From Nitrospirota bacterium (GTDB taxonomy: Bacteria > Nitrospirota > Thermodesulfovibrionia > Thermodesulfovibrionales > JdFR-88): DNA of 64,000 nucleotides. The translations under genes and the position numbers were made by a program. Every line of letters starts with the position of its first letter. Within the stretch, counting starts at the first letter, position 1. The notes below the pieces were generated by a model. That model was not told the origin of the DNA. It saw nothing but the letters and a program-made list of their open reading frames with translations, and made no database searches. The stretch is taken from assembly GCA_014874185.1 (NCBI GenBank), contig JACWAF010000005.1, positions 18,655 to 82,654 of the forward strand, in the 5' to 3' direction. Below are positions 1 to 64,000 of the stretch, in pieces.

Positions 1-1
1 G

Positions 2-136
2 GTGCTGGGGTACTTCGAGCCGGTGGGCGCTATTGCCCTGGGCGTCGCCTTTTTGGGCGAGTTCCCGGCCGCAAAAAGCGTGCTGGGAGGAATATTGATA
101 CTTGCCGCCGGTTATCTTACACTTAGGGCTGAATGA
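2..136 (+). CDS. DMT/EamA-family transporter, C-terminal fragment (partial, runs off window start)
   Basis: Own translation VLGYFEPVGAIALGVAFLGEFPAAKSVLGGILILAAGYLTLRAE* shows the EP-V..LGE...GG.LI pattern of EamA C-termini. Its TGA overlaps the next ATG (ATGA 133-136). Confidence 0.75.
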   Translation: MLGYFEPVGAIALGVAFLGEFPAAKSVLGGILILAAGYLTLRAE

Positions 137-1578
137 GAAAAGTCCTTCTTCTCCTATATATATTCACAATATTTCTTGGTTCAAAAGCAGGGGCGCAGGA
201 TATACGCCTGACCCTGAAGGATGCCGTTGATACCGCCCTGCGTGAAAACCTTGCCCTGAAGACGGAGGGGCTTAATGTCTCCTCCGCCCGGGCGGATGTG
301 CTGTCAAGAGAGGGGGAGTTCGATACGATATTCAACACCACGGGATATCAGGCGTATCAGAGGCTGGAGACCCCAAACCTCTTCATTCCGTCCCTGACGA
401 TAGACAGCGTATGGAGCATCGGCTTCATGGGCAAGTATTATACCGGCACCCAGTATGACCTCCAGTGGAGGAGCGAGAGGCTGAAGACGAACTTCCCGGC
501 TGAATTCCAGCCGGTGAACCCGTATTACTCCTCCGACCTGGTGCTTACTGTTACCCAGCCTCTTTTGAAGAACAGGGGCATGAGCGTTCAGAAGGCCAGC
601 CTGGACGTGGCGAAGGGCAACGTGAAGATCTCCGGTTACCAGGAGAGGCGGAGGGCGGAGCAGATAGCGCTCCAGACGGCCCAGGCCTATTGGGATCTCT
701 ATTTCAGGATCAGGGACATCGAAGTGGCAAGGCTTGGCCTCAAATCAGCCGAATCGATACTTAAAGAGGTGAAAGAGAAGATAAAAGTGGGCGCTCTGGC
801 CCCGGTTGAGGTATATCAGTCCGAAGCAGACGTTTATGGAAGAAGGGAGGAGCTTATCGCGGCGGAAAAATCATTGATGGACGCGGAAGATTCCATCCGC
901 AGGCTGCTGAACCTGTCCGACTGGACCAGCCCCATAGTGCCTCTTGAGGAACCCGCGGCCCAGAAGACCGGCGTGGCAGAGGAACCCATGGCGGATATCT
1001 TTGCCCGCAGGCCGGACCACAAGGCGGCGCTGGTGTCTTTAAGAAACGCCGTGACGGCAAAGAGGTTTTACCGGAACCAGCTCCTTCCGGACCTGTCTTT
1101 CATAGGCCAGGCCGGCCTTGACGGCCAGCGGGGAAATTACTCGGATGCCATAAGCGATATGGGCTCGGCAAGATATAATGACTGGCAGCTTGGGGTAGGC
1201 CTGAAAATACCGCTGGAAAACAGGTCGGCAAAGGGCCAGTACCAGAAGGCCGTGTACGAGGAGGAGAAGGCTAAGATAAACCTGGCCGACCTTGAGCAGG
1301 GCATAAGAAGCGAGGTGCGCGAGGCGAGGAGGGGGGTACAGGCCGCGAGAGAGGCCCTGGACGCGGCGGAAAAGAAGGCGTTTGCCACAAAAAAAAGGTT
1401 CGATGCCGAAAGGGCCAGGTTTTCGGTGGGGCTTGCCATATTGAACGCCGTTATCAGGTTTGAATACGACTACAGCCGCTCGCAATCAGACCAGTACAGG
1501 GCGCTTGCAAGCTATGCCTATTCCGTTATGAAGCTGGAGCAGGTCTCCGGGACCATCCTGAAGAGGTTCAAGCCCTAG
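133..1578 (+). CDS. TolC-family outer membrane efflux protein
   Basis: Signal peptide, LTLKDAVDTALRENL N-terminus, QPLL and LLPDLSF motifs, helical OEP-repeat character, 481 aa. Confidence 0.85.
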   Translation: MRKVLLLLYIFTIFLGSKAGAQDIRLTLKDAVDTALRENLALKTEGLNVSSARADVLSREGEFDTIFNTTGYQAYQRLETPNLFIPSLTIDSVWSIGFMGKYYTGTQYDLQWRSERLKTNFPAEFQPVNPYYSSDLVLTVTQPLLKNRGMSVQKASLDVAKGNVKISGYQERRRAEQIALQTAQAYWDLYFRIRDIEVARLGLKSAESILKEVKEKIKVGALAPVEVYQSEADVYGRREELIAAEKSLMDAEDSIRRLLNLSDWTSPIVPLEEPAAQKTGVAEEPMADIFARRPDHKAALVSLRNAVTAKRFYRNQLLPDLSFIGQAGLDGQRGNYSDAISDMGSARYNDWQLGVGLKIPLENRSAKGQYQKAVYEEEKAKINLADLEQGIRSEVREARRGVQAAREALDAAEKKAFATKKRFDAERARFSVGLAILNAVIRFEYDYSRSQSDQYRALASYAYSVMKLEQVSGTILKRFKP

Positions 1579-1653
1579 CACTCCCCGGACTTGTAAAGAG
1601 GTTCCAATATCTTGCAAAATATCAACAGGCTCAAAGGAGGGATTCTTTTTTTC

Positions 1654-2289
1654 ATGAAAGTCTGCGAGATATTCACCAGCATACAGGGCGAGTCCAGCTA
1701 TGTAGGGCGCCTGTGCACATTCGTACGCTTCACAGGCTGCAACCTCCGGTGCACTTATTGCGATACCGAATACGCCTACACGGGCGGGGTGGAGCTGAGC
1801 GAGGCCGGGATAATGAACGAGGTGTCGTTGATAGGGGTGAACCTGATCACGGTCACCGGCGGCGAGCCGCTTCTGCAGCCCGGCGTCATGCACCTTACTG
1901 AAAAATTCCTGAACGACGGCCACCGGGTGCTCATCGAGACGAACGGCTCCATGAGCATACGGGATATCGACCCCAGGGCCATCGTTGTCCTGGACGTGAA
2001 GACACCCGGCAGCGGGATGTGGGAGGAGATGGACCTGTCCAATATGGAATTCCTGAAGCCCCAGGACGAGGTCAAGTTCGTGGTCACCGGAAGGGGCGAC
2101 TACCAGTGGGCGAAGGATTTTATAAAAGAATACCGCCTCCTGCAGCGCTCGTCGGTCCTTATATCGCCAGCTTTCGGGGTGCTGGAGCCCTCGGCGCTTG
2201 CGGGCTGGATGCTTGAGGATCGACTGGACGCCAGGTTCAACCTGCAGGCCCACAAGTACATATTCGGCCCGGACAAAAAAGGCGTCTAG
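1654..2289 (+). CDS. queE: 7-carboxy-7-deazaguanine synthase (radical SAM)
   Basis: EIFTSIQGE, FVRFTGCNLRCTYCDT (CxxxCxxC), TGGEP, IETNG, LQAHK. Start moved to ATG 1654. Confidence 0.9.
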   Translation: MKVCEIFTSIQGESSYVGRLCTFVRFTGCNLRCTYCDTEYAYTGGVELSEAGIMNEVSLIGVNLITVTGGEPLLQPGVMHLTEKFLNDGHRVLIETNGSMSIRDIDPRAIVVLDVKTPGSGMWEEMDLSNMEFLKPQDEVKFVVTGRGDYQWAKDFIKEYRLLQRSSVLISPAFGVLEPSALAGWMLEDRLDARFNLQAHKYIFGPDKKGV

Positions 2290-2316
2290 AAGTCTACTGG
2301 ACAAGTCAGCCATATA

Positions 2317-2343
2317 TCATTGCGAGCGGAGCGAGGCAATCTC
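2317..2343. repeat. Short REP/RPE-like palindromic unit (TCATTGCGAGCGGAGCGAGGCAATCTC)
   Basis: Intergenic imperfect palindrome ATTGC...GCAAT of the GTCATTGCGAG-type dispersed repeat class. Confidence 0.55.
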
Positions 2344-2362
2344 GTCAATTTTAATGAGTTGT

Positions 2363-2433
2363 AATCCCCCTCCATCCCCCTTTGGGAAAGGGGGATATCA
2401 AAGTCCCCTCCCTTGGAGGGGTGCAGGGGTGGG
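2363..2433. repeat. C-rich/G-rich hairpin repeat (CCCCCTTTGGGAAAGGGGG; CCCCTCCCTTGGAGGGG)
   Basis: Two tandem hairpins followed by a G-rich tail. The same style recurs at 5970, 8225, 20374 and 48464-48552. Confidence 0.6.
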
Positions 2434-2484
2434 TACTGGCGATTTAGATTGAATAACCCCCGCCAATCCGCTTAAAATCTCATT

Positions 2485-5115
2485 GTGGACATAATATTAG
2501 GACATATAAACGCCGATTTCGACGCCTTCGCCTCGATGGTTGCCGCGAAAAGGCTCTATCCGGATGCCGCGCTCGTCTTCCCAGGCTCACAGGAGAAGAA
2601 GGTGCGCGACTTTCTGGAGGCCTTCCATCCGGCTGAAATAAGGCGCATCAAGGACTTGGATTTCGATGAGGTCACAAGGATAATAGCGGTGGACTCGAAG
2701 TCCCCGGACCGCCTGGGGCCGTTCGAGCCCCTGCTCTCGAAACCCGATATGAAGGTGCACGTCTATGACCACCACCAGCACGAGGCCGGAGACATTCACG
2801 GCGAGGTGGAGGTGATAGAGCCGGTTGGCGCGACTGCCACTATCTTTACCGAGATGCTGAAAAGCAAAAATAAAAAACCCACGCCGATGGAGGCCACCAT
2901 CCTTGCGCTTGGGATACATGAGGAGACGGGAAGCCTCCTCTATCCGTCCACCACTGAGCGGGACATTGCAGCATTGGCCTATCTCCTTAAAAACGGGGCC
3001 AGCCAGAGGATCGTCTCCAGCTATATGAAAACGGAACTCCTCAAAAAAGACGAGATCGCCGTCCTGAACATGCTGCTGGATAATTCCGAGGAGCTTATAG
3101 TACACGGGCTGAGGGTGAAGATAGCAAAGGCCTCGCCGGAGAGTTACATGGGAGATGCCGCGCAGTTCGCCCACAGCATTATGGAGATGGAAGACATTGA
3201 CGCCCTAGTCGTGATGCTGGCGATGGACGGGAAGGTGACGCTCATCGGGCGGAGCAGGGCGCCGGAGCTGAACATAGCCGAGGTGCTCTCCGAGTTCGGG
3301 GGCGGGGGGCATTGGTCCGCCGCGTCGGCCACCATACAGGAGATGCCCTTCGAGATGATAGAAGAAAGGCTCACCGGTGCCTTGGAAAAGGCGGTGCGCC
3401 CGGAGATGACCGCGGGTGACATAATGACACGCCCGGTGATAACCACCGGTTACAAGAGCACAATAAAGGAAGCCGAGAGCACCATGACCCGGTACGGCGT
3501 GAACGTCCTGCCCGTGCTGGACAAAGATGGAAGATATATCGGCCTTATCTCGCGCGAGATCGTGGAGAAGGCCCTTTTCCACGGGTTCGCTAAAAGCAGG
3601 ATAACGGACTTCACCACCACGGACGTCTTCACGGCAGGCCCAAATGCCTCCTTGCGGGAGGTGGAGTCCCTGATGATAGAGCGCAACCAGCGCTTCATGC
3701 CCGTGCTGGAGGGCGAGAAGATTGTCGGCGCAATCACGAGGACGGACCTCCTCAGGACGATGTACGAGGAATACCTGAGGCGCGCGAGGATAAGGGGAGA
3801 GGAGGTAGAGCCCAAGCCCCACTTTGAGCGTAACCTGGCCGCAAGCATAAAAGAGCGCTATCCCGAAGATGTGGTGCGTCTTCTGGAAGACGCGGGCGGG
3901 GTGGCCGGGGAGATGGGCTGCAATGTTTACATGGTGGGCGGCTCGGTAAGGGACCTGTTGAGGGGCGAGGAGAACCTGGATATAGACCTCGTTGTGGAGG
4001 GGGACGCGATAGAGTTCGCAAAAGAGCTTGCGGGAAGGCTGAAAGCGAAGATACGCACGCACGAGCGCTTCGGCACGGCGGTGCTTGTAACGGACAAGCT
4101 GAAGATAGACCTTGCCACGGCAAGGACCGAGTACTATGAGTTTCCGGCGGCCCTTCCGAAGGTGGAAAGCTCTTCAATAAAGAAAGACCTGCAAAGAAGG
4201 GACTTCACCATCAACACGCTTGCCGTGAAGCTCGCCCCGCGCGAGTTCGGAAAGCTGGTGGATTTTTTCGGCGGCAGGAGAGACCTGCGGGAGAGGACCA
4301 TCCGCGTCCTCCACGACCTGAGCTTCATCGAAGACCCCACGCGCGCCTTCAGGGCCGTGAGGTTCGCGGTGCGCTTCGGGTTCAAGCTCTCGAAGCACAC
4401 GGAGGAGCTTTTGAAATCAAGCCTCAAGATGGACCTCTTCGGCAGGCTCTCCGGGGCGAGGCTTTACGAGGAGCTTATACTGAGCTTCAAGGAGGCAGAC
4501 CCGATAGAGGTTGTTAAAAGGCTCTCCGATTACGGGCTCCTGAAGGTGATAAGCCCCGCTCTGAAGCTGGACGCGGAGCTGCTGGGGGTGCTGGAGTCGC
4601 TCCATGCGACCCTCCTCTGGTTCGACCTGTCTTTTCTGGAGGAGAAGGAAGACAAGCCTCTTTTATATCTGATGGCGCTCCTGAGCAAACTTTCAGAGGA
4701 GGGCAGGGCAGAGGCCCTTAAGCGGCTGGACGTCTCGCCGAAGATAAAAGAACTGGTCACGCGAGGGACACGCGACGCGGCAATGATATTGGGGAAACTT
4801 CCGCTGAAAGACCCCGCCCCGGTTTACGACCTTTTATACGGGCATTCGCTGGAGGAGCTTCTTTTCGCCATGTCCCTGACCGCTTCGGCCGAAAAGAAGA
4901 AAGAGATATCGCACTATCTCCTTGAGATGCGGAAAATAAAACCCTTCATCACGGGGCGCGACCTGAAGGCGATGGGCTTCGAACCTGGCCCGGTATATTC
5001 CGGGATATTGAAGGCCGTCCTCCACGAAAGGCTCCGCGGAAGGCTAAAGAGCAAAGAGGACGAAGAGAACTTCGTGCGGGCTCACTTCAGGCCCAGCACG
5101 TCCTGCATATCGTAA
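2485..5115 (+). CDS. DHH-DHHA1-CBS-fused tRNA nucleotidyltransferase (probably A-adding type)
   Basis: GHINADFD, DHH and GGGGH motifs, a CBS pair, then VGGSVRD-DID, ARTEYY, DLQRRDFTIN and EDPTR class II nucleotidyltransferase motifs. Confidence 0.88.
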   Translation: MDIILGHINADFDAFASMVAAKRLYPDAALVFPGSQEKKVRDFLEAFHPAEIRRIKDLDFDEVTRIIAVDSKSPDRLGPFEPLLSKPDMKVHVYDHHQHEAGDIHGEVEVIEPVGATATIFTEMLKSKNKKPTPMEATILALGIHEETGSLLYPSTTERDIAALAYLLKNGASQRIVSSYMKTELLKKDEIAVLNMLLDNSEELIVHGLRVKIAKASPESYMGDAAQFAHSIMEMEDIDALVVMLAMDGKVTLIGRSRAPELNIAEVLSEFGGGGHWSAASATIQEMPFEMIEERLTGALEKAVRPEMTAGDIMTRPVITTGYKSTIKEAESTMTRYGVNVLPVLDKDGRYIGLISREIVEKALFHGFAKSRITDFTTTDVFTAGPNASLREVESLMIERNQRFMPVLEGEKIVGAITRTDLLRTMYEEYLRRARIRGEEVEPKPHFERNLAASIKERYPEDVVRLLEDAGGVAGEMGCNVYMVGGSVRDLLRGEENLDIDLVVEGDAIEFAKELAGRLKAKIRTHERFGTAVLVTDKLKIDLATARTEYYEFPAALPKVESSSIKKDLQRRDFTINTLAVKLAPREFGKLVDFFGGRRDLRERTIRVLHDLSFIEDPTRAFRAVRFAVRFGFKLSKHTEELLKSSLKMDLFGRLSGARLYEELILSFKEADPIEVVKRLSDYGLLKVISPALKLDAELLGVLESLHATLLWFDLSFLEEKEDKPLLYLMALLSKLSEEGRAEALKRLDVSPKIKELVTRGTRDAAMILGKLPLKDPAPVYDLLYGHSLEELLFAMSLTASAEKKKEISHYLLEMRKIKPFITGRDLKAMGFEPGPVYSGILKAVLHERLRGRLKSKEDEENFVRAHFRPSTSCIS

Positions 5116-5885
5116 AGCCCCGGTTTCTTCCCCTCAAGCCACATGGCGGCCCTGAGGGCCCCCCTGGCAAAGGTGTCCCTGCTTGAGGCGCGGTGGGTTA
5201 TCTCCACCCGTTCGCCAAGCCCGCCGAAGAGGACTGTATGTTCGCCAACTATATCGCCGGCCCTTATCGTCTGGATGCCTATCTCGGTCTTTGACCTCTC
5301 GCCGATGATCCCCTTCCTGCTGTAGACGGCCACTTCTTCCAGGTTCCGCTCCAGCCCTTCGGCAACGGCCTCGGCCATCTTTATGGCCGTCCCCGATGGG
5401 GCGTCCTTCTTCATCCTGTGGTGGGCCTCTATTATCTCCACGTCGTATTCGCTTCCAAGCGCGCGGGCCACGTCCTTGAGGACCTTTAAAAGCAGGTTCA
5501 CGCCAAGGCTCATGTTGAATGCCATGACGGAAGGGATGTCTTTGAGGATGGGTTTTATCCCGGCAAGTTCTTCCTTTTTGAACCCGGTCGTGCCCACTAC
5601 CATCGCTTTTCCGGCTTTCGCGCAGGCCTTCGCGTGGGAGATGGCGGCGGAAGGGCTTGTGAAATCTATTACCAGGTCGGCGCCGGCCAAGGCAGCCTCT
5701 ATATTGTCTTTCAGCTCTATATCCAGACCGGGGATGCCCAGGAGCGCGCCCAGGTTTTTACCCGTATCCGGGTGGCCTCTGGCCTCGAATGCGCCCGTTA
5801 ATTTGACCCCTTCGTACTCGCGGGAAATGGCCGCTATCCTTGAGCCCATCCTGCCCCTTGCGCCAGCGATGGCTATCCTCATCAT
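5082..5885 (-). CDS. dapB: 4-hydroxy-tetrahydrodipicolinate reductase
   Basis: GARGRMG, IDFT, VGTTG, EAHHRMKKDAPSGTA, RAGDIVGEH. SD AGGAGG favours ATG 5885. The 3' end overlaps the convergent nucleotidyltransferase gene by 34 bp. Confidence 0.95.
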   Translation of the reverse strand: MMRIAIAGARGRMGSRIAAISREYEGVKLTGAFEARGHPDTGKNLGALLGIPGLDIELKDNIEAALAGADLVIDFTSPSAAISHAKACAKAGKAMVVGTTGFKKEELAGIKPILKDIPSVMAFNMSLGVNLLLKVLKDVARALGSEYDVEIIEAHHRMKKDAPSGTAIKMAEAVAEGLERNLEEVAVYSRKGIIGERSKTEIGIQTIRAGDIVGEHTVLFGGLGERVEITHRASSRDTFARGALRAAMWLEGKKPGLYDMQDVLGLK

Positions 5886-5969
5886 GTGCGACACCTCCTT
5901 GGTCTTGCGATCAGGGACTTATAATAGCAGATAGAGAGGCCGCGGTACATGCCGGGTCTAATTAATCGG

Positions 5970-6010
5970 CCCGCTCTCCGGATTCTGGGAGAGGGGCAGG
6001 GGGTGAGGGA
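5970..6010. repeat. C-rich/G-rich hairpin repeat (CTCTCC...GGAGAGGGGCAGGGGGTGAGGG)
   Basis: Intergenic hairpin plus GGGGTGAGGG tail. Confidence 0.55.
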
Positions 6011-6049
6011 ATTTGTTTGTTCCCTTAAAAAGAGGTATTGAAATTCGCC

Positions 6050-6421
6050 TCACGCCTTGTCTATTACTATATTCGTCTCGTCCCGGGCCTGTTTCAATAT
6101 CGAGGGGTCGCCCTTTATCCTTCCTATCAGGTTCACGTCGCTTGCGGGCACGGGCTTGTCGTCCTTGCTGAGGGGAGTAGGGCCGAAGAATATCGCGACG
6201 GCCTTGCCCGGGGGCCAGTAGCCGATGTCGCCTATATTCACGTCGCTGGTGGCCGATTCGTCCGGGTCCATGTAGAGGGGCACCTCGAAATAGAACTCGT
6301 CTCCCCAGTTGTTGCAGAAGCCCTCGACGGGCAGGATGTCGTACACGGCCCTGGCTGTCTCGTTGTCGAAGAGTTCCGCGGCGAGCTCGACCTTGTCGCC
6401 CACTTTTATCCTGATGTCCAT
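6050..6421 (-). CDS. Cyclophilin-like fold protein (DUF369/TM1367-like)
   Basis: WGDEFYF, GDIGYWPPG.A..IFFGPTP and PASDVNLIG motifs. Confidence 0.8.
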   Translation of the reverse strand: MDIRIKVGDKVELAAELFDNETARAVYDILPVEGFCNNWGDEFYFEVPLYMDPDESATSDVNIGDIGYWPPGKAVAIFFGPTPLSKDDKPVPASDVNLIGRIKGDPSILKQARDETNIVIDKA

Positions 6422-6461
6422 TTTACCCTCCCGGCCCCTCCCGTCCGCTGACGGGCGCGGC

Positions 6462-6827
6462 TTAAGGCATGGTTATCGTGATCTCGTAGCCGCCTAATGA
6501 GATCTTATCGGCAATCCCGCTATCCCACAAGGCCGATGTGAGTTTTGCCTTCATATGTTTGGGCAGGATCACCATCAGCCTGGGCCCGCCCGATACCAGC
6601 TTTCTCCATACTTCTATTTTATCAGGAGAAAAGCTGTTTTCAGTCTCCACTTCCACCAGGGCAAGCACCATCCCGTGCTCTGAGAGGACCATGTCCGGGA
6701 ATTCACCGTTGAACTCGTGGGCCTTCTCGCCGGAGAGGTTTATTTTTATCTCCTTGTACTGGTGCCGGAGCTTTTTCCTTATCTCCTCGACTATCGCGTC
6801 GTGTACGGCATGCTCGCTCTGGTCCAT
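6462..6827 (-). CDS. Hypothetical protein, possible PD-(D/E)xK-like fold
   Basis: Abuts yacG in an apparent operon. Contains FPDMVL...LVEVET. Confidence 0.6.
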   Translation of the reverse strand: MDQSEHAVHDAIVEEIRKKLRHQYKEIKINLSGEKAHEFNGEFPDMVLSEHGMVLALVEVETENSFSPDKIEVWRKLVSGGPRLMVILPKHMKAKLTSALWDSGIADKISLGGYEITITMP

Positions 6828-7043
6828 CTATCCGGGCCCCTCCCTTCTGCTGTTGCCGTCAGTCTTTTCGGCCTCTTCCCCGTCTTCCCTTTCCACCTTC
6901 TCGCCTGGTATCCTGTAATCCCCGCCCGCCCACCGGCCAAGGTCTATTGTCCTGCACCTCTCGGAGCAGAAGGGCCGCCAGGGGTTGCCCTCCCATTCGA
7001 TTTCCTTGCCGCACTGCGGGCAGCGAAGTTTTTTCTTCTTCAT
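6828..7043 (-). CDS. yacG: DNA gyrase inhibitor YacG
   Basis: CPQC...[18 protein letters not shown]...YRIPG zinc finger. Confidence 0.92.
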
Positions 7044-8200
7044 TTCTTTATTATGTTGACCTTTCCTTTCAGGTTGTCCGAGATGAAAACCTTCCCGTTG
7101 TCGTCGATGGTAACCGCCCCGAAGCCGAGCCGTTCCAACTGTTTCACCCGTTCAATGCCCTTCTGCGGGCCCATGACGAATATCCCCGTGGAGAACCCGT
7201 CAGAGAGATAGCCATGCGGCGCGATTATGCTTACGCTTTCGAACCCCCTTGCCGGATAGCCGGTCCTGGGGTTCAGGATATGGAAGTACATGACGCCGTT
7301 TTTGAAGAAATATCGCTCGTAGTCGCCCGATGTCGATATGCCCTGGTCAACAAGCTCCACAGTGGCGAATATGCCGCTTTGGCCATGGCCTTCAAGAGGG
7401 CGCGGGTCACGTATCGCAACCAGCCAGCCGTGCCCGTCGGGTTTCCTGCCGAACGCCTTTATGTCCCCGGCTATGGCAATAAGCCCGGCCTTTATCCCGT
7501 GCTCTTTCAGCACCCGCTCGGCATAGTCAGCGCCCCAGCCCTTGGCTATCCCGCCCGTGTCGAAGGTCATGCCCTTTCGTTTTAGAAAGACGGTCGAGTT
7601 TTTAGGGTCTACCACCACCTGCCTGTAATCCACGTCCTTCAAGGCCTTCTTTATGGCCGCGTCAGAGGGCTTTATCTGCCTGTGGAAGTCCCACTGGCTT
7701 ATAACAGGGCCGATGGTGCCGTCAAAGCCTCCGTCGGTCATTTTGGAGGCATAGAGGGCGTCCTGCACCAGGTCCAGCGTCTCAGGCGAGACCTTCACCG
7801 GCGCGACGCCGGCCTTGTCGCTGATGGCCCATATCTCGCTCTTTTTGTCCCAGAAACTTATCAGCTTTTCCAGCCTGTGGAGTTCGGCAAAGGCGGCGTC
7901 AATTGCCCCGTTGGCCTGCCTGCTGGAATCCGATACAACCGTGATCGTTACAAGCGTATCCATGATAATAGAGCTTTTTTTATAGATATTCTGTTCCGGC
8001 CTGGGGGAGCATGAAAAGAGCATAAAAGCGCACAGGAACAGAGAAAAAACTGAAAGACGTCTATTTAAGATATTGATTTTCATGGATGACCATGCACTCC
8101 AGGTCATTCCCGCGAAAGCGGGAATCCAGATCCAAAAATGTTTTTTGAAAGGCTTACAAACTGGATTCCCGCTTTCGCGGGAATGACGAACTATTTTCAC
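7040..8200 (-). CDS. apbE: FAD:protein FMN transferase lipoprotein (start GTG 8200 or ATG 8083)
   Basis: Lipobox [43 protein letters not shown]. Confidence 0.9.
8103..8187. repeat. RPE/dRS3-like palindromic element with 27-bp perfect inverted arms
   Basis: GTCATTCCCGCGAAAGCGGGAATCCAG ... CTGGATTCCCGCTTTCGCGGGAATGAC. Confidence 0.85.
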
Positions 8201-8224
8201 TTTTCCTCCTGATTGAAATGCTGT

Positions 8225-8261
8225 TCACCCCCCCTTAAATTAAGGGGGGACAGGGGGGGGT
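8225..8261. repeat. C-rich/G-rich hairpin repeat
   Basis: CCCCCCTTAAATTAAGGGGGG followed by ACAGGGGGGGG. Confidence 0.55.
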
Positions 8262-8308
8262 ACCAGCTATCGGCATCGCACTTGTAATGCTATGATTTGC
8301 CTTTCCCA

Positions 8309-10819
8309 TTAATCGGAACCCTTTCCCAGCTTCCTCTTCAATGCCTCCCCCGTATGGGAGCCGGCAGTGGCCGCGACTTCCTCCGGCGTGCCCTGGGCCA
8401 CCAGGTAGCCGCCTTCCTCCCCGCCCTCCGGGCCAAGGTCTATTATGTAATCCGCCGATTTTATAATATCCAGGTTATGTTCCACAACAATTACCGTATT
8501 GCCCTTTTCCACCAGCCCGGTGAGCACCTTCAGAAGTTTCTCTATGTCCACGAAATGAAGTCCGGTCGTGGGCTCGTCAAGTATGTAGAGGGTCCGTCCG
8601 GTCCCTTTCTTTCCGAGTTCCCTTGAAAGCCGCACCCGCTGCGCCTCCCCGCCGGAGAGGGTTGTGGCGGGCTGGCCCAGTTTCAGATACCCAAGCCCCA
8701 CATCGTCAAGAACTCTGAGTTTTCTTTTTATGGGCAGCACGTGCTCGAAGAACTCACAGGCCTCGGAGATGGTCATCTCCAGGACTTCGGAGATGTTCTT
8801 CCCCTTGTACTTTATATCAAGCGTCTCCCTGTTATAGCGCTTGCCGCCGCACTCGTCGCACAGGACGTAGACATCTGGCAGGAAGTGCATCTCAACCTTC
8901 TTTAGTCCCTCGCCCTTGCAGTTTTCGCACCTGCCGCCGGGCACGTTGAAGCTGAAGCGTGATTCCTTATAACCCCTAACGCGCGATTCCCCGGTCAGGC
9001 TGAAGAGCCGCCTTATATAGCTGAAAATGCCCGTGTATGTTGCCGGGTTGGAGCGCGGTGTCCTCCCCAGCGGGGCCTGCTCTATTGCCACTATCCTGTC
9101 CAGGTGCTCCGTACCTCTTATCTCCCTGTGCTTTCCGGGTGTGGGCCCGGCCTTGTAGAGTTCCCTCTCAAGCGCCCTGTATAAAATATCGTAGACAAGC
9201 GTGCTCTTCCCGGAGCCGGACATGCCCGTCACGCAAACGAACATGCCCAGGGGTATTCGCACGTCCAGGTTTTTCAGGTTATATGCCTGCGCTCCCACTA
9301 TCTCCAGAAATTTTCCATTCGGAGGCCTTCTTATGCCGGGCACGGGTATCTCACGCGCGCCTTTCAGGTAGAGGCCGGTAATGGAATTGGCATTTCGTTT
9401 TATCTCTTCGGGGCTTCCGGAGGCGATAACCTTTCCGCCCAGCACGCCCGCGCCTGGCCCCATATCCAGTATGTGGTCCGCGCGGAGCATCGTTTCCTCA
9501 TCGTGCTCCACTATTATTATCGTGTTCCCCTGTGTCTTCAGCATGTCCAGGCTGTCCAGCAGGCGCATGGAGTCCCTGGGGTGAAGCCCTATCGTGGGCT
9601 CATCCAGGAGATACAGCACCCCCGTAAGGGAGGAGCCTATCTGGGTGGCCAGCCTTATCCTCTGCGATTCCCCGCCCGAGAGAGTGAGCGAGGTGCGGGA
9701 AAGGGTGAGATAGCCAAGCCCGACCTTCTCAAGAAAATGAAGCCTTTCAGTGACCTCTTTCAGGAGGCGCTCGGCTATGACCTGCTCCCTGGGGCCAAGC
9801 TCAAGTCTTTTTACAAACTGCCTGGCATCTTTAACCGGAAGCGACGCGAACTCGCCTATGTTCTTTCCCGCTATTTTTATACTGAGGGCCTCTGGCCTCA
9901 GCCGGAGCCCCTTGCATGCCTTGCAGGGCCTTTCTTCAACGATCTCCTCGGTCTCCTCGTCGATGTACTCGTAGCCCAGCCCCCGGCAGGCCGGACATGC
10001 GCCCGAAGAGCTGTTGAATGAGAAGAACATCGGGTTTATCTCAGGGTAGCTTATCCCGCAGTTGGGGCAGACCGCCTTCCTGCTGAATACCATGTCCTCG
10101 CCCCTGTCTATCAGGTTCACGACAATGGTATCCGAATACCGCAGGGCGCACTCTATCGAGTTCTTGAGCTGCCTTTCTATCCCGGGCTTTATTATGAGCC
10201 TGTCTATGACGATCTCGATCGTATGGCGCTTGTAGCGGGCAAGCTTCACGTCCTGGGTGATGTCCGCCATCTGCCCGTCTATACGCGCCCTTATGAAACC
10301 CTCGGAGCGCATCTCGGCAATCTCTTTCCTGTACTCGCCCTTTCTGTCGCGGACTATCGGGGAGAGCACCTGTATCCTGGTCTTCTCCGGGAACTGAATA
10401 AGTGTGTCCAGGATATCCGAGGTCTCCTGCCCGGCTATCTGCGAGCCGCACTTATAGCAATACGCCTTCCCAAGCCGCGTGTAGAGCACCCTCATGTAGT
10501 CGTAGATTTCTGTTATGGTGCCCACGGTGGAACGGGGGCTCTTGGTCACGGTCTTCTGGTTGATCGCGATGGAGGGGGAGAGCCCTTCGATGGAATCCAC
10601 GTCCGGTTTTTGAAGCTCCCCAAGGAACTGCCTGGCATAGGGCGAGAGGCTTTCAACATACCGCCTCTGTCCCTCGGCATAGAGCGTGTCTATCGCCAGG
10701 GAACTCTTCCCGGAGCCGGACGGGCCGGTTATGACCGTGGTCTTCTGCCTGGGGATGCGGACGTCTATATTTTTTAGATTGTGCTCCCTTGCGCCCTTTA
10801 TGATTATGAAGTCTTGCAT
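8309..10819 (-). CDS. uvrA: Excinuclease ABC subunit A (short form)
   Basis: GAREHNLKNI, GPSGSGKSSLA, two LSGGE signatures, LDEPT, zinc fingers. Start set at MQDFIIIKGA (10819). Confidence 0.95.
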   Translation of the reverse strand: MQDFIIIKGAREHNLKNIDVRIPRQKTTVITGPSGSGKSSLAIDTLYAEGQRRYVESLSPYARQFLGELQKPDVDSIEGLSPSIAINQKTVTKSPRSTVGTITEIYDYMRVLYTRLGKAYCYKCGSQIAGQETSDILDTLIQFPEKTRIQVLSPIVRDRKGEYRKEIAEMRSEGFIRARIDGQMADITQDVKLARYKRHTIEIVIDRLIIKPGIERQLKNSIECALRYSDTIVVNLIDRGEDMVFSRKAVCPNCGISYPEINPMFFSFNSSSGACPACRGLGYEYIDEETEEIVEERPCKACKGLRLRPEALSIKIAGKNIGEFASLPVKDARQFVKRLELGPREQVIAERLLKEVTERLHFLEKVGLGYLTLSRTSLTLSGGESQRIRLATQIGSSLTGVLYLLDEPTIGLHPRDSMRLLDSLDMLKTQGNTIIIVEHDEETMLRADHILDMGPGAGVLGGKVIASGSPEEIKRNANSITGLYLKGAREIPVPGIRRPPNGKFLEIVGAQAYNLKNLDVRIPLGMFVCVTGMSGSGKSTLVYDILYRALERELYKAGPTPGKHREIRGTEHLDRIVAIEQAPLGRTPRSNPATYTGIFSYIRRLFSLTGESRVRGYKESRFSFNVPGGRCENCKGEGLKKVEMHFLPDVYVLCDECGGKRYNRETLDIKYKGKNISEVLEMTISEACEFFEHVLPIKRKLRVLDDVGLGYLKLGQPATTLSGGEAQRVRLSRELGKKGTGRTLYILDEPTTGLHFVDIEKLLKVLTGLVEKGNTVIVVEHNLDIIKSADYIIDLGPEGGEEGGYLVAQGTPEEVAATAGSHTGEALKRKLGKGSD

Positions 10820-10922
10820 GTCCCTTCCTGCATATAATTCAACCATTTAGTATAAAAAATACCGGCCTGTTCTTTCAAACTGAATTTTTTGTCTTTTGGA
10901 CGGTTCTGTTTTATAATCTTTC

Positions 10923-11315
10923 ATGCGCTGGATTTTCATAACCGCCTTTGTTATTGCTTTTACCTTTCCGGTGTCCGTTAAAGCCAGCCCTCCCAGGGCT
11001 GTGTTCCAGAGTGAAGATTACGATTTCGGAGATGTAATGGAGGGAGTTACCCTGCAGCACGATTTCATCCTGAAAAACGCGGGGACGGACGTGCTTGTGA
11101 TCAAGAACATCATACCGACATGAGGGTGCACCGCGGCGCTTGCCAGTTCGGCAAGATTGAACTCCGGACAGGAGGCAAGGATAAGCGCTAAAGTTGACAC
11201 CAGGGGCCACAGCGGCCTTATGCTGAAGGGCATAAAAGTGCTCACCAATGACCCGCAGGTGCCGGCGATAATGCTTTTCATGCGGGCGAACATAGAGAAA
11301 GACAAGAAAGATTGA
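10923..11315 (+). CDS. DUF1573-like secreted Ig-fold protein, probable selenoprotein (UGA at 11121-11123)
   Basis: Signal peptide, YDFGDV..HDF.LKN.G...L.I, then T-[TGA]-GCT where the family has CGCT. The frame stays open through VDTRG...K.I.V.TNDP to TGA 11313-11315. Confidence 0.78.
11124..11165 (+). promoter_or_regulatory. Candidate bacterial SECIS element
   Basis: Stem CTTGCC/GGCAAG (11139-11155) with loop AGTTC (G at loop position 2), 21 nt after the UGA. Confidence 0.6.
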
Positions 11316-11346
11316 ACCTGGATCAGTCCCGCTTCCGGAGGACCAC

Positions 11347-12198
11347 ATGATCAGAAAGGCCGTCCTTTTCCTGAGGATGATAAAGTTTACCCACTCCGTA
11401 TTCGCGCTCCCTTTCGCCTTCACGGCGGCCATTATCGGGGCAGGCGGCATACCGTCCCTGAAACAGGCCCTCTGGATAGCCCTGGCCATGGTTGGGGCGC
11501 GCTCCGGGGCGATGGCCATGAACCGCATAATAGACAGGAAGATGGACGCGCTGAACCCGCGCACGCGGGGCAGGGAGATACCCTCGGGCAAGCTCCGCTT
11601 AAGCGAGGCCGCGTTCTTCGCGGCGGTCTCCTTCGCCCTCCTCGTGTATTCCGCCTACAGGCTGAACCCGCTCTGCTTCAAGCTTTCGCCCCTGGCGATC
11701 CTGATAGTGATCTTTTATTCCTACACGAAACGGTTCACCTGGGCGGCGCACATTTTTCTGGGCATGTCGATAGCTCTTGCCCCGCTTGGGGCCTGGATAG
11801 CCGTGACCGGGACCGTGGGCCTGAAAATCATTCCCATGGTAATAGCGGTCGTCTTCTGGCTCGCGGGCTTCGACATCCTTTACGCCCTGCAGGATCTGGA
11901 CTTCGACCGCGCACACGGGCTTTTTTCCATCCCCGCGCGTTTCGGCACCGGAAAATCACTGCTCATTTCGAGGCTCTGCCACGCGGTGTCCATAGCGATG
12001 CTCGTCCTGACGGGGTTTTTATTCGGACAGGGCGTCTTTTACTGGGCGGGGATGGCCTTCGTCTGCGCCCTGTTCGCCTACGAGCATTCCCTGGTCAGGG
12101 AGGACGACCTTTCCAGGCTTGACATGGCCTTCTTCAACATGAACGGCTGGATAAGCGTAAGCGTGCTTTTTTTTACGGCCCTCTCTTATCTGGCCTAG
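11347..12198 (+). CDS. UbiA-family prenyltransferase (MqnP/4-hydroxybenzoate octaprenyltransferase-like)
   Basis: IKFTHSVFALPF, NRIIDRKMDALNPRT, YSYTKRFT, GFDILYALQD, multiple TM segments. Confidence 0.88.
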   Translation: MIRKAVLFLRMIKFTHSVFALPFAFTAAIIGAGGIPSLKQALWIALAMVGARSGAMAMNRIIDRKMDALNPRTRGREIPSGKLRLSEAAFFAAVSFALLVYSAYRLNPLCFKLSPLAILIVIFYSYTKRFTWAAHIFLGMSIALAPLGAWIAVTGTVGLKIIPMVIAVVFWLAGFDILYALQDLDFDRAHGLFSIPARFGTGKSLLISRLCHAVSIAMLVLTGFLFGQGVFYWAGMAFVCALFAYEHSLVREDDLSRLDMAFFNMNGWISVSVLFFTALSYLA

Positions 12199-12272
12199 TG
12201 TGATGTTCCTTACGGAACGCGGCACGCCGGGAGGCGGTTAAAAGCAAGGGCGGTTTGAGGGGATTTCTGTTT

Positions 12273-12797
12273 TCAGGGGGAGACCTTCACCATTTCCTTT
12301 ACCCTGCTGTGGAACCGGGCTATCTGTTCTATCTGGTCCTCGCGGGTCAGCCCTTTGTTCTCCAGGATCGAGACGAGGTCTATCAGCTCGGAATCTATGC
12401 CCTTTGCAAGCTCGGCCCTGGAACGGTGCTTCCTCTCGTATGAGTCCAGCAGGTTATTGACTTCGCCTATGAAAGACCTGATATAGACGTCATCGTTTTT
12501 CCTTACCTGAAGCCGCCTTTCGTAATCGCCTGACAGTATGAGCCTCATCTGCAGCTTGAGCCTTTCGAACGGCCCTATGAACCTGTGCGAAAAGATCATC
12601 GTGAAGATGACAACTACGGCGGCGTATCCGGCCATTATCAGGACGAATGGGAGCACATTCTGATGGATGAGTCCGCCAAGCGCCTTGGCCAGATAGATAA
12701 GCACTACTCCGGCCAAGAGCGACCAGATTACTATGAAGGCAATCGAGTACCGCAGCTCTTTTGGCACGAAGTACCTTTGCCTTTTCTTCCGGGGCAT
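12273..12797 (-). CDS. Two-TM membrane protein with HAMP-like segment
   Basis: Two hydrophobic helices then SHRFIGPFERL...GDY...L.VRKND, with no output domain. Confidence 0.65.
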   Translation of the reverse strand: MPRKKRQRYFVPKELRYSIAFIVIWSLLAGVVLIYLAKALGGLIHQNVLPFVLIMAGYAAVVVIFTMIFSHRFIGPFERLKLQMRLILSGDYERRLQVRKNDDVYIRSFIGEVNNLLDSYERKHRSRAELAKGIDSELIDLVSILENKGLTREDQIEQIARFHSRVKEMVKVSP

Positions 12798-13082
12798 TTC
12801 CGCTTCCCCCTTTTTTTCAAAGATTATAACTCATATACAGGGCCTGCGCATAAGGATTTTTTCCGCCTGAATGCCATTGCAGGTTAGTTCTCAAGGCGGT
12901 CTTTTTTGCGTGAAAACAAGCAGGCGTCCCGGAGGGCGGTGCGTGTTGTCACACAAAAAAAAGCGGGTTTCTGCTATGTTATACGGAAAAGGAACTTGCG
13001 TTTTTTCCGGGATGCTTTTTTTTAGGTCTTAAACAGCCATCGAATAAGCAGAATCCCGGGAAGGAGCTTTGGATATTCCGGA

Positions 13083-13099
13083 CCGGCACGCATATTGCT
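13083..13099 (+). promoter_or_regulatory. sigma54 (-24/-12) promoter of the diguanylate cyclase
   Basis: CCGGCACGCATATTGCT: GG-N10-GC with GGCACG and TTGC. The predicted start site lies very close to ATG 13113. Confidence 0.6.
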
Positions 13100-13112
13100 T
13101 ATCGAAGAAGGG

Positions 13113-15140
13113 ATGTTACATTTAGTTGACATACAGCTTCTCACGAGGGCATTCAAGTCTTTTACTGCTCTTACGGGCCTGAATTTCGCCCTGTACGACG
13201 ACAGGGAAAACCTGGTGATCGCCCCCGCCCGGGAGGACCCCGTGCTCTCGGTAATGAAGACGAGCAGAAAAGGCCAGGAGATATATGCCCGGTTTTTAGA
13301 GGAAAACCTGAAGCTTTCGTCGAAAAAGACAAAGGCGCATCTCGCAAGGGGCCCGGCAGGGCAGTTCCATCTGTTCATTCCCGTGCGCTACAAGGAGATT
13401 AACCTGGTCGCTCTGGGCGAGGCCTTCTATCCGGCCATGGAGGACTTCGTCAGGTTTTATGAAGAGATGGGGCCGGAGTACGGGCTGCTGGAAAAAGACC
13501 CCGTCGAGTGGTCCAGGGAAATAAACGTGCTGCCGGCCGGGACCGCCGAGTGCTATATAGAGGCCATCCAGCCGCTCCTTGAAAACATCATAGCCTCTGG
13601 ATACGAGAAGGGCGAACTGAGCAAGCACTGGCAATGGTCCAAAACCATTATAAACCTGGCCGCGAACATAAAATCAAGCACCTCGCTGAATGAGATAAGG
13701 CAGATGATAATCGACACGGTCATCTTCCTCTTCAACATAGATACGGTCGCGATCTTCTCCCTCCGGGACGGATATTTTTGCCCGGAGGCCGCGGGCGGCA
13801 GAAACAGGGATGTGGTCAGCCGTTTCCGGATAGCCGGGAGCAACAAGTTCATAGCCGGGGCGATGATGTCCGACATCCCCGTTTCGGCAATGGACAGCTA
13901 CAAGCTGTGGCACAACGGCTTCCCGGACGAGATAATCTCGATGTACCTGTTCCCGATATGCTCGGGAACAGGGATGAACGGCTTCCTGGGCGTCTTCAAT
14001 ACCCTCCTGGGCAGGGAGGCCTTCGATTCCATAAACGAGATATGCCGGATAACGGCGTACTTCCTCGACGTGAGAAACATGGGCGAGGAATTCGACAGGA
14101 AGAGCGTCTCCCTCAAGATGCTCACCGAGACGACCTCGCAGCTTTACGAGTTTTACAAGGAGCCGCAGAAGCTGTACGAGAGCATAGTGGCGGAAGCGGC
14201 CAATATAGCCGGGGCCGAGAAATGCTCCCTCATGCTTCCGGAGGACGGGGGCGACGTGCTCGCAATCAGCGCGGTCAAGGGCACAAGCCCCTGGCTGATG
14301 AAGGACGTGAGGGTGAGGAGAGGGGAGGGGATAGCCGGCAAGGTCTATGAACAGGGGGCCCCGATACTTATCGACGGCGAGGAGAGGATGCGGGACTATG
14401 CCGTGAGCCCGAAGCCCCTCTTCAAGACGGCCTCCTGCCTCAGCATGCCGCTGAAGGTGTCCGGCGAGGTTGTGGGGATACTGAACCTCTCGGACAAGCA
14501 GACCGGCGAGTCCTTCTCCGACGCCGACCTCATGGTGCTCGGGCCTTTTGCGCTCCATGCCTCCATACTCCTCAAACTGAGCCATTTCTACAATACGTCC
14601 CAGAAGATGAGGGAGCTTTCCATAACCGACCCGCTCACCGGCCTCTTCAACAGGCGCTATTTCGACGTGCGGCTTGAGGAGGAGTTCCAGCGGGCCAGGA
14701 GATACGGGCTCTCCTTTTCGCTGGCCATAATGGACATAGATGATTTCAAGGCCCTGAACGACACCGAGGGCCACATGGCCGGCGACCACGTCCTGAAGGA
14801 GCTGGCCCTCATAATGAACAGCTCGATCAGGGCAAATGACATCCTGGTGCGCTTCGGGGGCGAGGAGTTCGCCATCATAATGCCCCAGACCTCGAAGGAG
14901 GAGGCCTTCAACGTGGTGGAAAGGATAAGGAGCAACATAAGCACGCTCATGTTCCGGGCCCTGAAGGCATTCCCCGGCAAGAGGCTCACCATAAGCACGG
15001 GGATAGCGATGTACCCGGATGCCGGAGAGCAGATTGAGAAGCTGATCATCTGTTCGGACAGGGCCCTCTACAGGGCCAAGATGGGCGGCAAGAACAGGAG
15101 CGTCCTCTGGGAGCCGGACTGGGGCAGGAGGCCCGGTTAG
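13113..15140 (+). CDS. Sensor diguanylate cyclase (PocR-like/GAF/GAF-GGDEF)
   Basis: TDPLTGLFNRRYF, DIDDFK, RxxD I-site (RAND) five residues before GGEEF, and a GAF with GEGIAGKV. Start may be 13095 or 13113. Confidence 0.88.
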   Translation: MLHLVDIQLLTRAFKSFTALTGLNFALYDDRENLVIAPAREDPVLSVMKTSRKGQEIYARFLEENLKLSSKKTKAHLARGPAGQFHLFIPVRYKEINLVALGEAFYPAMEDFVRFYEEMGPEYGLLEKDPVEWSREINVLPAGTAECYIEAIQPLLENIIASGYEKGELSKHWQWSKTIINLAANIKSSTSLNEIRQMIIDTVIFLFNIDTVAIFSLRDGYFCPEAAGGRNRDVVSRFRIAGSNKFIAGAMMSDIPVSAMDSYKLWHNGFPDEIISMYLFPICSGTGMNGFLGVFNTLLGREAFDSINEICRITAYFLDVRNMGEEFDRKSVSLKMLTETTSQLYEFYKEPQKLYESIVAEAANIAGAEKCSLMLPEDGGDVLAISAVKGTSPWLMKDVRVRRGEGIAGKVYEQGAPILIDGEERMRDYAVSPKPLFKTASCLSMPLKVSGEVVGILNLSDKQTGESFSDADLMVLGPFALHASILLKLSHFYNTSQKMRELSITDPLTGLFNRRYFDVRLEEEFQRARRYGLSFSLAIMDIDDFKALNDTEGHMAGDHVLKELALIMNSSIRANDILVRFGGEEFAIIMPQTSKEEAFNVVERIRSNISTLMFRALKAFPGKRLTISTGIAMYPDAGEQIEKLIICSDRALYRAKMGGKNRSVLWEPDWGRRPG

Positions 15141-15296
15141 GCCCCGCAAACGCCGGAGGCGCGCGCCTTTGCCGGACTTCCTCTCCCAAATGGGAGATTG
15201 CTAACCCCCTCCGCCTGGATTAAATTTTGAATAGATTCTTTTCCATGGTGCTCCCGTATCTTCCCCATCCTTCCTTATGAAGGGGGACAATGAAAA

Positions 15297-16670
15297 ATGC
15301 AAGACGGCGGAAATATCCTGATAGTGGACGACGAGCCCAATGCGCTGAAGGTGCTTTCGGCCATACTTTCCAGCGAGGGTTACAACGTCTACGGCTCCCC
15401 GGACGTCGATAAGGCCGTGAACATAATGAACGGGAACCAGATGGACGCCGTTATCACCGACCTGAGGATGCCAGGGCGTGACGGCATGCAGCTTTTCGAG
15501 TACATAAGGAAGAACCACCCGGACATCCCGGTGATCTTTCTTACCGCATACGGGACGGTGGAGTCCGCCGTGAACACTATTACGAACGGGGCGTATTACT
15601 ACTTCATAAAACCCCCCGACTACCCGAAGCTGAAAGGCGTCCTCTCGAAGGCCGTCGAAGAGCGCAGGGTGAAGGTCTACCGGAAATCCTCCGATATGGG
15701 AGTAGAGGGCATCAGGGTGAGGATCTTCGGCAATACGCGGGAGATGAAAAAGATATTCGAGACGATCGGCATAATAAAAGACACCTCAAGCAGCGTCGTC
15801 ATAACCGGCGAGACCGGCACCGGAAAGGAACTGATCGCGAAGGCCCTCCATTACCAGAGCCGGAGGAGGCAGAAGCCCTTTGTGGCCGTGAACTGCGCGG
15901 CCATCCCCAGGGAGCTAATCGAGTCCGAGCTTTTCGGGTTCGAGAGGGGCGCTTTCACAAGCGCCGTCTCCAGGCGTGTGGGCCGCTTCGAGGAGGCCTC
16001 CGGCGGCACGATATTCCTGGACGAGATAGGCGAGATCGAGCACGGGCTCCAGGCAAAACTCCTGAGGGTGCTCCAGGAGAAGGAGGTCGAGCGGCTGGGG
16101 AGCAACAAAAAATACAAGGTGGACTTCAGGCTGGTGGCGTCCACCAACCGCGACCTGGAAGAGGAGGTAAGGGAGGGCCGCTTCCGCAAGGACCTGTTCT
16201 ACAGAATAAACGTGGTGCAGATAAAAGTGCCGCCCCTCAGGGAAAGGCCCGATGACATCCCGGTCCTGATGGAAGAGTTCCTTGCGGAGTTCTGCGACCG
16301 CGAGCAGAAAAAGCTCTGTGTGCGGGCCGAGGCCGTTGAGAAATTGAAGCAGTATTCCTGGCCGGGGAATATAAGGCAGCTGAAGAACGTCCTTGAGCGC
16401 GCCGTGGTGCTGTCAAAGTCCTGTGAGATAGGCATAAGAGAGCTGCCGGAGGAGATAGTCAACGCCTGTTCCGCCGCGGTGGGAGCAGCGGCGGAACCGG
16501 AGCAAACCGGGCCTGAGCAGGCCGGCACGGGGCCCAAGACCCTTAAGGAAATGGAATTCCAGGCGATACGGAACGCACTGGACGAATGCGGCGGGAACAT
16601 CTCGCGCGCGGCCAAGCTCCTTGGTATATCCAGAAAGACCTTCTACAAAAGACTCAGAGAGGAGAGTTAG
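15297..16670 (+). CDS. sigma54-dependent response regulator (REC-AAA-Fis), GAFTSA variant
   Basis: DD/D/K receiver residues, GETGTGKE, ESELFG, GAFTSA, FLDEI, WPGNIRQL, Fis-type HTH. Confidence 0.92.
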   Translation: MQDGGNILIVDDEPNALKVLSAILSSEGYNVYGSPDVDKAVNIMNGNQMDAVITDLRMPGRDGMQLFEYIRKNHPDIPVIFLTAYGTVESAVNTITNGAYYYFIKPPDYPKLKGVLSKAVEERRVKVYRKSSDMGVEGIRVRIFGNTREMKKIFETIGIIKDTSSSVVITGETGTGKELIAKALHYQSRRRQKPFVAVNCAAIPRELIESELFGFERGAFTSAVSRRVGRFEEASGGTIFLDEIGEIEHGLQAKLLRVLQEKEVERLGSNKKYKVDFRLVASTNRDLEEEVREGRFRKDLFYRINVVQIKVPPLRERPDDIPVLMEEFLAEFCDREQKKLCVRAEAVEKLKQYSWPGNIRQLKNVLERAVVLSKSCEIGIRELPEEIVNACSAAVGAAAEPEQTGPEQAGTGPKTLKEMEFQAIRNALDECGGNISRAAKLLGISRKTFYKRLREES

Positions 16671-16671
16671 T

Positions 16672-19302
16672 TTAGAAGACAAGCCCTGCCGGGACGGGCT
16701 TCTGGAAATAAAAGCCCTGCACCTCGTCGCAGCCCAGCGACCTGAGCAAATCCAGCTGGTTCCTCGTCTCCACCCCTTCGGCAACCACCTTCATGTCAAG
16801 GTCGTGCGCAAGCGCGATCACCGCCTTCGAAATGGCCTCGTTGTCCGGATCGACGGTGATGGCGTGCACGAAGGACTTGTCCAGCTTCAACCTGTCTATC
16901 GGAAGGCGTTTCAGATAGCTGAGCGAGGCATACCCCGTACCGAAATCGTCCAGTGAGAGGTGAATCCCCATCCGCTGGAACTCATGCAGGGCCCCGATAA
17001 CGGTCTCGGCGTCCTGCATCAGGGTGCTCTCAGTGAGTTCCAGTTCCAGGCAGCCCGGCTCGAGGCCGGACTCTTCGACTATCTTTTTTATGGTCTGCAC
17101 GATCTCCCGCTGCTTGAACTGCCTCATCGAGAGATTGACGGCTATCCTGACCGGCTGGCATCCAGCTTTCCGCCACTGGGCCCCCTGCCTGCACGCCGTC
17201 TTCAGCACCCATTCGCCTATCGGCACAATCAGCCCGGTCTCCTCGGCAAGCGGGATGAAATCCATCGGGCTCACAAGGCCCAGTTCCGGGTGCATCCAGC
17301 GCAGGAGGGCCTCCATGCCCGCCATCTCCCCCGACGCGAGGTCTATCTGCGGCTGATAATAAAGGACGAACTCGTCCTTTTCTATCGCCTTCCTCAGATT
17401 GCCTTCCAGCCTTATCCTCTCTGAGGAGGCGGCGTTCATGTGTGACGCATAGAACTGAAAGGAGTTCTTTCCCTGCTCTTTGACGTGATACATGGCCGAG
17501 TGCGCGTTCCTGATCAGAGCCTCCGAATCATTCCCGTCAGAGGGGTAGAGGCTTATCCCTATGCTTCCGGTCAGGTAGAACTCGTGCCCCTCCAGCAGGC
17601 AGGCGCGGGTGAGGGCGTCCAGTATCTTCCGGGCTGTTTTCGCCGCATTCTGCGGGCCCTCTATATTCGAGAGCACTATTATGAATTCGTCGCCCCCCTG
17701 GCGGCTTATCGAATCCTCCTCGCGAAGACAGCCGAGGATGCGCTGGGAGATGCGCTTCAGGAGCATATCGCCTTTTTCATGCCCCAGTGTTTCATTGACG
17801 GACTTGAACCTGTCCAGGTCCAGGAACAGGACGGCGGCCTGTTCCCTGTGCCTCCGCGCGTGGGCCAGCGTCTGATTGAAACGCTCATTGAAAAGATGCC
17901 TGTTCGGGAGCCCGGTAAGCGAGTCGTAATAGGAAAGAAGCCATACCTGCTTTTCCGTGCTCATTCTCTCATAGGCCTCCGCAAGCACGTTTGCCGCCGA
18001 TTTGAGAAAACAGAGGTCGTCCTCGTTGAAGGCCCGCCTCTTTGCCGTGTGCGCCCCCAATACCCCGAAGCGTTTCGAGTCTTTTCCCTCCACGGGCACG
18101 CAGATGGAGCTTGCAAGGCCGCATGCCGGATGGCCTGCGGGGAACGCGAACCTGTTCTGCGCGCTTATGTCTTCGATTGCGACCGCCTCTCCCGTCAGGA
18201 GGGCATATCCATGCGGGGCCGTTTCATCCGCGTTTATTCTGAAGCTGCCGGGGGCCTCTATCGGCCAGCCCACGCCGGCCTTCACCAGGAGTTCCTCGCC
18301 CCCCGGCTGAAGTTCAAGCACTTCGGAGCAGTCAACACCCAGGGTAAGACCGACAAGTATGGCGGTCTCGGCCAACAGCTCATCCATCCCGGAGCCCGAG
18401 AGCGCCCTCTGGCCCATCTCGGCTATGGCGGCCTGCTGCCGCTCTCTGGCCCTCAGCTTCGCCTCCGATTCCTTGCGCTCTGTAATGTCCTTGAAGGAGA
18501 CTACCACTCCGGCGATTTCTTTCCCGGCATATATGGGGGTTGCGGTATACACGGCCGGCAAGTGGGAGCCGTCCTTTTTCCGGTAAACTGTCTCGCTTGC
18601 TTCATGGCCTCGGCTGCCGGAGAGGATCCTGCTTACGGGGCATTCGTCTTCGGAGATGAAATTGGGCGGGCCCTGAGGGCCGCAGCTCAGGATCTCATGG
18701 GCGTGCTTCTTCAGCAGCTGGCCCGGCCTGTAGCCCAGCATCGAGGCCCCGGCCGGGTTTATGAAGGCAATCCTGCCCTGGAGGTCCAGTCCGAATATCC
18801 CCTCGGCGGCCGAGTTGAGAATAAGCTCGTTGTACTGCCTCAGCCATTCGTTTTTCTTTGCCGCCTTCCGCTCCTGATGGATCAGGACGTCGACAAAGAT
18901 GCCGAACAGGGTGAAAAGGATGAGGACGGAAAGCCTCACTCCCATGATGTTCCTGTTTGCCGGAACAAAAAACTGCATCAGATTGGCCGGCCTGTGGCCT
19001 GCCTTTTCGATTAGGGATTCAAAAAACCAGTAAAGAATGCCCAGGCCGACCCCGAACCAGCCAAGTTTGTTGCGGAGCTTATCGAAAATGAAATCCTTCA
19101 GTACCCGGCCCTTATTCAGGCCGGGCTCCAGGCTGATCTGTATGGGTTGCGCGCGGGCGGACAAGTCCCGGGCCAATCTCCCGCCTAACCCGGCTGTTTT
19201 AAAAAAAGGCATTCCCGGCACTTCCCCCTGGTCTCTGAAGTGCTCTATTTTAGCATGTCCCCCTTTTGCAAAGCCATTCGTATGTAAATACGTTTCTATC
19301 AT
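16672..19302 (-). CDS. Membrane PAS-GAF-GGDEF-EAL protein
   Basis: Two TM segments, PAS, GAF, GGDEF, EALLRW, DDFGTGY, EGVE. Exact start uncertain. Confidence 0.9.
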   Translation of the reverse strand: MIETYLHTNGFAKGGHAKIEHFRDQGEVPGMPFFKTAGLGGRLARDLSARAQPIQISLEPGLNKGRVLKDFIFDKLRNKLGWFGVGLGILYWFFESLIEKAGHRPANLMQFFVPANRNIMGVRLSVLILFTLFGIFVDVLIHQERKAAKKNEWLRQYNELILNSAAEGIFGLDLQGRIAFINPAGASMLGYRPGQLLKKHAHEILSCGPQGPPNFISEDECPVSRILSGSRGHEASETVYRKKDGSHLPAVYTATPIYAGKEIAGVVVSFKDITERKESEAKLRARERQQAAIAEMGQRALSGSGMDELLAETAILVGLTLGVDCSEVLELQPGGEELLVKAGVGWPIEAPGSFRINADETAPHGYALLTGEAVAIEDISAQNRFAFPAGHPACGLASSICVPVEGKDSKRFGVLGAHTAKRRAFNEDDLCFLKSAANVLAEAYERMSTEKQVWLLSYYDSLTGLPNRHLFNERFNQTLAHARRHREQAAVLFLDLDRFKSVNETLGHEKGDMLLKRISQRILGCLREEDSISRQGGDEFIIVLSNIEGPQNAAKTARKILDALTRACLLEGHEFYLTGSIGISLYPSDGNDSEALIRNAHSAMYHVKEQGKNSFQFYASHMNAASSERIRLEGNLRKAIEKDEFVLYYQPQIDLASGEMAGMEALLRWMHPELGLVSPMDFIPLAEETGLIVPIGEWVLKTACRQGAQWRKAGCQPVRIAVNLSMRQFKQREIVQTIKKIVEESGLEPGCLELELTESTLMQDAETVIGALHEFQRMGIHLSLDDFGTGYASLSYLKRLPIDRLKLDKSFVHAITVDPDNEAISKAVIALAHDLDMKVVAEGVETRNQLDLLRSLGCDEVQGFYFQKPVPAGLVF

Positions 19303-19312
19303 GGTTTGCTGA

Positions 19313-20368
<1,056 letters not shown>

Positions 20369-20373
20369 AATAG

Positions 20374-20410
20374 TTCCCCCTCCCTTGATGGGAGGGGGAG
20401 GGGGGAGGTG
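20374..20410. repeat. C-rich/G-rich hairpin repeat between convergent galE and glmS
   Basis: CCCCCTCCCTTGATGGGAGGGGG plus AGGGGGGAGGTG. Confidence 0.55.
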
Positions 20411-20442
20411 AATCGGCGGTATTCGAAGCCGCCGCCGAGTCC

Positions 20443-22278
20443 CTACTCGACCGTCACGCTCTTTGCCAGGTTCCTGGGCTTGTCCACGTCGCATTTCTTC
20501 ATAACGGCTATGTGGTAGGCCAGAAGCTGCAAAGGCACCACGTTCACAAAGGGCGAGAGCGAGGGGTGCGTCGAGGGGACCTTTATAAAATCGCCCACCT
20601 TGCCCTCAAGCCCCCGCACCTTGTCGTCCACCACCGCGATTATCTTTCCGCCCCTGGCCTTCACCTCCTCGATATTGGAAAAGGTCTTTTCGAAGAGGGC
20701 GTCCATAGGGGCCAGAAATACTACCGGCAGGCCTTCTTCTATAAGGGCGATCGGCCCGTGCTTCATCTCCCCCGCCGGGTAGCCCTCGGCATGTATGTAG
20801 GATATCTCCTTCAGTTTCAGCGCGCCCTCCAGAGCGATGGGATAGTTTATCCCTCTTCCAAGGTAAAGGAAGTCCTTCCAGCCCAGCAGTTTTTTGGCGA
20901 TCTCCCGGATGTCGCCCTCCAGCAGAAGGGTTTTCTCAACAAGCGAGGGCATTTTTTCGAGCTGTTTCCTTATGGTCTCGGCCTCCGCGCGGGTGAGCCT
21001 CCCCCGCTTGGTCCCCAGTACAAGGGCCAGCATGGAAAGGGCGGCTATCTGCGCCGTAAAGGTCTTGGTGGAGGCCACGCCTATTTCGGGGCCCGCACGT
21101 GTGTAAAGCACGTGGTCGGCTTCTCTCGATGCGGTGCTGCCCGCGGCGTTGCAGATGGTGAGGGCCATGGCCCCCTTCCTTTTCGCCTCCCGCTGGGCGG
21201 CCAGCGTATCGGCCGTCTCACCGGACTGGGTTATGGAAATGAAGAGGGTGCTCTTCTCGATCATATTTTCCTTGTACCTGTATTCCGAGGCGATATCCAC
21301 GTCCACGGGGACATGGGCAAGCCCCTCTATCATGTACTTGCCCACAAGGGCCGCGTGGTAGGAGGTGCCGCAGGCGACTATCTGGAGCCTCCCGATGGAG
21401 AGCGCGTTTTTGTGTTCAAGCCCAAGCGCCTCCAGAAACCTGCCGGGTTCGTTAAGCCATTCCCCAAGGGTGTCCCGTATGGCCATGGGCTGTTCGTGTA
21501 TCTCCTTGAGCATGAAATGGTCGTAGCCTTCCTTTTCGGCCATGGAAGCCGTCCAGTCCACCTCGACCACATCGTCTTCCACGCGCATTTCTTTCGGGGT
21601 CCCGTCCAGGGATTCTATCCGTATCCCTTCCCGGCTCATTGCGCATACGTGCCCGTCCTCAAGGAAGATGAACTTCCTCGTATGGGCCAGTATGGCGGGT
21701 ATGTCCGAAGCGAAAAAATATTCCCCTTCCCCTATGCCCAGCACCAGCGGGCTTCCGTTTCTTGCGGCCAGAAGGACGCCTGGCTCCCGCTCACTGAGGA
21801 TGCCAAGCGCAAAAGTGCCCTTCAGTTCCCGGATGGCTGCTTTTACCGCGCTTTCCAAATCCATCCCCCTGCTGAAATAATTCGATATGAGCTGGGGGAT
21901 TATCTCGGTATCGGTCTCGGAGGCGAACCGGTGCCCCTCTGAGACCAGGCGGGACTTTAATTCCATGTAATTCTCTATTATCCCGTTATGGACCACCACG
22001 ATCCCGTCCGCCGAATGGGGGTGGGCATTTCTCTGGGAGGGGGCCCCGTGGGTGGCCCACCTTGTATGCCCAATGCCAAGGTTCGCCCTGGCGTGTTTGC
22101 AGGGAAGGATGGCCTCCAGGTCGCTTATGCGCCCCATGGTCTTGTATATCTCCAGCCCGTTTCCATTCAGATATGCGATACCGGCCGAGTCATACCCCCT
22201 GTATTCGAGCCTTTTCAGCCCGTCCATTATTACCGGCAGGGCATCCCTGGAGCCGATGTATCCCACTATGCCGCACAT
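20443..22278 (-). CDS. glmS: Glutamine-fructose-6-phosphate aminotransferase
   Basis: True start MCGIVG (catalytic Cys1) with SD GGAGGT, GHTRWATHG, SQSGETADT, PRNLAKSVTVE. Confidence 0.96.
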   Translation of the reverse strand: MCGIVGYIGSRDALPVIMDGLKRLEYRGYDSAGIAYLNGNGLEIYKTMGRISDLEAILPCKHARANLGIGHTRWATHGAPSQRNAHPHSADGIVVVHNGIIENYMELKSRLVSEGHRFASETDTEIIPQLISNYFSRGMDLESAVKAAIRELKGTFALGILSEREPGVLLAARNGSPLVLGIGEGEYFFASDIPAILAHTRKFIFLEDGHVCAMSREGIRIESLDGTPKEMRVEDDVVEVDWTASMAEKEGYDHFMLKEIHEQPMAIRDTLGEWLNEPGRFLEALGLEHKNALSIGRLQIVACGTSYHAALVGKYMIEGLAHVPVDVDIASEYRYKENMIEKSTLFISITQSGETADTLAAQREAKRKGAMALTICNAAGSTASREADHVLYTRAGPEIGVASTKTFTAQIAALSMLALVLGTKRGRLTRAEAETIRKQLEKMPSLVEKTLLLEGDIREIAKKLLGWKDFLYLGRGINYPIALEGALKLKEISYIHAEGYPAGEMKHGPIALIEEGLPVVFLAPMDALFEKTFSNIEEVKARGGKIIAVVDDKVRGLEGKVGDFIKVPSTHPSLSPFVNVVPLQLLAYHIAVMKKCDVDKPRNLAKSVTVE

Positions 22279-22329
22279 GAATACCTCCGTTGCGTCCATG
22301 CATTTATGAAAGGCGTACGGAAATAACGC

Positions 22330-22346
22330 TGCAAGAAGCGTTCCAG
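22330..22346 (-). promoter_or_regulatory. sigma54 promoter of glmS
   Basis: Minus strand CTGGAACGCTTCTTGCA, GG-N10-GC, about 50 nt upstream of the ATG. Confidence 0.7.
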
Positions 22347-22566
22347 GGCCCCCCGCGAATGGCGGAAGGGCAAGATGGAAGAAGGGAAAAGCAATTTCAC
22401 GGGGCAGGGAGACGCAATCAACCAGATAAACCTTGACTTTTCCGGCAATTCCTCTAAAAAGGAATATAAGGGCATGTAGAAGGATCAGCCCGTCTGCGTA
22501 TTGCTGAAAATCCCTGAGCGGGGTTTTCCCCTTGTCTTGTAATTTTCCCGGAACGGAACCCAACAT

Positions 22567-23607
22567 ATGATTGAAAACTATAGTTTTCAGACGGATAACG
22601 CCTTAAGGATCGAACGGGCTGACGAAAGCCTGTCCGAGCTGACGGGCCTGCCGCTGTCTGAGCTGATAGGAAGGCCTTATTACGACGTATTTCCAAGGCT
22701 TTATAACGGCGAAACGGACGCGGTGCTGGCCTCCCTCGCGAAGCAAAAGAACTCGCTTATAAGAAATTACTGCCTGAGGTTCGCGACCAGGCAGATGATA
22801 GCCGACGTAAAAATCCGTCCCTCGGAAGGGGAGCAGCCGGGGCACGGCGCAAAAATCATCATCTGTCCCAGGAGCACCTGCCAGCTTGCAAACAAGCTGC
22901 ATAATTCCCAGCGCCTGATAGACATAGGGAAGATAGCTTCCATCCTGGCCCACGGGGTAAGAAACCCGCTGAATGCCATAAAAGGGGCCGTCGTCTACCT
23001 TGGTGAGAAGTACGCCGGGGAGCCCACCCTGACCGAGTTCACCAGGATAATGCACGAGGAGATCTCACGCCTGGACAGTTTCATATCAAGGTTCCTGAGC
23101 ACGTCCATACCGGACATGGGTACGGAAAGCGACATAAATTCCGTCCTCAGGAAGATAGAGGTCTTCACCTTCCTTCAGGCCCAGGCGGGTGAAATAAGGC
23201 CGGAATATTCCTATCGGGATGTCCCCCCGGCCGCGATAAATTCCTTTCAGCTGGAACAGGCCGTATTGAATATTATCAATAACGCGATAGAGGCGATGGC
23301 CCCCGGTGGAAAGCTTGCCATCAGGACTTTTGCCGAGCCCCGTCCGGAAGGGGAGTTCGTCGTCATAGAGGTCTCGGACACCGGCCCCGGAATCCAGGAG
23401 AACAGGATAAAGGACCTTTCAAAGCCGGTGGGCAAGAAGGGACGGGGCTTCGGTCTTTTCATAACCAGGGAGATACTGAAGTGCCATGGCGGGCTCCTCG
23501 AGATAAAAAGCGTAAAGGACGCGGGGACCACTGTCCGGCTTCTGCTGCCGGTCAAAAAGCAATCTCCCGAAGACATTGTATCCCTAAGCGGCAAAATATC
23601 GGAATAG
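22567..23607 (+). CDS. Cytoplasmic PAS histidine kinase
   Basis: PAS-like N-terminus, H-box AHGVRNPL, N-box NIINNAIEA, DTGPG, GFGL. No TM segment. Confidence 0.88.
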   Translation: MIENYSFQTDNALRIERADESLSELTGLPLSELIGRPYYDVFPRLYNGETDAVLASLAKQKNSLIRNYCLRFATRQMIADVKIRPSEGEQPGHGAKIIICPRSTCQLANKLHNSQRLIDIGKIASILAHGVRNPLNAIKGAVVYLGEKYAGEPTLTEFTRIMHEEISRLDSFISRFLSTSIPDMGTESDINSVLRKIEVFTFLQAQAGEIRPEYSYRDVPPAAINSFQLEQAVLNIINNAIEAMAPGGKLAIRTFAEPRPEGEFVVIEVSDTGPGIQENRIKDLSKPVGKKGRGFGLFITREILKCHGGLLEIKSVKDAGTTVRLLLPVKKQSPEDIVSLSGKISE

Positions 23608-23611
23608 CCGC

Positions 23612-23648
23612 TGTGTCCCTTAGATACAGCCTGTTTCCATTATCTACA
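23612..23648. promoter_or_regulatory. Tandem TGT-N11-ACA enhancer (bEBP upstream activating sites)
   Basis: TGTGTCCCTTAGATACA (23612-23628) and TGTTTCCATTATCTACA (23632-23648), about 190 bp upstream of a sigma54 promoter. Confidence 0.65.
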
Positions 23649-23765
23649 AACCCTTCCTGAAAAATCCCGCCCGGAACCATCTCACTTCCAGCCATGGCCC
23701 GCGTTAGCCGGGGGTTTCGGCGGGATTTACAGGCGGCCATTAATAAAAGAACACCCGTCATCATT

Positions 23766-23784
23766 GTCATTCCGGCTTGTCCGG
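23766..23784. repeat. REP-like unit GTCATTCCGGCTTGTCCGG
   Basis: Reverse complement of the copy at 60933-60955. Confidence 0.6.
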
Positions 23785-23837
23785 GAGCTTTCTTGAAAAC
23801 CCCTGCAACGGGAGATTATGAGCGCGCCCCTCCCACA

Positions 23838-23854
23838 TTGGCATGCTGCTTGCT
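23838..23854 (+). promoter_or_regulatory. sigma54 promoter of the first polysaccharide operon
   Basis: TTGGCATGCTGCTTGCT, near-consensus, followed by SD AGGAGG and TTG 23880. Confidence 0.8.
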
Positions 23855-23879
23855 TTCTTTTCTGGAAAGGAGGACCGGA

Positions 23880-24374
23880 TTGAACTGGTACGCCATATAC
23901 GTTAAATCCAGACACGAGTCCATCGCCGAGGCCGATCTGTGCAGAAGGGGGGTGGCAACTTTTCTGCCGCTCATAAACAGGCTCAGGCAATGGAAGGACA
24001 GGAGAAAGATGGTCCAGTTCCCCCTCTTCCCCGGATATCTCTTTGTGAATATAAACCCTGCCGCCCAGGAGATCGTGAACGTGCTCCGGGCCAGGGGGGT
24101 GGTAAACATGCTCTCAAGCCAGGCTGGTGTCCCGGACAGGGTCCCCGACGAGGAGATAAGCTCGTTGAGGATACTGCTTGAACAGGGCGAGGGGATAGAC
24201 GTGTATCCCGCACTCAGGCAGGGGGCCCAGGTGGTCGTAAAAAGCGGGCCCCTGCGCGGCGCAAGGGGGATGGTCATGAAAAAGGAATCGCACTGCATGC
24301 TGCTGGTCAATATAGAGATACTTGGCAGGAGCGTAGGCGTGAAGATATACGCCGAGGACCTCGAAGCGGCCTGA
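23880..24374 (+). CDS. UpxY/RfaH-type NusG-paralog antiterminator
   Basis: NWYAIYVKSRHE, WKDRRK.V..PLFPGYLFV, KOW motif V.VKSGPLRG. Start TTG 23880 after SD. Confidence 0.88.
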   Translation: MNWYAIYVKSRHESIAEADLCRRGVATFLPLINRLRQWKDRRKMVQFPLFPGYLFVNINPAAQEIVNVLRARGVVNMLSSQAGVPDRVPDEEISSLRILLEQGEGIDVYPALRQGAQVVVKSGPLRGARGMVMKKESHCMLLVNIEILGRSVGVKIYAEDLEAA

Positions 24375-24421
24375 GCCGTTAGCGGAGCCAATCGCCGCAT
24401 TCCGGTTTTTCAAAATTCCCA

Positions 24422-24447
24422 TGTAGCCAAGGAGGCGGAGCATTGCC
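24422..24447 (+). promoter_or_regulatory. JUMPstart/ops-like element, copy 1
   Basis: TGTAGCCAAGGAGGCGGAGCATTGCC, 24/26 identical to 31616-31641. Confidence 0.6.
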
Positions 24448-25756
24448 AAGAAACGGTCCCCTGATAAAGAAAATAGAGTCCAGGTCGGCAAATATCGGCG
24501 TCATAGGCCTGGGTTATGTCGGACTGCCCATAGTGATCGCGTTCTGCAGGGCCGGCTTCCAGGTGACGGGTTTCGATATAGACCCGGTGAAGGTGGACCT
24601 GCTGCGGAACGGGAAAAGCTACATAAAACATATTACCCCGGAACGGATAAGGGAGACGGGCGGGCTTTTTACGCCAACAAACGATTTCTCGGCGCTCTCC
24701 GGGATGGACGCGATGGTGATATGCGTCCCAACGCCCCTGAACGAGCACCGGGAGCCCGACCTCTCGTTCGTCTTCAACACCACCCGGGAGATAAGCAGGT
24801 ACATGCGGAAGGGCCAGCTCATAGTGCTCGAATCCACTACATACCCCGGCACCACGGACGGCGAGATGCGGGAGTTGCTGGGCAGTTCGGGGCTCAGGGC
24901 CGGGACGGACTATCACCTGGCCTTCTCCCCGGAGCGTGAAGACCCCAACAACGGCAAATTCTCTACAAGGACGATACCAAAGATAGTGGGCGGCTACACG
25001 CCGGCCTGCAGGGACGCGGCCTGCGCCCTGTATTCGACGATAGTGGAAAAGGTCGTGCCGGTGTCCTCAACCAGGGTTGCCGAGGCGGCCAAGCTGCTGG
25101 AGAACATTTACAGGGCCGTGAACATAGCCATGGTGAACGAGATGAAGGTCCTCTTCGACAGGATGGAGATAGACATCTGGGAAGTGATAGAGGCCGCCAA
25201 GACAAAGCCCTTCGGGTTCCATGCCTTTTATCCCGGCCCCGGCCTGGGGGGGCATTGCATACCGGTGGACCCGTTCTACCTTACATGGAAGGCAAGGAAA
25301 TACGACGTGACAACCAAGTTCATCGAACTGGCCGGTGAGATAAACACCAACATGCCTTATTACGTGGTGCAAAAGACCATAGAGGCCCTGAACGAAAGCG
25401 GCAAGAGCATACGCGGCTCCAGGGTGCTCGTGCTGGGGCTGGCCTACAAAAAGGACGTGGACGACATGCGTGAGTCGCCCTCGCTGAAGCTCCTGGAGAT
25501 ACTGAAGGCGCGCAATTGCCAGGTGGACTACAACGACCCGTTCATCCCCGCCGTGCCGAACCTGAGGAGATACAGCATCAATAAGCGCTCCGTCGCCCTC
25601 ACGGCGGAAAACCTTGGCAGGTACGACTGCGTGATAATCGCAACCGACCACTCCGCCTATGATCCCGATTTCATCATGGAGAATGCGCGGCTCATCGTGG
25701 ACACTAGGAACCTCCTGAAAAAATTCAGCAGGTCCGGAAAGGTAGTCAGGGCATGA
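24443..25756 (+). CDS. UDP-N-acetylhexosamine 6-dehydrogenase (WbpA/WecC family)
   Basis: GLGYVG, CVPTP, ESTTYPGTT, FSPER, GPGLGGHCIPVDP, D.RESP. Confidence 0.9.
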   Translation: MPRNGPLIKKIESRSANIGVIGLGYVGLPIVIAFCRAGFQVTGFDIDPVKVDLLRNGKSYIKHITPERIRETGGLFTPTNDFSALSGMDAMVICVPTPLNEHREPDLSFVFNTTREISRYMRKGQLIVLESTTYPGTTDGEMRELLGSSGLRAGTDYHLAFSPEREDPNNGKFSTRTIPKIVGGYTPACRDAACALYSTIVEKVVPVSSTRVAEAAKLLENIYRAVNIAMVNEMKVLFDRMEIDIWEVIEAAKTKPFGFHAFYPGPGLGGHCIPVDPFYLTWKARKYDVTTKFIELAGEINTNMPYYVVQKTIEALNESGKSIRGSRVLVLGLAYKKDVDDMRESPSLKLLEILKARNCQVDYNDPFIPAVPNLRRYSINKRSVALTAENLGRYDCVIIATDHSAYDPDFIMENARLIVDTRNLLKKFSRSGKVVRA

Positions 25757-25926
25757 TGAAGACATACAGGCGCGCAAAGGATCGCTTTAACAGGGACTAC
25801 CATTTGTCGTCCGGGCTTGCCAAACGGCGGCTGAAAGAGATAACCGGGCTGAATCCGCACTACATAGCCGCTTTCATAACGGGGCTCCTGTTTGCGGTCC
25901 TGCTCATTAAGTTAGTGGCGCAATAA
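25753..25926 (+). CDS. Small 57-aa membrane protein (not in ORF track)
   Basis: MMKTYRRAKDRFNRDYHLSSGLAKRRLKEITGLNPHYIAAFITGLLFAVLLIKLVAQ*. ATGA overlap upstream and TAATG overlap downstream. Confidence 0.65.
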   Translation: MMKTYRRAKDRFNRDYHLSSGLAKRRLKEITGLNPHYIAAFITGLLFAVLLIKLVAQ

Positions 25927-27107
25927 TGAACAGCGGGCGTCTTAAGGGCGTGTCCCTGTATATACCATTTCACAAGCCCTATATAACGGAAGAGGAGATC
26001 TGCGGGGTTGTGGACTCGCTGCGCTCGGGCTGGCTCACGATGGGTCCGAAGACCCTCCGTTTCGAAGAGGCCTTTGCCAGGTACACGGGGGCGGCCCACG
26101 CCGTTTCGGTCAATTCCTGCACCGCCGCGCTCCACATGGCCCTGAAGGCGATCGGGCTCGCGGAGGGGGACGAGGCGATAGTCCCGGCGGTCACCTTCAC
26201 GGCCACCGCGGAGGTACTCTCCTATTTCAAGGCCGTCCCGGTCTTTGCCGAAGTGGAGGCCAGGACCCATAACATGAACGCGCTAAACCTGGAACGCCAC
26301 ATCACCCCCAGGACCAGGGCGATACTTCCGGTGCACTTTGCCGGCCAGCCCTGCGACATGGACGAGATAAGAGAACTGGCCCGCAGATACAGGCTCTTTG
26401 TCATAGAGGACGCGGCCCATTCGCTGCCCGCCGTTTACCGCGAGAACAGGATCGGCGGCACCGGCGACATGACCTGTTTCAGCTTTTACGCCACGAAGAC
26501 ACTCGCGGCCGGCGAGGGCGGGATGGTCACGACCGGCAATCCGGAGTGGGCCGGCAGGATGCGGACGCTGCGCCTGCACGGGATCTCGAATGACGCATGG
26601 AAGAGATATTCCAGGGGGGGCTCCTGGTATTACGAAGTAATGGAGCCCGGCTGGAAATACAATATGACGGACATTCAGGCGGCCCTGGGGCTGGCGCAGC
26701 TCGGAAAAGTCGACTGGATGCGCGACATGCGCGCCGAGATCGCGGGGAGGTACACGGACGCGTTCAGGCATGACGAGGAACTCATCGTCCCTTATGTCAA
26801 GCCCGACCGGGAAAGCGCCTGGCACCTTTACGTGCTGAAACTGAACCTTGACATGCTCCGGATCGGAAGGGACCGGTTCATAAGCGAGATGGAAGAGCGG
26901 GGCGTCGGGGCATCGGTCCACTTCATACCCCTTTACAGGCAGCCCTATTACAGGGACGCTTACGGTTGCCAGGCAAAGGATTATCCCGTCTCCGAGTGGA
27001 TATATGAAAGGGTGCTGTCTCTGCCAATATATCCGGGCATGATGCGGGAAGACGTCGATGCCGTAATCGAAGTAATTAAATACCTGATAAAGAAATTCAG
27101 GAGATGA
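25926..27107 (+). CDS. DegT/DnrJ/EryC1/StrS sugar aminotransferase
   Basis: SGWLTMGP, NSCTAALH, IEDAAH, FSFYATK, GEGGM. Confidence 0.92.
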   Translation: MNSGRLKGVSLYIPFHKPYITEEEICGVVDSLRSGWLTMGPKTLRFEEAFARYTGAAHAVSVNSCTAALHMALKAIGLAEGDEAIVPAVTFTATAEVLSYFKAVPVFAEVEARTHNMNALNLERHITPRTRAILPVHFAGQPCDMDEIRELARRYRLFVIEDAAHSLPAVYRENRIGGTGDMTCFSFYATKTLAAGEGGMVTTGNPEWAGRMRTLRLHGISNDAWKRYSRGGSWYYEVMEPGWKYNMTDIQAALGLAQLGKVDWMRDMRAEIAGRYTDAFRHDEELIVPYVKPDRESAWHLYVLKLNLDMLRIGRDRFISEMEERGVGASVHFIPLYRQPYYRDAYGCQAKDYPVSEWIYERVLSLPIYPGMMREDVDAVIEVIKYLIKKFRR

Positions 27108-27694
27108 AGAGACTTTTCGACCTGGCCCTCTCATTCGCAAGCCTGATTGCCCTCTTCCCGTTTTTCGTCCTGATAGCCGCCCTGATCGTGATTGAAAGCG
27201 AAGGCCCGGCCTATTTCAGGCAGGAGAGGGTGGGCCGGAATTTCCGCCCCTTTTATATCTACAAATTCCGCACCATGCACCTCAAGGACAGGAGCGCGGG
27301 GCCGCTAGTCACGGCCCAGGGGGACAAGCGCGTGACCCGGGTGGGCAAATACCTGAGAAGATACAAGATAGACGAACTCCCGCAGCTTCTGAATATCCTT
27401 AAGGGCGACATGAGCTTCGTCGGCCCCCGCCCCGAGGTAATGAAATACGTCGAACTTTTCCAGGATGATTACGCGAAGATACTGGCGGTAAGGCCCGGCC
27501 TTACCGATCCCGCGTCAATAAAGTTCCGCAATGAGGAGGACATCCTTTCGGCCTCCGGCAACTGGGAGAGGGATTACATCGACATTATCCTGCCGGAAAA
27601 GCTGAGGCTCTCGGGCAAATACCTTGAGAACAGGTCGTTCACCGGCGATATCGCGCTGATGATTGATACGGCAAGAGGGTTCCTGCGAAAATGA
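27104..27694 (+). CDS. Initiating phosphoglycosyl transferase (PglC/WcaJ C-terminal type)
   Basis: MKRLFD, KFRTM, DELPQL.N...[16 protein letters not shown]. Confidence 0.9.
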
Positions 27695-29769
27695 AGACCT
27701 CACAGAGGCTTGTCTACAACTCGATAGAAAGGCTTGTCATACGGAAAAGGCGGATCGTGATCAGCCTTTTCCTTCTGGTGCAGGCCGCGCTTGCCAATTA
27801 CCTGGCTTTTATCCTGAGGCATGATTCAATCCTCAAGTACGAGGACCTTGGCGAATTCCTGCGTTTTCTCCCCCTGGTGGTGGCCGTCAGGATGCTCCTC
27901 TATCTGAAGGCCGGGCTTTACAAGAGCCTGTGGCGGTATGCCAGCGTAGAGGACCTGGTAAAAATAATAAAGACCTCAACCATGGGCAGCCTCATCCTGC
28001 TGGTTTCGATAAGGTATCTCTTCGGAGACGTCAATTATCCCCGTTCGGTATATCTGCTGGACTGGGCGCTCTTTATCCTGATCGCGGGCGGCACAAGGCT
28101 CCTGCTGAGGATTTTCAGGGAGTACATGCGGCACGAGCCAGGGCTGAAGAGGGTTCTGATCATAGGGGCTTCCGATGCGGGCGAGATGCTGGTCAGAGAG
28201 ATAAAGGGCAACCCCATGCACGGATACGAGCCCGTTGGCTTCATCGACGAGGACCCATACAAGAAGGGGCTTACCATCCACGGGGTGCCCATATTCGGCA
28301 AATATAACGCAATACCCAAAGTGATTAGCAGGTATAAGCCCGACGAGGTGCTGGTGGCGGCCAGCAACGGCAATCTGAAGAATATCTATGACCTTTGCAA
28401 GCCCTTCAATGTGAGCGTAAAAAAACTGCCGCGGCTCTCGGATATCCTGGACGGAAACATCTCCGTCTCGGCCAAGCTGGGCCAGCTGCTGGTGGAGGCC
28501 AATATGGTGACAGGGGCCCAGGTGCATGAGGCCCTGGAATATCAGAGGAAAGAGGGCGGCAGGTTCGGGGCCAAGCTGATAAAGCTGGGCTATATAAGCG
28601 AGGAGCACCTGGTCTCCTTCCTCAACAAGCAGTTCAGGGTCTCGCAGATCAAGCCCCTGCAGCTTGAGGACCTCCTCCAGAGGGAGCCCGTCAGGACGGA
28701 CATAAAGCTGCTGAGGGACTTCATCGAGGGCAAGTCCGTCCTGGTGACCGGGGCGGGCGGCTCCATAGGCTCGGAACTCTGCAGACAGATTGTAAAATAC
28801 GACCCCTCCGTGCTCGTCATGCTGGACCGTTATGAAAACAGCCTTTTTTACGTGGACAGGGAATTAAGGGAGGCCGCCCCGGGCGCGAATATAAAAACCG
28901 TCATCTGTGACATCCAGGACAGGCATGGGCTTGAGAAGCTGTTTGCGGCCTGCACGCCCGGCATCGTCTTCCACTCCGCGGCCTACAAGCACGTGCCGCT
29001 TATGGAGCACAACCCGGTAGAGGCGGCCAAAAACAATATATTCGGCACCAGCAACCTCCTTGAAACCTCCCGCAAGTACGAGGCGGACAGCTTTGTGACC
29101 ATTTCCACCGACAAGGCCGTGAACCCCACCAGCATAATGGGTGCGACAAAACGGGTGGCCGAGCTGCTTACCATCAACATGAATTCCGCGTCAAGGAAGA
29201 CGAAATTCACCGCCGTCCGCTTTGGGAACGTGCTCGGCACAAACGGAAGCGTGGTGCCGATCTTCAGGAGGCAGCTCCAGAAAGGCGGCCCCCTCACCGT
29301 CACCCACCCCGAGATGAAGCGATTCTTCATGCTCATCCCGGAAGCCATGCAGCTTGTCCTCATAGCCGCCGCCGCGGGGCGGGGCGGGGAAATTTTCGTT
29401 CTGGACATGGGAGAGCAGATAAAGATAACCGACCTGGCCGAAAACCTCATACGGCTCTCCGGGTTCATTCCCCACGAGGAGATAAAAATAGAATTCACGG
29501 GCCTGAGGCCCGGCGAAAAGCTTTATGAAGAACTCTTCAACCCCGATGAGAATATACTGCCCACCTTTCACGAGAAGCTGAGGATGGCCGTCTCTGACGT
29601 GCCCGCCATCCATCCGCACCACCTCTCGGAACTGGAAGGTTATGTGAAGGAGATGTCCGTGGAAGGGGTGATAGGATGGATACGGACTTTTGTCCCGAGG
29701 TACAAGCCCCAGCCGGCAGCCGGGCAGGAGGCCGTCCTCACGGCAAAGGACCTGCCCGTAAAGGCCTGA
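27691..29769 (+). CDS. CapD/PglF-type membrane UDP-GlcNAc 4,6-dehydratase with inserted MshEN module
   Basis: Four TM segments, GAS.AG domain, EDLL.RE, TGAGGSIGSELCRQ, AAYKHVP, ISTDKAV, RFGNVLG, GLRPGEKLYEEL. Insert at 28471-28638. Confidence 0.92.
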   Translation: MKTSQRLVYNSIERLVIRKRRIVISLFLLVQAALANYLAFILRHDSILKYEDLGEFLRFLPLVVAVRMLLYLKAGLYKSLWRYASVEDLVKIIKTSTMGSLILLVSIRYLFGDVNYPRSVYLLDWALFILIAGGTRLLLRIFREYMRHEPGLKRVLIIGASDAGEMLVREIKGNPMHGYEPVGFIDEDPYKKGLTIHGVPIFGKYNAIPKVISRYKPDEVLVAASNGNLKNIYDLCKPFNVSVKKLPRLSDILDGNISVSAKLGQLLVEANMVTGAQVHEALEYQRKEGGRFGAKLIKLGYISEEHLVSFLNKQFRVSQIKPLQLEDLLQREPVRTDIKLLRDFIEGKSVLVTGAGGSIGSELCRQIVKYDPSVLVMLDRYENSLFYVDRELREAAPGANIKTVICDIQDRHGLEKLFAACTPGIVFHSAAYKHVPLMEHNPVEAAKNNIFGTSNLLETSRKYEADSFVTISTDKAVNPTSIMGATKRVAELLTINMNSASRKTKFTAVRFGNVLGTNGSVVPIFRRQLQKGGPLTVTHPEMKRFFMLIPEAMQLVLIAAAAGRGGEIFVLDMGEQIKITDLAENLIRLSGFIPHEEIKIEFTGLRPGEKLYEELFNPDENILPTFHEKLRMAVSDVPAIHPHHLSELEGYVKEMSVEGVIGWIRTFVPRYKPQPAAGQEAVLTAKDLPVKA

Positions 29770-29770
29770 A

Positions 29771-31096
29771 ATGGCAGCCGTCACTGGGGCAAATGTACTG
29801 ATAGCCGATGACGAGCCCAATGCCCTGAGGGTGCTCTCGGCAATCCTCTCCAAAGAGGGATACGATGTCCGCGAGTCAGCCGACGTGGAATCGGCGATCA
29901 AGGCGCTCTCCAACCGTGATGTGGATGCCGTGATAACCGATCTCCGGATGCCAGGCAAGGACGGCATGCAGCTCTTCGATTTCATCCTGGAGAACCACCC
30001 GGAGGTGCCCGTTATTTTTCTGACCGCCTACGGGACGGTGGAATCAGCGGTGGGCGCCATGACACGCGGGGCCTTTTACTATTTCATAAAGCCTCCGGAC
30101 TACGAAAAGCTCAAGGGCGTCCTGGCCAGGGCCGTGGAGCAGCACCGTTTGAAAACAGGACTCTCCGTTGAGCGCGCCGGATCCAACCCTCTCAGGATCG
30201 TGGGCAGCAGCCCGGGCATCCAGAAGATATTCGGGATAATGGATTCCGTGAAGGACTCTGAAAGCAGCGTCCTCATAAAAGGCGAGACCGGCACTGGCAA
30301 GGAGATGATAGCGAGGACCCTGCATTTCGGGAGCGTCCGGAGGGACATGCCATTTACGGCCGTGAACTGCGCGGCCATTCCAGGCGAACTCATGGAATCG
30401 GAACTGTTCGGCTATGAAAGGGGGGCCTTTACCGGGGCCGTCTCGAGGAGGATAGGAAAGTTCGAGGAAGCGGATGCGGGCACCGTCTTCCTGGACGAAA
30501 TAAGCGAGCTGGAACTCCCGCTGCAGGCAAAACTCCTCCGCGTCCTCCAGGAGAGGGAGATCGAAAGGATCGGAAGCAGCAGGAAGATAAAGGTCAGGTT
30601 CAGGCTGGTATGCTCCACGAACCGCGACTTGTCCCATGAGGTGGCGGAAGGGCGCTTCAGGGAGGACCTCTATTACCGGATAAACGTTGTGCAGATAGAC
30701 GTCCCACCCCTGAGGGAGAGGACCGGGGACATACCGCTTCTGGCATCTGAGTTCCTGGACGAGTTCTGCCGCAGGGAGGCGAAATGCCTCTCCATCGCCG
30801 AAGAAGTGCTGCCCATGCTTGGCAGGTATCAGTGGCCGGGCAACATCCGGCAGCTTAAAAACATGATCGAGAGGGCCGTGGTGCTGGCCGAAGGCGGGGT
30901 GATAACCGGCCGGGAACTCCCGGACGAGCTGCAATCCTTCGGGAGAAGGATACTCACGCCCATAAAGACCCTGAAGGAGATGGAATTGCAGGCAATAAAA
31001 AATACCCTCAAGGCGTGCAGGGGAAACAAGTCGAAGGCGGCCAGGCTGCTCGGGATATCCCGGAAGGCCTTTTACAGGAGGCTGAGGGAATGCTGA
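29771..31096 (+). CDS. sigma54-dependent response regulator (REC-AAA-Fis)
   Basis: GETGTGKE, GAFTGA, WPGNIRQL, Fis-type HTH. Close paralog of 15297-16670. Confidence 0.92.
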   Translation: MAAVTGANVLIADDEPNALRVLSAILSKEGYDVRESADVESAIKALSNRDVDAVITDLRMPGKDGMQLFDFILENHPEVPVIFLTAYGTVESAVGAMTRGAFYYFIKPPDYEKLKGVLARAVEQHRLKTGLSVERAGSNPLRIVGSSPGIQKIFGIMDSVKDSESSVLIKGETGTGKEMIARTLHFGSVRRDMPFTAVNCAAIPGELMESELFGYERGAFTGAVSRRIGKFEEADAGTVFLDEISELELPLQAKLLRVLQEREIERIGSSRKIKVRFRLVCSTNRDLSHEVAEGRFREDLYYRINVVQIDVPPLRERTGDIPLLASEFLDEFCRREAKCLSIAEEVLPMLGRYQWPGNIRQLKNMIERAVVLAEGGVITGRELPDELQSFGRRILTPIKTLKEMELQAIKNTLKACRGNKSKAARLLGISRKAFYRRLREC

Positions 31097-31101
31097 AGGT
31101 A

Positions 31102-31140
31102 TGTAACTTTCAGAAACAAGGAATGTTTCCTTTGTATACA
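31102..31140. promoter_or_regulatory. Tandem TGT-N11-ACA enhancer
   Basis: TGTAACTTTCAGAAACA (31102-31118) and TGTTTCCTTTGTATACA (31124-31140). Confidence 0.62.
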
Positions 31141-31151
31141 GAAAAGAGGAA

Positions 31152-31556
31152 GTGGACCCGGGCCGTATGAGCGGAATGCTCCAGTCATACAGGCGGATAC
31201 TGATAATAGACGAGGCCGGATTCTGCCGGGTCTGCTCGGCCCTCCTTGAGGCCGAGGGTTACCGGGCCGAGGCCGTCAGCGACCTGGGCCTTGCGCTCAC
31301 CCTCTGCAAAACCGGCCCCTTCGGGCTGATCATAACCAGTTATCCTTTCGGGGCGGGTATTTTCAAGGAGATAAAGGGCCTGAAGACCCCCATGATTGTC
31401 CTCTCCGACCAGGTCAGCAGGGAACTGATAGGGACCCTTCAGCTCCTGGACAGTTCATATTGCATGATAAAACCCATAGATTACATGAAATTCAGGGGGG
31501 TGGTGAGGCGGGTGTTGAGCGGGGCCGAATGCGGGAATGGATGCAAGATCATATGA
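31152..31556 (+). CDS. Stand-alone atypical receiver-domain protein
   Basis: RILIIDE...EGY...LIITSYP...P.IVLS...IKP receiver pattern. Start could be 31167 or 31176. Confidence 0.7.
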   Translation: MDPGRMSGMLQSYRRILIIDEAGFCRVCSALLEAEGYRAEAVSDLGLALTLCKTGPFGLIITSYPFGAGIFKEIKGLKTPMIVLSDQVSRELIGTLQLLDSSYCMIKPIDYMKFRGVVRRVLSGAECGNGCKII

Positions 31557-31560
31557 ATTC

Positions 31561-31577
31561 CGGGCACGGTGTTTGCT
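31561..31577 (+). promoter_or_regulatory. sigma54 promoter of the second polysaccharide operon
   Basis: CGGGCACGGTGTTTGCT, GG-N10-GC. Confidence 0.7.
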
Positions 31578-31615
31578 TTCCCGGATTGAGAGAACTCTCA
31601 TGGCCCTCCGGGTGG

Positions 31616-31641
31616 TGTAACCCAGGAGGCGGAGCATTGCC
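31616..31641 (+). promoter_or_regulatory. JUMPstart/ops-like element, copy 2
   Basis: TGTAACCCAGGAGGCGGAGCATTGCC in the leader of rfbF. Confidence 0.6.
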
Positions 31642-31662
31642 CGGGGCTGAAAGGAGATGGCG

Positions 31663-32436
31663 ATGAAGGCCGTTATACTTGCCGGCGGGCTTGGCACAAG
31701 GCTGGCCGAAGAGACCGTGACCAAGCCAAAGCCCATGGTCGAAGTGGGCGGGAAACCGATGCTCTGGCACATTATGAACATCTACTCCGCCTACGGCATA
31801 GACGAGTTCATAATAGCCGTGGGCTACAGGGCCGAGGCCATAAAAAAATATTTCCTTAACTTCTACGCCATCAACAACGATATCACGATAGACCTCTCGC
31901 ACGGAGAGACCATAGTGCACGGCGGAAACCAGCCCAAATGGAAGGTGCATGTAGTGGATACGGGGCTTTATACCCAGACGGGCGGCAGGCTCCGCCGCCT
32001 TAGGAAATGGCTTGAGGATGAGGATTTGTTCATGTTCACCTACGGCGACGGAGTGGCGGACGTGAATGTCCGTGAGCTGCTCGCCTTCCACCGTTCCCAT
32101 GGCAGGCTGGCCACGGTCACCACGGTGCGCTCTCCGGCGCGGTTTGGAAGGATCTCATTCGACGGCGACCGGATCACCGATTTCTACGAGAAGCCCCAAT
32201 CCGGAGAGGGCTGGATTAACGGGGGGTATTTTATCCTCTCCCCGGCCGTCCTGGACTACATAGAGGCGGACGACACGGTCTGGGAGCGCGGCCCGGTAGA
32301 AAGGCTGGCCAGCGAGAAACAGCTTGCAGGATACAGGCACTACGGGTTCTGGTCCTGCATGGACACCTTAAAGGAAAAAAATTACCTCGAAGACCTCTGG
32401 AATTCGGGCAAGGCGCCCTGGGTGGTCTGGGCCTGA
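31663..32436 (+). CDS. rfbF: Glucose-1-phosphate cytidylyltransferase
   Basis: MKAVILAGGLGTRL.EET..KPKPMVE, TGGRL, TYGDG, FWSCMDT. SD AAGGAG favours ATG 31663. Confidence 0.9.
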   Translation: MKAVILAGGLGTRLAEETVTKPKPMVEVGGKPMLWHIMNIYSAYGIDEFIIAVGYRAEAIKKYFLNFYAINNDITIDLSHGETIVHGGNQPKWKVHVVDTGLYTQTGGRLRRLRKWLEDEDLFMFTYGDGVADVNVRELLAFHRSHGRLATVTTVRSPARFGRISFDGDRITDFYEKPQSGEGWINGGYFILSPAVLDYIEADDTVWERGPVERLASEKQLAGYRHYGFWSCMDTLKEKNYLEDLWNSGKAPWVVWA

Positions 32437-33647
32437 TGATAACGGCGGATTTTCTGGTAATAGGCGGGGGGATTATCGGCCTGACCGCCGCGCGCGAGCT
32501 GAAAAAGACATATCCGGGCTCCAAGGTGGTGCTCATCGAAAAGGAGCCCGATTGCGGCCTGCACGCAAGCGGCCGCAACAGCGGCGTGCTCCATGCAGGC
32601 TTCTATTACACGAAAGACACAATGAAGGCGAAATTCACCAGGGAGGGCAACCGGGCCCTTACAGAGTATTGCGAGTCCAGGAGAATACCCGTAAACAGGT
32701 GCGGAAAGCTTGTAGTCGCCAGAAACCAGAGCGAGCTGGCTTCGCTGCGCGAACTCCTCGAAAGGGGAAAGACCAACGGGATAGAACTGCACGAGATACC
32801 CGAGGCGGAGGCCAGAAAGATAGAGCCCCGCGTAAAGACGTTCGGCAGCGCTCTCTTCTCCCCCACCACTTCCACCGTAAACCCCGTGCAGGTGATGCGG
32901 GAGATGAAAAACGACGCGATACGCGAGGGCATAAAGGTCCATACCGGTGTGAGATATACCGGCAGGAACGGGAAATCGGTAAAGACTAGCGCGGGCGACT
33001 ACCAGGCCGCTTACCACGTGAACGCCGCGGGCCTTTACGCCGACAAGATTGCCAGGGACTTCGGCTTTTCGGAGAACTACTGCCTCCTGCCGTTCAAGGG
33101 CATTTATCTGTACTCCGACGAGCCGCCCGGCTCGGTCAGGACCAACGTCTACCCAGTCCCGGACCTTGGGAACCCGTTCCTGGGCGTGCACTTTACAGTC
33201 ACCTCAGAACGGAAGATAAAGATCGGCCCCACGGCCATCCCGGCATTCTGGCGGGAGCAGTATGGCATGCTGGACAATTTCTCGCTGACCGAGCTTATGG
33301 AGATAGTGGCGCGCGAGTTTACGCTTTTCCTTTCCTCGAAATTCGACTTCAGGAGACTGGCCCTTGAGGAGATGAAGAAATATTCCAGGAACTACATGGT
33401 CTCGCTTGCATCCAGTCTCCTCAGCGGCGTCAACAGGGACGTCTTCAACAGGTGGGCCCGGCCCGGCATAAGGGCCCAGCTCGTAAACACGAAAGAAAAA
33501 AGGCTGGAGATGGACTTCGTGCTGGAAGGCGACGAGGGTTCCATGCACGTGCTGAACGCGGTCTCGCCCGCCTTCACTTGCTCGATGCCTTTTGCGAGGC
33601 ACATCTGCGCGGAAATAAAAAAGCGGATCAACCAGGAGCGCCAATGA
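32436..33647 (+). CDS. LhgO-like FAD-dependent oxidoreductase
   Basis: IGGGIIG, SGRNSGVLHAG.YY, YPVPD...PFLGVH, GIRAQ, SPAFT. Confidence 0.85.
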   Translation: MITADFLVIGGGIIGLTAARELKKTYPGSKVVLIEKEPDCGLHASGRNSGVLHAGFYYTKDTMKAKFTREGNRALTEYCESRRIPVNRCGKLVVARNQSELASLRELLERGKTNGIELHEIPEAEARKIEPRVKTFGSALFSPTTSTVNPVQVMREMKNDAIREGIKVHTGVRYTGRNGKSVKTSAGDYQAAYHVNAAGLYADKIARDFGFSENYCLLPFKGIYLYSDEPPGSVRTNVYPVPDLGNPFLGVHFTVTSERKIKIGPTAIPAFWREQYGMLDNFSLTELMEIVAREFTLFLSSKFDFRRLALEEMKKYSRNYMVSLASSLLSGVNRDVFNRWARPGIRAQLVNTKEKRLEMDFVLEGDEGSMHVLNAVSPAFTCSMPFARHICAEIKKRINQERQ

Positions 33648-34732
33648 AGATACTGATAACCGGGAACATGGGCTATATCGGCCCTTCCGTAATCAGAGAG
33701 CTTAGACAATCATATCCATATGCCACGCTTGCGGGGTACGACAGCGGCTTTTTCGCCAGCTGCCTCGCAAACGCCGACTTCCTTCCGGAGCGGCGGATGG
33801 ACTACCAGCACTTTGGCGATGTGAGGCATCTGCCCGAGTCTCTCCTGGAAGGCACGGACGCGGTAATCCATCTGGCGGCAATATCGAACGACCCCATCGG
33901 GAACATGTTCGAGGACGTCACCTATGAAATAAACTACCTGGCCACGGTTGAGCTTGCGAAAAGGGCCAGGGCAAAGGGCGTGCGCTCTTTCGTATACGCC
34001 TCAAGCTGCAGCATGTACGGCCATGCCGAGGACGGCGCCCGGACGGAACTGTCGCCCCTGAACCCCCTCACCGCTTATGCGAAAACGAAGGTGTTTTCGG
34101 AGAGACAGCTTGAACAGCTTGCAGGGAAGGACTTCAAGGTGACAAGCCTCAGGTTCTCCACTGCCTGCGGCATGAGCGAGCGGCTGAGGCTGGACCTCGT
34201 CCTGAACGATTTCGTGGCGAGCGCGGTTGCAGGCGGAAGGATAACGATCCTCAGCGACGGGGCCCCCTGGAGACCGCTTATAAATATAAAGGACATGGCG
34301 AGGGCGATAGACTGGGCGGTTGGCAGGAGCGTTGAAAACGGCGGTGAATATGTTGCGGTAAACGTGGGCAGCAGCCGGTGGAATTACCAGGTAAAAGACC
34401 TGGCCCGGGCGGTGGCGGAGGTGATCCCGGGGACCGGGATAAGCATCAACCCGAATGCCCGGCCGGACAAACGCTCCTACAAGGTGGACTTCTCGCTTTA
34501 TGAGCGCCTGGCGCCCGGGCACCAGCCGGGGGTAGACCTCCTTTCCACGATAAGGGAGTTGAAAGAGGGGCTGGAATCCATGGGATTTAATGACCCTGAT
34601 TTCAGGAATTCCCGGTTCATACGCCTGAACGTGCTCAGGGACTTCAGGGAACGCGGCATCCTCAGCGAAAAGCTGGAATGGGTTGAAAAAAGCGTGCCGG
34701 CCTCCGTTGAGCGCCAGGAGGCCGCCATATGA
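33644..34732 (+). CDS. NAD-dependent sugar epimerase/dehydratase
   Basis: MKILITGNMGYIG, LAAISNDP, SSCS.YG, YAKTK. ATGA coupling at 33644. Confidence 0.88.
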   Translation: MKILITGNMGYIGPSVIRELRQSYPYATLAGYDSGFFASCLANADFLPERRMDYQHFGDVRHLPESLLEGTDAVIHLAAISNDPIGNMFEDVTYEINYLATVELAKRARAKGVRSFVYASSCSMYGHAEDGARTELSPLNPLTAYAKTKVFSERQLEQLAGKDFKVTSLRFSTACGMSERLRLDLVLNDFVASAVAGGRITILSDGAPWRPLINIKDMARAIDWAVGRSVENGGEYVAVNVGSSRWNYQVKDLARAVAEVIPGTGISINPNARPDKRSYKVDFSLYERLAPGHQPGVDLLSTIRELKEGLESMGFNDPDFRNSRFIRLNVLRDFRERGILSEKLEWVEKSVPASVERQEAAI

Positions 34733-35970
34733 AAAAGAACGGCGGGTTCGCCTGCAGGTTCTGCGGGGCGGCCCTGGAGCACGACTTCGTGGACCTCGGC
34801 ATGTCGCCGCTCGCGAACTCGTATCTGAAAAGAGAGCAGCTCCTGCAGATGGAACCCTTCTTCCCGTTGAAGGCGTTCGTGTGCGGCTCGTGCTTCCTTG
34901 TGCAGCTTCCGGCTTTTAACACCCCCTCCGAGATATTCGGCGATTACGCCTATTTCTCTTCGTACTCTGACTCCTGGCTGGCACACGCAAAAAAGTATGC
35001 GGAAGAGGTTTCGGTCCGCTTCGGCCTGGGCTCCTTCAGCCAGGTGATAGAAGTGGCCAGCAATGACGGCTATCTCCTGAAGAACTTCAAGCTGAAAGGC
35101 GTCCCCGTGCTGGGCATAGAGCCCGCCCGGAACGTGGCCCAGGCCGCGATCAAGAGCGGGATACCCACGCTGATAGAGTTCTTCGGCCGGGAGTCCGCCG
35201 GGCATCTGGCAAAAGAGGGCGTCCATGCGGACCTCCTTGTCGGCAACAACGTGCTGGCCCATGTGCCGGATATAAACGATTTCGTCGCGGGAATGAAAAC
35301 GGTCCTTAATTCGCGCGGCGTTATAACAATGGAATTTCCGCATCTCATGCGCCTGATGGAGCAGAACCAGTTCGACACCATATACCACGAGCATTTCTCC
35401 TATTTCTCCCTGGTCACGGCCGAAAAAATATTCGCCGCGCACGGGCTTGTCATTTTTGATGTCGATGAGCTTCCCACTCACGGCGGCTCTCTGAGAATTT
35501 ACGCGCGCCACGATGATGACAATTCGAAACCCGTTGGGCCGAAGGTGGCGGGCCTGATGGAGCGCGAGATCAATGCCGGTTTCACCGATCTCCATTTTTA
35601 CAGGTCATTTGCCGAGAAAGTAAAGGACACGAAACGTAAGGTGCTTGATTTCGTGATAAGGGCCAAGGCAGAGGGAAAGAGCGTGGCCGGATACGGCGCC
35701 CCCGCCAAGGGCAACACGCTTCTCAATTACTGCGGGATCAGGACGGATTTCATTGAGTTCACGGTAGACCGCAGTCCGCACAAACAGGGCCTTTACCTGC
35801 CGGGCACGCACATACCCGTCCATCCTCCGGAGAAGATCGAGGAGTCCATGCCGGATTACCTGGTTGTGCTGCCCTGGAACCTGAAGGAAGAGATCATGGA
35901 GCAGATGTCCTTTATCCGCCAGTGGGGCGGAAAATTCGTGGTCTTCATCCCCGAAGTCAGGGTGCTTTGA
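34729..35970 (+). CDS. NDP-hexose C-methyltransferase
   Basis: CRFC...DLG.SPLAN, C..C, EVASNDG, FDTIYHEH, THGGSLR, GYGAPAKG. Confidence 0.9.
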   Translation: MKKNGGFACRFCGAALEHDFVDLGMSPLANSYLKREQLLQMEPFFPLKAFVCGSCFLVQLPAFNTPSEIFGDYAYFSSYSDSWLAHAKKYAEEVSVRFGLGSFSQVIEVASNDGYLLKNFKLKGVPVLGIEPARNVAQAAIKSGIPTLIEFFGRESAGHLAKEGVHADLLVGNNVLAHVPDINDFVAGMKTVLNSRGVITMEFPHLMRLMEQNQFDTIYHEHFSYFSLVTAEKIFAAHGLVIFDVDELPTHGGSLRIYARHDDDNSKPVGPKVAGLMEREINAGFTDLHFYRSFAEKVKDTKRKVLDFVIRAKAEGKSVAGYGAPAKGNTLLNYCGIRTDFIEFTVDRSPHKQGLYLPGTHIPVHPPEKIEESMPDYLVVLPWNLKEEIMEQMSFIRQWGGKFVVFIPEVRVL

Positions 35971-36518
35971 TGAGATTTAAGGAAACCAGGCTGAAGGACG
36001 CCTGCATGGTGGAGCCCGAGAGGATGCGGGACGAGCGGGGCTTTTTCGCCCGCGCCTGGTGCGAAAGGGAGTTCCGGCTAAAGGGTATAAACTTCCGCAC
36101 CGTCCAGTGCAGCATCTCTTTCAGCAGGCATGCGGGCACGCTCCGCGGCATGCACTTCCAGGTGGCCCCTTACGAAGAGGCAAAGATCGTCAGGTGCACG
36201 AAAGGCGCCGTTTATGACGTCTTCATAGACCTTCGCCCAGGTTCCGAAACATACAAGAAATGGGATTCCGCCGAGCTTACGGAAGAAAACAGAAGGATGG
36301 TTTACATCCCCAAGGGCTTCGCGCACGGCTTCCTCACCCTTCTGCCGGATACGGAGGTCTTCTACCAGATGTCGGAGTTCTATGCACCTGGGTATGCCCG
36401 GGGGGTCAGATGGAATGATCCGGCCTTCGGGATCGCCTGGCCGGACCTGGTGAAGGTCATATCGGAAAGGGACAGGCTCTATCAGGACTTCCAATCCATA
36501 GAGTGCCAGCTCATATGA
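35970..36518 (+). CDS. RmlC/RfbC-family NDP-4-keto-sugar 3,5-epimerase
   Basis: DERGFF, GTLRGMHFQ, DLRP.S, P.GFAHGF.TL, WNDP. Confidence 0.88.
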   Translation: MRFKETRLKDACMVEPERMRDERGFFARAWCEREFRLKGINFRTVQCSISFSRHAGTLRGMHFQVAPYEEAKIVRCTKGAVYDVFIDLRPGSETYKKWDSAELTEENRRMVYIPKGFAHGFLTLLPDTEVFYQMSEFYAPGYARGVRWNDPAFGIAWPDLVKVISERDRLYQDFQSIECQLI

Positions 36519-37822
36519 ATACGCTGCTTGAAAGGGAATCACCCCCGATGACGGTTGGATGCGAGATGCACCGGCTCGCGGCCGAGCTTTACCCGTTTGC
36601 GCGCAGCATAACCGGGGACGGCGTAAGGCGCACGCTGGAGACGCTGAAAAGGGAGATGCCCTTAAGCATTTATGAGGTCCCATCGGGCACCCGGGTCTTC
36701 GACTGGACGGTGCCCAGGGAATGGAATATCAGTGACGCATGGATAAAAAATGAAAAAGGCGAAAAGATAGTGGATTTAAAAAACTCGAACCTCCACGTGC
36801 TGAACTACAGTGTCCCCGTGCACGGCAGGTTCACCCTGGACGAACTGAAAGGCCACCTGTTCACATCTGCCGAGCATCCGGACTGGATACCTTACCGGAC
36901 TTCCTATTACAAGGAGGACTGGGGCTTCTGCATGTCCCACAAGGATTACGAGCGGATGGAAGAGGGCCGGTACGAGGTCCTCATCGACAGCGAACTGAAA
37001 CCGGGCTACCTGACTTACGGAGAGTGTTTCGTGGAAGGGCTGACCGGAGAAGAGGTGCTCATATCAACCCACGTCTGCCATCCTTCGCTTGCAAACGATA
37101 ACCTCTCAGGGATAGCGGCATCGGCCTTTCTGGCGAAACAGCTCTCCGGGCTTGACAGCCGCCTTTCATACAGGTTCCTCTTCATTCCGGGCACGATAGG
37201 GGCGATAACGTGGCTTGCCCTGAACGAAAGCAAGATCAGGAAAATCAGGCATTGCCTCGTGCTTGCCTGCCTGGGCGATCCGGGGATGTTCAGTTATAAA
37301 AAATCGCGCTCTGGCAGCTCCCCGATAGACAGGGCGGCGATCAACTGCCTCAGGCACTCGGGAAAGAATTACAGGTTGCAGGAGTTCATCCCCTTCGGCT
37401 ATGACGAGCGGCAGTACAACTCGCCCGGAATAGGAATACAGGCCGGATGCCTTATGCGCACGCCGCACGGGATGTATCCGGAATACCATACCTCGGCGGA
37501 CGACCTTGACCTTATCAGGCCCGAATGCCTTGAGGAGTCGCTGGGCCTGCTGCTGTCGATCATGAAGACCCTGGACGGTGACCTTAAATACATAAACATG
37601 AACCCCAGGTGCGAGCCTCAGCTTGGCAAAAGGGGGCTCTATCCCCCAACCGGCGGACAGGCCGAAAGGAAATCGGCCGAGATGGCGCTCCTCTGGGTGT
37701 TGAACCTCTCGGACGGTGGAAATTCCCTGCTGGATATCTCCGAGAGGTCCGGCCTTCCATTCGAACTTGTAAAAAACGCCGCTTCGGCCCTGGCGGAAAA
37801 AGGACTCCTGGGCGCGGCATGA
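36515..37822 (+). CDS. DUF4910 aminopeptidase-like polysaccharide biosynthesis protein
   Basis: RSITGDGVR.TL, FDWTVP.EW, PYRTSYY...WGFC, H.CHPSLANDNLSG, DERQY, YHTSAD. Confidence 0.85.
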   Translation: MNTLLERESPPMTVGCEMHRLAAELYPFARSITGDGVRRTLETLKREMPLSIYEVPSGTRVFDWTVPREWNISDAWIKNEKGEKIVDLKNSNLHVLNYSVPVHGRFTLDELKGHLFTSAEHPDWIPYRTSYYKEDWGFCMSHKDYERMEEGRYEVLIDSELKPGYLTYGECFVEGLTGEEVLISTHVCHPSLANDNLSGIAASAFLAKQLSGLDSRLSYRFLFIPGTIGAITWLALNESKIRKIRHCLVLACLGDPGMFSYKKSRSGSSPIDRAAINCLRHSGKNYRLQEFIPFGYDERQYNSPGIGIQAGCLMRTPHGMYPEYHTSADDLDLIRPECLEESLGLLLSIMKTLDGDLKYINMNPRCEPQLGKRGLYPPTGGQAERKSAEMALLWVLNLSDGGNSLLDISERSGLPFELVKNAASALAEKGLLGAA

Positions 37823-38544
37823 GCTATTTTTTCGGAAAAACGGCCGTGGTCACCGGCGCCTCAAGCGGGATAGGGCGGGCCATCGCCCTGGCGCTTGCCT
37901 CAAAAGGGGCAACCCTGGCCCTTGCGGGGCGTGATACGGAAAAGCTGAACTCGATAAAAGAAGAGGCCCGCACCGCCACTGAAATATTTTTATACAGGGC
38001 GGACCTGAACTCTGAAGACGATATCAAGGATTTGAAGAAGTCGCTGGAAAAAGACCATAAGAGGATAGACCTCCTGATCCACAGCGCGGGACGTTTCTCG
38101 ATGGGCCGGTTCAGAAGCGCGCCGGTCTCCGAGATGGATGCCATGTACAGGATAAACGTGAGGGCCCCTTATCTGCTGACCCAGGCCCTGCTGCCGATGC
38201 TGGCGGCATCCGGGGGGCAGGTCGTCTTCATGAATTCAAGCGCCGGCCTCACGGCAAGGGAAAACGCGGGCCAGTATGCCGCCACCAAGCACGCCTTGAA
38301 GGCCGTGGCGGACAGCCTGCGGACCGAGGTCAACCGGGACGGGATACGGGTGATAAGCGTTTATCCGGGCCGGACGGCCACGCCCATGCAGGAGGCAGTC
38401 CACAGGGCCGAGGGAAAAGAATACAGGCCGCACCTGCTGATGCAGCCCGAAGACATAGCCATTCTCCTGATGAATGCCCTCTCGCTGCCCCGGACCGCCG
38501 AGGTAACGGATATACATATGCGCCCGCTCACAAAATATCCCTGA
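37819..38544 (+). CDS. Short-chain dehydrogenase/reductase
   Basis: TGASSGIG, YAATK. ATGA coupling at 37819. Confidence 0.88.
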   Translation: MSYFFGKTAVVTGASSGIGRAIALALASKGATLALAGRDTEKLNSIKEEARTATEIFLYRADLNSEDDIKDLKKSLEKDHKRIDLLIHSAGRFSMGRFRSAPVSEMDAMYRINVRAPYLLTQALLPMLAASGGQVVFMNSSAGLTARENAGQYAATKHALKAVADSLRTEVNRDGIRVISVYPGRTATPMQEAVHRAEGKEYRPHLLMQPEDIAILLMNALSLPRTAEVTDIHMRPLTKYP

Positions 38545-38552
38545 GGTGATGA

Positions 38553-39395
38553 ATGCAGGAATTTGCGAAAAACGAGGAGGTCCTTGTGCAAATCCGCCCC
38601 ACTCGCGGTTGGGTCTCGCTGCAGTTGAAACGGCTCTGGGACTACCGCGAGCTTGTTTATTTCCTTACCTGGCGGGACGTAAAGGTGCGCTATAAACAGA
38701 CGGTGCTGGGGGCCTCATGGGCGATTATCCAGCCGCTGTTCACAATGGCGGTCTTCAGCCTTTTTTTTGGAAAGCTGGCCAAGGTGCCATCGGACGGCAT
38801 CCCGTATCCGGTCTTCAGCTATGCGGCGCTCGTCCCGTGGACATTCTTCGCGAACGGGTTGAATATGGCCTCAAACAGCCTTGTCTCAAGCGCGAACCTT
38901 ATAAAAAAGGTCTATTTCCCCCGCCTGGCCATGCCGCTGGCAACCGTGCTGAGCGGGGGGGTGGATTTCGTTCTGGCCTTCGCGGTGCTGGTCGGGATGA
39001 TCTATTTCTTCGGCATGGGGATAACCGCAAACGTGGTGTATCTTCCCTTTTTCCTCATGCTCACCTTCTGCACCTCGCTTGGGGTCTCGCTCTGGCTTTC
39101 GGCCATGAACGTGCAGTTCAGGGACATCAGGTACATAATACCGTTTTTGACCCAGCTTTGGATGTTCGCAACGCCGATAGCCTATCCGAGCGCCCTTCTT
39201 TCGGACCGGTGGCGGACGGTTTACGCCCTGAACCCGATGGTGGGCGTGGTGGAGGGGTTCCGGTGGGCCCTTCTGGGCACGAATACCGCGCCTGGGCCGA
39301 TGGTCATCGTTTCGACGGGGGCAAGCCTCCTTCTGCTTTTAACCGGCTCCTTCTACTTCCGCCGCATGGAGCGCACTTTCGCTGACGTGGTATAG
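38553..39395 (+). CDS. wzm: Polysaccharide ABC transporter permease
   Basis: RDVKVRYKQT.LG, KKVYFPR, FRD, NPM, six TM segments. Confidence 0.9.
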   Translation: MQEFAKNEEVLVQIRPTRGWVSLQLKRLWDYRELVYFLTWRDVKVRYKQTVLGASWAIIQPLFTMAVFSLFFGKLAKVPSDGIPYPVFSYAALVPWTFFANGLNMASNSLVSSANLIKKVYFPRLAMPLATVLSGGVDFVLAFAVLVGMIYFFGMGITANVVYLPFFLMLTFCTSLGVSLWLSAMNVQFRDIRYIIPFLTQLWMFATPIAYPSALLSDRWRTVYALNPMVGVVEGFRWALLGTNTAPGPMVIVSTGASLLLLLTGSFYFRRMERTFADVV

Positions 39396-39399
39396 GGAC

Positions 39400-40737
39400 A
39401 TGGGCACCGCTATTCTGGCAGAAAACCTTGGCAAGGAATACAGGATCGGGGGAAGGCAGGAGGGCTATAAGACCTTCCGCGAGGCCGTCGTGGAGACATG
39501 CATCTCCCCTTTCAGGAGGGCCAGGAATCTGATAATGGGAGATGCATCCGGCGCGTCCGGCCTCAAGGAGACCATCTGGGCCCTGAAGGACGTCTCGTTC
39601 GAGATCAGGCAGGGAGACATCGTGGGAATAATCGGCAGGAACGGCTCCGGGAAAAGCACGCTCCTGAAGATACTCTCCCAAATTACGGAGCCCACCTCCG
39701 GCTATGCCGAGGTGCGCGGCAGGGTAGGGTCTCTCCTGGAGGTGGGGACGGGGTTCCATCCCGAACTTACGGGCAGGGAGAACATTTACCTGAGCGGGGC
39801 CATCCTGGGCATGAGGAAGCGCGAGATCGTGAAGAAGTTCGAGGAGATAGTGGCCTTTGCGGAGATAGACAAGTTCATCGATACGCCCGTGAAGCACTAT
39901 TCAAGCGGCATGTACCTGCGGCTTGCCTTTGCCGTGGCCGCCCATCTGGAGCCCGAGATACTCCTTGTTGACGAGGTGCTTGCGGTGGGCGACGCGCGGT
40001 TCCAAAAGAAATGCATGAACAAGATGCAGGACGTGGGGCAGGAGGGCAGGACCGTACTCTTCGTCTCCCATAACATGCCCGCCGTAACCAGGCTGTGCAG
40101 GAATGCGGTCCTCCTTGAGGAGGGCCGCATATTGCAGATCGGGCCCTCCCATAAAGTGGTGAGCGCCTATCTCAGTTCGGACGCTGGCACCACGGCGGCG
40201 CGCGAATGGGAGGAGAAGAGGGCCCCAGGCGGCGAGATCGCCCGTTTAAGGGCCGTCCGAGTGCGTTCTGAAAACGGGGAGACAACGGACAAGGTGGACA
40301 TCCGCGAGCCGGTCAGGATAGAGATGGAATACGATGTGCTGAAGCCGGGCTGCAGGCTGCTGCCGGTTTTTTATTTTCATAATGAAGAAGGCATCCTGGT
40401 TTTTGAATCCAATGATATGGACCCGGCGTGGAGAAAAAAGCCCCGTCCCGCCGGACACTGGAAGAGCACGGTATATATCCCGGCGGATTTCATGGCCGAG
40501 GGAATCGTATATGTAGGGGCGGCGATGGTAACGCTGGATCCCGTTCTGGGACAGTTCGATGAGCACGATGCGGTCGCGTTCCAGGTTTATGACGGAAATA
40601 CCGGAGACTCCGCCCGCGGCGAGTGGCCCGGCGAGATTGCCTCGGCAGTGATGCCCCTCTTCAAATGGCGCACGGAACATGAACAGGGCCATGCAATGAC
40701 GGAAGCCTCAGGGGCCGGAAGAGCGGGGGCCAGATGA
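39400..40737 (+). CDS. wzt: Polysaccharide ABC transporter ATPase with C-terminal Wzt_C domain
   Basis: GRNGSGKST, YSSGM, DEVLAVGD, and a C-terminal extension of about 180 aa. Confidence 0.9.
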   Translation: MGTAILAENLGKEYRIGGRQEGYKTFREAVVETCISPFRRARNLIMGDASGASGLKETIWALKDVSFEIRQGDIVGIIGRNGSGKSTLLKILSQITEPTSGYAEVRGRVGSLLEVGTGFHPELTGRENIYLSGAILGMRKREIVKKFEEIVAFAEIDKFIDTPVKHYSSGMYLRLAFAVAAHLEPEILLVDEVLAVGDARFQKKCMNKMQDVGQEGRTVLFVSHNMPAVTRLCRNAVLLEEGRILQIGPSHKVVSAYLSSDAGTTAAREWEEKRAPGGEIARLRAVRVRSENGETTDKVDIREPVRIEMEYDVLKPGCRLLPVFYFHNEEGILVFESNDMDPAWRKKPRPAGHWKSTVYIPADFMAEGIVYVGAAMVTLDPVLGQFDEHDAVAFQVYDGNTGDSARGEWPGEIASAVMPLFKWRTEHEQGHAMTEASGAGRAGAR

Positions 40738-42047
40738 GGAACTCTCTTTTGGACCTGATGAAATGCCCCTTCTGCGGGGGGCGGTTCAACCGGACCGTTA
40801 TGGATGGCGCCGCGGGGGAAACCGAATACGGGCTTCTTGAATGCTACTGCGGCAAATACCCGGTAATAGCGGGAATTCCCGTGCTGAAAAAAGACCCTTC
40901 CGGGGAGCTGGACAGGATAGTAAGGATTTTAGAGTCCGGGCGGCACAGGGAAGCCCTCCTGGAGATGATCACGCCCGCGGAACTTAAACAAAAGCCCCAG
41001 GCAGCCGCAAGAAGGATCTTTAACCTGGTTCGGGCCGGCATCCATGGCGATCCCGCTAAAAGATGGAAGGCCCGTGCCTCCGAACTGCTATGGAGCGGTT
41101 CAGGCCGCCTCACGGCGTGCGATCTTCTGAGCTTCTATTTCAGGGACAAGGATATTTTCTACTATTTCGCGTATCGCCAAAGCCAGCCGCGCTATCTTGT
41201 GGGCCTGTCTTTTGCAAGCCTGGTGAAGGGGGCGGGGCCGGTCCTTGACCTTGCCTGCGGCTGCGGACACCTGACCGGATATCTCGCCAAAAACTCAGGC
41301 CGGGATGTGGCCGGAATAGACGAATTCTTTTTTGGCCTCTATATGGCAAAACACTGGATCGCACCGGCAGCGGAATATGTCTGCTGCAGGGCGGACTCCA
41401 CCCTCCCGTTCTCCGGCGGGGCGTTCTCATCCGTGTTCTGCTCGGACGCCTTCCATTATTTCGGGAACAAGGCCGGCGCCGTGCGCGAGATGAAAAGGCT
41501 TTTAACCGGAAAAGGGCTGATGCTTTTTGCGTGGGTTCACAACGCCCTCCGCAGGCGCGCATATGACGGCAGCCCGCTCCCGCCGGCAGGCTACGCATCC
41601 CTGTTTGAAGGCATGAATTACTCGATTGTATCAGCAAACGATGTGCTGGAGAGGTACTTGCGGAAGAAGGCCCCGGCTCTCCTCAGGTTTCCGGGCGCTT
41701 CGGTTGAAAACGAGCCGCTCCTATGCATGGCGGCAAGCACGGGAAGGGAGATCGAGGGCGACTACGGCGAATTCGAGGAATGGCCGCATGCCCAGGGGGA
41801 CCTGGGCCTCAATCCCATTTATTCAAAAAACGCCCGGCTTAACGGGAGAATGCATCTGCGCCGCAGCTTCCCAAGCGCCGGTTATGAGCGGGAGCACCCC
41901 GAGTCCAAAAGATATCTTCCGGAAGAGATCGAGATAAGGCCCCAAGCCCTGTCGGATTTGAAAGAAGGCAGGCGGACGGCGGAGATAAACAAGCTGATCG
42001 GCGATTTTGCCGTAACGGCAATGCCGAGACGGTATATGGAATGGTAG
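40734..42047 (+). CDS. SAM-dependent methyltransferase with N-terminal Trm112-like zinc ribbon
   Basis: CPFC...C.C..YPVIAGIP, VLDLACGCG, LPF...F..V. Confidence 0.75.
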   Translation: MRNSLLDLMKCPFCGGRFNRTVMDGAAGETEYGLLECYCGKYPVIAGIPVLKKDPSGELDRIVRILESGRHREALLEMITPAELKQKPQAAARRIFNLVRAGIHGDPAKRWKARASELLWSGSGRLTACDLLSFYFRDKDIFYYFAYRQSQPRYLVGLSFASLVKGAGPVLDLACGCGHLTGYLAKNSGRDVAGIDEFFFGLYMAKHWIAPAAEYVCCRADSTLPFSGGAFSSVFCSDAFHYFGNKAGAVREMKRLLTGKGLMLFAWVHNALRRRAYDGSPLPPAGYASLFEGMNYSIVSANDVLERYLRKKAPALLRFPGASVENEPLLCMAASTGREIEGDYGEFEEWPHAQGDLGLNPIYSKNARLNGRMHLRRSFPSAGYEREHPESKRYLPEEIEIRPQALSDLKEGRRTAEINKLIGDFAVTAMPRRYMEW

Positions 42048-42847
42048 GAGGGGCCCTGAAATCCGTCATTGTCGCCGCCCATCCCGACGACGAGGCGCTC
42101 TGGTTCAGCTCAATACTGAACGAGACGCGCGATATCACGATATGTTTTCTGGGCATCAAGTCAGACCCGGCCCGCACCAGCGGAAGAGAACGGGTCCTTT
42201 CGGCCCATCCGCATGAAAACCTGAGGGCGCTGGCAATCCGGGAGGCGGGCGTTTTCGGGAGGGCCGACTGGAACTCGCCGTCCGAGACCGGGTATGGGCT
42301 CCTGCTCTCAGACAGAAACAGCCCTTCCGATATCACCTATAAACAGAACTTCTACAAATTGAAAATGGTTTTAAGGGAAAGGCTCGCCGGGTTCGAGCGC
42401 GTCTTCACCCATGGCCCCTGGGGCGAATACGGAAACGAAGAACACGTGCAGGTCTACAGGGCCGTTTCCGCGCTTCAAAAAGAGCTTGGTTATCAGGTCT
42501 GGTTTCCAGGCTATTACTCCCAGAGGTCGTCCTTCCTATTTTTGAAATACCTTCCGGCCCTGGACAATGAATACATCCTTGCGGAAACGGACCGGGGCAT
42601 GGCGGAAACCCTGAAGGGGCTCTATGTTGAAAACGGAGCCTGGACCTGGTTTCCAGGATGGAAATGGCCCGAAAGGGAGAGTTTTCTCAGGCTGGCCCCG
42701 GAAGCTCATCCCGAAGACAAGCCGCATGACGCGGAAGGCGCCCTCTTCCCTCTGAACTTCATAAACTTCGGGCTCCCACTGAAAAAGAAAGAACCGGCGG
42801 GGCAGGCCCTGCTTAGGCTGGGAAGGGCCTGCTTCCCTCATCAATAA
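42041..42847 (+). CDS. PIG-L/LmbE-like deacetylase
   Basis: AHPDDE, THGPWGEYG...H. Confidence 0.7.
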   Translation: MVGGALKSVIVAAHPDDEALWFSSILNETRDITICFLGIKSDPARTSGRERVLSAHPHENLRALAIREAGVFGRADWNSPSETGYGLLLSDRNSPSDITYKQNFYKLKMVLRERLAGFERVFTHGPWGEYGNEEHVQVYRAVSALQKELGYQVWFPGYYSQRSSFLFLKYLPALDNEYILAETDRGMAETLKGLYVENGAWTWFPGWKWPERESFLRLAPEAHPEDKPHDAEGALFPLNFINFGLPLKKKEPAGQALLRLGRACFPHQ

Positions 42848-44082
42848 TGAAAGTGGCGAACCTCCTTTACAGCGATTACACCGTATGCGGAGGGGCTGGA
42901 ATCATGATGCTCCGGCAGCATGAGGCCCTGCGGTCGCTGGGTGTGGACTCGCATATCCTCTGCCGCGTGAAGACGGTCAACTCGCCGCAGGTGCATGAGA
43001 TCAAAATATCAAAGAACATGAAGAGGCTGGAATACGTGCTGATGCAGGCCGCGCGCAGGCTTGGGTTCAACGACCTGCACTGCCTCAGTTCCTACTCGAT
43101 CGGCGATGAGGAAGTGATCGAATCCGCCGATGTTGTCCATATACATGGGATACACGGAAATTTCTTTTCCTATCTTGCGCTTCCCGCGCTCACAAAAAAA
43201 AAGCCCACCCTCTTCAGTCTGCACGACATGTGGTGCTTTACCGGGCATTGCGCATCGAGCTACGACTGCGAAAGATGGAAGACCGGATGCGGAAACTGCC
43301 CATATCCGCAGATACACCCGCCGGTGAGAAGAGATACCACCCGGCTTGTCTGGAAGCTGAAAAAACGGGCCTTCGAAAACTCCCCTTTTGAAATAGCGGT
43401 GCCAAGCAGGAAGATGCTGGAACAGGTGGAAGAAAGCACGCTGAAAGGCAGGAAGGTCCATTACGTGCCCTTGGCGGTGGACACGGAAATATACAGGCCC
43501 ACTCACGATTGGGGGCTGAAACAGCTCCTGGGCATCGGGGAAAAGAAAAAAGTGGTCCTCTTCTGCACGAACGACATGAAAAACCATTACAAGGGGGGCG
43601 ACCTTCTGCTGAAGGCGCTTGCCGGGATGAGCGAACCGCTCAAAAGGAAGCTCCATCTCCTGATACTTGGAAAAGGCGGGCAGGGCTTTGCCGAAGGCAC
43701 CGGGATTGAGGCGATGGACCTGGGCTACATAAGCAACGAGCGGCTCAAGGCCGCCATCTATTCGCTGGCGGACGTCTTTGTCCACCCGACCCGCTCGGAC
43801 AATTTCCCGCTTGTCATCCTCGAAAGCCTGGCGTGCGGCACCCCGGTGGTCTCTTTCATGGTGGGCGGCATACCGGACATGGTGCGCCCCGGCCTGACGG
43901 GGTATCTGGCCCGTTTCGAGGACGTCGGGGATTTCGCGAACGGGATGACCTGTCTTTTGGAAGACGATTCACTGCTTGACCGGATGAGGGACAACTGCAG
44001 GGAAACAGCAGTGAAAGAGTATGACCTCAGATCGTATTCAAAAAAACTGATAGATATATACGGCGGCATTTCCGCAAATTAG
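42847..44082 (+). CDS. Glycosyltransferase family 4 (WcaC-like)
   Basis: LHDMW.FTGHC, KG, DNFPLVILESLACGTPVV. Confidence 0.88.
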   Translation: MKVANLLYSDYTVCGGAGIMMLRQHEALRSLGVDSHILCRVKTVNSPQVHEIKISKNMKRLEYVLMQAARRLGFNDLHCLSSYSIGDEEVIESADVVHIHGIHGNFFSYLALPALTKKKPTLFSLHDMWCFTGHCASSYDCERWKTGCGNCPYPQIHPPVRRDTTRLVWKLKKRAFENSPFEIAVPSRKMLEQVEESTLKGRKVHYVPLAVDTEIYRPTHDWGLKQLLGIGEKKKVVLFCTNDMKNHYKGGDLLLKALAGMSEPLKRKLHLLILGKGGQGFAEGTGIEAMDLGYISNERLKAAIYSLADVFVHPTRSDNFPLVILESLACGTPVVSFMVGGIPDMVRPGLTGYLARFEDVGDFANGMTCLLEDDSLLDRMRDNCRETAVKEYDLRSYSKKLIDIYGGISAN

Positions 44083-44105
44083 CACCCGTCCATTCAGGAG
44101 GCAAA

Positions 44106-45332
44106 ATGAGACCACGCAAGACGGTTCTGAAAACGCTCTTCCTTATTCTGATGGCGATTTGCCTTGGCGCGGGCACATCCTGGGCCGTAATAGGCAGCTG
44201 CGATTCCCCGGCCCGCATAATGCCGCTTGGCGACTCGATCACGCAGGGCGTTCAGGTCGACAACACGCCTGATTCGCTTCTGGTCGGCTATAGGCAGCCC
44301 TTGTATCTTTCTCTTACGCAGAATAACCGGCACAAAGTCGATTTCGTAGGCTCTTTGCAGAACGGGTGTTCGGCCACCCCGTATTTCGATTGCGCCCATG
44401 AGGGACACCCTGGCTTTTTGAGCGGCCAGATTGCCCAGAACGTATACAGCTGGCTGCAGTTGAACCCGGCGGATATCGTTCTTCTGCATATAGGCACCAA
44501 CGACCTTATGGTCAAACCGGCCGGTGAGGATTACCTCTCCGCTGACAATATCTCGAAGATACTGGACGAGATATACCGCTATAACCCGAAGATACTGGTC
44601 GTGCTTGCCCAGATAATCAATTGGCAGACCTATAACCCCGATGTAGCCACTTTCAACCAGAACATCGCGGATATGGCTCTGGCCAGGATACAGAACGGCG
44701 ACGATCTGATCCTCGTGAATATGGAAAATGCGCTCAGTTATCCGGATGACATGGCCAGTCTGCTCCATCCCGACCAGACCGGCTATAAAAAGATGGCGCA
44801 GGTATGGTTCAATGCGCTGGACAATGTCCTTCCGTTCTGCGGGAATGAACCGCCCACGAAGCCGCAGCTGGTCGCGCCGGAAGACAACCAGACCGGCGTG
44901 GGCAAAAACGTCACCTTCGAATGGAACAGGTCAACCGACCCCGATGGCGGCAAAGTCAATTACAGCCTTTACTATTGCGAAAGCCCTGATTTCGCGAACT
45001 GCCCCCCATTGAACATAACCGCACAGCAGGCGCGTCTCCGGAACACGAAGGGCTATGGTGCAGGCCTGCTGTTATTGGCGGCCGTTCTGGCTTTTCGGGC
45101 AAGGCGCAAAAAGAGGCTGGCCCTGCTTGTGTTCATCCCGCTCATCACGGGCTTGTTGTTGGTCTCCTGCAGCGGGGGAGGGGGGACCGCTCAGACCCAG
45201 CCGCCCCCATTTGACGGGCTCTCCTATACGGCTGGCCTCAATCCGGGCACGACTTATTACTGGAAGGTGGCGGCCGTTGATTCAAACGGCGCGTCTTCGG
45301 AAAGCGGCGTCTGGTCTTTCAAGACGAAATAA
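44106..45332 (+). CDS. Exported SGNH/GDSL hydrolase with split Fn3-like C-terminal domain
   Basis: Signal peptide, IMPLGDSIT, HEG..G, IGTND, LHP...GY.KMA. C-terminal module shared with the next gene. Confidence 0.82.
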   Translation: MRPRKTVLKTLFLILMAICLGAGTSWAVIGSCDSPARIMPLGDSITQGVQVDNTPDSLLVGYRQPLYLSLTQNNRHKVDFVGSLQNGCSATPYFDCAHEGHPGFLSGQIAQNVYSWLQLNPADIVLLHIGTNDLMVKPAGEDYLSADNISKILDEIYRYNPKILVVLAQIINWQTYNPDVATFNQNIADMALARIQNGDDLILVNMENALSYPDDMASLLHPDQTGYKKMAQVWFNALDNVLPFCGNEPPTKPQLVAPEDNQTGVGKNVTFEWNRSTDPDGGKVNYSLYYCESPDFANCPPLNITAQQARLRNTKGYGAGLLLLAAVLAFRARRKKRLALLVFIPLITGLLLVSCSGGGGTAQTQPPPFDGLSYTAGLNPGTTYYWKVAAVDSNGASSESGVWSFKTK

Positions 45333-45397
45333 ACAAGCTCACAAGGGTCTTGCGCAATGGCTATTCAGTCGTAATAACTTCAACGAAGGAGGAGAAT

Positions 45398-46705
45398 ATG
45401 AAGAGGTCAGGGTTCCTGGTTTTATTTTCCGCGTTTGTTGCAGTCTCTCTTGTGTTTGGGGTCCTGCCGGGCAAATCATGGTCGGCATCATGTCCCGATC
45501 TGGGTTACTGGAGACTTGACGAACAGTCACAGCCTTACAAGGACAACATCTTCGGCGAAAACGCCACATGCACGAACTGCCCCAGCCCCGGCACGGGAAT
45601 CGTCAACGGCGCGCAGACCTTTACCGCCGGTTCCCAGGTGAGCGTCCCCTATGTCAGCGACATGGACTACATATTCGGCTTTGGCGCCACCGACAGCTTC
45701 TCGCTCGAGGCATGGGTAAAGGCCGATCCCGGCAACCTCTGCACCAATGTCCAGAGCTTTCTTGGCCGGGTTGAAGACTGGGACCATCTGCAGTGGTACA
45801 TAGGCTGCGCCCAGGGCGGCAGCAGTCTGTTTGTCCTGCATGACGCCCTCGGGAAAGGCGGCGAAGTGGACGGCACGGCGAAGATCAACGACGGCAACTG
45901 GCACCAGGTGGTTGGTGTGCGTGATGCTTCGGCGAACCAGATATTGCTGTATGTTGATGGCAAACCCGACGGTTCCGCCCCTATCACCTTATCCAGCAAT
46001 TTCAAATCCAGCACGAACCTTACGCTTGGCTGGCTCTCATACGGCTCAGACGGCAACCACTGGCTTGGCGCGCTGGACGAAGTGGCCGTATTCGGAAACG
46101 CCCTCAGCGCGGGCGATGTTGCCGCCCAGTACTCGAAGATAACCACCAGCCATGTTGGTTATTGCGATAATGCGCCGGTGTCAACGGACAATCCGCCCAC
46201 CGCGCCCGTGCTGGTCTCTCCGATTGACAACGCAACCGGGGTGGACACGAGCGTGACCTTCCAATGGAACCATTCGACTGACCCCGAAGGCGAAGCCATC
46301 AGCTATGACCTTTATTACTGCGACAACCCCAACCCGCAGGCCTGTGCCGCAATTGCAAATGCCGGTGCAGGGGCGAAAGCGGCCTCGCTTGAGAAGAAGG
46401 ACTCCGTCTTTGCCGGTCTTGGCGGTTACGGAGCCGGCCTCCTGCTCTTCGGATTTGTCCTGGCAGGCGGCACGAGGCGCAGGAAGAAACTCTGGGCGCT
46501 GGTGGCAATCCTGGTCTTCTCCGGCATGTTCCTGATCTCCTGCGGCGGAGGCGGAAGCGGCAGCAGTTCCACACCTCCGGCCAGCGGACTTTCACAGGAC
46601 GTTACCGGCCTGAAGAACGGTACAACCTACTCCTGGCAGGTTGTCGCCAAGGATTCCAAAGGCAACAGCACGCCAAGTAAAGTAAGGACCTTCAAAACCA
46701 AGTAA
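45398..46705 (+). CDS. Exported LamG/concanavalin-like protein with split Fn3-like C-terminal domain
   Basis: SD AGGAGG then ATG 45398, signal peptide, YWRLDE, FSLEAWVK, DGNWHQVVGV, LYVDG, G.LDEVA.F..ALS. Confidence 0.82.
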   Translation: MKRSGFLVLFSAFVAVSLVFGVLPGKSWSASCPDLGYWRLDEQSQPYKDNIFGENATCTNCPSPGTGIVNGAQTFTAGSQVSVPYVSDMDYIFGFGATDSFSLEAWVKADPGNLCTNVQSFLGRVEDWDHLQWYIGCAQGGSSLFVLHDALGKGGEVDGTAKINDGNWHQVVGVRDASANQILLYVDGKPDGSAPITLSSNFKSSTNLTLGWLSYGSDGNHWLGALDEVAVFGNALSAGDVAAQYSKITTSHVGYCDNAPVSTDNPPTAPVLVSPIDNATGVDTSVTFQWNHSTDPEGEAISYDLYYCDNPNPQACAAIANAGAGAKAASLEKKDSVFAGLGGYGAGLLLFGFVLAGGTRRRKKLWALVAILVFSGMFLISCGGGGSGSSSTPPASGLSQDVTGLKNGTTYSWQVVAKDSKGNSTPSKVRTFKTK

Positions 46706-46713
46706 GCGGCCCG

Positions 46714-47454
46714 ATGCGGCCCCTTCCGTCCAATGCCGGACTGCGGCGCTTGCGGCGCTTATGGATACGGTTCTGGATGCTCATGGCCGGAAGGGGCCCG
46801 CTGGGCAGGTTCGCCGCGCGGATGGCCGCCGCGGCAACCCCGCCTTTTTACGGGAGATGCTTTCTTGCCCGCCTGAATAAAAAAGGTTTCATATCGCCAA
46901 GGGCCGAGATCGCGCACGGTCAGCTGGAGATTGGCCCCAACGTCTTCATAGGCGACCGCGTGACCATTTACAGGGATTCCCTTGGGGGGCCGGTGCGGAT
47001 AGGCGAACGGAGCCACCTCTATGCGGACATCGTCATACAGACTGGAGACGGGGGCAGTTTGCGCATAGGCGCAAATACGCACATCCAGCCCCGCTGTCAT
47101 TTTTCGGCCTACAAGGCCGGAATTCGCATCGGCGACAACGTGCAGATTGCGCCCGCCTGCGCCTTTTATCCCTATTCGCATGGGATGGAGGCCGGAAAGC
47201 CGATAATGGGCCAGCCGCTAAGTACAAAAGGGGGCATCATTATTGAAAACGATGTCTGGGTTGGCTATGGAGCGGTGGTGCTTGAGGGCGTAACGGTTGG
47301 AACGGGGGCGGTAATCGGCGCGGGATCGGTCGTGACCCGTGATGTTCCCGCCGGGGCGGTTTGTGCCGGCGTGCCGGCGAGAGTACTCAGGATGCGCGGG
47401 GATTTCGAAGGGGAGGGCCTCAGGCCGGAGGGTGCCGATACGGGTGAAAAATGA
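46714..47454 (+). CDS. Hexapeptide-repeat O-acyltransferase
   Basis: Left-handed beta-helix repeats, IENDVWVG, GAGSVVT.DVP, GVPA. Confidence 0.85.
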   Translation: MRPLPSNAGLRRLRRLWIRFWMLMAGRGPLGRFAARMAAAATPPFYGRCFLARLNKKGFISPRAEIAHGQLEIGPNVFIGDRVTIYRDSLGGPVRIGERSHLYADIVIQTGDGGSLRIGANTHIQPRCHFSAYKAGIRIGDNVQIAPACAFYPYSHGMEAGKPIMGQPLSTKGGIIIENDVWVGYGAVVLEGVTVGTGAVIGAGSVVTRDVPAGAVCAGVPARVLRMRGDFEGEGLRPEGADTGEK

Positions 47455-48455
47455 TGGGGCCGCCGCTTGTAAGCGTAGTCACCCCCCTGCACAACGGTGA
47501 AAAATACCTCGCCGAATGCATCCGGAGCGTTCTCTCTCAAACGTATGAAAACTGGGAGTACATAATTGTAAATAACAAAAGCACCGACAGGTCCGCTCAA
47601 GTAATGGCGCGGTACGCGGCGGGGGAGCGGCGCATCAAGGCCCGCGAGAACGAGAAATTCCTGAGCGCCCTCGAAAACCACAACCGCGCATTCAGGCTCA
47701 TTTCACCGGAAGGCAAATACTGCAAGGTGGTGCACGCGGATGACTGGCTTTATCCCGATTGCCTGGAAAAGATGGTGGCCCTTGCCGAGGAGGACGAGGC
47801 CGTCTCGCTGGTTGGTTCGTATGCCCTTGAGGGCGATTACGTCCGCTTTGACGGGCTGCCATATGAAAAAAGGATAGTGTCCGGGCGGGAAGTCTGCAGG
47901 CGGTCTCTGCTGGGCGGCCCGTATGTATTCGGCTCACCGACAACCTTGCTCTTCAGGTCGGACGTGGTAAGGGGAAAAGAAAAATTTTACGACGAGGGCC
48001 ATCTGCACGCTGACGAGGAGGCCTGTTACGAGGCGTTGAGAGGCGGCGCCAAATTCGGTTTTGTCCACCAGGTGCTGGCCTATTCGCGTGTGCATGACGG
48101 GAGAGAAAGCTCGAAGGCCGAGAAGTTCAATGCATATATAACGGGCGGTCTGGACATCTTCAGAAAATATGGTCCGGTTTATCTGGGCCCGGAAGAATTC
48201 GAATCGACTGGGAAAAGGAAACTCAAGGCATATTACCGGTTCCTGGCCGAAAGCCTGATCGAGGGGCGGGAGAAGGAATTCTGGCATTTCCACCGGAGCG
48301 AACTGAAAAAGATGGGGATGGCCCTGAGCGGCATGAGGCTTGCAGGCGAGACGGCAATACTGGCCGGATTGAAGCTTCTGGATATCAAGGCCAATCTGAA
48401 AACAATAAAGAGGATGATCTCACTTATTAACAGTCTCGTAATAGGATGCACTTAA
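47451..48455 (+). CDS. Glycosyltransferase family 2
   Basis: LVSVVTP.HN, S.D.S, ADD. The last residues are encoded inside the MITE-like element. Confidence 0.87.
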   Translation: MMGPPLVSVVTPLHNGEKYLAECIRSVLSQTYENWEYIIVNNKSTDRSAQVMARYAAGERRIKARENEKFLSALENHNRAFRLISPEGKYCKVVHADDWLYPDCLEKMVALAEEDEAVSLVGSYALEGDYVRFDGLPYEKRIVSGREVCRRSLLGGPYVFGSPTTLLFRSDVVRGKEKFYDEGHLHADEEACYEALRGGAKFGFVHQVLAYSRVHDGRESSKAEKFNAYITGGLDIFRKYGPVYLGPEEFESTGKRKLKAYYRFLAESLIEGREKEFWHFHRSELKKMGMALSGMRLAGETAILAGLKLLDIKANLKTIKRMISLINSLVIGCT

Positions 48456-48591
48456 TTATTAGAAAATCCCTCCTAACCTACCCTTTGTCAAAGGGCCTTT
48501 GCCAAAGGGAGGGATTACCCCTCTTTGGAAAAGAGGGGCGAGGGGAGATTTTCCGGCCAAAATGTCTGTTCAATTATGAGACCCTTAATAA
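48424..48591. mobile_element. MITE-like element (168 bp) with 19-bp imperfect terminal inverted repeats
   Basis: TTATTAACAGTCTCGTAAT ... ATTATGAGACCCTTAATAA (16/19), internal hairpins such as CCCCTCTTTGGAAAAGAGGGG, AT-rich ends. Confidence 0.65.
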
Positions 48592-49556
48592 TGGCAGCGG
48601 TTGAAGGGAAACACGCGGTATCGGTCGTAATACCGCTTTTCAACAAGGCGGACTTCATCGGACGGGCGCTTTCCTCCACCCTTAATCAAAGCCACCCGCC
48701 GTTGGAGGTGATAGTGGTGGATGACGGCTCGACCGATGCCGGACCGGAAATCGTGCGCGGGTTCAAGCTGGATTCCGTGCGGCTCCTGAAACAGCCCAAC
48801 AGCGGGCCCGGGCCGGCCAGAAACAGGGGGATGCGCGAAGCGCGCGGAAAATATATAGCCTTTCTCGATGCGGACGACGAATGGTCCCCGGACCTCCTGA
48901 AGACGGGCATTGCTTTTCTGGAAGGAAATGACGCGGCTGTGGTCTCGATGGGCTATTATCTCTATCCCGTTATGCGCAGGAATACGGACGGGCTTTCCCC
49001 GTCTGTAACCGGCGTTCACGAGGTCACTCCAGATACACCCGTCCAATCTGTAAAAGAGCTGGTAACGGCGGCCCACCTCGGGTTCAGCGTAATGAGGCTT
49101 GATATGGCAAAAAAGATGGGCGGATATTTTGATAAATTCAAGTCCCTTCGCGGAGAGGACACCTATTTCTATCTGAAGGTCCTTTTCAACGAGAGGGTCG
49201 GCATCCTGAAAGAACCCCAGGGCTATTACCACATGGACGCCTCGGAGCTGTGCGGGTGCGAGTTCAGGCATGTGCCCCCGCTGGAGCCGTTCCTTATAGA
49301 CCCCGACCCCCTGGTCTCCTCCTGCCCGGCTGAAAAAAGAGAGCTTCTGAAAGAGTATCTTTCGCTGAGGGCGCTTAGAAACGCCGTCATGTACGCGAAA
49401 CTGGGCCGGAAAAATATCTCAAAAGCGCTCATTGCCCGCTTTTGCTCAAACGGCCACCCGTATTCCAGGGGCACTCTGGGGGCCAGGCTTCTGGCCGAAG
49501 TTTCCCCCCTCCTGCCTTCGGCACGAAAAATCTACGGGGCCATAAAGCGCGCCTGA
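48591..49556 (+). CDS. Glycosyltransferase family 2
   Basis: VSVVIPLFN, VVDDGSTD, ARN.G, FLDADD. Confidence 0.88.
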   Translation: MAAVEGKHAVSVVIPLFNKADFIGRALSSTLNQSHPPLEVIVVDDGSTDAGPEIVRGFKLDSVRLLKQPNSGPGPARNRGMREARGKYIAFLDADDEWSPDLLKTGIAFLEGNDAAVVSMGYYLYPVMRRNTDGLSPSVTGVHEVTPDTPVQSVKELVTAAHLGFSVMRLDMAKKMGGYFDKFKSLRGEDTYFYLKVLFNERVGILKEPQGYYHMDASELCGCEFRHVPPLEPFLIDPDPLVSSCPAEKRELLKEYLSLRALRNAVMYAKLGRKNISKALIARFCSNGHPYSRGTLGARLLAEVSPLLPSARKIYGAIKRA

Positions 49557-49563
49557 GGAAAAG

Positions 49564-50916
49564 ATGTCCGAATCCTACATGGAAAGAATCAGATACGTAT
49601 CCGCTCATAAATGGCTGATATTTATTGTCCTCACGGCACTGCTGGCCGGGATGGGGATTACCGGAAACTGGCTGTACTGCGGGGTTTTGGCCGCCCCGTT
49701 TCTGCTTTATCTCTTCTTCGAAAGGCCGTTCCTTTTCCCGCTTGGGGCCTATGTTTTTCTTCTCCCGTTTGACTCTGTGCTGTCCATAACCGGCAATGGG
49801 GCAGGCTCCACCCTCACAAAGGTACTGGGCATGGCCTCGGCCGCTTCTCTTCTGGCAAACGGACTTCTGAGGAGGCGTTTTACACTGCCAAGGGGGGCGG
49901 CGCTATGGTGGATGCTCTTTATCCTTTATGGGGCTGTTTCCATCCTGTGGGCAAAGAATTTCGAAGAGGCGGTGGACCGGATGCCAACGGCGCTCAGCCT
50001 TCTGGGCCTCTACCTGGTCGCCGCTTCCTTCAGGGTGAAAAAAAAGGAATATGATCTTTTGAAGTGGGCCATAATCGCGGGAGGGGTCCTCTCCGCGCTG
50101 TATTCCATTTATTCCTACAAGACCGGCGTGTACGACGACCCCAGGCTCAGGGCCTCGATCCTGATCGGGGGCCGCTATACCGACCCAAACCAGTTCGCCT
50201 TCAGCATTCTTCTGCCAGTCGCGCTCTGCCTGGGGACATTGCTCAAGACGCCTTCCATCAGGAAAAAAGCCTTTTACGGCGCAAGCCTTCTGATAATGAT
50301 CTACGGGGTGGTCGTGACAGGCTCCAGGGGGTCGCTGCTTGCCACTGCCGTCATGATCGCCTTTTACCTGCTCTCGATAAAACAGAAGATCAGTTTCGGG
50401 ATAGCGGCCGGGGCGATAGCCGTCATCATGTTCTCGTTCGTGCCCGATTTTTTCATCCATCGGATCGGACAGGCTGAGGCCACCGGTGGCGCCGGAAGGC
50501 TGTTTATCTGGGAAGTAGGCCTTCATGCCGTCAAAAAATACTGGCTCTTCGGAGTGGGACTTAGCAACTTCTATGAGGCGTACATGGAATTCGTGAATTA
50601 TGGGCCCGCTTTCCGCGTGGGGGCAACCGCCCCGCATAATATCTACCTGGACGCCGTCGTCAGCCTTGGCACCCCGGGGATTTTACTGATGCTTGCGGCC
50701 ATGGGTAAGCACTACCAGCTGCTTAAAGCGAGGTTTACCACGCCCGATATGGAAAAAACGGCTTTGAAGGCCGCGTTCTGGGGGACCCTGGCGGCGAGCT
50801 TCTTCCTGGACACAATCTGGCGCAAATCATTCTGGCTGCTCTGGATGATGATGGCCATGAACAGGAACCTGCTGCCGGCCCCTTTTTTCAGGAGGAGTTA
50901 CCCGGATGAGGAATGA
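49564..50916 (+). CDS. O-antigen ligase/Wzy-like membrane protein
   Basis: Many TM segments, DPN, TGSRG, R..IW, GVG, HNIYL. Confidence 0.85.
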   Translation: MSESYMERIRYVSAHKWLIFIVLTALLAGMGITGNWLYCGVLAAPFLLYLFFERPFLFPLGAYVFLLPFDSVLSITGNGAGSTLTKVLGMASAASLLANGLLRRRFTLPRGAALWWMLFILYGAVSILWAKNFEEAVDRMPTALSLLGLYLVAASFRVKKKEYDLLKWAIIAGGVLSALYSIYSYKTGVYDDPRLRASILIGGRYTDPNQFAFSILLPVALCLGTLLKTPSIRKKAFYGASLLIMIYGVVVTGSRGSLLATAVMIAFYLLSIKQKISFGIAAGAIAVIMFSFVPDFFIHRIGQAEATGGAGRLFIWEVGLHAVKKYWLFGVGLSNFYEAYMEFVNYGPAFRVGATAPHNIYLDAVVSLGTPGILLMLAAMGKHYQLLKARFTTPDMEKTALKAAFWGTLAASFFLDTIWRKSFWLLWMMMAMNRNLLPAPFFRRSYPDEE

Positions 50917-52171
50917 GAAAACCCTTATTGTGCTCACATCCTCCTACCCCTTCGGCAAGGGTGAAGTCTACCTGGAAAAGGAGATCGAATATTTAAAAAG
51001 CGCCTTTGGCCGCGTCATCCTCCTCCCGGAGACCAGATACCCCTCGATGCGTCCGACGGGTGCGGGGGTGGAAGTGGACCCTTCCATAACCATATCGGGA
51101 GAAAAAAACGCCTGGGACCGGCTGAAGGCGATCTCAAGGTGCGTGCTCTCCTCCCGTTTCCATGCGGAGGCAATTGAAAACTCATCGAAACTGCGCGAAT
51201 TCGCCGCGCTCAAAAATCTTGTTTCCACTCTTTACACCGCGATCAGGATCAGGAACTGGATCGAAAGAAAGGCCTATGCCGGAGAACTCTCCACCGGGGG
51301 GGACCTCTTCTATTCCTGCTGGCTCGGGAAAAGCGCACTTGGAGCCGCCTTCGCCAAATTGCGTGGGACGCGGCTCAGGATAATAAGCAGGGCCCACGGG
51401 GGCGACCTTTACGAAGACAGAATGCCCGCGGGTTATGCCCCGTTCAGGCGGACGATCATGGAGGGGGTGGACAGGATTTGCTGTGTTTCAAACCATGGCA
51501 AGGAGTATCTGAAGAAGAATTATCCTTATATCAAGGACAAGGTCACGGTCTCCAAGCTTGGGGTGACGGACCCTGGCTTCGATGCACCCGTCTCGGAAGA
51601 CGGGACTATACGGATTGTCACCTGCTCTTCGCTGAACCCGGTAAAGAGAATAGACCTCCTCATAGACGGGATGAAAAGGTTTTCCGAGATCGCCCCCGAA
51701 CAGGATGTGCGCTGGACGCACATAGGGGACGGTCCGCTCCTGAACAGGGTGAAGGCATACGCGGGCCAGCGCCTTGGCGGCCGCATATCCCATGTCTTCG
51801 CGGGCGCAATGGAAAACCGGAGGGTGCTGGAATATTACAGGCTGAACCCCGTTGACCTGTTCGTGAACGTCAGCAGCAGCGAGGGGATCCCCATCTCCGT
51901 CATGGAAGCCCAGAGCTGCTCCATTCCCGTCATGGCCACTGACGTGGGCGGCGTTCCGGAGATCGTGAACGAGGCCAACGGCTTTCTGCTTCCGGCAAAC
52001 CCGGGGCCTGAACTGATAGCCGGGACACTGAGGAAATTCGCCCGGATGCGGGGCGAACGCGGCCGGATGAGACTGGAGAACAAGATCAACTGGAAGCTCC
52101 ATTACGACTCGGATTCCAACTATTCGCGTTTTGTTGATGAACTGGCCTGTCTTGCGGAGAACAAATGGTAG
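50906..52171 (+). CDS. Glycosyltransferase family 4
   Basis: RAHGGD, KRID, SEGIPISVMEA, TDVGG. Confidence 0.88.
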   Translation: MRNEKTLIVLTSSYPFGKGEVYLEKEIEYLKSAFGRVILLPETRYPSMRPTGAGVEVDPSITISGEKNAWDRLKAISRCVLSSRFHAEAIENSSKLREFAALKNLVSTLYTAIRIRNWIERKAYAGELSTGGDLFYSCWLGKSALGAAFAKLRGTRLRIISRAHGGDLYEDRMPAGYAPFRRTIMEGVDRICCVSNHGKEYLKKNYPYIKDKVTVSKLGVTDPGFDAPVSEDGTIRIVTCSSLNPVKRIDLLIDGMKRFSEIAPEQDVRWTHIGDGPLLNRVKAYAGQRLGGRISHVFAGAMENRRVLEYYRLNPVDLFVNVSSSEGIPISVMEAQSCSIPVMATDVGGVPEIVNEANGFLLPANPGPELIAGTLRKFARMRGERGRMRLENKINWKLHYDSDSNYSRFVDELACLAENKW

Positions 52172-52758
52172 TCAGAAAGTCATACCTGGCTTTTTGCGCC
52201 GGTCCGGAACGGGAGGTCCCCCGCCGGGAACTGCCCGCGCCGATAAGGCCGGCCTTCGCCACCTTCGGGCTCGTGAGCGATTTTTTCGGACAGGATGGTT
52301 CGCGCCTGGGCACGTTCCTGAGATTCATGGAGCAGGGCTATATCGGGCTTATACTGCATGACGGCCATGAATGGGCGTCTTACGGCTGGATGTCCACACC
52401 GGATTCGGCCCCGCCGGTACAGCTCCCGTCCGGGATAAGGAAACTGGGGGCAAACTGGATCATCTACTGTCATACCAGGAAAGAATACAGGGGCAGGGGG
52501 CTTTATAAGGCCCTGCTTGCGTCCCTTGTCGAACGGGCCAGGGAGAAAGGCCGCCAGCCGGTTTACATACACACGGAAAAATCCAATCTCGCCTCCAGAC
52601 GGGGGATCCTGGGCGCGGGCTTCGGCGAGGCCGGGATAATAAAGTGCTATTTTCTTCGGATGCCCCGGATCAGCGTCTTTCTGAAGGCCGGCTGGGACCG
52701 CTCCAGGCCTCATCCTCCTCTGCCCGGGCGCCAGGAACCAGTTTTCAAAAAGGAGTGA
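52165..52758 (+). CDS. GNAT-family N-acetyltransferase
   Basis: T..EYRGRGLY, N.AS......GF. Confidence 0.72.
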   Translation: MVVRKSYLAFCAGPEREVPRRELPAPIRPAFATFGLVSDFFGQDGSRLGTFLRFMEQGYIGLILHDGHEWASYGWMSTPDSAPPVQLPSGIRKLGANWIIYCHTRKEYRGRGLYKALLASLVERAREKGRQPVYIHTEKSNLASRRGILGAGFGEAGIIKCYFLRMPRISVFLKAGWDRSRPHPPLPGRQEPVFKKE

Positions 52759-52762
52759 TTTT

Positions 52763-53764
52763 ATGATAAGCGAAGGGCGAATGACCGGCACGGAACCGCT
52801 GCCGAAAAAAAGGGGCTTCATCCTCGACTGGGAGCTGTCCCCCTACACGAACTCCATATTCCAGCAGCCCTGGTGGCTGGAAGCGGTGGCCCAGGGGCAC
52901 TGGGATGAGATAATGATCAAACGGGACGACGGCGCTGCCGCGCGCCTTCCGTATGCCATAAGGAAAAAGTACGGGCTTACCCTGATGACCATGCCCCGCC
53001 TTACACACACGCTGGGTCCTTACATATCCCCGGTAAACGTGAAAGAGCACACCAGGCTCGCCAACGAGAAGGAGCTCATGCTGGAGCTGATAAAACGGCT
53101 GCCGCCGCATGACTTCTTCCTGCAAAAATTCCATTATTCCATCCAGAACTGGATGCCTTTCTTCTGGAACGGCTTCGAGCAGACCACGCATTACACCTTC
53201 CTGATCGAGGACCTTTCGGACCTGGACAGGCTCTGGGACGCGATGAGCCCCAAAGTCCGCAACAGGATCAGAAAGGCCGAAAAATCGGGCATAAAGGTCG
53301 AGGAGACGGACGACATCGACACCCTCCTGGAATTGAACGAAAAGACATTCATGCGGCAGGGGCTTGCCCTGTCGTACTCGCCCGAATACCTGAGAAGGCT
53401 GAACAGGGCGTGCGAGCGGCACGGCGCAGGAAAAATATTCATCGCATACGGCCCGGACGGAAAGCCGCACACCGGGATATTCTGCGTGCACGACGAGCGC
53501 TCGACGTACAACCTCATCCTTGGAAGCGACCCGGAGCTGCGGAAGAGCGGAGCGATAGCAAAAGCCATCTGGGAATCGATCATAGCGGCATCAAAAACAA
53601 GCAAGGCCTATGATTTCGAAGGCACGATGATGGAGCCGGTGGAAAAATTCCTGCGCGGGTTCGGCGCCGTCCACAGGCCGTATTTCCAGGTAACCGGAAA
53701 GAGCAGGCGGATGGAGGTCCTGCTCTCGGGGCGGAAGATCCTGAAAGCGCTCTTTCGTTTGTAA
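52763..53764 (+). CDS. FemAB-like GNAT acyl/aminoacyl transferase
   Basis: IFQQPWWL, RNRIRKAEK, YDFEG.M......F..FG. Confidence 0.78.
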   Translation: MISEGRMTGTEPLPKKRGFILDWELSPYTNSIFQQPWWLEAVAQGHWDEIMIKRDDGAAARLPYAIRKKYGLTLMTMPRLTHTLGPYISPVNVKEHTRLANEKELMLELIKRLPPHDFFLQKFHYSIQNWMPFFWNGFEQTTHYTFLIEDLSDLDRLWDAMSPKVRNRIRKAEKSGIKVEETDDIDTLLELNEKTFMRQGLALSYSPEYLRRLNRACERHGAGKIFIAYGPDGKPHTGIFCVHDERSTYNLILGSDPELRKSGAIAKAIWESIIAASKTSKAYDFEGTMMEPVEKFLRGFGAVHRPYFQVTGKSRRMEVLLSGRKILKALFRL

Positions 53765-53772
53765 ACAGGCGG

Positions 53773-54762
53773 ATGGACAATCCGAACAGAAAGGCCCCGT
53801 ATACGCTTGTGCTCACGCACGATGTGGACAACCTGTCCCTCCGCTGCCATCCCCTGTTGAGCACGGCCACGGCCTCTTTCTTCAAGAGGTGCTTGTACAA
53901 TAATTTCCTGCGCACACTGAAGAAGGACATCCCGCCCGCTCTCTACCTGAATTCGGTAAAATGGTGCCTCTTCTATCCTTTTGTGAAGACCGGCCTCAAG
54001 GAAGACCCGTGGGAGAAGATAATCTTCGACATAATGGAGCTTGAAAAGAGCTATGGGGCGCGCTCCACGTTCTTCTTCATCCCCTATCCGGACAGGCCCG
54101 GCCATATCAAGCCCAAACTCCCCGCCCCCAGGGGGAGGGCCGCAAGCTATGACCTCAGGCGATACGGAAGGATGCTGGAAGAAATAGTTGGAGAAGGCTG
54201 GGAGGTCGGCGTGCACGGCATCGATGCCCACCTGAGCAGCTCCAATGCCCTGGAAGAGCTGAGCATCCTGCGGGGCCTCCTTCCAGACAGGGAAAAAATA
54301 GGCATAAGAATGCACTGGCTTTATCAGACCGAGCAGTTTTTGAAGTACCTGAAGGAAGCTGGTTATTATTACGACACCTCCTACTGCTGCAAGAGCAGGG
54401 GGGTCCCCTTCGGCGACAGCCGCTCGCAGCCGTTCAAGAATGATGACATCTGGGTCCTGCCCTTGAACATACACGATTCCATGCTGCTGGGCCATTGGCG
54501 GCTGGGGATGAGCATGGAAGCGGCCTGGAGAGAGATCGAGTCCACTCTTGAAAAGGCAAGAAATACCGGGGCCGTGGTCACCATCCTGTGGCATACCAGC
54601 ACGTCCACCGTATATTCGTTTTGGGGCGTCCTGTATGAAAGGATACTGAGGCGCGCGAAGGAGGACGGGGCCAGGATGATGCGCTGCGTGGACCTGTGCG
54701 ACGAGCTTGAATTGAAAGAAAAGCCGCTTGGGCCCGAAATGATGGAAAGCCGGGCGATATGA
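53773..54762 (+). CDS. Polysaccharide deacetylase-like protein
   Basis: LTHDVD, STFFF, EVGVHG, GIRMHW, YDTS, LWH. Confidence 0.78.
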   Translation: MDNPNRKAPYTLVLTHDVDNLSLRCHPLLSTATASFFKRCLYNNFLRTLKKDIPPALYLNSVKWCLFYPFVKTGLKEDPWEKIIFDIMELEKSYGARSTFFFIPYPDRPGHIKPKLPAPRGRAASYDLRRYGRMLEEIVGEGWEVGVHGIDAHLSSSNALEELSILRGLLPDREKIGIRMHWLYQTEQFLKYLKEAGYYYDTSYCCKSRGVPFGDSRSQPFKNDDIWVLPLNIHDSMLLGHWRLGMSMEAAWREIESTLEKARNTGAVVTILWHTSTSTVYSFWGVLYERILRRAKEDGARMMRCVDLCDELELKEKPLGPEMMESRAI

Positions 54763-55625
54763 GAAAAAAACTTATCGTCAACGCGGACGGGTTCGGGTTC
54801 GGCAAGGGGGCCACCCGCGCCATACTGGAAGCTATAGAAAAGGGCGGCCCGATCACAAGCGTAAGCGTGAACGCCAACTTCCCGGAGGCGGCGATGGTGA
54901 CGGACCTGGCCCGGAATTATCCGGGGATAAGCATAGGGGTGCACCTGAACCCGATGGTCGGAACGCCCTGCCTGCCAGCGGAAGAGGTCCCGACGCTGGT
55001 TGACGGGGATGGCTGTTTCCACGCGAACAGGTTTCCGCTTCTGCTCAGGGACCGGCTCATTGACATGAAGGAGCTGGAGGCCGAACTCGACGCGCAGATA
55101 GCAAGGATGAAAGGGCTTGCCGGGGACAGGATATCCCACCTGGACTCGCAGGCGAACCGGCATCTGATGTACCTCGGGCTTTTCCTGAAACTGGCAAAGA
55201 AATGGAAGATAGAAAGGATGAGGAACAACGCGCCGGCCATCTGCCTGGAATGTGAAGACCCGGCCGGTTCCAGGCTGAGGGCATATATGTCCCAGCCGCA
55301 TATCTGGCTGGGACATGTTTACAGAAAATACCAGATGGGCAAGGCCTCGAAAAACGGCATGCGAATGGCCCAGAGGCTTGTGACCGTGGGCTACGGAAAA
55401 AACGGAAACAAGACCAACCCGGACAACTGGCGCAGGATTTTTAAGAACCTGCCAGAGGGAGTCTCCGAGATATATTGCCATCCGGCCTACCCGGACGAGA
55501 CCCTGCGGAAATGGGCCTCGTACTGCGAAGAGCGGGTGCTTGAGATGGGGATAATCTCGGACGGTTCGCTTGCCAAAATGGCCGACGGCTTCGGGATAAA
55601 ACTGATCAGTTTTTACGACATCTGA
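54759..55625 (+). CDS. ChbG/YdjC-family deacetylase-like protein
   Basis: LIVNADGFG, GVHLN, AQI, HLDS, E..CHPAY. Confidence 0.8.
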   Translation: MRKKLIVNADGFGFGKGATRAILEAIEKGGPITSVSVNANFPEAAMVTDLARNYPGISIGVHLNPMVGTPCLPAEEVPTLVDGDGCFHANRFPLLLRDRLIDMKELEAELDAQIARMKGLAGDRISHLDSQANRHLMYLGLFLKLAKKWKIERMRNNAPAICLECEDPAGSRLRAYMSQPHIWLGHVYRKYQMGKASKNGMRMAQRLVTVGYGKNGNKTNPDNWRRIFKNLPEGVSEIYCHPAYPDETLRKWASYCEERVLEMGIISDGSLAKMADGFGIKLISFYDI

Positions 55626-55627
55626 AA

Positions 55628-57064
55628 ATGGGCTCCGATTGGAAGATGGGTTTATACCGGCTCCTTCCGGTGCGGCTTCAGGAGGCCGCGCTGGCGTTTT
55701 ACGCGCGCGGTCTGGAGCGCCTTTATTACGGGCCTGGCTATGAAAGCTGGAAAGACCGGGCCAGAGAATGGAGGAGGGGGACACCTGATTCAAGGCAGGA
55801 CTGGATTCGGGAGAGGCTCTCTTATATAGTCCGGACCGCCGCCCTCAAGGCGCCTTTTTACAGGAAGAAGTGGAAAGGCATTGGCTGGAAGGAGATAGGC
55901 CGCTCCGGCCCGCTCTCGATCCTGCCCACCATTTGCAAACAGGAGATCAGGATGAACGAGGCCGCCTTTCTGAACGAAGACCGCAGCCCCAAATCCCTCT
56001 GGATGGAAAAGACAAGCGGCACCACCGGGACCTCGCTGAAGATATTCTGGCCGAAGGAGATGCTCCCCAAGTGGTGGGCCCTGGTGGAGGTGCTGGTCCG
56101 CAATGAGGCCGGTGTGGGCCAGGACGTGCCCCGGGCAATGGTGGGCGGCAGGCCCATTATAAGGGGAGATGCCGGCAAGCCACCGTACTGGCGTTACAAC
56201 CGGAGGTGGCGGCAGTTGTATTTCTCCAGTTACCACATCTCAAGGGAAACCGCGCCCCATTATATCGGGTCATTAAAAAAATACAGGAGCCGCTGGATGA
56301 CCGGATACGGTTCGGCAATAGCGGCCCTGGCCGAAAGTTCCAGCGGGGCCGGGCTGGCCCCTTGTCCCCTTGAAACCGTAATCGTAAGCGGCGATACCCT
56401 GCTGGCCGGCATGAGAAGGAGCATAGAGGCCTTCTTCCGGTGCAAGTGCCGCGACAGTTATGGCCAGGCCGAAGGCGTCCTCATGGCAATGGAATGCGGG
56501 ATGGGCCGGATGCACCTCCTTTCAATGACGGGGATTGCCGAAATCCTGAGGGAGGACGGCTCGCCGTGCGGCAGTGGAGAGGTTGGCGAGATCGTTGCGA
56601 CAGGCCTCCTGAATGACGCGATGCCCCTTGTGCGCTACAGGACCGGGGATTACGCAAGCTGGGCCGTTCAGCAGACCTGTTCCTGCGGAAACCCGGAGCC
56701 GGTAATAGAAAACCTGGAAGGCAGGGTTGACGATTACATCATCACGGAAGACGGCAGGAAGATAGGCAGGCTCTCCACGGCCATGAAGAGGAGCCCCCGG
56801 ATACATTCGTCCCAGCTTGTCCAGGACAGGCCAGGCCACGCATATCTCCTTGTGAGGCCGTCCGATGGATACAGGCACTCGCATGCCCTGGATGTCCGGG
56901 AGGACATCCTTCAGAGAATAGGCAGGTTCGACCTGGAGATAAGAGAAGTCCCGGAAATCCCCAAGACGCCCTCCGGGAAACTTGCACTGGTGGTCAGGCT
57001 TGATGAAAGGCCGGGCATGAAACCCGTTTACGAGAAATTCTTTAAAGGGACATGGAAGCCATAA
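55628..57064 (+). CDS. CapK/phenylacetate-CoA ligase-like adenylating enzyme
   Basis: TSGTTG, YG.AE, MPLVRYRTGD, GR.DD, TPSGK. Confidence 0.83.
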   Translation: MGSDWKMGLYRLLPVRLQEAALAFYARGLERLYYGPGYESWKDRAREWRRGTPDSRQDWIRERLSYIVRTAALKAPFYRKKWKGIGWKEIGRSGPLSILPTICKQEIRMNEAAFLNEDRSPKSLWMEKTSGTTGTSLKIFWPKEMLPKWWALVEVLVRNEAGVGQDVPRAMVGGRPIIRGDAGKPPYWRYNRRWRQLYFSSYHISRETAPHYIGSLKKYRSRWMTGYGSAIAALAESSSGAGLAPCPLETVIVSGDTLLAGMRRSIEAFFRCKCRDSYGQAEGVLMAMECGMGRMHLLSMTGIAEILREDGSPCGSGEVGEIVATGLLNDAMPLVRYRTGDYASWAVQQTCSCGNPEPVIENLEGRVDDYIITEDGRKIGRLSTAMKRSPRIHSSQLVQDRPGHAYLLVRPSDGYRHSHALDVREDILQRIGRFDLEIREVPEIPKTPSGKLALVVRLDERPGMKPVYEKFFKGTWKP

Positions 57065-58236
57065 ACAGGCCTGTTGCCGGGGAATCAGGCGACAGGGGGC
57101 GAATGCTGGAGGGGCTTCGCGTCATCATGCTCACATCGGGACATGAGGCCATGGACTCGAGGATATACGGGCGGCTCGCCCTGAGCCTTAAACAGATGGG
57201 CGCGGATATGAAAATAATAGGAAGGGGGCAGCCAGGAATAAAGGCCGGAGTGGAGATTATTGCGCTCCGCGGGTCGGGCTCCAGGCTGACGCGCTTTTTC
57301 GTGAGGCCCTGGAAATGCCTCTTCGCGATAAACGGCCTGGACCCGGATATAATACACCTGCACGATGCGGAACTCCTCATGATCCTGCCCTTTTTAAAGC
57401 TTTTCAAACCCAATGCGAGGCTTGTTTACGATGTGCACGAGGACTTCGCGAAACTTCTGCTTATAAGGGAATGGCTCCCGGAACGCGTAAGGAAGGCAGC
57501 CGGGGCCGCTCTGGATATCCTGGAAAAGAGGCTTGCCCTCCTGGCCGACGGCATTGTGGCGGTTACACAGCCCCTCGCCGACAAGTTCCCTAACCACAAC
57601 AGGATAGCGGCCTACAACTTCGTTTCGGACGAGTTCTTCCGGCGCGCCGGGGCCTGGTCGAAAAAACCGGAAGAGCGCAAATTCGACCTGGTGCATCTCG
57701 GCACGCTGAGCCATGAAAGGGCTGTTTTCCTTGCGAAGACCATAAGCGAGTTCCACCGGATGAAAAAAGGCGCGAACTCACTCCTTATAGGCGTGAGCGG
57801 CGAACTGGCCGGCAGGATCCGGCCCCTTCTGCCGGAAAACTGCACCCTGCTTGGCAGGATCGGCCATGAAGAAATCCCAAAGCTCCTTGGAGATTCAAAG
57901 GTCGGCATAGATGTCCATCCGTGGAGGAAACCGCACCTGGAAGTGGCCCTTCCGGTGAAGGTCTGCGAGTACATGGCGTCCGAATGCGCCGTGGTTGCCT
58001 CGCATATGCCGGTCCTTGAGAAAATGGCGGGCAGGCACCTCTCCGGCCTGAAAATAATAAAAGGCGGAGACCCCATGGAATATGCCCGCGCGGTCTCCCT
58101 GCTGCTTGAGAGGACAGACTCCGGGGAGGGCCCCGGGGCCGGACTGCGGGAGTTCGCGCTCAAATACATGAAATGGGAGCAGGAGGCCCTGAAAGTGGCG
58201 GAACTCTATTTGAGACTGAAAGGTGCGCGAAAATGA
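57052..58236 (+). CDS. Glycosyltransferase family 4
   Basis: H...D.RI, HLHDAE, YDVHED, PVK..EYMA. Confidence 0.85.
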   Translation: MEAINRPVAGESGDRGRMLEGLRVIMLTSGHEAMDSRIYGRLALSLKQMGADMKIIGRGQPGIKAGVEIIALRGSGSRLTRFFVRPWKCLFAINGLDPDIIHLHDAELLMILPFLKLFKPNARLVYDVHEDFAKLLLIREWLPERVRKAAGAALDILEKRLALLADGIVAVTQPLADKFPNHNRIAAYNFVSDEFFRRAGAWSKKPEERKFDLVHLGTLSHERAVFLAKTISEFHRMKKGANSLLIGVSGELAGRIRPLLPENCTLLGRIGHEEIPKLLGDSKVGIDVHPWRKPHLEVALPVKVCEYMASECAVVASHMPVLEKMAGRHLSGLKIIKGGDPMEYARAVSLLLERTDSGEGPGAGLREFALKYMKWEQEALKVAELYLRLKGARK

Positions 58237-59129
58237 AACGCCTGATAATCAATGCGGACGGCTATGGTTTCACGGCCGGGATAACCAGGGCGATAGAGGA
58301 ATGCGTCCGTTTTGGCACGGTGCGGAGCATCTCCGCGAACGTGAACTTCGTGCACGCCGACCGCCTCCCGAAGCTGCTTTCGGAATTCCCTTTTCTTTCT
58401 GTCGGGTGCCATGTGAACCCGGTGGTGGGCCGGCCCGTGCTGGACCCCGGAAAGGTCCCGTCGCTTGTAAACGGAAAAGGGGAATTCCTGTACAGGGATT
58501 TCGCAAGGGGCGTGAGGGAGGGCAGGCTGGACCTGCGGGAGCTATCCATGGAGATGCGCGCGCAGATGGAAAAAACGGCCCAGCTCGCCGGGAAGGCTTT
58601 TACGCACATCGATTTCCATATGGGCCTGCACCGGCTTCCAAGGCTCTATGAGGCATTCCTGGACGCTGCGGAAAACAGCGGCGTGAACAGGATACGCACG
58701 CACCGGTATCTGATGGGCATGGAAAGCCGCTTTCCCAGGATGAGGCATTTGGCCCACATGCTGGAAAGCCCCACGAGGCTGCCCAAATACATTTGGAACC
58801 TGTGGCTCAGGAAAAAGGCGAAGAGACGGGGCTTCGCCATGCCCGACAGGTGGGTGGGGATTACCAACATGGCCATCCGGCCGGAGAAGATCAACCTGCA
58901 AAACCACCTGATGATGCTCAGGAACCTGCCTGACGGGTTCAGCGAGTACGTCGCCCATCCCGGCTACGTGGACGACGAGCTAAGGCGCTGGTCAAGCTAC
59001 CTGGAACAGCGGGTCCGTGAGCTCAGGGTGCTTACGAGCGCCGAGTTCCGGGACGCCCTGGAGGACTTCGGCATCAGGCTGTCGGGCTATCGGGACATAC
59101 CCAGGAAGATATACAGGTTTGCCGCGTGA
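58233..59129 (+). CDS. ChbG/YdjC-family deacetylase-like protein, second paralog
   Basis: LIINADGYG, GCHVN, HIDFH, HPGYVD. ATGA coupling at 58233. Confidence 0.8.
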   Translation: MKRLIINADGYGFTAGITRAIEECVRFGTVRSISANVNFVHADRLPKLLSEFPFLSVGCHVNPVVGRPVLDPGKVPSLVNGKGEFLYRDFARGVREGRLDLRELSMEMRAQMEKTAQLAGKAFTHIDFHMGLHRLPRLYEAFLDAAENSGVNRIRTHRYLMGMESRFPRMRHLAHMLESPTRLPKYIWNLWLRKKAKRRGFAMPDRWVGITNMAIRPEKINLQNHLMMLRNLPDGFSEYVAHPGYVDDELRRWSSYLEQRVRELRVLTSAEFRDALEDFGIRLSGYRDIPRKIYRFAA

Positions 59130-60157
59130 TAAAATATACAAGGCTGAGCGTAGTAATCCCGTGCAGAAACGAAGAGGCATACATAGGCCGCTGCCTGGAG
59201 TCGATAGTGAAAAACGATTATCCTCCGGACAGGCTGGAGGTGCTGGTGGTGGACGGGCTCAGCACGGATAAAACAGTACAGGTCGCCTCCCGCTATGCCA
59301 GGGAATTCGGTTTCATAAAAATCATAGAGAACCCCGAAAAAACAACCCCCGCCGCACTTAACAGGGGCATACGGAACGCCTTGGGGGAATGCATAATAAT
59401 CCTTAGCGCCCACAGCGTGGTCGGCGCCGGTTTTTTGCGGGGGAACGCGGAGGGCATTCTTAATTATGATGCCGACTGCGTGGGCGGGGTGCTCCGCACC
59501 CTGCCGGCCTCTGACAGGCCCGTTGCCCGGTCGATAGCCATAGCGCTCTCCAATCCCTTCGGCATGGGAAACGCGCATTTCAGGATAGGCTCGGACGGGC
59601 CTAAGGCGGTGGATACAGTCCCTTTCGGCTGTTACAGGAGAACGGTTTTTGAGAAAATAGGGCTGTTCGACCTGGAACTGGTAAGGAACCAGGATGACGA
59701 ATTCAACATGAGGCTTGCCGGAAAGGGCGGAAAGATAATGCTTTTGCCCTGGATAACCTCAAGCTACTATGCCCGGGATTCACTGGGGAGGCTCTGGAAG
59801 ATGTTTTACCAGTACGGCTATTACAAACCGCTTGTCGCGAAAAAAGCGGGGGGCGTCCTCACATGGAGGCAGCTCGTCCCCCCCTTGTTCGTGGGCTCGC
59901 TGGCCGTCAGCCTGGCCCTTTCGCCCGCAAGCAGGGGGTTCCTCCTGCTTGCGGGCTGCATCCTGATGGCCTATATCCTGGTCAGTCTTCTTTTTTCGGT
60001 GCTGGCCTGTCTCAAGGGGAATTTGAAGGCCCTGCCCGCATTGCCCCTGGCCTTCGGGGCCATTCATTTCAGCTACGGCCTGGGTTACCTGAAAGGGCTG
60101 TTCGATTTTATGCTTGTTAAAAAACGGGCGGCAAAGGACCTGCCCATAACGAGATGA
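59126..60157 (+). CDS. Glycosyltransferase family 2 (ExoA-like)
   Basis: VVIPCRNEE, DG.STD, VDTVPFG, RNQDDEFN.R, C-terminal TM segments. Confidence 0.88.
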   Translation: MIKYTRLSVVIPCRNEEAYIGRCLESIVKNDYPPDRLEVLVVDGLSTDKTVQVASRYAREFGFIKIIENPEKTTPAALNRGIRNALGECIIILSAHSVVGAGFLRGNAEGILNYDADCVGGVLRTLPASDRPVARSIAIALSNPFGMGNAHFRIGSDGPKAVDTVPFGCYRRTVFEKIGLFDLELVRNQDDEFNMRLAGKGGKIMLLPWITSSYYARDSLGRLWKMFYQYGYYKPLVAKKAGGVLTWRQLVPPLFVGSLAVSLALSPASRGFLLLAGCILMAYILVSLLFSVLACLKGNLKALPALPLAFGAIHFSYGLGYLKGLFDFMLVKKRAAKDLPITR

Positions 60158-60843
60158 AGAAGGGCATCCTGGAGCACGGCCTCAGAAATATCGCCCTGTT
60201 CTCTTCCCTTACCGAGGAGGAACTGGACGAGATCGGCGGCAGGCTGGTCATGCGCTCTTTCAAGAAGAACGAGGTCATCCTGCACGAAGAGGACACCAGC
60301 CAATACATGTACATGATAATCTCAGGAAAGGTAAAGGTGGTGCAGATAAGCCGTGAGGGCAAGGAGACGATCCTGGCCCTCCATCAAAGCGGCGATTTCT
60401 TCGGGGAGATGTCCCTCATAGACGGCAAGACCGCTCCGGCCACGGTAATCGCAACGGAAAACTCGGTGATAGCGATCATCTCAAAAAAAGATTTCTATTC
60501 CCTCCTGTTCGTGCAGGAAAAGGTGCTTGTGAAACTCCTCCAGATATTCTGCGAAAGGCTCCGCGAGGCCTTCGAGAGGATACAGATACTCAGTTTCAGC
60601 AATGCGGCCCAGAGGATAAAGACCCTCTTCATCATGCTGGCGGACATGTACGGGAAAAGGGGCCCGAAGGGGATAAAGCTGGACCTGAAGCTTACGCATC
60701 AGAATATCGCGGACATGACCGGCATCACCAGGGAGACCGTGACAAGGATAATAAACAAATGGCAGAAAGAGGGGGAGATATTCATCAAGAACAAATTCAT
60801 TTACCTCAGTGAGGATTACATGAAAAAGGAATTCCAGATCTAG
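60154..60843 (+). CDS. Crp/Fnr-family transcriptional regulator
   Basis: GDFFGEMSL, LTHQ.IA...G.TRETVTR. Confidence 0.9.
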   Translation: MKKGILEHGLRNIALFSSLTEEELDEIGGRLVMRSFKKNEVILHEEDTSQYMYMIISGKVKVVQISREGKETILALHQSGDFFGEMSLIDGKTAPATVIATENSVIAIISKKDFYSLLFVQEKVLVKLLQIFCERLREAFERIQILSFSNAAQRIKTLFIMLADMYGKRGPKGIKLDLKLTHQNIADMTGITRETVTRIINKWQKEGEIFIKNKFIYLSEDYMKKEFQI

Positions 60844-60868
60844 CCCGTCATCTCCTCCCGTTTTCCCG

Positions 60869-60901
60869 AAAAAAGGCCCGCTCTTTAGCGGGCCTTTTTT
60901 T
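60869..60901. terminator. Bidirectional intrinsic terminator closing the island
   Basis: AAAAAAGGCCCGCT-CTTT-AGCGGGCCTTTTTTT between convergent genes. Confidence 0.85.
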
Positions 60902-60932
60902 GAGGCCCTTCAGACCTTTTCGTGAAAAGAAA

Positions 60933-61013
60933 GATTCCGGACAAGCCGGAATGACAACTGAACCTGACATCCTCACAGGAGGCATGCAGCTTCAATCATG
61001 AGACTCTTAATAA
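60933..61013. repeat. REP-like unit plus lone MITE end
   Basis: GATTCCGGACAAGCCGGAATGAC (60933-60955). 60991-61016 is 24/26 identical to 48569-48594. Confidence 0.6.
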
Positions 61014-61744
61014 TGGATTGCCTTGATTATGGCCTTTACGGAGCCCACCGGAAGTTCGCTCTCCAGCATCACCGGTATGCGCCTGTCGTCGTCCGTAAGC
61101 CAGATATAGACGTCGCCCTTCTTCAGAAAAATCCCTTCCGACTTGAGTATGGGCTTAATAAGGATGGTATTGAAAGTGCCCAGCCATGTGTTGACCTTTT
61201 CCTTTTTGAGGACTTTCACTTCCATGTCCCAGACCTTCTTGCTGTCGAATATCTTCAGGAAGACGGAATGGCCCACGACCAGGGGCAGGGTCCTCACATA
61301 ATAGAAGCCGGAAAGCGGGTCAAGGATATGCTGCGGTATCTTGTATTCGCCTTTTTCCTTGCTGCGGTAATCGATGTAGACCGCCTTTTCGTCCGAACCT
61401 TTCTGCGGGAAAATGACCTCCTTGTCGCGCCTGTGGCTCCCCTCCCTGAGTTTTATCCTGTACTTGATCGGGTAGAAGGAGGTCTTTTTGCACTCGCTCT
61501 CCACCTTGTCCCTGACCTCGTAGAAGAGCGATATCATCTTCGCGCTTCGCGCGACCGATGTGATCTTGAGGAAATTCTTGTCCGGCGTGATGGCAAGCTC
61601 CGAGGTGCCGGCGTGAATCCCGTTCCAGCTAAGCTGGTATTCCAGTATCTCTGGAATCTTGAACTGAGCTGAAGCCTGTCCGGGAATCGCCAAAGGGATG
61701 CTTAAGGCAAGGCAAAACAGCAGCTTCAAAAGAATATTTTTCAT
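61007..61744 (-). CDS. DUF3108-family exported protein
   Basis: Signal peptide, E.L.Y..SW.GI.AG, DPLS..Y..R, IWLTDD.RRIPV......VGS. Confidence 0.78.
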
Positions 61745-61770
61745 CCGGTGATTTATATTATACTAAAGCG

Positions 61771-62496
61771 ATGAAAATAATTCCTGCAATCGATCTTAAG
61801 GGCGGAAAATGCGTGCGGCTCCTGCAGGGCAGGGCGGAAGACTCTACGGTCTACTCCGACAACCCCGCCGAGACCGCCAAAAGATGGGCCTCTATGGGCG
61901 CGGAGATAATCCATATAGTGGACCTGGACGGGGCCTTTTCCGGCACGCAGGCCAACCTTGAAAGCATTAAAGCCATAAGAAAGGCCGTGGACATCACCCT
62001 TGAGGCGGGCGGCGGGATAAGGACCGCGGAGGCTGTAGAAGGTCTTGTCTCGCTTGGAATAGACCGTGTGATACTGGGCACCATAGCGGCCAAGGACCCT
62101 GAATTTACCAAAGAGATGAGTCACCGCTTCCCTGGCAGAATTATTGCCGGGATAGACGCGAAAGACGGAAAGGCCGCCATAAAAGGATGGGTTGAGACAA
62201 CCGGCCAGGATGCCCTGGAACTTGCCCGGAAGATGGAGGCATGCGGGGCCGCCGGAATTATCTATACGGACATATCAAAAGACGGCATGATGGCGGGCCC
62301 GAATATTGAAGCCACAAGAAGAATGGCCGCTTCCGTAAGCCTGCCCGTAATAGCATCAGGGGGCATCTCAAGCCTTAAGGATATTGAAAACCTCCTCACC
62401 ATAAACGGCCTTTGGGGGGCGATCACCGGAAAGGCCATATACTCCGGCTCGCTTGACCTAGCGGCCGCGATAGGACTCACAAAAAAGGGGCGCTGA
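61771..62496 (+). CDS. hisA: ProFAR isomerase
   Basis: [40 protein letters not shown]. Confidence 0.95.
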
Positions 62497-63317
62497 TGCT
62501 GGCTAAACGCATAATCCCCTGCCTTGACGTAAAGGACGGGCGCGTGGTGAAGGGGATAAGCTTCGTAAATTTAAGGGACGCCGGGGACCCGGTGGACAAC
62601 GCCCTCTATTACGACGAGCAGGGCGCGGACGAACTGGTCTTCCTGGACATAACCGCATCCCACGAAAAGAGAAATATAATCCTCGACGTGGTCCGCAAGA
62701 CCGCCGAAGAGGTGTTCATGCCATTTACGGTAGGGGGCGGCCTCAAGACCCCTGACGATATCCGCGAATTATTGAAGGCTGGCTGTGACAAGGTCTCCAT
62801 AAATACCTCCGCTGTAAAAGACCCCGCTTTCGTCCAAAAAGGGGCGGAGAGGTTCGGCTCACAGTGCATAGTGGTGGCAATCGACGCCAAGCGGACCGTG
62901 GGAGGGAAGGGCGCTCCGCCGGAATGGGCCCAATACCACCCGGAACTCCTCATCCCGGAAGGGAAAGAGACCTGGGAACTCTACATCCACGGCGGAAGGA
63001 CCCCTATGGGTCTGGACGCTATAGAATGGGCAAAGTTCATGGAGCGGCTTGGGGCCGGAGAGATACTTTTAACCAGCATGGACAGGGACGGCAGGAAGGA
63101 CGGCTACGACATAGCCCTCACGAGGACGGTGTCCGAGGCGGTCACCATTCCCGTCATAGCTTCGGGCGGGGCGGGCACGCTGGAGCACCTTTACGAGGCC
63201 CTCTCCGAAGGCAAAGCGGACGCCGTGCTCGCGGCATCCATCTTCCATTACAGGGAGCATTCGATCAGGGAGGCCAAGGAGTTCCTGCGGGCAAGGGGCG
63301 TCCCCGTGCGGCTGTAA
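62496..63317 (+). CDS. hisF: Imidazole glycerol phosphate synthase cyclase subunit
   Basis: [45 protein letters not shown]. Confidence 0.96.
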
Positions 63318-63382
63318 CCCCCGTCCCGCTTGATTTAAAGGGGGATAAATGGGGCTGCCGTTTTCTTTTTGAGCAAAACCTT

Positions 63383-64000
63383 ATGCTGATAGAAAAAGTC
63401 AGAAACACGATTCAAAAGTACTCGATGCTGAAAGGCGGAGAGAAGGTGCTCGTCGGGCTCTCAGGCGGCCCTGATTCCGTTACCCTCCTGGAAGTGCTTT
63501 ACCGGCTAAGGGAGGAATTGGGGCTTGCGCTTTGCTCCATCTATGTTGACCACGGTCTGAGGCCGGATGAAACGCCAGCGGAGATAGCGTTTGCAAAGAG
63601 GATATCAGAGGAGAGGGGCATCGGGCATTTTGTTGAAAAAATAGACGTCCGCGCCTATGCGGAAAGTGAAAAACTGGGCAAGCAGGAAGCGGCCCGGATA
63701 CTCCGCTACGAGGCATATGAGAAAGTCCTGAACCAGACAGGCGCGGGCAGGATTGCCCTGGGCCATAACGCGGACGACCAGATAGAGACCTTTTTCATGC
63801 GTCTTCTCAGGGGCTCCGGCGCGAAGGGCCTCACTTCCATTCCCGCCGTAAGGGGCAAGATTATCAGGCCCCTTATCGAGACGGAGCGCGCGGACATTGA
63901 GGATTTCATCCGGGCCGAAGGGCTGGACTATATAGTGGACTCGTCGAACCTGAAGACCGATTACACGCGAAACAGGCTGAGGCAATCGCTTGTCCCCAGG
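63383..64000 (+). CDS. tilS: tRNA(Ile)-lysidine synthetase (partial, runs off window end)
   Basis: Own translation: MLIEKVRNTI...VGLSGGPDSV, DHGLR, AR..RY, GHNADDQ.ET, IRPL, D.SN....Y.RNRLR. Confidence 0.92.
   Translation, partial: MLIEKVRNTIQKYSMLKGGEKVLVGLSGGPDSVTLLEVLYRLREELGLALCSIYVDHGLRPDETPAEIAFAKRISEERGIGHFVEKIDVRAYAESEKLGKQEAARILRYEAYEKVLNQTGAGRIALGHNADDQIETFFMRLLRGSGAKGLTSIPAVRGKIIRPLIETERADIEDFIRAEGLDYIVDSSNLKTDYTRNRLRQSLVPR

What the first reader, a model, noticed from the sequence alone, without database searches (positions are those of the whole stretch)
10923..11315. Hidden selenoprotein: secreted DUF1573-like protein with a U-G-C motif and SECIS-like hairpin
Seen: the ORF track stops at TGA 11121, but the frame continues 63 more sense codons (GCTAALASSARLNSGQEARISAKVDTRGHSGLMLKGIKVLTNDPQ...) to TGA 11313. 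A 6-bp stem CTTGCC/GGCAAG with loop AGTTC begins its loop 21 nt after the UGA. Established: DUF1573 domains carry a CGCT motif at this spot and continue with ...K.I.V.TND. Bacterial SECIS elements lie just 3' of the UGA with a G early in a small apical loop. Inference: a 130-aa exported Ig-like protein with a UxC redox or metal-binding motif, directly upstream of a quinone prenyltransferase. No sel genes are in this window.
Basis: partly seen in the sequence, partly recalled or inferred. Interest (0 to 1): 0.75.

Follow-up and report, generated by a model that had tools for sequence, protein, structure and literature searches.

The report
Known-family DUF1573 selenoprotein gene, unannotated
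The apparent stop codon in this small gene very probably encodes selenocysteine in an exported protein, but the protein family has been on published selenoprotein lists since 2007, so this is a correct catch and not a new kind of thing.

Summary
ORF 10923-11123 ends at TGA 11121, and the frame stays open to TGA 11313. One DUF1573 domain spans the TGA. The genome has selC, selA, selB and selD. In the window's copy and all 29 fetched loci of relatives in the same order, the TGA sits in the same column of an s-U-G-C-T-A motif, at 33-45% identity, with conservation on both sides. The hairpin 11139-11155 recurs with an unchanged AGUUC loop and covarying stems. Three genomes with no selA found carry TGC/TGT at this column and show only weak A+U-rich hairpins.

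The family is known. OS_HP2 was published in 2007 and 2008 (pfam07610, UxC). Reviews of 2022 and 2026 list "DUF1573, PF07610, UGC". This scan already holds 38 such findings on other DNA.

New here:
- This Nitrospirota branch scores below NCBIfam's OS_HP2 cut-off.
- 11 of 30 relatives fuse the domain to a cytochrome c with two CxxCH motifs, and one fuses it to SCO1/SenC.
- Public gene calls cut such genes just after the Sec codon.
- The genome also has a SelC*-type tRNA-Cys, so UGA might sometimes be read as Cys.

Function is unknown. It is probably a periplasmic Se-S redox or soft-metal site.

The parts
10889..10917 (+). sigma-70-like promoter match TTGTCT-17 nt-TATAAT, ending 5 nt before the ATG. 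This suggests a leaderless or nearly leaderless mRNA (inference).
   Evidence: 10 of 12 matches. 2 sites were found in 1.7 kb against 0.9 expected, so this is weak evidence.
10923..11315 (+). Whole selenoprotein gene: 130 codons including UGA-67, then the true stop TGA 11313-11315.
10923..10985 (+). Probable Sec-type signal peptide, MRWIFITAFVIAFTFPVSVKA, with cleavage inferred after VKA.
   Evidence: Read from the sequence. AF2 gives a helix at 3-14 with lower pLDDT. The relatives show hydrophobic N-termini, most ending in (Y/H)AQP just before the domain. No signal-peptide predictor was run.
11004..11291 (+). DUF1573 (PF07610) Ig-like/PapD-like domain, residues 28-123, continuous across the UGA.
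   Evidence: 68.9 bits. (pLDDT 92.6, strands on both sides of residue 67). (HYDIN, VesB/VesC, 2qsv).
11121..11123 (+). UGA read as selenocysteine (U67), the first residue of the U-G-C motif.
   Evidence: Same column in 30 of 30 loci. TGC/TGT in Cys forms L061-L063.
11127..11129 (+). TGC, Cys69, the partner of U67. It is invariant in the alignment.
   Evidence: invariant columns C67, G68, C69.
11139..11155 (+). SECIS hairpin: stem 11139-11144 / 11150-11155, loop AGUUC 11145-11149.
   Evidence: Contigs of a co-occurring relative match the window only over 11121-11155.
11347..12198 (+). Downstream UbiA-like polyprenyltransferase (MqnP-like), probably co-transcribed.
   Evidence: TIGR01475 303 bits, cut-off 180.8. 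No terminator-like site between the two genes. One RNA-library contig spans 11224-11412 (weak).
8309..10846 (-). Divergent uvrA. This is a synteny anchor and not part of the system.
   Evidence: UvrA_inter domain. The same arrangement occurs in 11 of 30 loci.

Best explanation
10923-11315 is one gene for an exported 130-residue protein of about 109 residues after signal cleavage. It has a DUF1573 Ig-like fold. UGA 11121 is recoded to selenocysteine by SelB and tRNA-Sec, guided by the hairpin 11139-11155 inside the coding sequence. The gene belongs to the published OS_HP2 / 'DUF1573, UGC' selenoprotein family. That part carries the confidence of 0.9 given here. The biochemical role is inferred. 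U67 and C69 sit in and just after a three-residue turn between two strands. I think they most likely cycle between selenol/thiol and a selenylsulfide, and that they exchange electrons with c-type haem in the periplasm. In many relatives the haem domain is fused to the same protein; here it would act in trans. I give that role about 0.45, and a soft-metal (Cu(I)-type) site about 0.3.
For: SHOWN.
(1) One Pfam domain spans the TGA. The AF2 model is a single sandwich with strands at 26-65 and 69-125, pLDDT 92.6, so a 66-residue product would be half a domain.
(2) selC (71.9 bits, UCA anticodon, G73), selB, selA and a selD that itself holds a TGA are all present.
(3) 33 of 61 genomes of the order have the gene, and 35 of 37 places carry exactly one TGA. 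In 30 of 30 fetched loci the TGA aligns with U67, with conservation on both sides at 33-45% identity.
(4) SECIS: in 29 of 30 loci the best hairpin has (A/G)GTTC in its loop, and in 25 of 30 the loop starts 21 nt after the UGA. There are 17 different 5' arms. In a fixed register, 83.7% of cells pair against 68.1% in shuffles (0 of 500 reach it). 35 cells changed on both sides against 11.9 (0 of 500). All slid controls are at or below 54% (28 loci, with L049 and L051 left out for a 3-nt insertion). Ser codon +8 is AGT in 27 of 28 loci. Third-position identity is 0.54 over codons 0 to +11 against 0.34 elsewhere.
(5) Cys forms L061-L063 have TGC/TGC/TGT at the column and only weak A+U-rich hairpins. 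selA was not found in their three genomes, nor in a fourth genome of that family, G067, whose no-stop form I did not inspect.
(6) TGA ends 20 of 42 long ORFs in the window, so it is an ordinary stop here.
(7) The TGA is unchanged in contigs of three DNA runs of one study (two of them may be the source).
INFERRED (role): 11 of 30 relatives fuse the domain to a cytochrome c domain with two CxxCH motifs, and one fuses it to SCO1/SenC. Neighbours include ResB/CcsA in 3 of 30 loci and an AhpC/TSA thioredoxin-like gene in 2 of 30.
Against: - There is no experimental evidence of selenium in this protein or, in what I read, in any member of the family.
- RNAalifold's own consensus did not recover the hairpin, because two sub-groups use registers one base apart. 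Rfam gave no SECIS match.
- The protein and all 29 relatives score below NCBIfam's OS_HP2 cut-off (62.7-90.5 bits against 100).
- One genome with a TGA form (G058, 98% complete) showed no selA. G061 has selA but a no-stop form whose residue at the Sec column I did not inspect.
- The genome also has a SelC*-type tRNA-Cys, which could put Cys at this UGA.
- Against a strictly redox role: P0002 and P0005 have S-G-T in place of U-G-C. No partner cytochrome could be tied to this gene in its own genome. The fold matches are generic Ig-like domains with no redox precedent.
Confidence: 0.9

Rival explanations
1. The gene is recoded as described, but the U-x-C pair is a soft-metal site (Cu(I), or Hg/Cd/As-type ligands) for binding or hand-off in the periplasm, not a redox couple.
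For: One relative fuses the domain to SCO1/SenC, a copper-chaperone family, with a thioredoxin-like AhpC/TSA gene downstream. JGI's automatic name for two relatives is 'cupredoxin-like copper-binding protein' (weak). The DNA runs that hold this stretch are labelled mine drainage metagenome. An earlier scan note places a DUF1573 Sec gene in a copper island (e1-2132142; not checked by me). From recall, not from any call: CxC motifs bind Cu(I) in some copper chaperones.
Against: No His or Met is conserved beside U67 and C69. The invariant columns are N52, G54, L58, I60, C67, G68, C69, S76, G98, K102 and N109. The commonest fusion partner is a haem protein (11 of 30), not a metal chaperone (1 of 30). 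No metal-resistance genes were seen beside the window's copy.
Confidence: 0.3
2. The UGA is recoded through the same hairpin and SelB, but mostly or conditionally with cysteine carried by the SelC*-type tRNA (tRNA-ReC). The product would then often be a Cys protein.
For: G000:C37:56224-56316(-) scores 52.3 bits on tRNA-Sec (cut-off 47). It has a GCA anticodon and U73 followed by CCA. These are the published marks of SelC* tRNA-Cys, which is reported from Nitrospirae and Thermodesulfovibrio (passages of PMC5389517). It is said to allow SECIS-dependent UGA decoding as Cys with either anticodon (passages of PMC13582414 citing Vargas-Rodriguez 2018, a paper I did not read).
Against: Canonical selC, selA and selD are all kept, and selA is found in 60 of 61 genomes of the order. 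If Cys were wanted, a TGC codon would do without a hairpin, as in L061-L063. How work is shared between the two tRNAs is stated to be unclear in the paper read.
Confidence: 0.12
3. The TGA is a true stop: a pseudogene, a fresh nonsense mutation, an assembly error, or two separate small genes (10923-11123 and a TTG start at 11157).
For: Standard gene calling stops at 11123. Public databases hold relatives called as separate downstream pieces.
Against: The TGA is kept in the same column in 30 of 30 loci at 33-45% identity, with amino-acid conservation continuing after it. A covarying hairpin follows. The domain and fold are continuous across it. The DNA is identical in three runs. It is the only DUF1573 gene in the genome.
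Confidence: 0.02
4. The organism reads TGA as a sense codon generally (code 4 or code 25).
For: None beyond the open frame.
Against: TGA terminates 20 of 42 long non-overlapping ORFs in the window, and the gene itself ends at TGA 11313.
Confidence: 0.01

Closest known systems
OS_HP2 / 'DUF1573 domain-containing protein' selenoprotein family. Sources: Zhang & Gladyshev 2007, PMC1976440 (section 12 and Table 2 read); GOS paper 2008, PMC2398784 (table passage read); reviews PMC9312934 and PMC13188914 (table passages read); NCBIfam NF041425.
   Same: Same Pfam domain (PF07610), same Sec position and the same U-G-C (UxC) motif. The SECIS lies in the coding sequence just after the UGA. Cys homologues carry CGC. 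Function is unknown.
   Different: This protein and all 29 relatives of its order score 62.7-90.5 bits, below NF041425's 100-bit cut-off, so it is a sister branch of NCBI's curated subfamily. The lineage is different: public names of relatives say Nitrospirota/Thermodesulfovibrio, while the family was first found in deltaproteobacterial worm symbionts. In this branch the domain is often fused to a cytochrome c with two CxxCH motifs. The passages I read do not mention that fusion.
Bacterial intragenic SECIS elements (E. coli fdhF type; bSECISearch model). The model's criteria are recalled, not taken from a call. [quoted passage not shown]
   Same: A hairpin directly 3' of the UGA, a small apical loop with G at its second position, and a loop that starts 21 nt after the UGA.
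   Different: The stem here is short (6 bp in the window, mostly 5-7 bp in relatives). The loop core AGUUC is fixed across the order while it also encodes Ser-Ser. Rfam gave no SECIS match above noise.
PapD-like / ASH / HYDIN-VesB Ig-like domains (PDB 2e6j, 3qbt, 2qsv, 6bqm, 4lk4).
   Same: Same beta-sandwich fold (Foldseek probability 1.00, TM-score on the query 0.57-0.69). 2qsv is also found by sequence (E = 4.4e-4).
   Different: None of the listed entries is titled as a redox or metal protein. The one whose alignment I saw, 2qsv, has no Cys at the CGC position. The fold says nothing about the chemistry.
SelC* tRNA-Cys / tRNA-ReC (Mukai et al. 2016/2017, PMC5389517, passages read; Vargas-Rodriguez 2018, known to me only as cited in PMC13582414).
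   Same: The second tRNA-Sec-like gene of this genome has U73, a GCA anticodon and a long variable arm.
   Different: It lies on another contig and is not part of the locus. Whether it acts on this UGA is unknown.

Membership tests
Pfam PF07610 (DUF1573) | Score above the gathering cut-off over the whole domain | tested here: met
   68.9 bits against 26.1, residues 28-123 on profile positions 3-97 of 98.
Published DUF1573 / OS_HP2 selenoprotein family | In-frame UGA at the first Cys of the CGC motif (UGC/UxC), with Cys homologues at that column | tested here: met
   U-G-C in 28 of 30 loci and U-R-x-C in 2. TGC/TGT in L061-L063. CGC in P0008. The motif is as listed in the papers.
NCBIfam NF041425 OS_HP2_seleno (subfamily_domain) | Score at or above the curated cut-off of 100 bits | tested here: not met
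   82.2 bits for the window's protein and 62.7-90.5 bits for the 29 relatives. It is the best NCBIfam hit but lies outside NCBI's curated subfamily.
Bacterial selenoprotein gene (general) | The genome encodes selC, selA, selB and selD | tested here: met
   tRNA-Sec 71.9 bits with ARAGORN SeC(tca); selB 359.8 bits; selA 627.2 bits; selD 348.3 bits with 1 TGA. All are above their cut-offs.
Bacterial selenoprotein gene (general) | SECIS hairpin just 3' of the UGA, supported by covariation | tested here: met
   Caveats: RNAalifold's own consensus missed it, Rfam gave no match, and bSECISearch was not available.
Bacterial selenoprotein gene (general) | Selenium shown in the protein (75Se or mass spectrometry) | not testable with these tools
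   No such data were seen for this protein or for the family in the passages read.
Exported protein | N-terminal signal peptide | tested here: inconclusive
   A hydrophobic segment at residues 3-17 and VKA|S were read from the sequence. AF2 gives a helix at 3-14. Relatives are similar. No signal-peptide predictor was run.
UbiA-like polyprenyltransferase (TIGR01475) for the downstream gene | Score above the cut-off | tested here: met
   303.2 bits against 180.8. The MqnP models are below their cut-offs (316.3 against 430), and haem o synthase scores only 63.3 bits.
SelC* tRNA-Cys / tRNA-ReC (side observation) | tRNA-Sec-like shape of at least 80 nt, GCA or UCA anticodon, U73 discriminator | tested here: met
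   52.3 bits on RF01852; 93 nt plus U73 and CCA; anticodon loop CU-GCA-AA.

The most novel reading that the evidence does not exclude
The Nitrospirota branch may be a distinct Sec-DUF1573 subfamily that acts as the catalytic end of an unrecognised periplasmic selenoenzyme. The branch lies below NCBI's OS_HP2 cut-off and is systematically truncated in public gene calls. In this reading, electrons pass from menaquinol-linked c-type haems to a Se-S centre on an Ig-like scaffold, which reduces a chalcogen or metal(loid) substrate. The haems are fused in cis in 11 of 30 relatives and would act in trans here. The site would be switchable between Sec and Cys through the co-resident selC and selC* tRNAs.
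Probability: 0.12. Interest if true: 0.6.

Novelty: new member of a known kind. Interest (0 to 1): 0.25.

Why it matters
It corrects an annotation. A 66-residue call should be a 130-residue selenoprotein, and the same error affects many Nitrospirota records, where the downstream part is named only 'c-type cytochrome'. It adds a well-supported lineage to a selenoprotein family whose function is still unknown. It also gives functional leads: fusion to a cytochrome c with two CxxCH motifs, fusion to SCO1/SenC, and thioredoxin-like and cytochrome-c-assembly neighbours. These make the family's chemistry testable. Canonical selC and a SelC*-type tRNA-Cys occur in the same genome, which makes this small, abundant and easily assayed gene a convenient reporter for how the two tRNAs share UGA decoding. 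None of this changes what is known about Sec decoding itself.

Tried and rejected
- Folding of the 68-nt context gave z = -0.16, which is no support on its own.
- RNAalifold on 28 aligned loci returned a different, weak consensus (-1.19 kcal/mol) and missed the hairpin, because two sub-groups pair in registers one base apart. I therefore counted pairs on a structure that I named myself and scanned each locus separately.
- Rfam at E up to 10 over 10900-11400 gave only chance hits: mir-7177, SNORD123 and sR44.
- The search for homologous proteins with the single protein found nothing. The alignment was needed.
- A search of the window's genome with the cytochrome-c part of L029 found nothing. 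The Pfam family finds 4 places on other contigs, with no link to this gene.
- In one search two of the four folds (L033, L061) used wrong coordinates that missed the hairpin region. I discard them.
- The idea that the UbiA neighbour explains the function is rejected as unsupported. UbiA is downstream in 7 of 30 loci, 6 of them in the window's own family. Other loci have PCMT (5), DksA (4), ResB/CcsA (3) or unrelated genes.
- Haem o synthase as the identity of the UbiA gene is rejected (63.3 bits against a cut-off of 210.3).
- RNA evidence: one 210-nt contig of an RNA library covers 11224-11412, but nothing covers the UGA. This cannot show transcription of the 5' half or Sec insertion.
They were re-sent corrected.

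Full report
OBSERVATION. ORF 10923..11123 (66 aa) stops at TGA 11121-11123. The same frame then runs 63 more sense codons to TGA 11313-11315. The stem CTTGCC (11139-11144) / GGCAAG (11150-11155) encloses the loop AGTTC, which starts 21 nt after the UGA. With Sec or Cys at the TGA, Pfam DUF1573 (PF07610) matches residues 28-123 at 68.9 bits (cut-off 26.1), that is, across the TGA. TGA is otherwise an ordinary stop here. It ends 20 of the 42 long non-overlapping ORFs in the window, and it ends this gene too.

SEC MACHINERY. The 2.43-Mb genome (42 contigs, 100% complete by marker genes) holds the following.
- A tRNA-Sec: 71.9 bits; ARAGORN calls it SeC with anticodon tca; discriminator G73.
- selB: 359.8 bits.
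- selA: 627.2 bits.
- A selD that itself carries one in-frame TGA: 348.3 bits.
All are above their cut-offs and all lie on contigs other than the window's. Two earlier notes of this scan report other Sec genes in the same genome. I did not check them.

CONSERVATION OF THE TGA. I searched 61 genomes of the same order, the window's included, with the read-through protein. 33 have a match. Of the 37 places, 35 carry exactly one in-frame TGA and 2 carry none. I did not inspect the residue at the Sec column in those two.
I fetched 30 loci: the window's own copy and 29 from relatives. In all 30 the TGA aligns with U67, inside an s-U-G-C-[TS]-A-x-x-[AV]-S-S block. The alignment continues to ...K.[IV].V.[ST]ND at 33-45% identity. 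Two loci (L049, L051) have a one-residue insertion, U-R-x-C.
The genome has only this one DUF1573 gene.
selA is found in 60 of the 61 genomes. The exception, G058 (98% complete), does carry a TGA form.
Across the phylum (301 genomes, profile search), 131 have a match. By my hand count, 108 of the 150 listed places hold at least one TGA and 42 hold none; 7 more places were not listed. I checked the column only in the fetched loci.
Three no-stop forms from another family (L061-L063) have TGC, TGC and TGT at the Sec column, in the motif TTS-C-GCTAAL. selA was not found in the three genomes they come from, nor in a fourth genome of that family, G067, whose no-stop form I did not inspect. These genomes are 85-100% complete. 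G061, of another family, has a no-stop form that I did not inspect and does have selA.

SECIS. On its own the hairpin is modest: -8.9 kcal/mol, z = -2.24, with 6 of 200 shuffles as good. The 68-nt context gives z = -0.16. The comparative evidence is strong.
- In 29 of 30 Sec loci the best hairpin within reach of the UGA has (A/G)GTTC in its loop.
- In 25 of 30 the loop starts exactly 21 nt after the UGA.
- Stems are 7 bp (16 loci), 6 bp (7), 5 bp (6) or 4 bp (1), with 17 different 5' arms.
On an ungapped alignment of 28 loci I counted pairs on one named register; L049 and L051 were left out because of their 3-nt insertion. 83.7% of cells pair against 68.1% in shuffles (0 of 500 reach it). 35 cells changed on both sides against 11.9 (0 of 500). 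All slid controls are at or below 54%.
RNAalifold's own consensus missed the hairpin, because the CTTGCC class (5-nt loop) and the ATGGCT/GTGGTC class (6-nt loop) pair one base apart.
At codon level, Ser +8 is AGT in 27 of 28 loci (GGT in the other) and is never another Ser codon. Third-position identity is 0.54 over codons 0 to +11 against 0.34 elsewhere. For columns of similar amino-acid conservation it is 0.53 against 0.345.
The three Cys forms have only weak, A+U-rich hairpins of 4-6 bp (n = 3, so this is a hint).
In two DNA runs, short contigs of a co-occurring relative match the window only over 11121-11155, the UGA plus hairpin, with 3 differences in 35.
Rfam gave no SECIS match.

THE PROTEIN. 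AF2 on 26 aligned sequences gives pLDDT 92.6 and pTM 0.80. Four of the 30 were left out: L042 and L043 for uncertain starts, L049 and L051 for a different architecture. The model has an N-terminal helix at 3-14, which is the hydrophobic signal-like segment, followed by eight strands. U67 lies in the three-residue turn 66-68, and C69 opens the next strand.
Foldseek finds PapD-like/ASH Ig domains: HYDIN 2e6j, OCRL 3qbt, the P. gingivalis protein 2qsv, and VesC/VesB, with TM-scores on the query of 0.57-0.69. By sequence only 2qsv is found for this domain, and it has no Cys at this position.
The invariant columns are N52, G54, L58, I60, U67, G68, C69, S76, G98, K102 and N109. No His or Met is conserved.

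CONTEXT AND FUSIONS. A sigma-70-like match (TTGTCT-17-TATAAT) ends 5 nt before the ATG. No terminator-like site separates the gene from the UbiA gene at 11347. That gene is a UbiA-like polyprenyltransferase: TIGR01475 scores 303 bits (cut-off 180.8), the MqnP models are below their cut-offs, and it is not a haem o synthase.
Across the 30 loci the neighbourhood is only partly kept:
- divergent uvrA upstream: 11 of 30
- UbiA downstream: 7 of 30 (6 of them in the window's own family, plus L045)
- PCMT: 5
- DksA: 4
- ResB/CcsA cytochrome-c assembly genes: 3
- transglutaminase-like plus AhpC/TSA: 2
The architectures say more. 11 of 30 relatives carry a C-terminal cytochrome c domain (PF13442) with two CxxCH motifs. 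L049 has an N-terminal SCO1/SenC domain, and L051 a CarboxypepD_reg-like domain (I scanned the 13 long proteins of the 30).
The window's genome has no detectable separate copy of that cytochrome domain when searched with a single query. It does have 4 PF13442 places elsewhere.

WHAT IS KNOWN. OS_HP2 ('Olavius symbiont hypothetical protein 2') was reported as a new selenoprotein family in 2007 (PMC1976440; section 12 and Table 2 read). The 2008 GOS paper lists it as pfam07610 with motif UxC, 2 Sec sequences and 354 Cys homologues (PMC2398784, table passage). [quoted passage not shown] The main text of the BSepDB paper does not name the family, and I did not open its supplement. A full-text search for 'DUF1573' returned 4 papers, none on function.
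NCBIfam has a model for the family, NF041425. The window's protein scores 82.2 bits and the 29 relatives 62.7-90.5 bits, all below the 100-bit cut-off. This order therefore carries a sister branch of the curated subfamily.
This scan already holds 38 findings on DUF1573 UGC selenoproteins in other genomes, and the follow-ups listed call it a known family. Those are AI notes and not independent evidence.

PUBLIC ANNOTATION. A profile search of 5.8 billion proteins gave 262 hits. Many are 153-165-residue proteins that cover about 40% of the query and are named 'c-type cytochrome [Nitrospirota bacterium]' or 'hypothetical protein [Thermodesulfovibrio sp.]'. I fetched five of these short forms. Four begin at the Met of U-G-C-T-A-x-M-A-S-S (MASS.../MASL...). 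The fifth begins at a GTG codon just before the same A-S-S (VVASS...). They are gene calls cut off just after the Sec codon. P0002 and P0005 are full-length forms with S-G-T in place of U-G-C, so the motif can be lost.

MECHANISM.
Shown: recoding signals, the Sec machinery, Sec/Cys pairs, and one continuous fold.
Inferred: export, from the signal-like N-terminus.
Inferred: chemistry. A selenol and a thiol two residues apart at a turn can form a selenylsulfide or hold a soft metal. The commonest fusion partner is a cytochrome c with two CxxCH motifs, and cytochrome-c assembly and thioredoxin-like genes recur nearby. I therefore favour a periplasmic Se-S redox centre that exchanges electrons with c-type haem (about 0.45) over a Cu(I)-type metal site (about 0.3). 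The metal reading is supported by the SCO1/SenC fusion and by the metal-rich habitat label of the runs. The chemistry of CxC motifs that I rely on here is recalled and comes from no call.

CAVEAT. The genome also has a second tRNA-Sec-like gene (G000:C37:56224-56316, minus strand). It scores 52.3 bits on RF01852 against a cut-off of 47. Its anticodon is GCA, and it has U73 followed by CCA. These are the published marks of SelC* tRNA-Cys / tRNA-ReC, which is known from Nitrospirae and Thermodesulfovibrio (PMC5389517, passages). It is said to allow SECIS-dependent UGA decoding as Cys (PMC13582414, passages citing Vargas-Rodriguez 2018, which I did not read). So residue 67 could be Cys in part or under some conditions. 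I give 0.12 that this is the main outcome.

VERDICT. This is a real selenoprotein gene, correctly spotted (confidence 0.9). It is a new member, in a Nitrospirota sister branch, of a selenoprotein family catalogued since 2007. Its function is still unknown. Interest 0.25.

Noticed in passing
G000:C37:56224-56316 (-) = L002:1501-1593 (-); not in the window: A second tRNA-Sec-like gene with a GCA (Cys) anticodon and U73 plus an encoded CCA. It meets the published SelC* tRNA-Cys / tRNA-ReC criteria. It is followed on the same strand by a 201-aa protein with a TusA sulfurtransferase domain.
   Followed up: partly
L029, L032, L033, L034, L037, L038, L040, L045, L047, L048, L050 (relatives): Sec-DUF1573 fused to a C-terminal cytochrome c domain (PF13442) with two CxxCH motifs. 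Cys versions of the same fusion occur in another family (L061-L063).
   Followed up: partly
L049 and L051 (relatives): A U-R-x-C variant of the motif on proteins with an N-terminal SCO1/SenC domain (L049) or CarboxypepD_reg-like domain (L051). Each is followed by a transglutaminase-like gene and an AhpC/TSA thioredoxin-like gene.
   Followed up: partly
P0029, P0062, P0075, P0084, P0085 (public proteins): Public gene calls of 153-161 aa, three of them named 'c-type cytochrome' or 'hypothetical protein' in Nitrospirota or Thermodesulfovibrio records. They start just after the Sec codon and so are truncated selenoprotein genes.
   Followed up: yes
P0002, P0005 (public proteins): Full-length DUF1573-cytochrome c proteins with S-G-T where relatives have U/C-G-C, so the Sec/Cys pair has been lost.
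   Followed up: no
G000:C12:134861-135784 (-): selD carries one in-frame TGA, so the selenophosphate synthetase is probably itself a selenoprotein.
   Followed up: no
window 11121-11155, runs X2 and X3: Short contigs from a co-occurring relative match the window only over the UGA plus hairpin, with 3 differences in 35 and unlike flanks. Their loose ends look like the L046-type orthologue.
   Followed up: partly
window 7040-8200 (-): A weak match to ApbE (FAD:protein FMN transferase): 126.8 bits, far below the 498-bit equivalog cut-off.
   Followed up: no
window 13095-15140 (+): A 681-aa ORF whose C-terminal part contains a GGEEF motif, so it is probably a diguanylate cyclase. This was read from the translation; no family search was run.
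   Followed up: no
L043 and L046 (same family as the window): A PilZ-domain gene is inserted between the selenoprotein gene and the UbiA gene.
   Followed up: no

What the first reader, a model, noticed from the sequence alone, without database searches (positions are those of the whole stretch)
28465..28644. MshEN c-di-GMP-binding module inserted inside a CapD/PglF sugar dehydratase
Seen: residues 261-316 contain KLGQLLVEANMVTGAQVHEALEYQ-RKEGG-RFGAKLIKLGYISEEHLVSFLNKQ, two 24-aa motifs joined by a 5-aa linker. They interrupt the linker LSDILDGNISVS...VSQIKPLQLEDLL and are flanked by a GTCTCG direct repeat (28465-28470, 28639-28644). Established: this matches the MshEN pattern RLGxxLLxxGLVxxxxLxxxLxxQ x2 known from PilB/MshE/GspE ATPases and some glycosyltransferases. 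CapD/PglF enzymes make the 4-keto-6-deoxy precursor for the linker sugar. Inference: a PilB-like N-terminus was grafted in, putting an early step of glycan synthesis under allosteric c-di-GMP control. A cyclase and a GGDEF-EAL gene lie 9-15 kb away. Caveat: motif 1 has R>K and G>N and motif 2 has L>F, so binding is not guaranteed.
Basis: partly seen in the sequence, partly recalled or inferred. Interest (0 to 1): 0.85.

Follow-up and report, generated by a model that had tools for sequence, protein, structure and literature searches.

The report
c-di-GMP sensor module inside sugar dehydratase
A membrane enzyme that makes the first modified sugar for a cell-surface glycan carries, spliced into the linker between its domains, a small module known from pilus motors to bind the bacterial signal c-di-GMP, which suggests that this signal controls sugar-precursor supply directly.

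Summary
ORF 27691-29769 (+, 692 aa) is a PglF/CapD-type membrane UDP-GlcNAc 4,6-dehydratase. A clean 58-aa insertion (residues 261-318, 28471-28644) sits in its interdomain linker.

Residues 262-314 match NCBIfam NF053729, the 53-residue MshE-type c-di-GMP motif, over the whole model (59.4 bits, cut-off 38). They also match V. cholerae MshE (5HTL) at E 4.6e-9. The predicted four-helix bundle superposes on 5HTL at 0.9 A. Pfam's "MshEN" model gives no hit because it covers the C-terminal subdomain, which is absent here.

The insert is not an assembly chimera. All 120 closest homologues carry it, as do 8 of 400 other sampled genomes of the phylum and 27 named Nitrospirota MAG loci. It traces to one origin, and its ligand-contact residues are conserved.

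The GTCTCG repeat is at chance level. The nearby GGDEF genes were not found in the flanks examined in three relatives.

Binding and allosteric control remain untested. I found no paper describing this architecture. I rate it a new variant of a known kind, of moderate to high interest.

The parts
27691..29769 (+). PglF/CapD-type membrane UDP-GlcNAc 4,6-dehydratase gene with the inserted MshEN_N module (692 aa, P0001)
   Evidence: ORF. Pfam Polysacc_synt_2 E 2.2e-114 and CoA_binding_3 E 6.6e-15. Best PDB match is C. jejuni PglF 5bju, E 4e-82.
27691..28140 (+). N-terminal membrane region (residues ~1-150, four long helices)
   Evidence: The AlphaFold2 model has helices 2-43, 50-74, 86-110 and 118-147. 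This layout is typical of PglF/WbpM/CapD proteins (recalled).
27913..28416 (+). Rossmann-like CoA_binding_3 domain (residues 75-242)
   Evidence: Pfam PF13727, 56 bits against a cut-off of 25.
28471..28644 (+). 58-aa insertion (residues 261-318) in the interdomain linker; limits ambiguous by about 2 residues
   Evidence: Alignment with 49 insert-less representatives shows a clean 58-column gap. Insert-less hits align in two stretches, the second starting at query ~316-319.
28474..28545 (+). MshEN motif I (K262-Q285)
   Evidence: NF053729 positions 1-24. Aligned to VcMshE R9-Q32.
28546..28560 (+). 5-residue spacer RKEGG (286-290)
   Evidence: G289 is invariant and E288 and G290 are at least 90% conserved in 121 sequences.
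28561..28632 (+). MshEN motif II (R291-Q314)
   Evidence: NF053729 positions 30-53. Aligned to VcMshE R38-Q61.
28738..29586 (+). SDR-type catalytic domain (Polysacc_synt_2, residues 350-632), with NAD motif TGAGGSIG 353-360
   Evidence: Foldseek of the full model against 5bju/5bjx gives target TM-score 0.93.
29107..29115 (+). Catalytic T473-D474-K475, equivalent to C. jejuni PglF T395/D396/K397
   Evidence: Aligned 'ISTDKAV' is identical to 5bju. PDB titles name the T395V and D396N/K397A variants. The three residues are invariant in 121 homologues.
25926..27107 (+). DegT/PglE-like sugar aminotransferase, same operon
   Evidence: Pfam DegT_DnrJ_EryC1 E 1.7e-126. It overlaps the next gene by 4 nt. 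Synteny is kept in 6 of 8 relatives.
27104..27694 (+). Small PglC-like phosphoglycosyl transferase (Bac_transf, 196 aa); overlaps the dehydratase start by 4 nt
   Evidence: Pfam PF02397 E 6.5e-57. It is fused to the dehydratase in 7 of 120 homologues.
29771..31096 (+). Sigma-54-dependent response regulator, starting 2 nt after the dehydratase stop
   Evidence: Pfam Response_reg, Sigma54_activat and HTH_8. It lies directly downstream in 6 of 8 relatives.
13095..15140 (+). PocR-GAF-GGDEF diguanylate cyclase candidate
   Evidence: Pfam. Not found near the gene in three relatives' flanks.
16672..19302 (-). PAS-GAF-GGDEF-EAL protein
   Evidence: Pfam. Not found near the gene in three relatives' flanks.
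28465..28470 (+).
   Evidence: 36 matches in the window against 29.3 expected. The residues are not conserved in relatives.
28639..28644 (+). GTCTCG (Val317-Ser318), second copy; judged coincidental

Best explanation
The gene encodes a PglF-type, membrane-anchored UDP-GlcNAc 4,6-dehydratase. This enzyme catalyses the first committed step toward a bacillosamine-like 4-amino-4,6-dideoxy sugar. The adjacent aminotransferase and PglC-like phosphoglycosyl transferase would use that sugar to start a surface glycan. A stand-alone MshEN_N module, the 53-residue four-helix c-di-GMP-binding unit of MshE/PilB ATPases, was inserted once, long ago, into the flexible linker between the membrane-proximal Rossmann-like domain and the catalytic domain. 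A Thermodesulfovibrionia (Nitrospirota) clade has kept it under selection.

Shown here: the identity and limits of the insert; its predicted fold; conservation of the ligand-contact residues; intact catalytic motifs; single origin; the operon context.

Inferred: the module binds one c-di-GMP (my estimate about 0.75). Binding orders the bundle and changes the geometry or oligomeric state of the tethered catalytic domain, so dehydratase output, and with it initiation of the glycan, follows cellular c-di-GMP. By analogy with NfrB, BcsA and other c-di-GMP-activated polysaccharide enzymes, I expect activation at high c-di-GMP. The direction is a guess.
For: Module identity:
- NF053729 scores 59.4 bits against a cut-off of 38, over model positions 1-53 of 53.
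- phmmer against c-di-GMP-bound MshE 5htl gives E 4.6e-9, with no gaps across the motif.
- The insert-only AF2 model (pLDDT 84.3) has 5htl_B as its best Foldseek hit: rmsd 0.9 A over 54 columns, query TM-score 0.72, prob 1.00. Next come the c-di-GMP-bound T. thermophilus PilF GSPII-B structures.

Contact residues named in Wang 2016, mapped:
- Identical: L10=L263, G11=G264, L29=L282, Q32=Q285, R38=R291, G40=G293, G47=G300, L54=L307, L58=L311, Q61=Q314.
- Conservative: R9>K262, L25>V278, L39>F292.
- None of the changes listed for the non-binding XpsE (G11V, L29R, R38G, G40L, L54H, L58C, Q61V) is present.
- Lys at the R9 position gives KD 6 nM in PilF GSPII-B, and K167R weakens binding. DgPilB2 (13.5 nM) and CtPilB (53 nM) also carry Lys (PMC11731258, passages read).
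- Isolated VcMshEN_N 1-62 binds with KD 0.35 uM without the C subdomain.

Selection across 121 clade members:
- G264 and G293 are kept in 121 of 121; Q285 and L311 in 120 of 121.
- No row has a gap in 262-314.
- Identity to P0001 is 0.60 in the insert, against 0.48 in the TM region and 0.54 in the Rossmann-like domain.

Not an artefact:
- NF053729 hits 70 of 70 members scanned (P0001 plus 69 homologues). The other 50 of the 120 listed homologues show the tandem motif by regex (49) or by position-specific residue counts only (P0120, P0121).
- Full-span matches occur in 9 of 401 genomes of the phylum, including the window's own.
- 27 of 80 named loci have the motif flanked by both PglF halves.
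- Logan contigs bridge both junctions with 0 differences. These runs may be the source sample.
- Single origin: with insert columns removed, 27 insert-bearing rows form one side of a branch against 49 insert-less rows, SH-aLRT 100.

Enzyme intact: TGAGGSIG, STDK and M483 are invariant.

Pathway context: the DegT, Bac_transf and dehydratase genes overlap by 4 nt, and this synteny is kept in 6 of 8 relatives.

Precedent: c-di-GMP binding to the MshEN domain of the glycosyltransferase NfrB is required for its function (PMC8669469, passages read).
Against: - No binding or activity data exist, and none can be produced here.
- Motif I has Asn at the G18 position. This falls outside even the relaxed [GAS] pattern of Wang 2016. 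Asn is the commonest residue there in the clade (60 of 121, with Gly in 37). M. xanthus PilB (3jc8) has it too, but I did not find binding data for an Asn-bearing module.
- F292 replaces L39 of the leucine triangle. It is rare in the clade (2 of 121), so this particular protein could bind more weakly than its relatives.
- Asp108 of MshEN_C, which also contacts the ligand in MshE, has no counterpart.
- Foldseek E-values for the 71-residue model are weak (9e-3), as expected for so short a query.
- AF2 gives low confidence at the junction (residues 253-261, pLDDT below 50) and I could not inspect coordinates. No structural route from the module to the active site is shown.
- GGDEF genes were not found near the gene in the flanks of three relatives, so there is no conserved local cyclase partner.
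- Pfam gives no MshEN hit. This is explained by the model's coverage.
Confidence: 0.62

Rival explanations
1. The insert is a MshEN_N-derived helical bundle that no longer binds c-di-GMP. It serves as a structural spacer or a protein-protein docking site, for example for the PglC-like transferase or a PilZ-like partner, as some GspE/PilB N-domains do.
For: Non-binding MshEN-like domains exist, such as XpsE. The X. citri PilB N-domain binds PilZ (PDB 7lkm titles among the fold hits). N271 lies outside the published relaxed motif. MshEN_C is missing.
Against: None of the XpsE-type disabling substitutions is present. The residues conserved best across 121 homologues are exactly the ligand-contact ones: G264, G293, Q285, L311, L282 and R/K291. 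The curated c-di-GMP-motif HMM is passed with a 21-bit margin. The isolated MshEN_N subdomain suffices for binding in MshE.
Confidence: 0.2
2. The module binds c-di-GMP but does not tune catalysis. Instead it controls localisation or assembly of the initiation complex (dehydratase, aminotransferase and phosphoglycosyl transferase), or it signals to the co-transcribed sigma-54 response regulator.
For: The insert sits on low-confidence, presumably flexible tethers, away from the catalytic core. Fusions with the Bac_transf enzyme in 7 of 120 homologues argue for a physical initiation complex. A sigma-54 response regulator lies directly downstream in 6 of 8 relatives.
Against: Nothing directly. 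This differs from the best explanation only in the output step, which no tool here can resolve. The characterised MshEN fusion enzymes (MshE, PilB, NfrB) are described as allosterically controlled.
Confidence: 0.12
3. The module's physiological ligand is another cyclic dinucleotide, such as 3'3'-cGAMP.
For: VcMshEN also binds cGAMP, more weakly (section heading and Figure 1h legend of PMC5013675).
Against: The window itself encodes GGDEF and GGDEF-EAL proteins. All characterised MshEN modules read here are c-di-GMP receptors. No cGAMP synthase was looked for.
Confidence: 0.04
4. The insert is an assembly chimera between a pilB N-terminus and a capD/pglF gene.
For: Metagenome-assembled genome in 42 contigs. 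The genome's own PilB-like gene has a related motif, 27 of 53 identical.
Against: The same in-frame architecture occurs in all 120 listed homologues, in 8 other genomes of 400 sampled and in 27 independently assembled named MAG loci. The insert is only 51% identical to the genome's own PilB motif. Separately built Logan contigs span both junctions without differences (these may come from the source sample).
Confidence: 0.01

Closest known systems
MshEN_N c-di-GMP-binding subdomain of V. cholerae MshE (PDB 5HTL), T. thermophilus PilF GSPII-B (8PDK) and PilB ATPases
   Same: It has the same 24+5+24-residue tandem motif. 10 of 15 named positions are identical to MshE, 3 differ conservatively (K262, V278, F292) and 2 differ otherwise (Q265, N271). 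The predicted four-helix bundle superposes on 5HTL at 0.9 A. Lys at motif-I position 1 matches the high-affinity PilF GSPII-B, DgPilB2 and CtPilB domains.
   Different: It is not N-terminal and not attached to a T2SSE ATPase. It is an internal insertion with both ends tethered. It lacks the MshEN_C subdomain, so there is no Asp108 equivalent. It has Asn at the G18 position and Phe at the L39 position.
E. coli NfrB (GT2 glycosyltransferase with C-terminal MshEN domain), a c-di-GMP-activated exopolysaccharide synthase
   Same: An MshEN-type receptor is fused to a membrane enzyme of surface-glycan synthesis. The insert hits the NfrB NCBIfam model at positions 482-539, E 2.1e-6. In NfrB, binding is required for function (PMC8669469).
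   Different: NfrB is a processive polymerising glycosyltransferase with a terminal MshEN domain. Here the host enzyme is a nucleotide-sugar 4,6-dehydratase acting upstream of any transferase, and the module is internal.
C. jejuni PglF (WlaL; PDB 5BJU) and the CapD/WbpM/PglF family of membrane UDP-GlcNAc 4,6-dehydratases
   Same: It has the 4-TM, Rossmann-like and SDR catalytic layout. The catalytic domain matches 5BJU at E 4e-82 (42% identity in the Foldseek alignment) with identical ISTDKAV and GAGGxIGSELC motifs. The model superposes at target TM-score 0.93. Its neighbours are PglE-like and PglC-like genes.
   Different: PglF and 147 of the 150 best cluster representatives have no insert at this linker. 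No cyclic-dinucleotide control is described for this family in the papers I searched.
PilZ- or I-site-type c-di-GMP control of polysaccharide synthases (BcsA, Alg44, PelD, PgaCD); recalled, with BcsA also mentioned in PMC10118264
   Same: The logic is the same: c-di-GMP gates production of a surface or extracellular glycan post-translationally.
   Different: Those receptors act at polymerisation or export and use unrelated binding domains. Here the predicted control point is nucleotide-sugar precursor modification.

Membership tests
MshEN_N c-di-GMP-binding module (NCBIfam NF053729; Wang et al. 2016) | Match to the curated 53-position HMM above its cut-off | tested here: met
   59.4 bits on the whole protein and 63.5 bits on the 80-aa fragment, against a cut-off of 38, over model positions 1-53 of 53. 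63.9 bits in the six-frame genome scan.
MshEN_N c-di-GMP-binding module (NCBIfam NF053729; Wang et al. 2016) | Two 24-residue motifs separated by a 5-residue spacer | tested here: met
   K262-Q285, RKEGG, R291-Q314. No gaps in this span in 121 of 121 clade members.
MshEN_N c-di-GMP-binding module (NCBIfam NF053729; Wang et al. 2016) | Gly of the (R/K/L)LG turn in both motifs (VcMshE G11, G40), whose mutation abolishes binding | tested here: met
   G264 and G293, each kept in 121 of 121.
MshEN_N c-di-GMP-binding module (NCBIfam NF053729; Wang et al. 2016) | Two hydrophobic triangles that stack on the guanines (L25-L29-L39 and L10-L54-L58) | tested here: met
   V278-L282-F292 and L263-L307-L311. 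All are hydrophobic, with two conservative changes. The clade majority is I/L/L and L/L/L.
MshEN_N c-di-GMP-binding module (NCBIfam NF053729; Wang et al. 2016) | First motif residue R, K or L (extended consensus of PMC11731258) and terminal Gln (Q32, Q61) | tested here: met
   K262, R291, Q285 and Q314.
MshEN_N c-di-GMP-binding module (NCBIfam NF053729; Wang et al. 2016) | Small residue ([GAS]) at motif position 10 (VcMshE G18, G47) | tested here: inconclusive
   Motif II has G300. Motif I has N271, outside the relaxed pattern [GAS]. Asn is the commonest residue there in the clade (60 of 121) and occurs in M. xanthus PilB 3jc8. The effect on binding is unknown.
MshEN_N c-di-GMP-binding module (NCBIfam NF053729; Wang et al. 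2016) | Four-helix-bundle fold of MshEN_N | tested here: met
   AF2 predicts helices 260-269, 275-288, 292-298 and 304-313. The insert-only model's top Foldseek hit is 5htl_B, rmsd 0.9 A and query TM-score 0.72. This is a prediction, not an experiment.
MshEN_N c-di-GMP-binding module (NCBIfam NF053729; Wang et al. 2016) | Specific binding of c-di-GMP | not testable with these tools
   Needs ITC, DRaCALA or MST on purified protein.
Full MshEN / T2SSE_N domain (Pfam PF05157; MshEN_N plus MshEN_C) | Presence of the MshEN_C alpha/beta subdomain | tested here: not met
   No PF05157 hit on the protein or on the insert even at E up to 10. In the genome's own PilB-like protein PF05157 covers residues 81-166, downstream of the 53-residue motif at 28-80. 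There is room for only 58 residues here. The insert is therefore not a full MshEN domain, only its N subdomain.
PglF/CapD/WbpM membrane UDP-GlcNAc 4,6-dehydratases (Pfam PF02719 Polysacc_synt_2) | Polysacc_synt_2 SDR domain with a Gly-rich NAD(P) motif | tested here: met
   PF02719 scores 382 bits against a cut-off of 20.2. TGAGGSIG 353-360 is conserved.
PglF/CapD/WbpM membrane UDP-GlcNAc 4,6-dehydratases (Pfam PF02719 Polysacc_synt_2) | PglF catalytic Thr-Asp-Lys (T395/D396/K397) and M405 | tested here: met
   T473-D474-K475 and M483 align with 5bju. Residue numbers come from the PDB titles. All four are invariant in 121 sequences.
PglF/CapD/WbpM membrane UDP-GlcNAc 4,6-dehydratases (Pfam PF02719 Polysacc_synt_2) | N-terminal transmembrane helices plus a Rossmann-like (CoA_binding_3) domain | tested here: met
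   PF13727 covers residues 75-242. Four long N-terminal helices appear in the model. No dedicated TM predictor was run.
PglF/CapD/WbpM membrane UDP-GlcNAc 4,6-dehydratases (Pfam PF02719 Polysacc_synt_2) | UDP-GlcNAc 4,6-dehydratase activity | not testable with these tools
   Needs an enzyme assay. The PseB and FnlA equivalog models score below their cut-offs (191.7 against 407.75; 147.8 against 730), so it is neither of those subtypes.
NfrB-type c-di-GMP-activated glycosyltransferases | Family-2 glycosyltransferase catalytic domain | tested here: not met
   No glycosyltransferase domain was found in P0001. Only the MshEN part of the NfrB model is matched. It is not a member; the resemblance is functional only.

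The most novel reading that the evidence does not exclude
c-di-GMP binds the inserted MshEN_N module and allosterically switches a nucleotide-sugar enzyme, the UDP-GlcNAc 4,6-dehydratase that commits precursor to a bacillosamine-type glycan. Second-messenger control of surface-glycan synthesis would then act at precursor supply and initiation rather than at polymerisation, export or transcription. This would be the first cyclic-dinucleotide-regulated nucleotide-sugar dehydratase. It would also show that the 53-residue MshEN_N unit works as a portable internal 'cassette' with both ends tethered.
Probability: 0.45. Interest if true: 0.75.

Novelty: new variant of a known kind. Interest (0 to 1): 0.6.

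Why it matters
Known c-di-GMP control points for polysaccharides are synthases, co-polymerases, export components and transcription factors. A receptor module built into a PglF-type dehydratase would add a new class of target, nucleotide-sugar precursor commitment. It would also give uncultured Thermodesulfovibrionia, which encode GGDEF/EAL proteins, a concrete c-di-GMP output.

The case also shows a practical blind spot. Pfam's "MshEN" model covers the C-terminal subdomain, not the ligand-binding 53 residues. Architecture searches based on Pfam therefore miss MshEN_N-only insertions like this one, and the repertoire of c-di-GMP receptors is probably under-counted.

The prediction is cheap to test. 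A 60-70-residue peptide, or the soluble domain, can be expressed and titrated. PglF assays are established.

Tried and rejected
Considered and rejected:
- Pfam scan of the whole protein and of the insert alone gave no MshEN hit, only a sub-threshold DUF4388 match (17 bits against a cut-off of 25). I do not take this as evidence against the module, because PF05157 models the C subdomain.
- The GTCTCG repeat as a target-site duplication or graft scar. It is at chance frequency and the residues are not conserved in relatives.
- A conserved local cyclase partner. tblastn with the window's GGDEF and GGDEF-EAL proteins found nothing in the 8 relatives' loci or in the extended flanks of G118, G232 and G310. 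Only those regions were examined.
- Assembly chimera. See the rivals.

Led nowhere:
- The protein-atlas search on residues 240-345 gave no usable hit.
- The look-up of sequencing runs listed no RNA holder. Three DNA runs from one study held the stretch, and these may be the source sample. Nothing can be said about expression.
- Complex prediction was not used. I claim no protein-protein binding, and a ligand cannot be the scored partner.
- I could not inspect model coordinates, so I did no contact analysis between the insert and the catalytic domain.

Literature, with what I saw:
- Listings only: MshEN; six-term search (20 of 97 papers listed, none with MshEN among those listed); MshEN+dehydratase, 1 unrelated paper; c-di-GMP+PglF, 2 unrelated; MshEN+Nitrospir, 5; MshEN+epimerase, 6; MshEN+domain architectures+polysaccharide, 10.
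- Passages or sections read: PMC5013675 (sections 10, 12 and 31 plus found passages), PMC12943098, PMC11731258, PMC12448109, PMC8669469, PMC12564702 and PMC10118264.
- None describes MshEN in a dehydratase.
- Supplementary Tables 3-5 and Supplementary Fig. 3 of Wang 2016 list MshEN architectures.

Full report
**What is there.** The finding lies in ORF 27691..29769 on the + strand (692 aa, P0001).
- Pfam finds CoA_binding_3 at residues 75-242 and Polysacc_synt_2 at 350-632 (E 2.2e-114).
- The best solved relative is C. jejuni PglF (WlaL, 5bju), E 4e-82, aligned from P0001 residue 322 to chain residue 3.
- The aligned catalytic segment ISTDKAV is identical to PglF. PDB titles name T395, D396/K397 and M405 as the mutated catalytic residues. 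Here these are T473, D474, K475 and M483, all invariant in 121 homologues, as are most residues of the NAD motif TGAGGSIG (the rest at least 90% conserved).
- An AlphaFold2 model built on those 121 sequences (pLDDT 84.5) has four long N-terminal helices, a Rossmann-like domain and the SDR domain. It superposes on PglF at target TM-score 0.93.
- The host protein is thus an apparently functional PglF/CapD-type membrane UDP-GlcNAc 4,6-dehydratase.

**The insert.**
- It reads K262-Q285, then RKEGG, then R291-Q314 (window 28474-28632).
- Alignment against 49 insert-less representatives shows a clean 58-column gap opposite residues ~261-318. The flanks are the family's continuous ...DGxhSV | xQIRxhxhEDLL... 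linker.
- In the representative library (1.84 billion proteins clustered at 50% identity), 38,622 proteins hit at E up to 1e-3.
- Among the best 150, only three align through the insert: P0005, P0122 and the N-truncated P0123. The other 147 are at most 49% identical and align in two or three stretches, the main one starting at about query 307-322 in 146 of them.
- An HMM that I built from the insert columns finds it in 3 of 150.

**Is it MshEN?**
- Pfam says nothing, even on the insert alone at E up to 10.
- The NCBIfam domain model NF053729 ('cyclic di-GMP-binding domain-containing protein, MshE-related', 53 positions) matches end to end at 59.4 bits against a cut-off of 38.
- The discrepancy is explained by the genome's own PilB-like ATPase. 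There NF053729 covers residues 28-80, while Pfam PF05157 'MshEN' covers 81-166. The Pfam model describes the C-terminal subdomain, not the ligand-binding motif.
- The insert also hits solved MshEN-type domains by sequence: T. thermophilus PilF 3e-12, M. xanthus PilB 2.8e-9 and c-di-GMP-bound V. cholerae MshE 5htl 4.6e-9.
- An insert-only AF2 model (10-sequence alignment A3, pLDDT 84.3) is a four-helix bundle. Its best Foldseek match is 5htl_B: rmsd 0.9 A over 54 columns, query TM-score 0.72, prob 1.00, E 9e-3. Next come the c-di-GMP-bound PilF GSPII-B structures.

**Residue by residue.** I used the alignment, in which VcMshE residue m corresponds to P0001 residue m+253, and the residues named in Wang et al. 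2016 (PMC5013675, sections 10 and 12 and figure legends).
- Identical: L10, G11, L29, Q32, R38, G40, G47, L54, L58 and Q61.
- Changed: R9>K262, D12>Q265 (a backbone contact in MshE), G18>N271, L25>V278 and L39>F292.
- None of the substitutions that disable XpsE is present.
PilF GSPII-B has Lys at this position and binds at 6 nM. K167R weakens binding. DgPilB2 (13.5 nM) and CtPilB (53 nM) also have Lys. The authors extend the consensus to (R/K/L)LG.
- N271 falls outside the relaxed [GAS] class of Wang 2016. It is nevertheless the commonest residue in the clade (N 60, G 37 of 121) and is also found in M. xanthus PilB. Its effect is unknown.
- F292 is rare in the clade (L 108, I 10, F 2).
- Only MshEN_N is present. 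Wang et al. report that isolated VcMshEN_N 1-62 binds with KD 0.35 uM.

**Not an artefact, and old.**
- The 120 best hits in the 5.8-billion-protein collection are 57-65% identical and 652-938 aa long. Where named, they come from Nitrospirota, Thermodesulfovibrionales or Ca. Sulfobium MAGs.
- My regex (relaxed motif plus N) finds the tandem motif in 50 of 121 sequences. NF053729 hits 70 of 70 scanned, namely P0001 plus 69 of the 71 regex failures; P0120 and P0121 were not scanned.
- No row has a gap within 262-314.
- A six-frame scan of 401 genomes of the phylum with residues 231-350 gives full-span matches (query 2-120, at least 127 bits) in 9, counting the window's own genome. Three of the four other genomes of its family have it, as do three more in the same order and two in the same class. 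The next matches drop to 78 bits and are PilB-type N-termini.
- In the named species-representative genomes, 27 of 80 loci returned have the motif flanked by both PglF halves. All 27 are titled as Nitrospirae, Nitrospirota, Thermodesulfovibrionia or -ales, Nitrospiraceae, Ca. Sulfobium or 'uncultured Nitrospira' MAGs. That scan used one peptide pattern and is not exhaustive.
- With the insert columns removed, a quick IQ-TREE tree (76 rows, LG+G4) puts all 27 insert-bearing rows on one side of a branch with SH-aLRT 100. This is consistent with one acquisition. The root is not inferred.
- Logan contigs from three runs of one mine-drainage study span both junctions with no differences. They may come from the source sample, so they test the assembly only.
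- Selection: the ligand-contact positions are the best conserved (G264 and G293 in 121 of 121; Q285 and L311 in 120 of 121; R/K at 291 in 120 of 121). The insert is more conserved than the TM and Rossmann-like parts (identity to P0001 0.60 against 0.48 and 0.54; catalytic domain 0.71).

**Context.**
- The genes are, in order: DegT/PglE-like aminotransferase (25926-27107), small Bac_transf/PglC-like phosphoglycosyl transferase (27104-27694), the dehydratase, and a sigma-54 response regulator (29771-31096). The first three overlap by 4 nt; the regulator starts 2 nt after the dehydratase stop.
- Upstream are a NusG-like protein, UDP-glucose dehydrogenase, a histidine kinase and GlmS.
- Downstream are nucleotide-sugar enzymes, Wzm/Wzt-like ABC transporter genes, glycosyltransferases, a hexapeptide acyltransferase and a Wzy_C/O-antigen-ligase-family protein.
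- The block NusG-like, UGDH, DegT, PGT, dehydratase, sigma-54 regulator recurs in 6 of 8 relatives (UGDH or the NusG-like gene not detected in two of them). Two more distant relatives have other sugar genes alongside.
- In 7 of 120 homologues the PGT is fused to the dehydratase N-terminus.
They were not found in the relatives' regions that I examined.
- The genome (2.43 Mb, 42 contigs) has seven loci above the NF053729 cut-off, including two T2SSE ATPases. It has only one membrane PglF-type gene, plus two soluble Polysacc_synt_2 proteins.

**How it most likely works.**
- Shown: a conserved, apparently competent MshEN_N module is tethered by low-confidence linkers (residues 253-261 have pLDDT below 50) between the membrane-proximal domain and the catalytic domain of an intact dehydratase. 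That enzyme heads a glycan-initiation operon.
- Inferred: the module binds one c-di-GMP, and the resulting ordering changes the position or oligomeric state of the catalytic domain. Precursor commitment would then follow c-di-GMP levels.
- By analogy with NfrB, where MshEN binding is required for glycosyltransferase function (PMC8669469), I expect activation.
- The rivals are a non-binding docking or spacer module, a ligand-dependent assembly or localisation role, another dinucleotide as ligand, and an assembly chimera. They are scored in their own section.

**Comparison and novelty.**
- The module belongs to the MshEN_N kind. It is not a full MshEN domain, because the C subdomain is absent.
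- The enzyme belongs to the PglF/CapD family.
- The protein is not an NfrB-type enzyme, but it may work like one.
- Wang 2016's main text lists MshEN fusions to ATPase, glycosyltransferase, REC, HD-GYP, CheA, CheX, cyclase and Ser/Thr kinase domains, and no dehydratase.
- Searches pairing MshEN or c-di-GMP with dehydratase, PglF, epimerase, Nitrospir* or domain architectures found nothing on this architecture.
- I therefore rate it a new variant of a known kind. It is real, conserved and testable, and if the inference holds it would add a new class of c-di-GMP target. Interest is 0.6.

Noticed in passing
protein ids P0035, P0060, P0073, P0080, P0081, P0109, P0118; P0122; L026 (G244, 930-aa open frame): In 7 of the 120 closest homologues, and in one 50%-cluster representative, the PglC-like Bac_transf phosphoglycosyl transferase is fused to the N-terminus of the MshEN-bearing dehydratase (~890-938 aa). 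This argues that the two enzymes act as one membrane initiation complex.
   Followed up: partly
G000 C1:15520-17418 (L012) and Pfam PF05157 in general: Pfam's model named 'MshEN' (PF05157, 90 positions) matches residues 81-166 of the genome's PilB-like ATPase. The 53-residue c-di-GMP motif (NF053729) lies at 28-80. Pfam-based searches therefore cannot see MshEN_N-only modules such as this insert.
   Followed up: yes
G000: C42:21618-22655 (L013), C30:293409-294863 (L016), C37:30216-31268 (L014), C1:22682-23650 (L015), C39:40812-42476 (L017): The 2.43-Mb genome has seven loci above the NF053729 cut-off. Besides two T2SSE ATPases and the dehydratase there are a DUF4388+T2SSG protein, a DUF4388-DnaJ-TPR protein and two ~320-350-aa proteins with only MshEN. 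That is an unusually rich set of putative c-di-GMP receptors for a small genome.
   Followed up: partly
window 29771-31096 (+): A sigma-54-dependent response regulator starts 2 nt after the dehydratase stop and lies directly downstream in 6 of 8 relatives. A second, similar regulator (15297-16670) sits between the GGDEF and GGDEF-EAL genes. Whether either binds c-di-GMP in the manner of FleQ was not examined.
   Followed up: no
NCBIfam TIGR03029 (EpsG) against P0001 residues 260-319: The insert matches positions 2-62 of the model for the PEP-CTERM-system chain-length-determinant tyrosine kinase EpsG (E 1e-7 on the fragment). That kinase family would then also carry an N-terminal MshEN_N-like motif.
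   Followed up: no
window 31657-50916: Downstream lies a long glycan locus. It includes an NTP-transferase, an FAD oxidoreductase, an epimerase, a C-methyltransferase, a dTDP-sugar 3,5-epimerase, DUF4910/DUF2172, a short-chain dehydrogenase and Wzm/Wzt-like ABC transporter genes (38553-40737). It also has methyltransferase, GT1, GDSL, Laminin_G_3/fn3, hexapeptide acyltransferase, two GT2 and Wzy_C/O-antigen-ligase-family genes. ORF 42041-42847 (268 aa) has no Pfam hit.
   Followed up: partly
window 23694-24374 (+): A NusG-domain protein (226 aa) sits at the head of the glycan operon and is conserved there in 6 of 8 relatives. It resembles the operon-specific NusG/RfaH/UpxY-type antiterminators of polysaccharide loci (a recalled analogy).
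   Followed up: no
G157:C9:53505-53747 (L029), G262:C68:93556-93783 (L030) and other rows: PilB-type N-termini in other genomes of the same order are up to 62-63% identical to the insert over query 27-91. That is closer than the window genome's own PilB-like protein (46% in the same search; 27 of 53 identical over the motif). It fits a donor within the lineage, not the resident pilB.
   Followed up: no

What the first reader, a model, noticed from the sequence alone, without database searches (positions are those of the whole stretch)
44844..46705. Candidate new sorting/anchoring signal: Fn3-like domain split by a TM hairpin ending in an internal lipobox
Seen: two adjacent exported proteins with unrelated cargo (SGNH hydrolase; LamG lectin-like) end in the same module (44844-45332 and 46187-46705). 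Its order is PPT.P.LV.P.DN.TGV...VTF.WN.STDP.G....Y.LYYC(x7)C, a linker, GYGAGLLL plus a hydrophobic helix, a basic cluster (RARRKKR / RRRKK), a second hydrophobic helix ending LLVS-C / FLIS-C (Cys codons 45168, 46541), a Gly run, then GL..GTTY.W.V.A.DS.G....S.V..FKTK. Established: the two flanks read as the first and last strands of one Fn3-like beta-sandwich, and basic + hydrophobic + L-x-S-C is the lipoprotein signal read by Lgt/LspA. Known C-terminal tags (PEP-CTERM, GlyGly-CTERM, LPXTG) end at the basic tail and do not resume a folded domain. Inference: the internal Cys is lipidated and cleaved, giving a lipopeptide of about 54 aa that completes the fold by strand complementation and tethers the cargo. 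A second cut near GYGAG could release the hairpin. The genes sit in a sigma54-controlled polysaccharide locus, a context like that of PEP-CTERM proteins, but no exosortase is in the window. I do not know a described family with this layout.
Basis: partly seen in the sequence, partly recalled or inferred. Interest (0 to 1): 0.88.

Follow-up and report, generated by a model that had tools for sequence, protein, structure and literature searches.

The report
Lipobox hairpin splitting an Fn3 anchor
Two neighbouring exported proteins end in a conserved tail, a small beta-sandwich domain interrupted by a membrane hairpin whose second helix looks like a lipoprotein signal, which probably gives them a lipid anchor at the "wrong" (C-terminal) end; database curators have already flagged the design, but nobody has tested it.

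Summary
Both genes (44106-45332, 45398-46705) end in the same 162-172 aa module. Two more copies sit elsewhere in this 2.43 Mb genome, on a beta-helix and a beta-propeller cargo.

In 45 of 45 non-redundant modules from several phyla the Cys is kept, inside a lipobox (-1 is S/A in 44) and mostly followed by Gly (39). AlphaFold2 puts both flanks at pLDDT above 90. Single solved Fn3 domains align across model residues 1-172 (Z 10.8), so the hairpin sits in a loop of one Fn3. The genome has lgt, lspA, lnt, LolA and LolCE but no exosortase.

It is not undescribed. NCBIfam NF058595, "lipo-invert putative C-terminal anchoring domain", matches the hairpin core just under its cut-off (33 and 24.6 bits against 37). 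Its true members show the same layout, including Fn3-split forms at 37.4 bits. I found no paper on it.

GYGAG is not conserved. No dedicated protease and no split-gene form was found.

Best reading (0.55): Lgt and LspA lipidate and cut at the internal Cys, leaving a lipopeptide of about 54 aa that completes the Fn3. This is untested.

The parts
44106..45332 (+). ORF A, 408 aa: N-terminal Sec-type signal peptide (read by eye), SGNH/GDSL hydrolase domain (aa 38-232), then the C-terminal module
44844..45050 (+). Module A, N-terminal part of the Fn3 (strands A-C') with the conserved Cys pair C45/C53, plus linker
   Evidence: by homology with the module B model
45051..45095 (+). Module A, helix 1 (GYGAGLLLLAAVLAF), Gly-rich and hydrophobic
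45096..45116 (+). Module A, basic cytoplasmic loop (RARRKKR)
45117..45170 (+). Module A, helix 2 ending in the lipobox L-V-S-C (Cys codon 45168-45170)
45171..45329 (+). Module A, post-Cys piece of 53 aa: Gly-rich linker, then Fn3 strands E-F-G
   Evidence: (fn3 profile 55-79)
45398..46705 (+). ORF B, 435 aa from ATG 45398 (the mechanical ORF starts at TTG 45350): signal peptide, LamG-like domain, then the C-terminal module
   Evidence: (database copy P0049 is 435 aa)
46187..46408 (+). Module B, N-terminal part of the Fn3 (strands A-C', pLDDT 90-97 for residues 1-50) plus a low-confidence linker
46409..46471 (+). Module B, helix 1 (FAGLGGYGAGLLLFGFVLAGG)
   Evidence: helix 84-93
46475..46489 (+). 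Module B, basic loop (RRRKK)
46490..46543 (+). Module B, helix 2 ending in the lipobox L-I-S-C (Cys codon 46541-46543)
   Evidence: (helix 99-113)
46544..46702 (+). Module B, post-Cys piece of 53 aa: Gly/Ser linker, then Fn3 strands E-F-G (pLDDT 94-97)
   Evidence: (fn3 profile 52-82, 28 bits)
27691..63317 (+). Context: a co-directional glycan-biosynthesis cluster holding a sigma-54 response regulator, sugar-nucleotide enzymes, an ABC-2 exporter pair, GT1/GT2/GT4 transferases, an acetyltransferase and a Wzy_C/O-antigen-ligase-like protein

Best explanation
The tail is a C-terminal membrane-anchoring module of the 'lipo-invert' design.

Proposed steps:
1. The cargo is exported by its N-terminal Sec signal.
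2. Helix 1 stops transfer, and the Arg/Lys loop stays in the cytoplasm.
3. Helix 2 re-inserts N-in/C-out, exactly like a lipoprotein signal peptide. This places the invariant lipobox Cys at the outer face of the inner membrane.
4. The housekeeping enzymes Lgt, LspA and Lnt then lipidate the Cys and cut before it.
5. The result is a lipopeptide of about 54 aa. Its three beta-strands (E, F, G) complete the Fn3 sandwich begun by strands A-C' on the cargo chain.
6. The cargo is thus held non-covalently to a lipid anchor at its C-terminal end.

What is shown: the module, its recurrence on unrelated cargo, the invariant lipobox, the single Fn3 fold, and the presence of the enzymes.

What is inferred: lipidation, cleavage, persistence of the two-chain Fn3, the fate of the leftover hairpin, and the final membrane.
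For: - Recurrence: there are four copies in the own genome, all at C-termini, on SGNH, LamG, Chondroitinase_B-like beta-helix and DUF7948+SBBP propeller cargos. Relatives carry the module on Peptidase_S8, Calx-beta/InlB-repeat and ASH/HYDIN-Ig cargos.
- Lipobox: the Cys is kept in 45 of 45 non-redundant modules. Position -1 is S in 36, A in 8 and N in 1. Position -3 is L in 29. The residue after the Cys is G in 39 and never Asp. The post-Cys length is 48-78 aa, median 54.
- Signal-peptide geometry: the uncharged run before the Cys is 14-20 aa (median 17, n=45). It is 11-22 aa (median 15) in 54 candidate N-terminal lipoproteins of the same genome, found by a crude regex. The loop's net charge is +3 or more in 42 of 45 modules.
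- Likeness to real signals: the weaker NF058595 hits in the own genome are ordinary N-terminal lipoprotein signals of the type ..AACGGGG. C-GG follows 8 of the 54 candidates, against 1.06% of all Cys.
- One fold: AF2 of module B with 19 sequences gives block-mean pLDDT of 90-97 for residues 1-50, and 81 then 94-97 for residues 131-172. Single Fn3 domains align over model range 1..172. The best is 9kvu_A at Z 10.8, rmsd 2.0, 91 residues aligned to a 94-residue chain. Of 48,161 chains, 165 reach Z >= 8.
- Enzymes: lgt, lspA, lnt, LolA and LolCE are all over their cut-offs in the own genome.
- Two-chain form: the halves given as separate chains drew 'weak support', score 0.58 against a best control of 0.00. 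The mark was reached by 58 of 80 solved complexes and 2 of 110 mismatched pairs. At 0.60 or under it was reached by only 7 of those 80 and by both mismatches. The runs agree in at least 96% of contacts and the partner's pLDDT is at least 73. The chains are halves of one Fn3, so this pass may only reflect likeness to solved Fn3 structures.
- Independent view: NCBI curators named the same layout a putative C-terminal anchoring domain.
Against: - There is no experimental datum of any kind.
- The Fn3 could fold equally well with an uncleaved hairpin. The linkers on both sides are long (13-23 aa and about 14 aa) and of low confidence.
- After an LspA cut the cargo chain would still carry helix 1, the loop and helix 2, and so would stay membrane-bound anyway. 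The benefit of the lipid is therefore unclear unless a second cut occurs, and I found no candidate for it. There is no conserved neighbouring gene. The two CPBP paralogues do not track the module. CPBP1 is present in 8 of 13 module-bearing genomes against 1 of 28 without, but it is missing from complete module-bearing genomes such as G005. CPBP2 occurs in only 5 of 41 genomes.
- No natural split-gene form (signal peptide plus three strands as a stand-alone small lipoprotein) was found. Partial hits in the phylum were frameshifted or chimeric MAG copies.
- Two modules have weak loops (net charge 0-1) and one has Asn at -1.
- LspA is not known to me to accept a signal helix tethered upstream to another helix (own knowledge). 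Searches for internal lipobox or internal lipoprotein signal found nothing.
Confidence: 0.55

Rival explanations
1. Plain two-helix hairpin anchor. The module simply staples the cargo to the inner membrane through an uncleaved hairpin in a loop of a membrane-proximal Fn3. The Cys is either lipidated without cleavage or serves some other role.
For: The topology is self-consistent without any processing: Sec export, stop-transfer, positive loop inside. The flexible, low-pLDDT linkers allow the Fn3 to fold with the insert in place. No dedicated protease was found. After LspA cleavage the cargo would be hairpin-anchored anyway.
Against: A plain anchor needs neither a Cys nor a lipobox. Yet the Cys is kept in 45 of 45 modules across several phyla, with S/A at -1 in 44 and Gly next in 39. 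Helix 2 has signal-peptide length rather than full transmembrane length, with a median of 17 uncharged residues. A single C-terminal helix would suffice as an anchor.
Confidence: 0.27
2. Two-step sorting tag with release. Helix 1 plus the basic loop is a classical C-terminal sorting signal cut by an unidentified sortase-like or intramembrane protease. The cargo is released or transferred, and the Fn3 never forms as a stable two-chain domain.
For: Helix 1 plus the basic cluster gives faint hits to C-terminal sorting models: GPS-CTERM at E 0.024 and GG_III-CTERM at E 0.08-0.1, both below cut-off. Helix 1 is Gly-rich, and many copies show a loose YAG-x-G motif before it. The genome holds one rhomboid and two CPBP proteases.
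Against: The post-Cys strands are the best-conserved part of the module (W, V, A, D invariant) and pack with the N-half at high confidence. That makes no sense if they are discarded. The motif before helix 1 is absent from most copies in the window's own family. There is no exosortase. Rhomboid and CPBP proteases are near-universal (controls), and the CPBPs do not co-occur cleanly with the module.
Confidence: 0.13
3. Artefact. Two genes, a cargo with a C-terminal helix and a small downstream lipoprotein, are read as one because of a missed stop or an assembly error.
For: Some MAG copies are frameshifted exactly in the Lys/Arg-coding stretch, or are chimeric.
Against: All 45 non-redundant modules from independent assemblies are single open frames, including one from a record whose longest contig is 4.66 Mb (P0154). 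The flanks are halves of one domain. No stand-alone small form was found.
Confidence: 0.02

Closest known systems
NCBIfam NF058595.1 'invert_tail': lipo-invert putative C-terminal anchoring domain (release 20.0, June 2026)
   Same: Both are C-terminal, with helix, basic loop, helix ending in a lipobox Cys, a Gly/Ser/Pro linker, and a short beta-strand tail that ends the protein. The profile matches the window's hairpin cores at positions 19-84 of 113. Best members (L041-L043, 55-66 bits) show ..TLTITT / helix / RRR / helix ..ASC / linker / ..VTVTASSGSG...TLTVTR. Fn3-split relatives pass at 37.4 and 37.1 bits.
   Different: The window's proteins score below the cut-off of 37. They score 33.0 and 24.6 bits as whole proteins, 35.5 and 27.4 as modules alone, and 36.2 in the six-frame search. 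The model does not cover the Fn3 flanks, and its best members carry another Ig-like sandwich with two strands after the Cys, where this module has three. I could not read the curators' description and found no paper. The model's core also picks up ordinary N-terminal lipoprotein signals, one of them at 37.9 bits (L045).
Classical bacterial lipoprotein pathway (Lgt, LspA, Lnt, Lol)
   Same: There is a positive n-region, a hydrophobic h-region of 14-20 residues, a lipobox L-[VIA]-[SA]-C and a Gly-rich start of the mature part, as in this genome's own lipoproteins. The enzymes are present.
   Different: The signal is internal, about 55 aa from the C-terminus, and is tethered upstream to another helix and a folded cargo. 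The 'mature lipoprotein' would be only a three-strand fragment.
MYXO-CTERM / myxosortase MrtX (PMC11980579; abstract and nine passages read)
   Same: Both are C-terminal tags with an invariant Cys, a membrane helix and an Arg-rich cytoplasmic stretch, on Sec-exported cargo. Both are proposed to yield a C-terminal lipid anchor.
   Different: In MYXO-CTERM the Cys lies before a single helix, there is no defined lipobox, and the topology is inverted relative to Lgt substrates. A dedicated CPBP protease cuts, and the lipid stays covalently on the cargo. Here a second helix restores the normal signal-peptide topology and a standard lipobox, the lipid would sit on a separate chain, and no dedicated protease was found.
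PEP-CTERM/exosortase and GlyGly-CTERM/rhombosortase tags
   Same: Helix 1 plus the Arg/Lys cluster resembles the helix-plus-basic-tail of these tags. The genes sit in a polysaccharide locus with a sigma-54 activator.
   Different: There is no PEP motif, and no exosortase in the own genome (PF09721, 0 matches, 100% complete genome). The regulator is below the PEP-CTERM-box regulator cut-off (378 against 502.6 bits). These tags end at the basic tail and do not continue into a second helix and a folded piece (own knowledge).
Ordinary unsplit bacterial Fn3 domains of the P-x-L-x-S-P ... GTTYYWKV type
   Same: The two flanks match such domains separately. The profile search found 21,915 proteins at E <= 0.001, and 140 of the best 150 are multi-Fn3 proteins hit by half-profiles. 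The fold match is Z 9-10.8.
   Different: A stretch of about 60-75 aa (helix, loop, helix, lipobox and linkers) is inserted between strands C' and E.

Membership tests
NCBIfam NF058595 (lipo-invert C-terminal anchoring domain) | HMM score at or above the curated cut-off of 37 bits | tested here: not met
   ORF B scores 33.0 bits (35.5 as module alone, 36.2 in six frames). ORF A scores 24.6 bits (27.4 as module alone). Relatives with the same Fn3-split module reach 37.4 and 37.1 bits.
NCBIfam NF058595 (lipo-invert C-terminal anchoring domain) | Layout seen in its best members: C-terminal helix, basic loop, helix ending in a lipobox Cys, linker, then a short beta tail | tested here: met
   for the window's modules. 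for members L041-L043.
NCBIfam NF058595 (lipo-invert C-terminal anchoring domain) | The hairpin splits a beta-sandwich that the tail completes (my reading of the members, not a curated criterion) | tested here: inconclusive
   Met for the window's Fn3. The AF2 model of member L041's tail had mean pLDDT 49 with only 3 sequences. Strand order fits, but the model cannot be trusted.
Fibronectin type III (PF00041) | Pfam score over the cut-off of 25 bits, and the Fn3 fold | tested here: met
   ORF B scores 28.0 bits, but only on profile positions 52-82. ORF A scores 19.9 bits, below the cut-off. The model of module B aligns to single Fn3 domains over residues 1..172 at Z 10.8, rmsd 2.0, 91 aligned.
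Bacterial lipoprotein (Lgt/LspA substrate) | Lipobox [LVI][ASTVI][GAS]C after a positive n-region and a hydrophobic h-region | tested here: met
   The consensus itself is recalled from own knowledge.
Bacterial lipoprotein (Lgt/LspA substrate) | The signal lies at the N-terminus of the precursor | tested here: not met
   The signal lies 48-78 aa from the C-terminus, behind cargo, a half-Fn3 and helix 1.
Bacterial lipoprotein (Lgt/LspA substrate) | Diacylglyceryl modification and LspA cleavage actually occur | not testable with these tools
   Only the presence of lgt, lspA and lnt is shown.
PEP-CTERM / exosortase system | An exosortase gene in the genome and a PEP motif in the tag | tested here: not met
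   PF09721 gave 0 matches in a 100% complete genome. No PEP motif is present in the module. The short TIGR02595 scan rang nowhere, controls included, and is uninformative.
MYXO-CTERM / myxosortase | An invariant Cys immediately before a single C-terminal helix, and a dedicated CPBP protease | tested here: not met
   The Cys follows the second helix. The two CPBP genes of the genome do not co-occur cleanly with the module.

The most novel reading that the evidence does not exclude
Housekeeping Lgt, LspA and Lnt process an internal, C-terminal lipoprotein signal. They create a two-chain protein in which a triacylated peptide of about 54 aa donates three strands to finish an Fn3 domain. This would be a bacterial route to a C-terminal lipid anchor that needs no dedicated sortase. 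It could be attached to any exported cargo by domain shuffling. Once the leftover hairpin is degraded, the anchor could be carried by Lol to the outer membrane. The same cassette has entered at least two different beta-sandwich folds.
Probability: 0.35. Interest if true: 0.85.

Novelty: new variant of a known kind. Interest (0 to 1): 0.6.

Why it matters
Bacteria are known to lipidate proteins only at the new N-terminus made by LspA. C-terminal anchoring normally needs dedicated enzymes such as sortase, exosortase, rhombosortase or myxosortase.

If this module is processed as its sequence suggests, it would be the first case of three things at once. It would be an internal LspA site used as a sorting device. 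It would be a folded domain deliberately split into two chains by signal-peptide processing. And it would be a sortase-free C-terminal lipid tether.

It would also explain how enzymes and lectins of a glycan locus (here an SGNH esterase and a LamG protein) are kept at the envelope. It would give a portable anchoring tag for protein display.

In practical terms, the window's proteins fall just under the NCBIfam cut-off. They, and most of the 45 modules collected here, are likely to go unlabelled in annotation. A profile that includes the Fn3 flanks separates true modules from ordinary Fn3 and from ordinary lipoprotein signals. In the own genome it scored 107 bits or more for true modules, against 21 bits for the next hit.

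Tried and rejected
1. Dedicated protease by neighbourhood. An all-against-all BLAST of ORFs around 15 module loci found nothing shared in three or more loci except the module genes themselves and generic histidine-kinase and sigma-54-regulator genes.

2. Dedicated protease by co-occurrence. CPBP1 (C12) is in 9 of 41 relatives: 8 of 13 with the module and 1 of 28 without. It is missing from complete module-bearing genomes, so the pattern looks like shared ancestry. CPBP2 (C34) is in 5 of 41. The single rhomboid was not profiled because the family rang in all 14 control genomes.

3. Natural split-gene form. A search with the piece from the basic loop to the end (77 aa), limited to proteins of 42-135 aa, gave 15 candidates and none at E <= 0.001. 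Short partial hits in the phylum scan were fetched and read in three frames. All six fetched places were frameshifted, chimeric or at a contig end, and none was a clean split.

4. Generalising the split-sandwich idea to the best NF058595 members. The AF2 model had pLDDT 49, so this is inconclusive.

5. PEP-CTERM context. There is no exosortase. The regulator is a generic NtrC-type one, below the TIGR02915 cut-off. The PEP-CTERM scan was uninformative. Sigma-54 promoter-like sites are not enriched.

6. Rfam at gathering thresholds found nothing in the window. The promoter and terminator scan around the two genes was at chance level.

7. Literature. Searches for 'lipo-invert', 'NF058595', 'invert_tail', 'inverted lipoprotein', 'internal lipobox', 'internal lipoprotein signal (peptide)', 'C-terminal lipoprotein signal', 'second lipobox', and 'internal signal peptide' with 'signal peptidase II' found no relevant paper in the library searched. 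Subscription journals are not covered.

8. The profile search of 1.84 billion representatives was swamped by ordinary multi-Fn3 proteins. Only 10 of the 150 listed rows carried the whole module, 4 of them from the own genome. It therefore gives no family size.


Full report
**What is there**

The window holds two adjacent, co-directional genes. ORF A is 44106-45332 (408 aa). ORF B is 45350-46705 as a mechanical ORF, but it most likely starts at ATG 45398, because the identical database protein P0049 has 435 aa.

Pfam finds a GDSL/SGNH hydrolase domain in A (53 bits) and a Laminin_G_3 domain in B (78.7 bits). In both tails it finds only the last third of an Fn3 profile, positions 52-82. Both proteins begin with Sec-type signal peptides; I read these by eye and ran no predictor.

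- Fn3-like strands with a Cys pair
- a linker
- a Gly-rich hydrophobic helix
- RARRKKR or RRRKK
- a second hydrophobic helix ending LLVS-C or FLIS-C
- a Gly run
- GL..GTTY.W.V.A.DS.G...FKTK

The Cys codons are at 45168 and 46541, as stated.

**It is a family, not a coincidence**

I built an HMM from the two tails and searched 18,625 six-frame ORFs of the window's own genome (2.43 Mb, 42 contigs, 100% complete). It found four hits: 337, 310, 116 and 107 bits. The next hit scored 21 bits.

The two extra copies also lie at C-termini. One protein has a Chondroitinase_B-like beta-helix. The other has DUF7948 plus SBBP propeller repeats.

Distribution in relatives:
- In 41 relatives, 15 genomes matched at E <= 1e-5. 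Of these, 13 have a near-full module and two match only the Fn3 C-half. In the window's own family, 10 of 11 genomes matched.
- In an even sample of 301 genomes of the phylum, 27 matched at E <= 1e-15.
- Among 80 loci from named public records, 15 hold a full module. Their titles name Thermodesulfovibrio/Nitrospirota, a 'delta proteobacterium', SAR324, Spirochaetaceae/Spirochaetales and Desulfuromonadales MAGs. Each module ends 0-5 residues before the stop codon.
- A protein named from Desulfuromonas versatilis (P0154) carries the module behind a Peptidase_S8 domain.
- Other cargos are LamG plus ASH/HYDIN Ig repeats, and Calx-beta plus InlB-type repeats.
- One relative (P0147) fuses LamG and GDSL in a single protein with the same tail. 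This ties the window's two neighbouring genes together functionally.

One module in a record titled 'Nitrospirae bacterium' is identical to that of G001, a genome of the window's family. The window therefore probably comes from a Nitrospirota (Thermodesulfovibrionia-like) genome. This is an inference.

**The Cys and its surroundings**

I pooled 49 modules and removed 4 duplicates, which left 45. Frameshifted or chimeric copies were left out; one contig-truncated copy was kept. All 45 have the Cys in the aligned column.

- Position -1 is S (36), A (8) or N (1).
- Position -3 is L in 29.
- The next residue is G in 39, S in 2, P in 2, R in 1 and A in 1. It is never Asp.
- The piece after the Cys is 48-78 aa long, median 54.
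- The uncharged run before the Cys is 14-20 residues, median 17. In 54 candidate N-terminal lipoproteins that a crude regular expression finds in the same genome, it is 11-22 residues, median 15.
- The loop between the helices has a net charge of +3 or more in 42 of 45 modules.

The organism's own lipoproteins often start C-G-G-G-G.

By contrast, GYGAG is not conserved. The stretch is Gly-rich and hydrophobic, often with a loose YAG-x-G before it, and it is quite different in most copies of the window's own family.

**One domain, split**

AlphaFold2 on module B, with a 19-sequence alignment, gave pLDDT of 90-97 for residues 1-50 and 94-97 for residues 141-172. It placed two low-confidence helices at 84-93 and 99-113, and disordered linkers between.

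I then ran a Foldseek-independent search of 48,161 solved chains. Single Fn3 domains aligned across model residues 1..172. The best was 9kvu_A at Z 10.8, rmsd 2.0, with 91 residues aligned to a 94-residue chain. Next came 3pdg_A at Z 10.0, with 85 residues aligned to 91. In all, 165 chains reached Z >= 8.

So the flanks are strands A-C' and E-G of one Fn3, and the hairpin sits in the C'-E loop.

Given as two separate chains (residues 1-62 and 120-172), the halves drew 'weak support'. The score was 0.58 against a best control of 0.00. The mark was reached by 58 of 80 solved complexes and 2 of 110 mismatched pairs. At 0.60 or under it was reached by only 7 of those 80 and by both mismatches. The runs agreed in at least 96% of contacts, and the partner's pLDDT was at least 73. 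These are halves of a fold with many solved examples, so the pass may show only that likeness.

**Already described?**

Partly. NCBIfam release 20.0 holds NF058595.1, 'invert_tail: lipo-invert putative C-terminal anchoring domain-containing protein', with a cut-off of 37 bits.

- It matches the hairpin cores of both window proteins over profile positions 19-84 of 113. The scores are 33.0 and 24.6 bits for whole proteins, 35.5 and 27.4 for modules alone, and 36.2 in the six-frame search. All are below the cut-off.
- In 301 genomes of the phylum, 5 had a match over the cut-off.
- Three of these (55-66 bits) end in another Ig-like domain. That domain is interrupted, before its last two strands, by a helix, RRR, and a helix ending ..AS-C or ..AG-C. 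The profile spans from the strand before the first helix to the last strand.
- One genome has Fn3-split modules like the window's, at 37.4 and 37.1 bits.
- One hit at 37.9 bits is an ordinary N-terminal lipoprotein. So are the weak hits in the own genome. This shows that the profile's core is a lipoprotein signal peptide.

The design has therefore been noticed and named by curators. The window's copies are sub-threshold, Fn3-embedded instances.

I could not read the curators' comment. Full-text searches for the name, the accession and several phrasings of 'internal lipobox/lipoprotein signal' found no paper. Pfam has no model for the hairpin.

**Machinery and context**

The own genome has one each of lgt (264.7 bits), lspA (106.7), lnt (368.8), LolA (75.2) and LolCE (409.6), all over their cut-offs. 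It has no exosortase, one rhomboid and two CPBP proteases.

The two genes lie in a long co-directional glycan cluster. The cluster holds:
- a Polysacc_synt_2 dehydratase
- a sigma-54 response regulator of generic NtrC type, below the PEP-CTERM-box regulator cut-off
- sugar-nucleotide enzymes
- an ABC-2 exporter pair
- several glycosyltransferases
- a hexapeptide acyltransferase
- a Wzy_C protein

Sigma-54 promoter-like sites are not enriched.

**How it most likely works**

Shown:
- Sec-exported cargo.
- A hairpin whose loop obeys the positive-inside rule.
- A second helix with the orientation, length, lipobox and Gly-rich continuation of this organism's lipoprotein signals.
- An Fn3 that needs both flanks.

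Inferred:
- Lgt adds diacylglycerol to the Cys, LspA cuts before it, and Lnt acylates the new N-terminus.
- The resulting lipopeptide of about 54 aa stays bound to the cargo by completing the Fn3.

This reading explains why a Cys with a lipobox is invariant, which a plain hairpin anchor would not need. It also explains why the post-Cys strands are the most conserved part, which a discarded tag would not need.

The reading fits the MYXO-CTERM precedent. In the passages I read of PMC11980579, an invariant Cys before a single helix is proposed to be lipidated, possibly by Lgt despite 'an inverted topology' and no lipobox, and is then cut by a dedicated CPBP protease. The hairpin here would solve the same topological problem without a new enzyme.

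One point stays open. After LspA cleavage the cargo chain still ends in helix 1, the loop and helix 2. Either the cargo stays in the inner membrane, doubly held, or the hairpin is later degraded. General signal-peptide peptidases or the rhomboid are candidates from own knowledge, but none is supported here. Only in the second case could Lol carry the complex outward. The residue after the Cys is never Asp, which in E. coli would mean 'not retained'. That rule is recalled and may not hold in this phylum.

**Against, and rivals**

- Nothing experimental exists.
- I found no conserved neighbouring gene, no cleanly co-occurring CPBP and no natural split-gene version.
- The uncleaved-hairpin rival (0.27) remains physically possible, because the linkers are long.
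- A release-type sorting tag (0.13) fits the Gly-rich helix 1 and faint hits to C-terminal sorting models. It does not fit the conservation of the tail strands.
- An annotation artefact (0.02) is excluded by 45 independent open frames.

**Verdict**

The claim of an undescribed family is not upheld: this is a sub-threshold, Fn3-embedded variant of the curated but unpublished and untested 'lipo-invert' tail. Interest is moderate to high, because the mechanism, if shown, would be a new way to anchor bacterial proteins.

Noticed in passing
window 45350-45398: The mechanical ORF B starts at TTG 45350, but the identical database protein (P0049) has 435 aa. The real start is therefore probably ATG 45398, which gives MKRSGFLVLF... 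as the signal peptide.
   Followed up: partly
P0147 (same protein as in L037, genome G029): A relative fuses LamG, GDSL/SGNH and ASH/HYDIN-type Ig repeats in one 991-aa protein with the same tail. The window's two adjacent genes correspond to one fused cargo elsewhere, which suggests that the esterase and the lectin work together.
   Followed up: partly
window 44976-44978 and 45000-45002; 46319-46321 and 46343-46345: A second conserved feature of the module is a Cys pair (Y-Y-C-x7-C) in the C-C' region of the Fn3. It is invariant in the genome's four copies and common but not universal in relatives (absent in L039 and L040). It is probably a disulfide.
   Followed up: no
L143 (G108:C214), L145 (G077:C41), L146 (G260:C10), L148 (G291:C5): Several MAG copies of the module are frameshifted. 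In L143 and L145 the shift falls in or just after the Lys/Arg-coding stretch between the two helices. These could be homopolymer assembly errors or real pseudogenes; I did not decide which.
   Followed up: partly
L147 (G244:C158): An open frame joins an AMP-dependent ligase-like N-part directly to ..MLLVSCGGGG plus the three Fn3 strands. It looks like an assembly chimera or a recombination remnant.
   Followed up: no
L045 (G078:C14): An ordinary 141-aa N-terminal lipoprotein scores 37.9 bits on NF058595, just over the curated cut-off of 37. The model's threshold therefore does not fully separate true tails from plain lipoprotein signals in six-frame searches.
   Followed up: partly
own genome C17:2757-22986 (around the third copy): By eye, the beta-helix protein with the module also sits next to GT2/GT4-like glycosyltransferase genes, with a histidine kinase and response regulator pair some 7 kb upstream. 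This would be a second glycan-locus context for the module. I ran no family search on these neighbours.
   Followed up: no
window 31562-31576: A -24/-12-like site (GGCAC-N5-TTGC, one mismatch) lies about 80 bases upstream of the nucleotidyl-transferase gene at 31657, just after the sigma-54 activator gene. Window-wide, such sites are not enriched (7 against 4.05 expected).
   Followed up: partly
window 36503-37822: A DUF4910/DUF2172/HTH_47 protein (342 bits) sits inside the glycan cluster, and no NCBIfam model names it.
   Followed up: no
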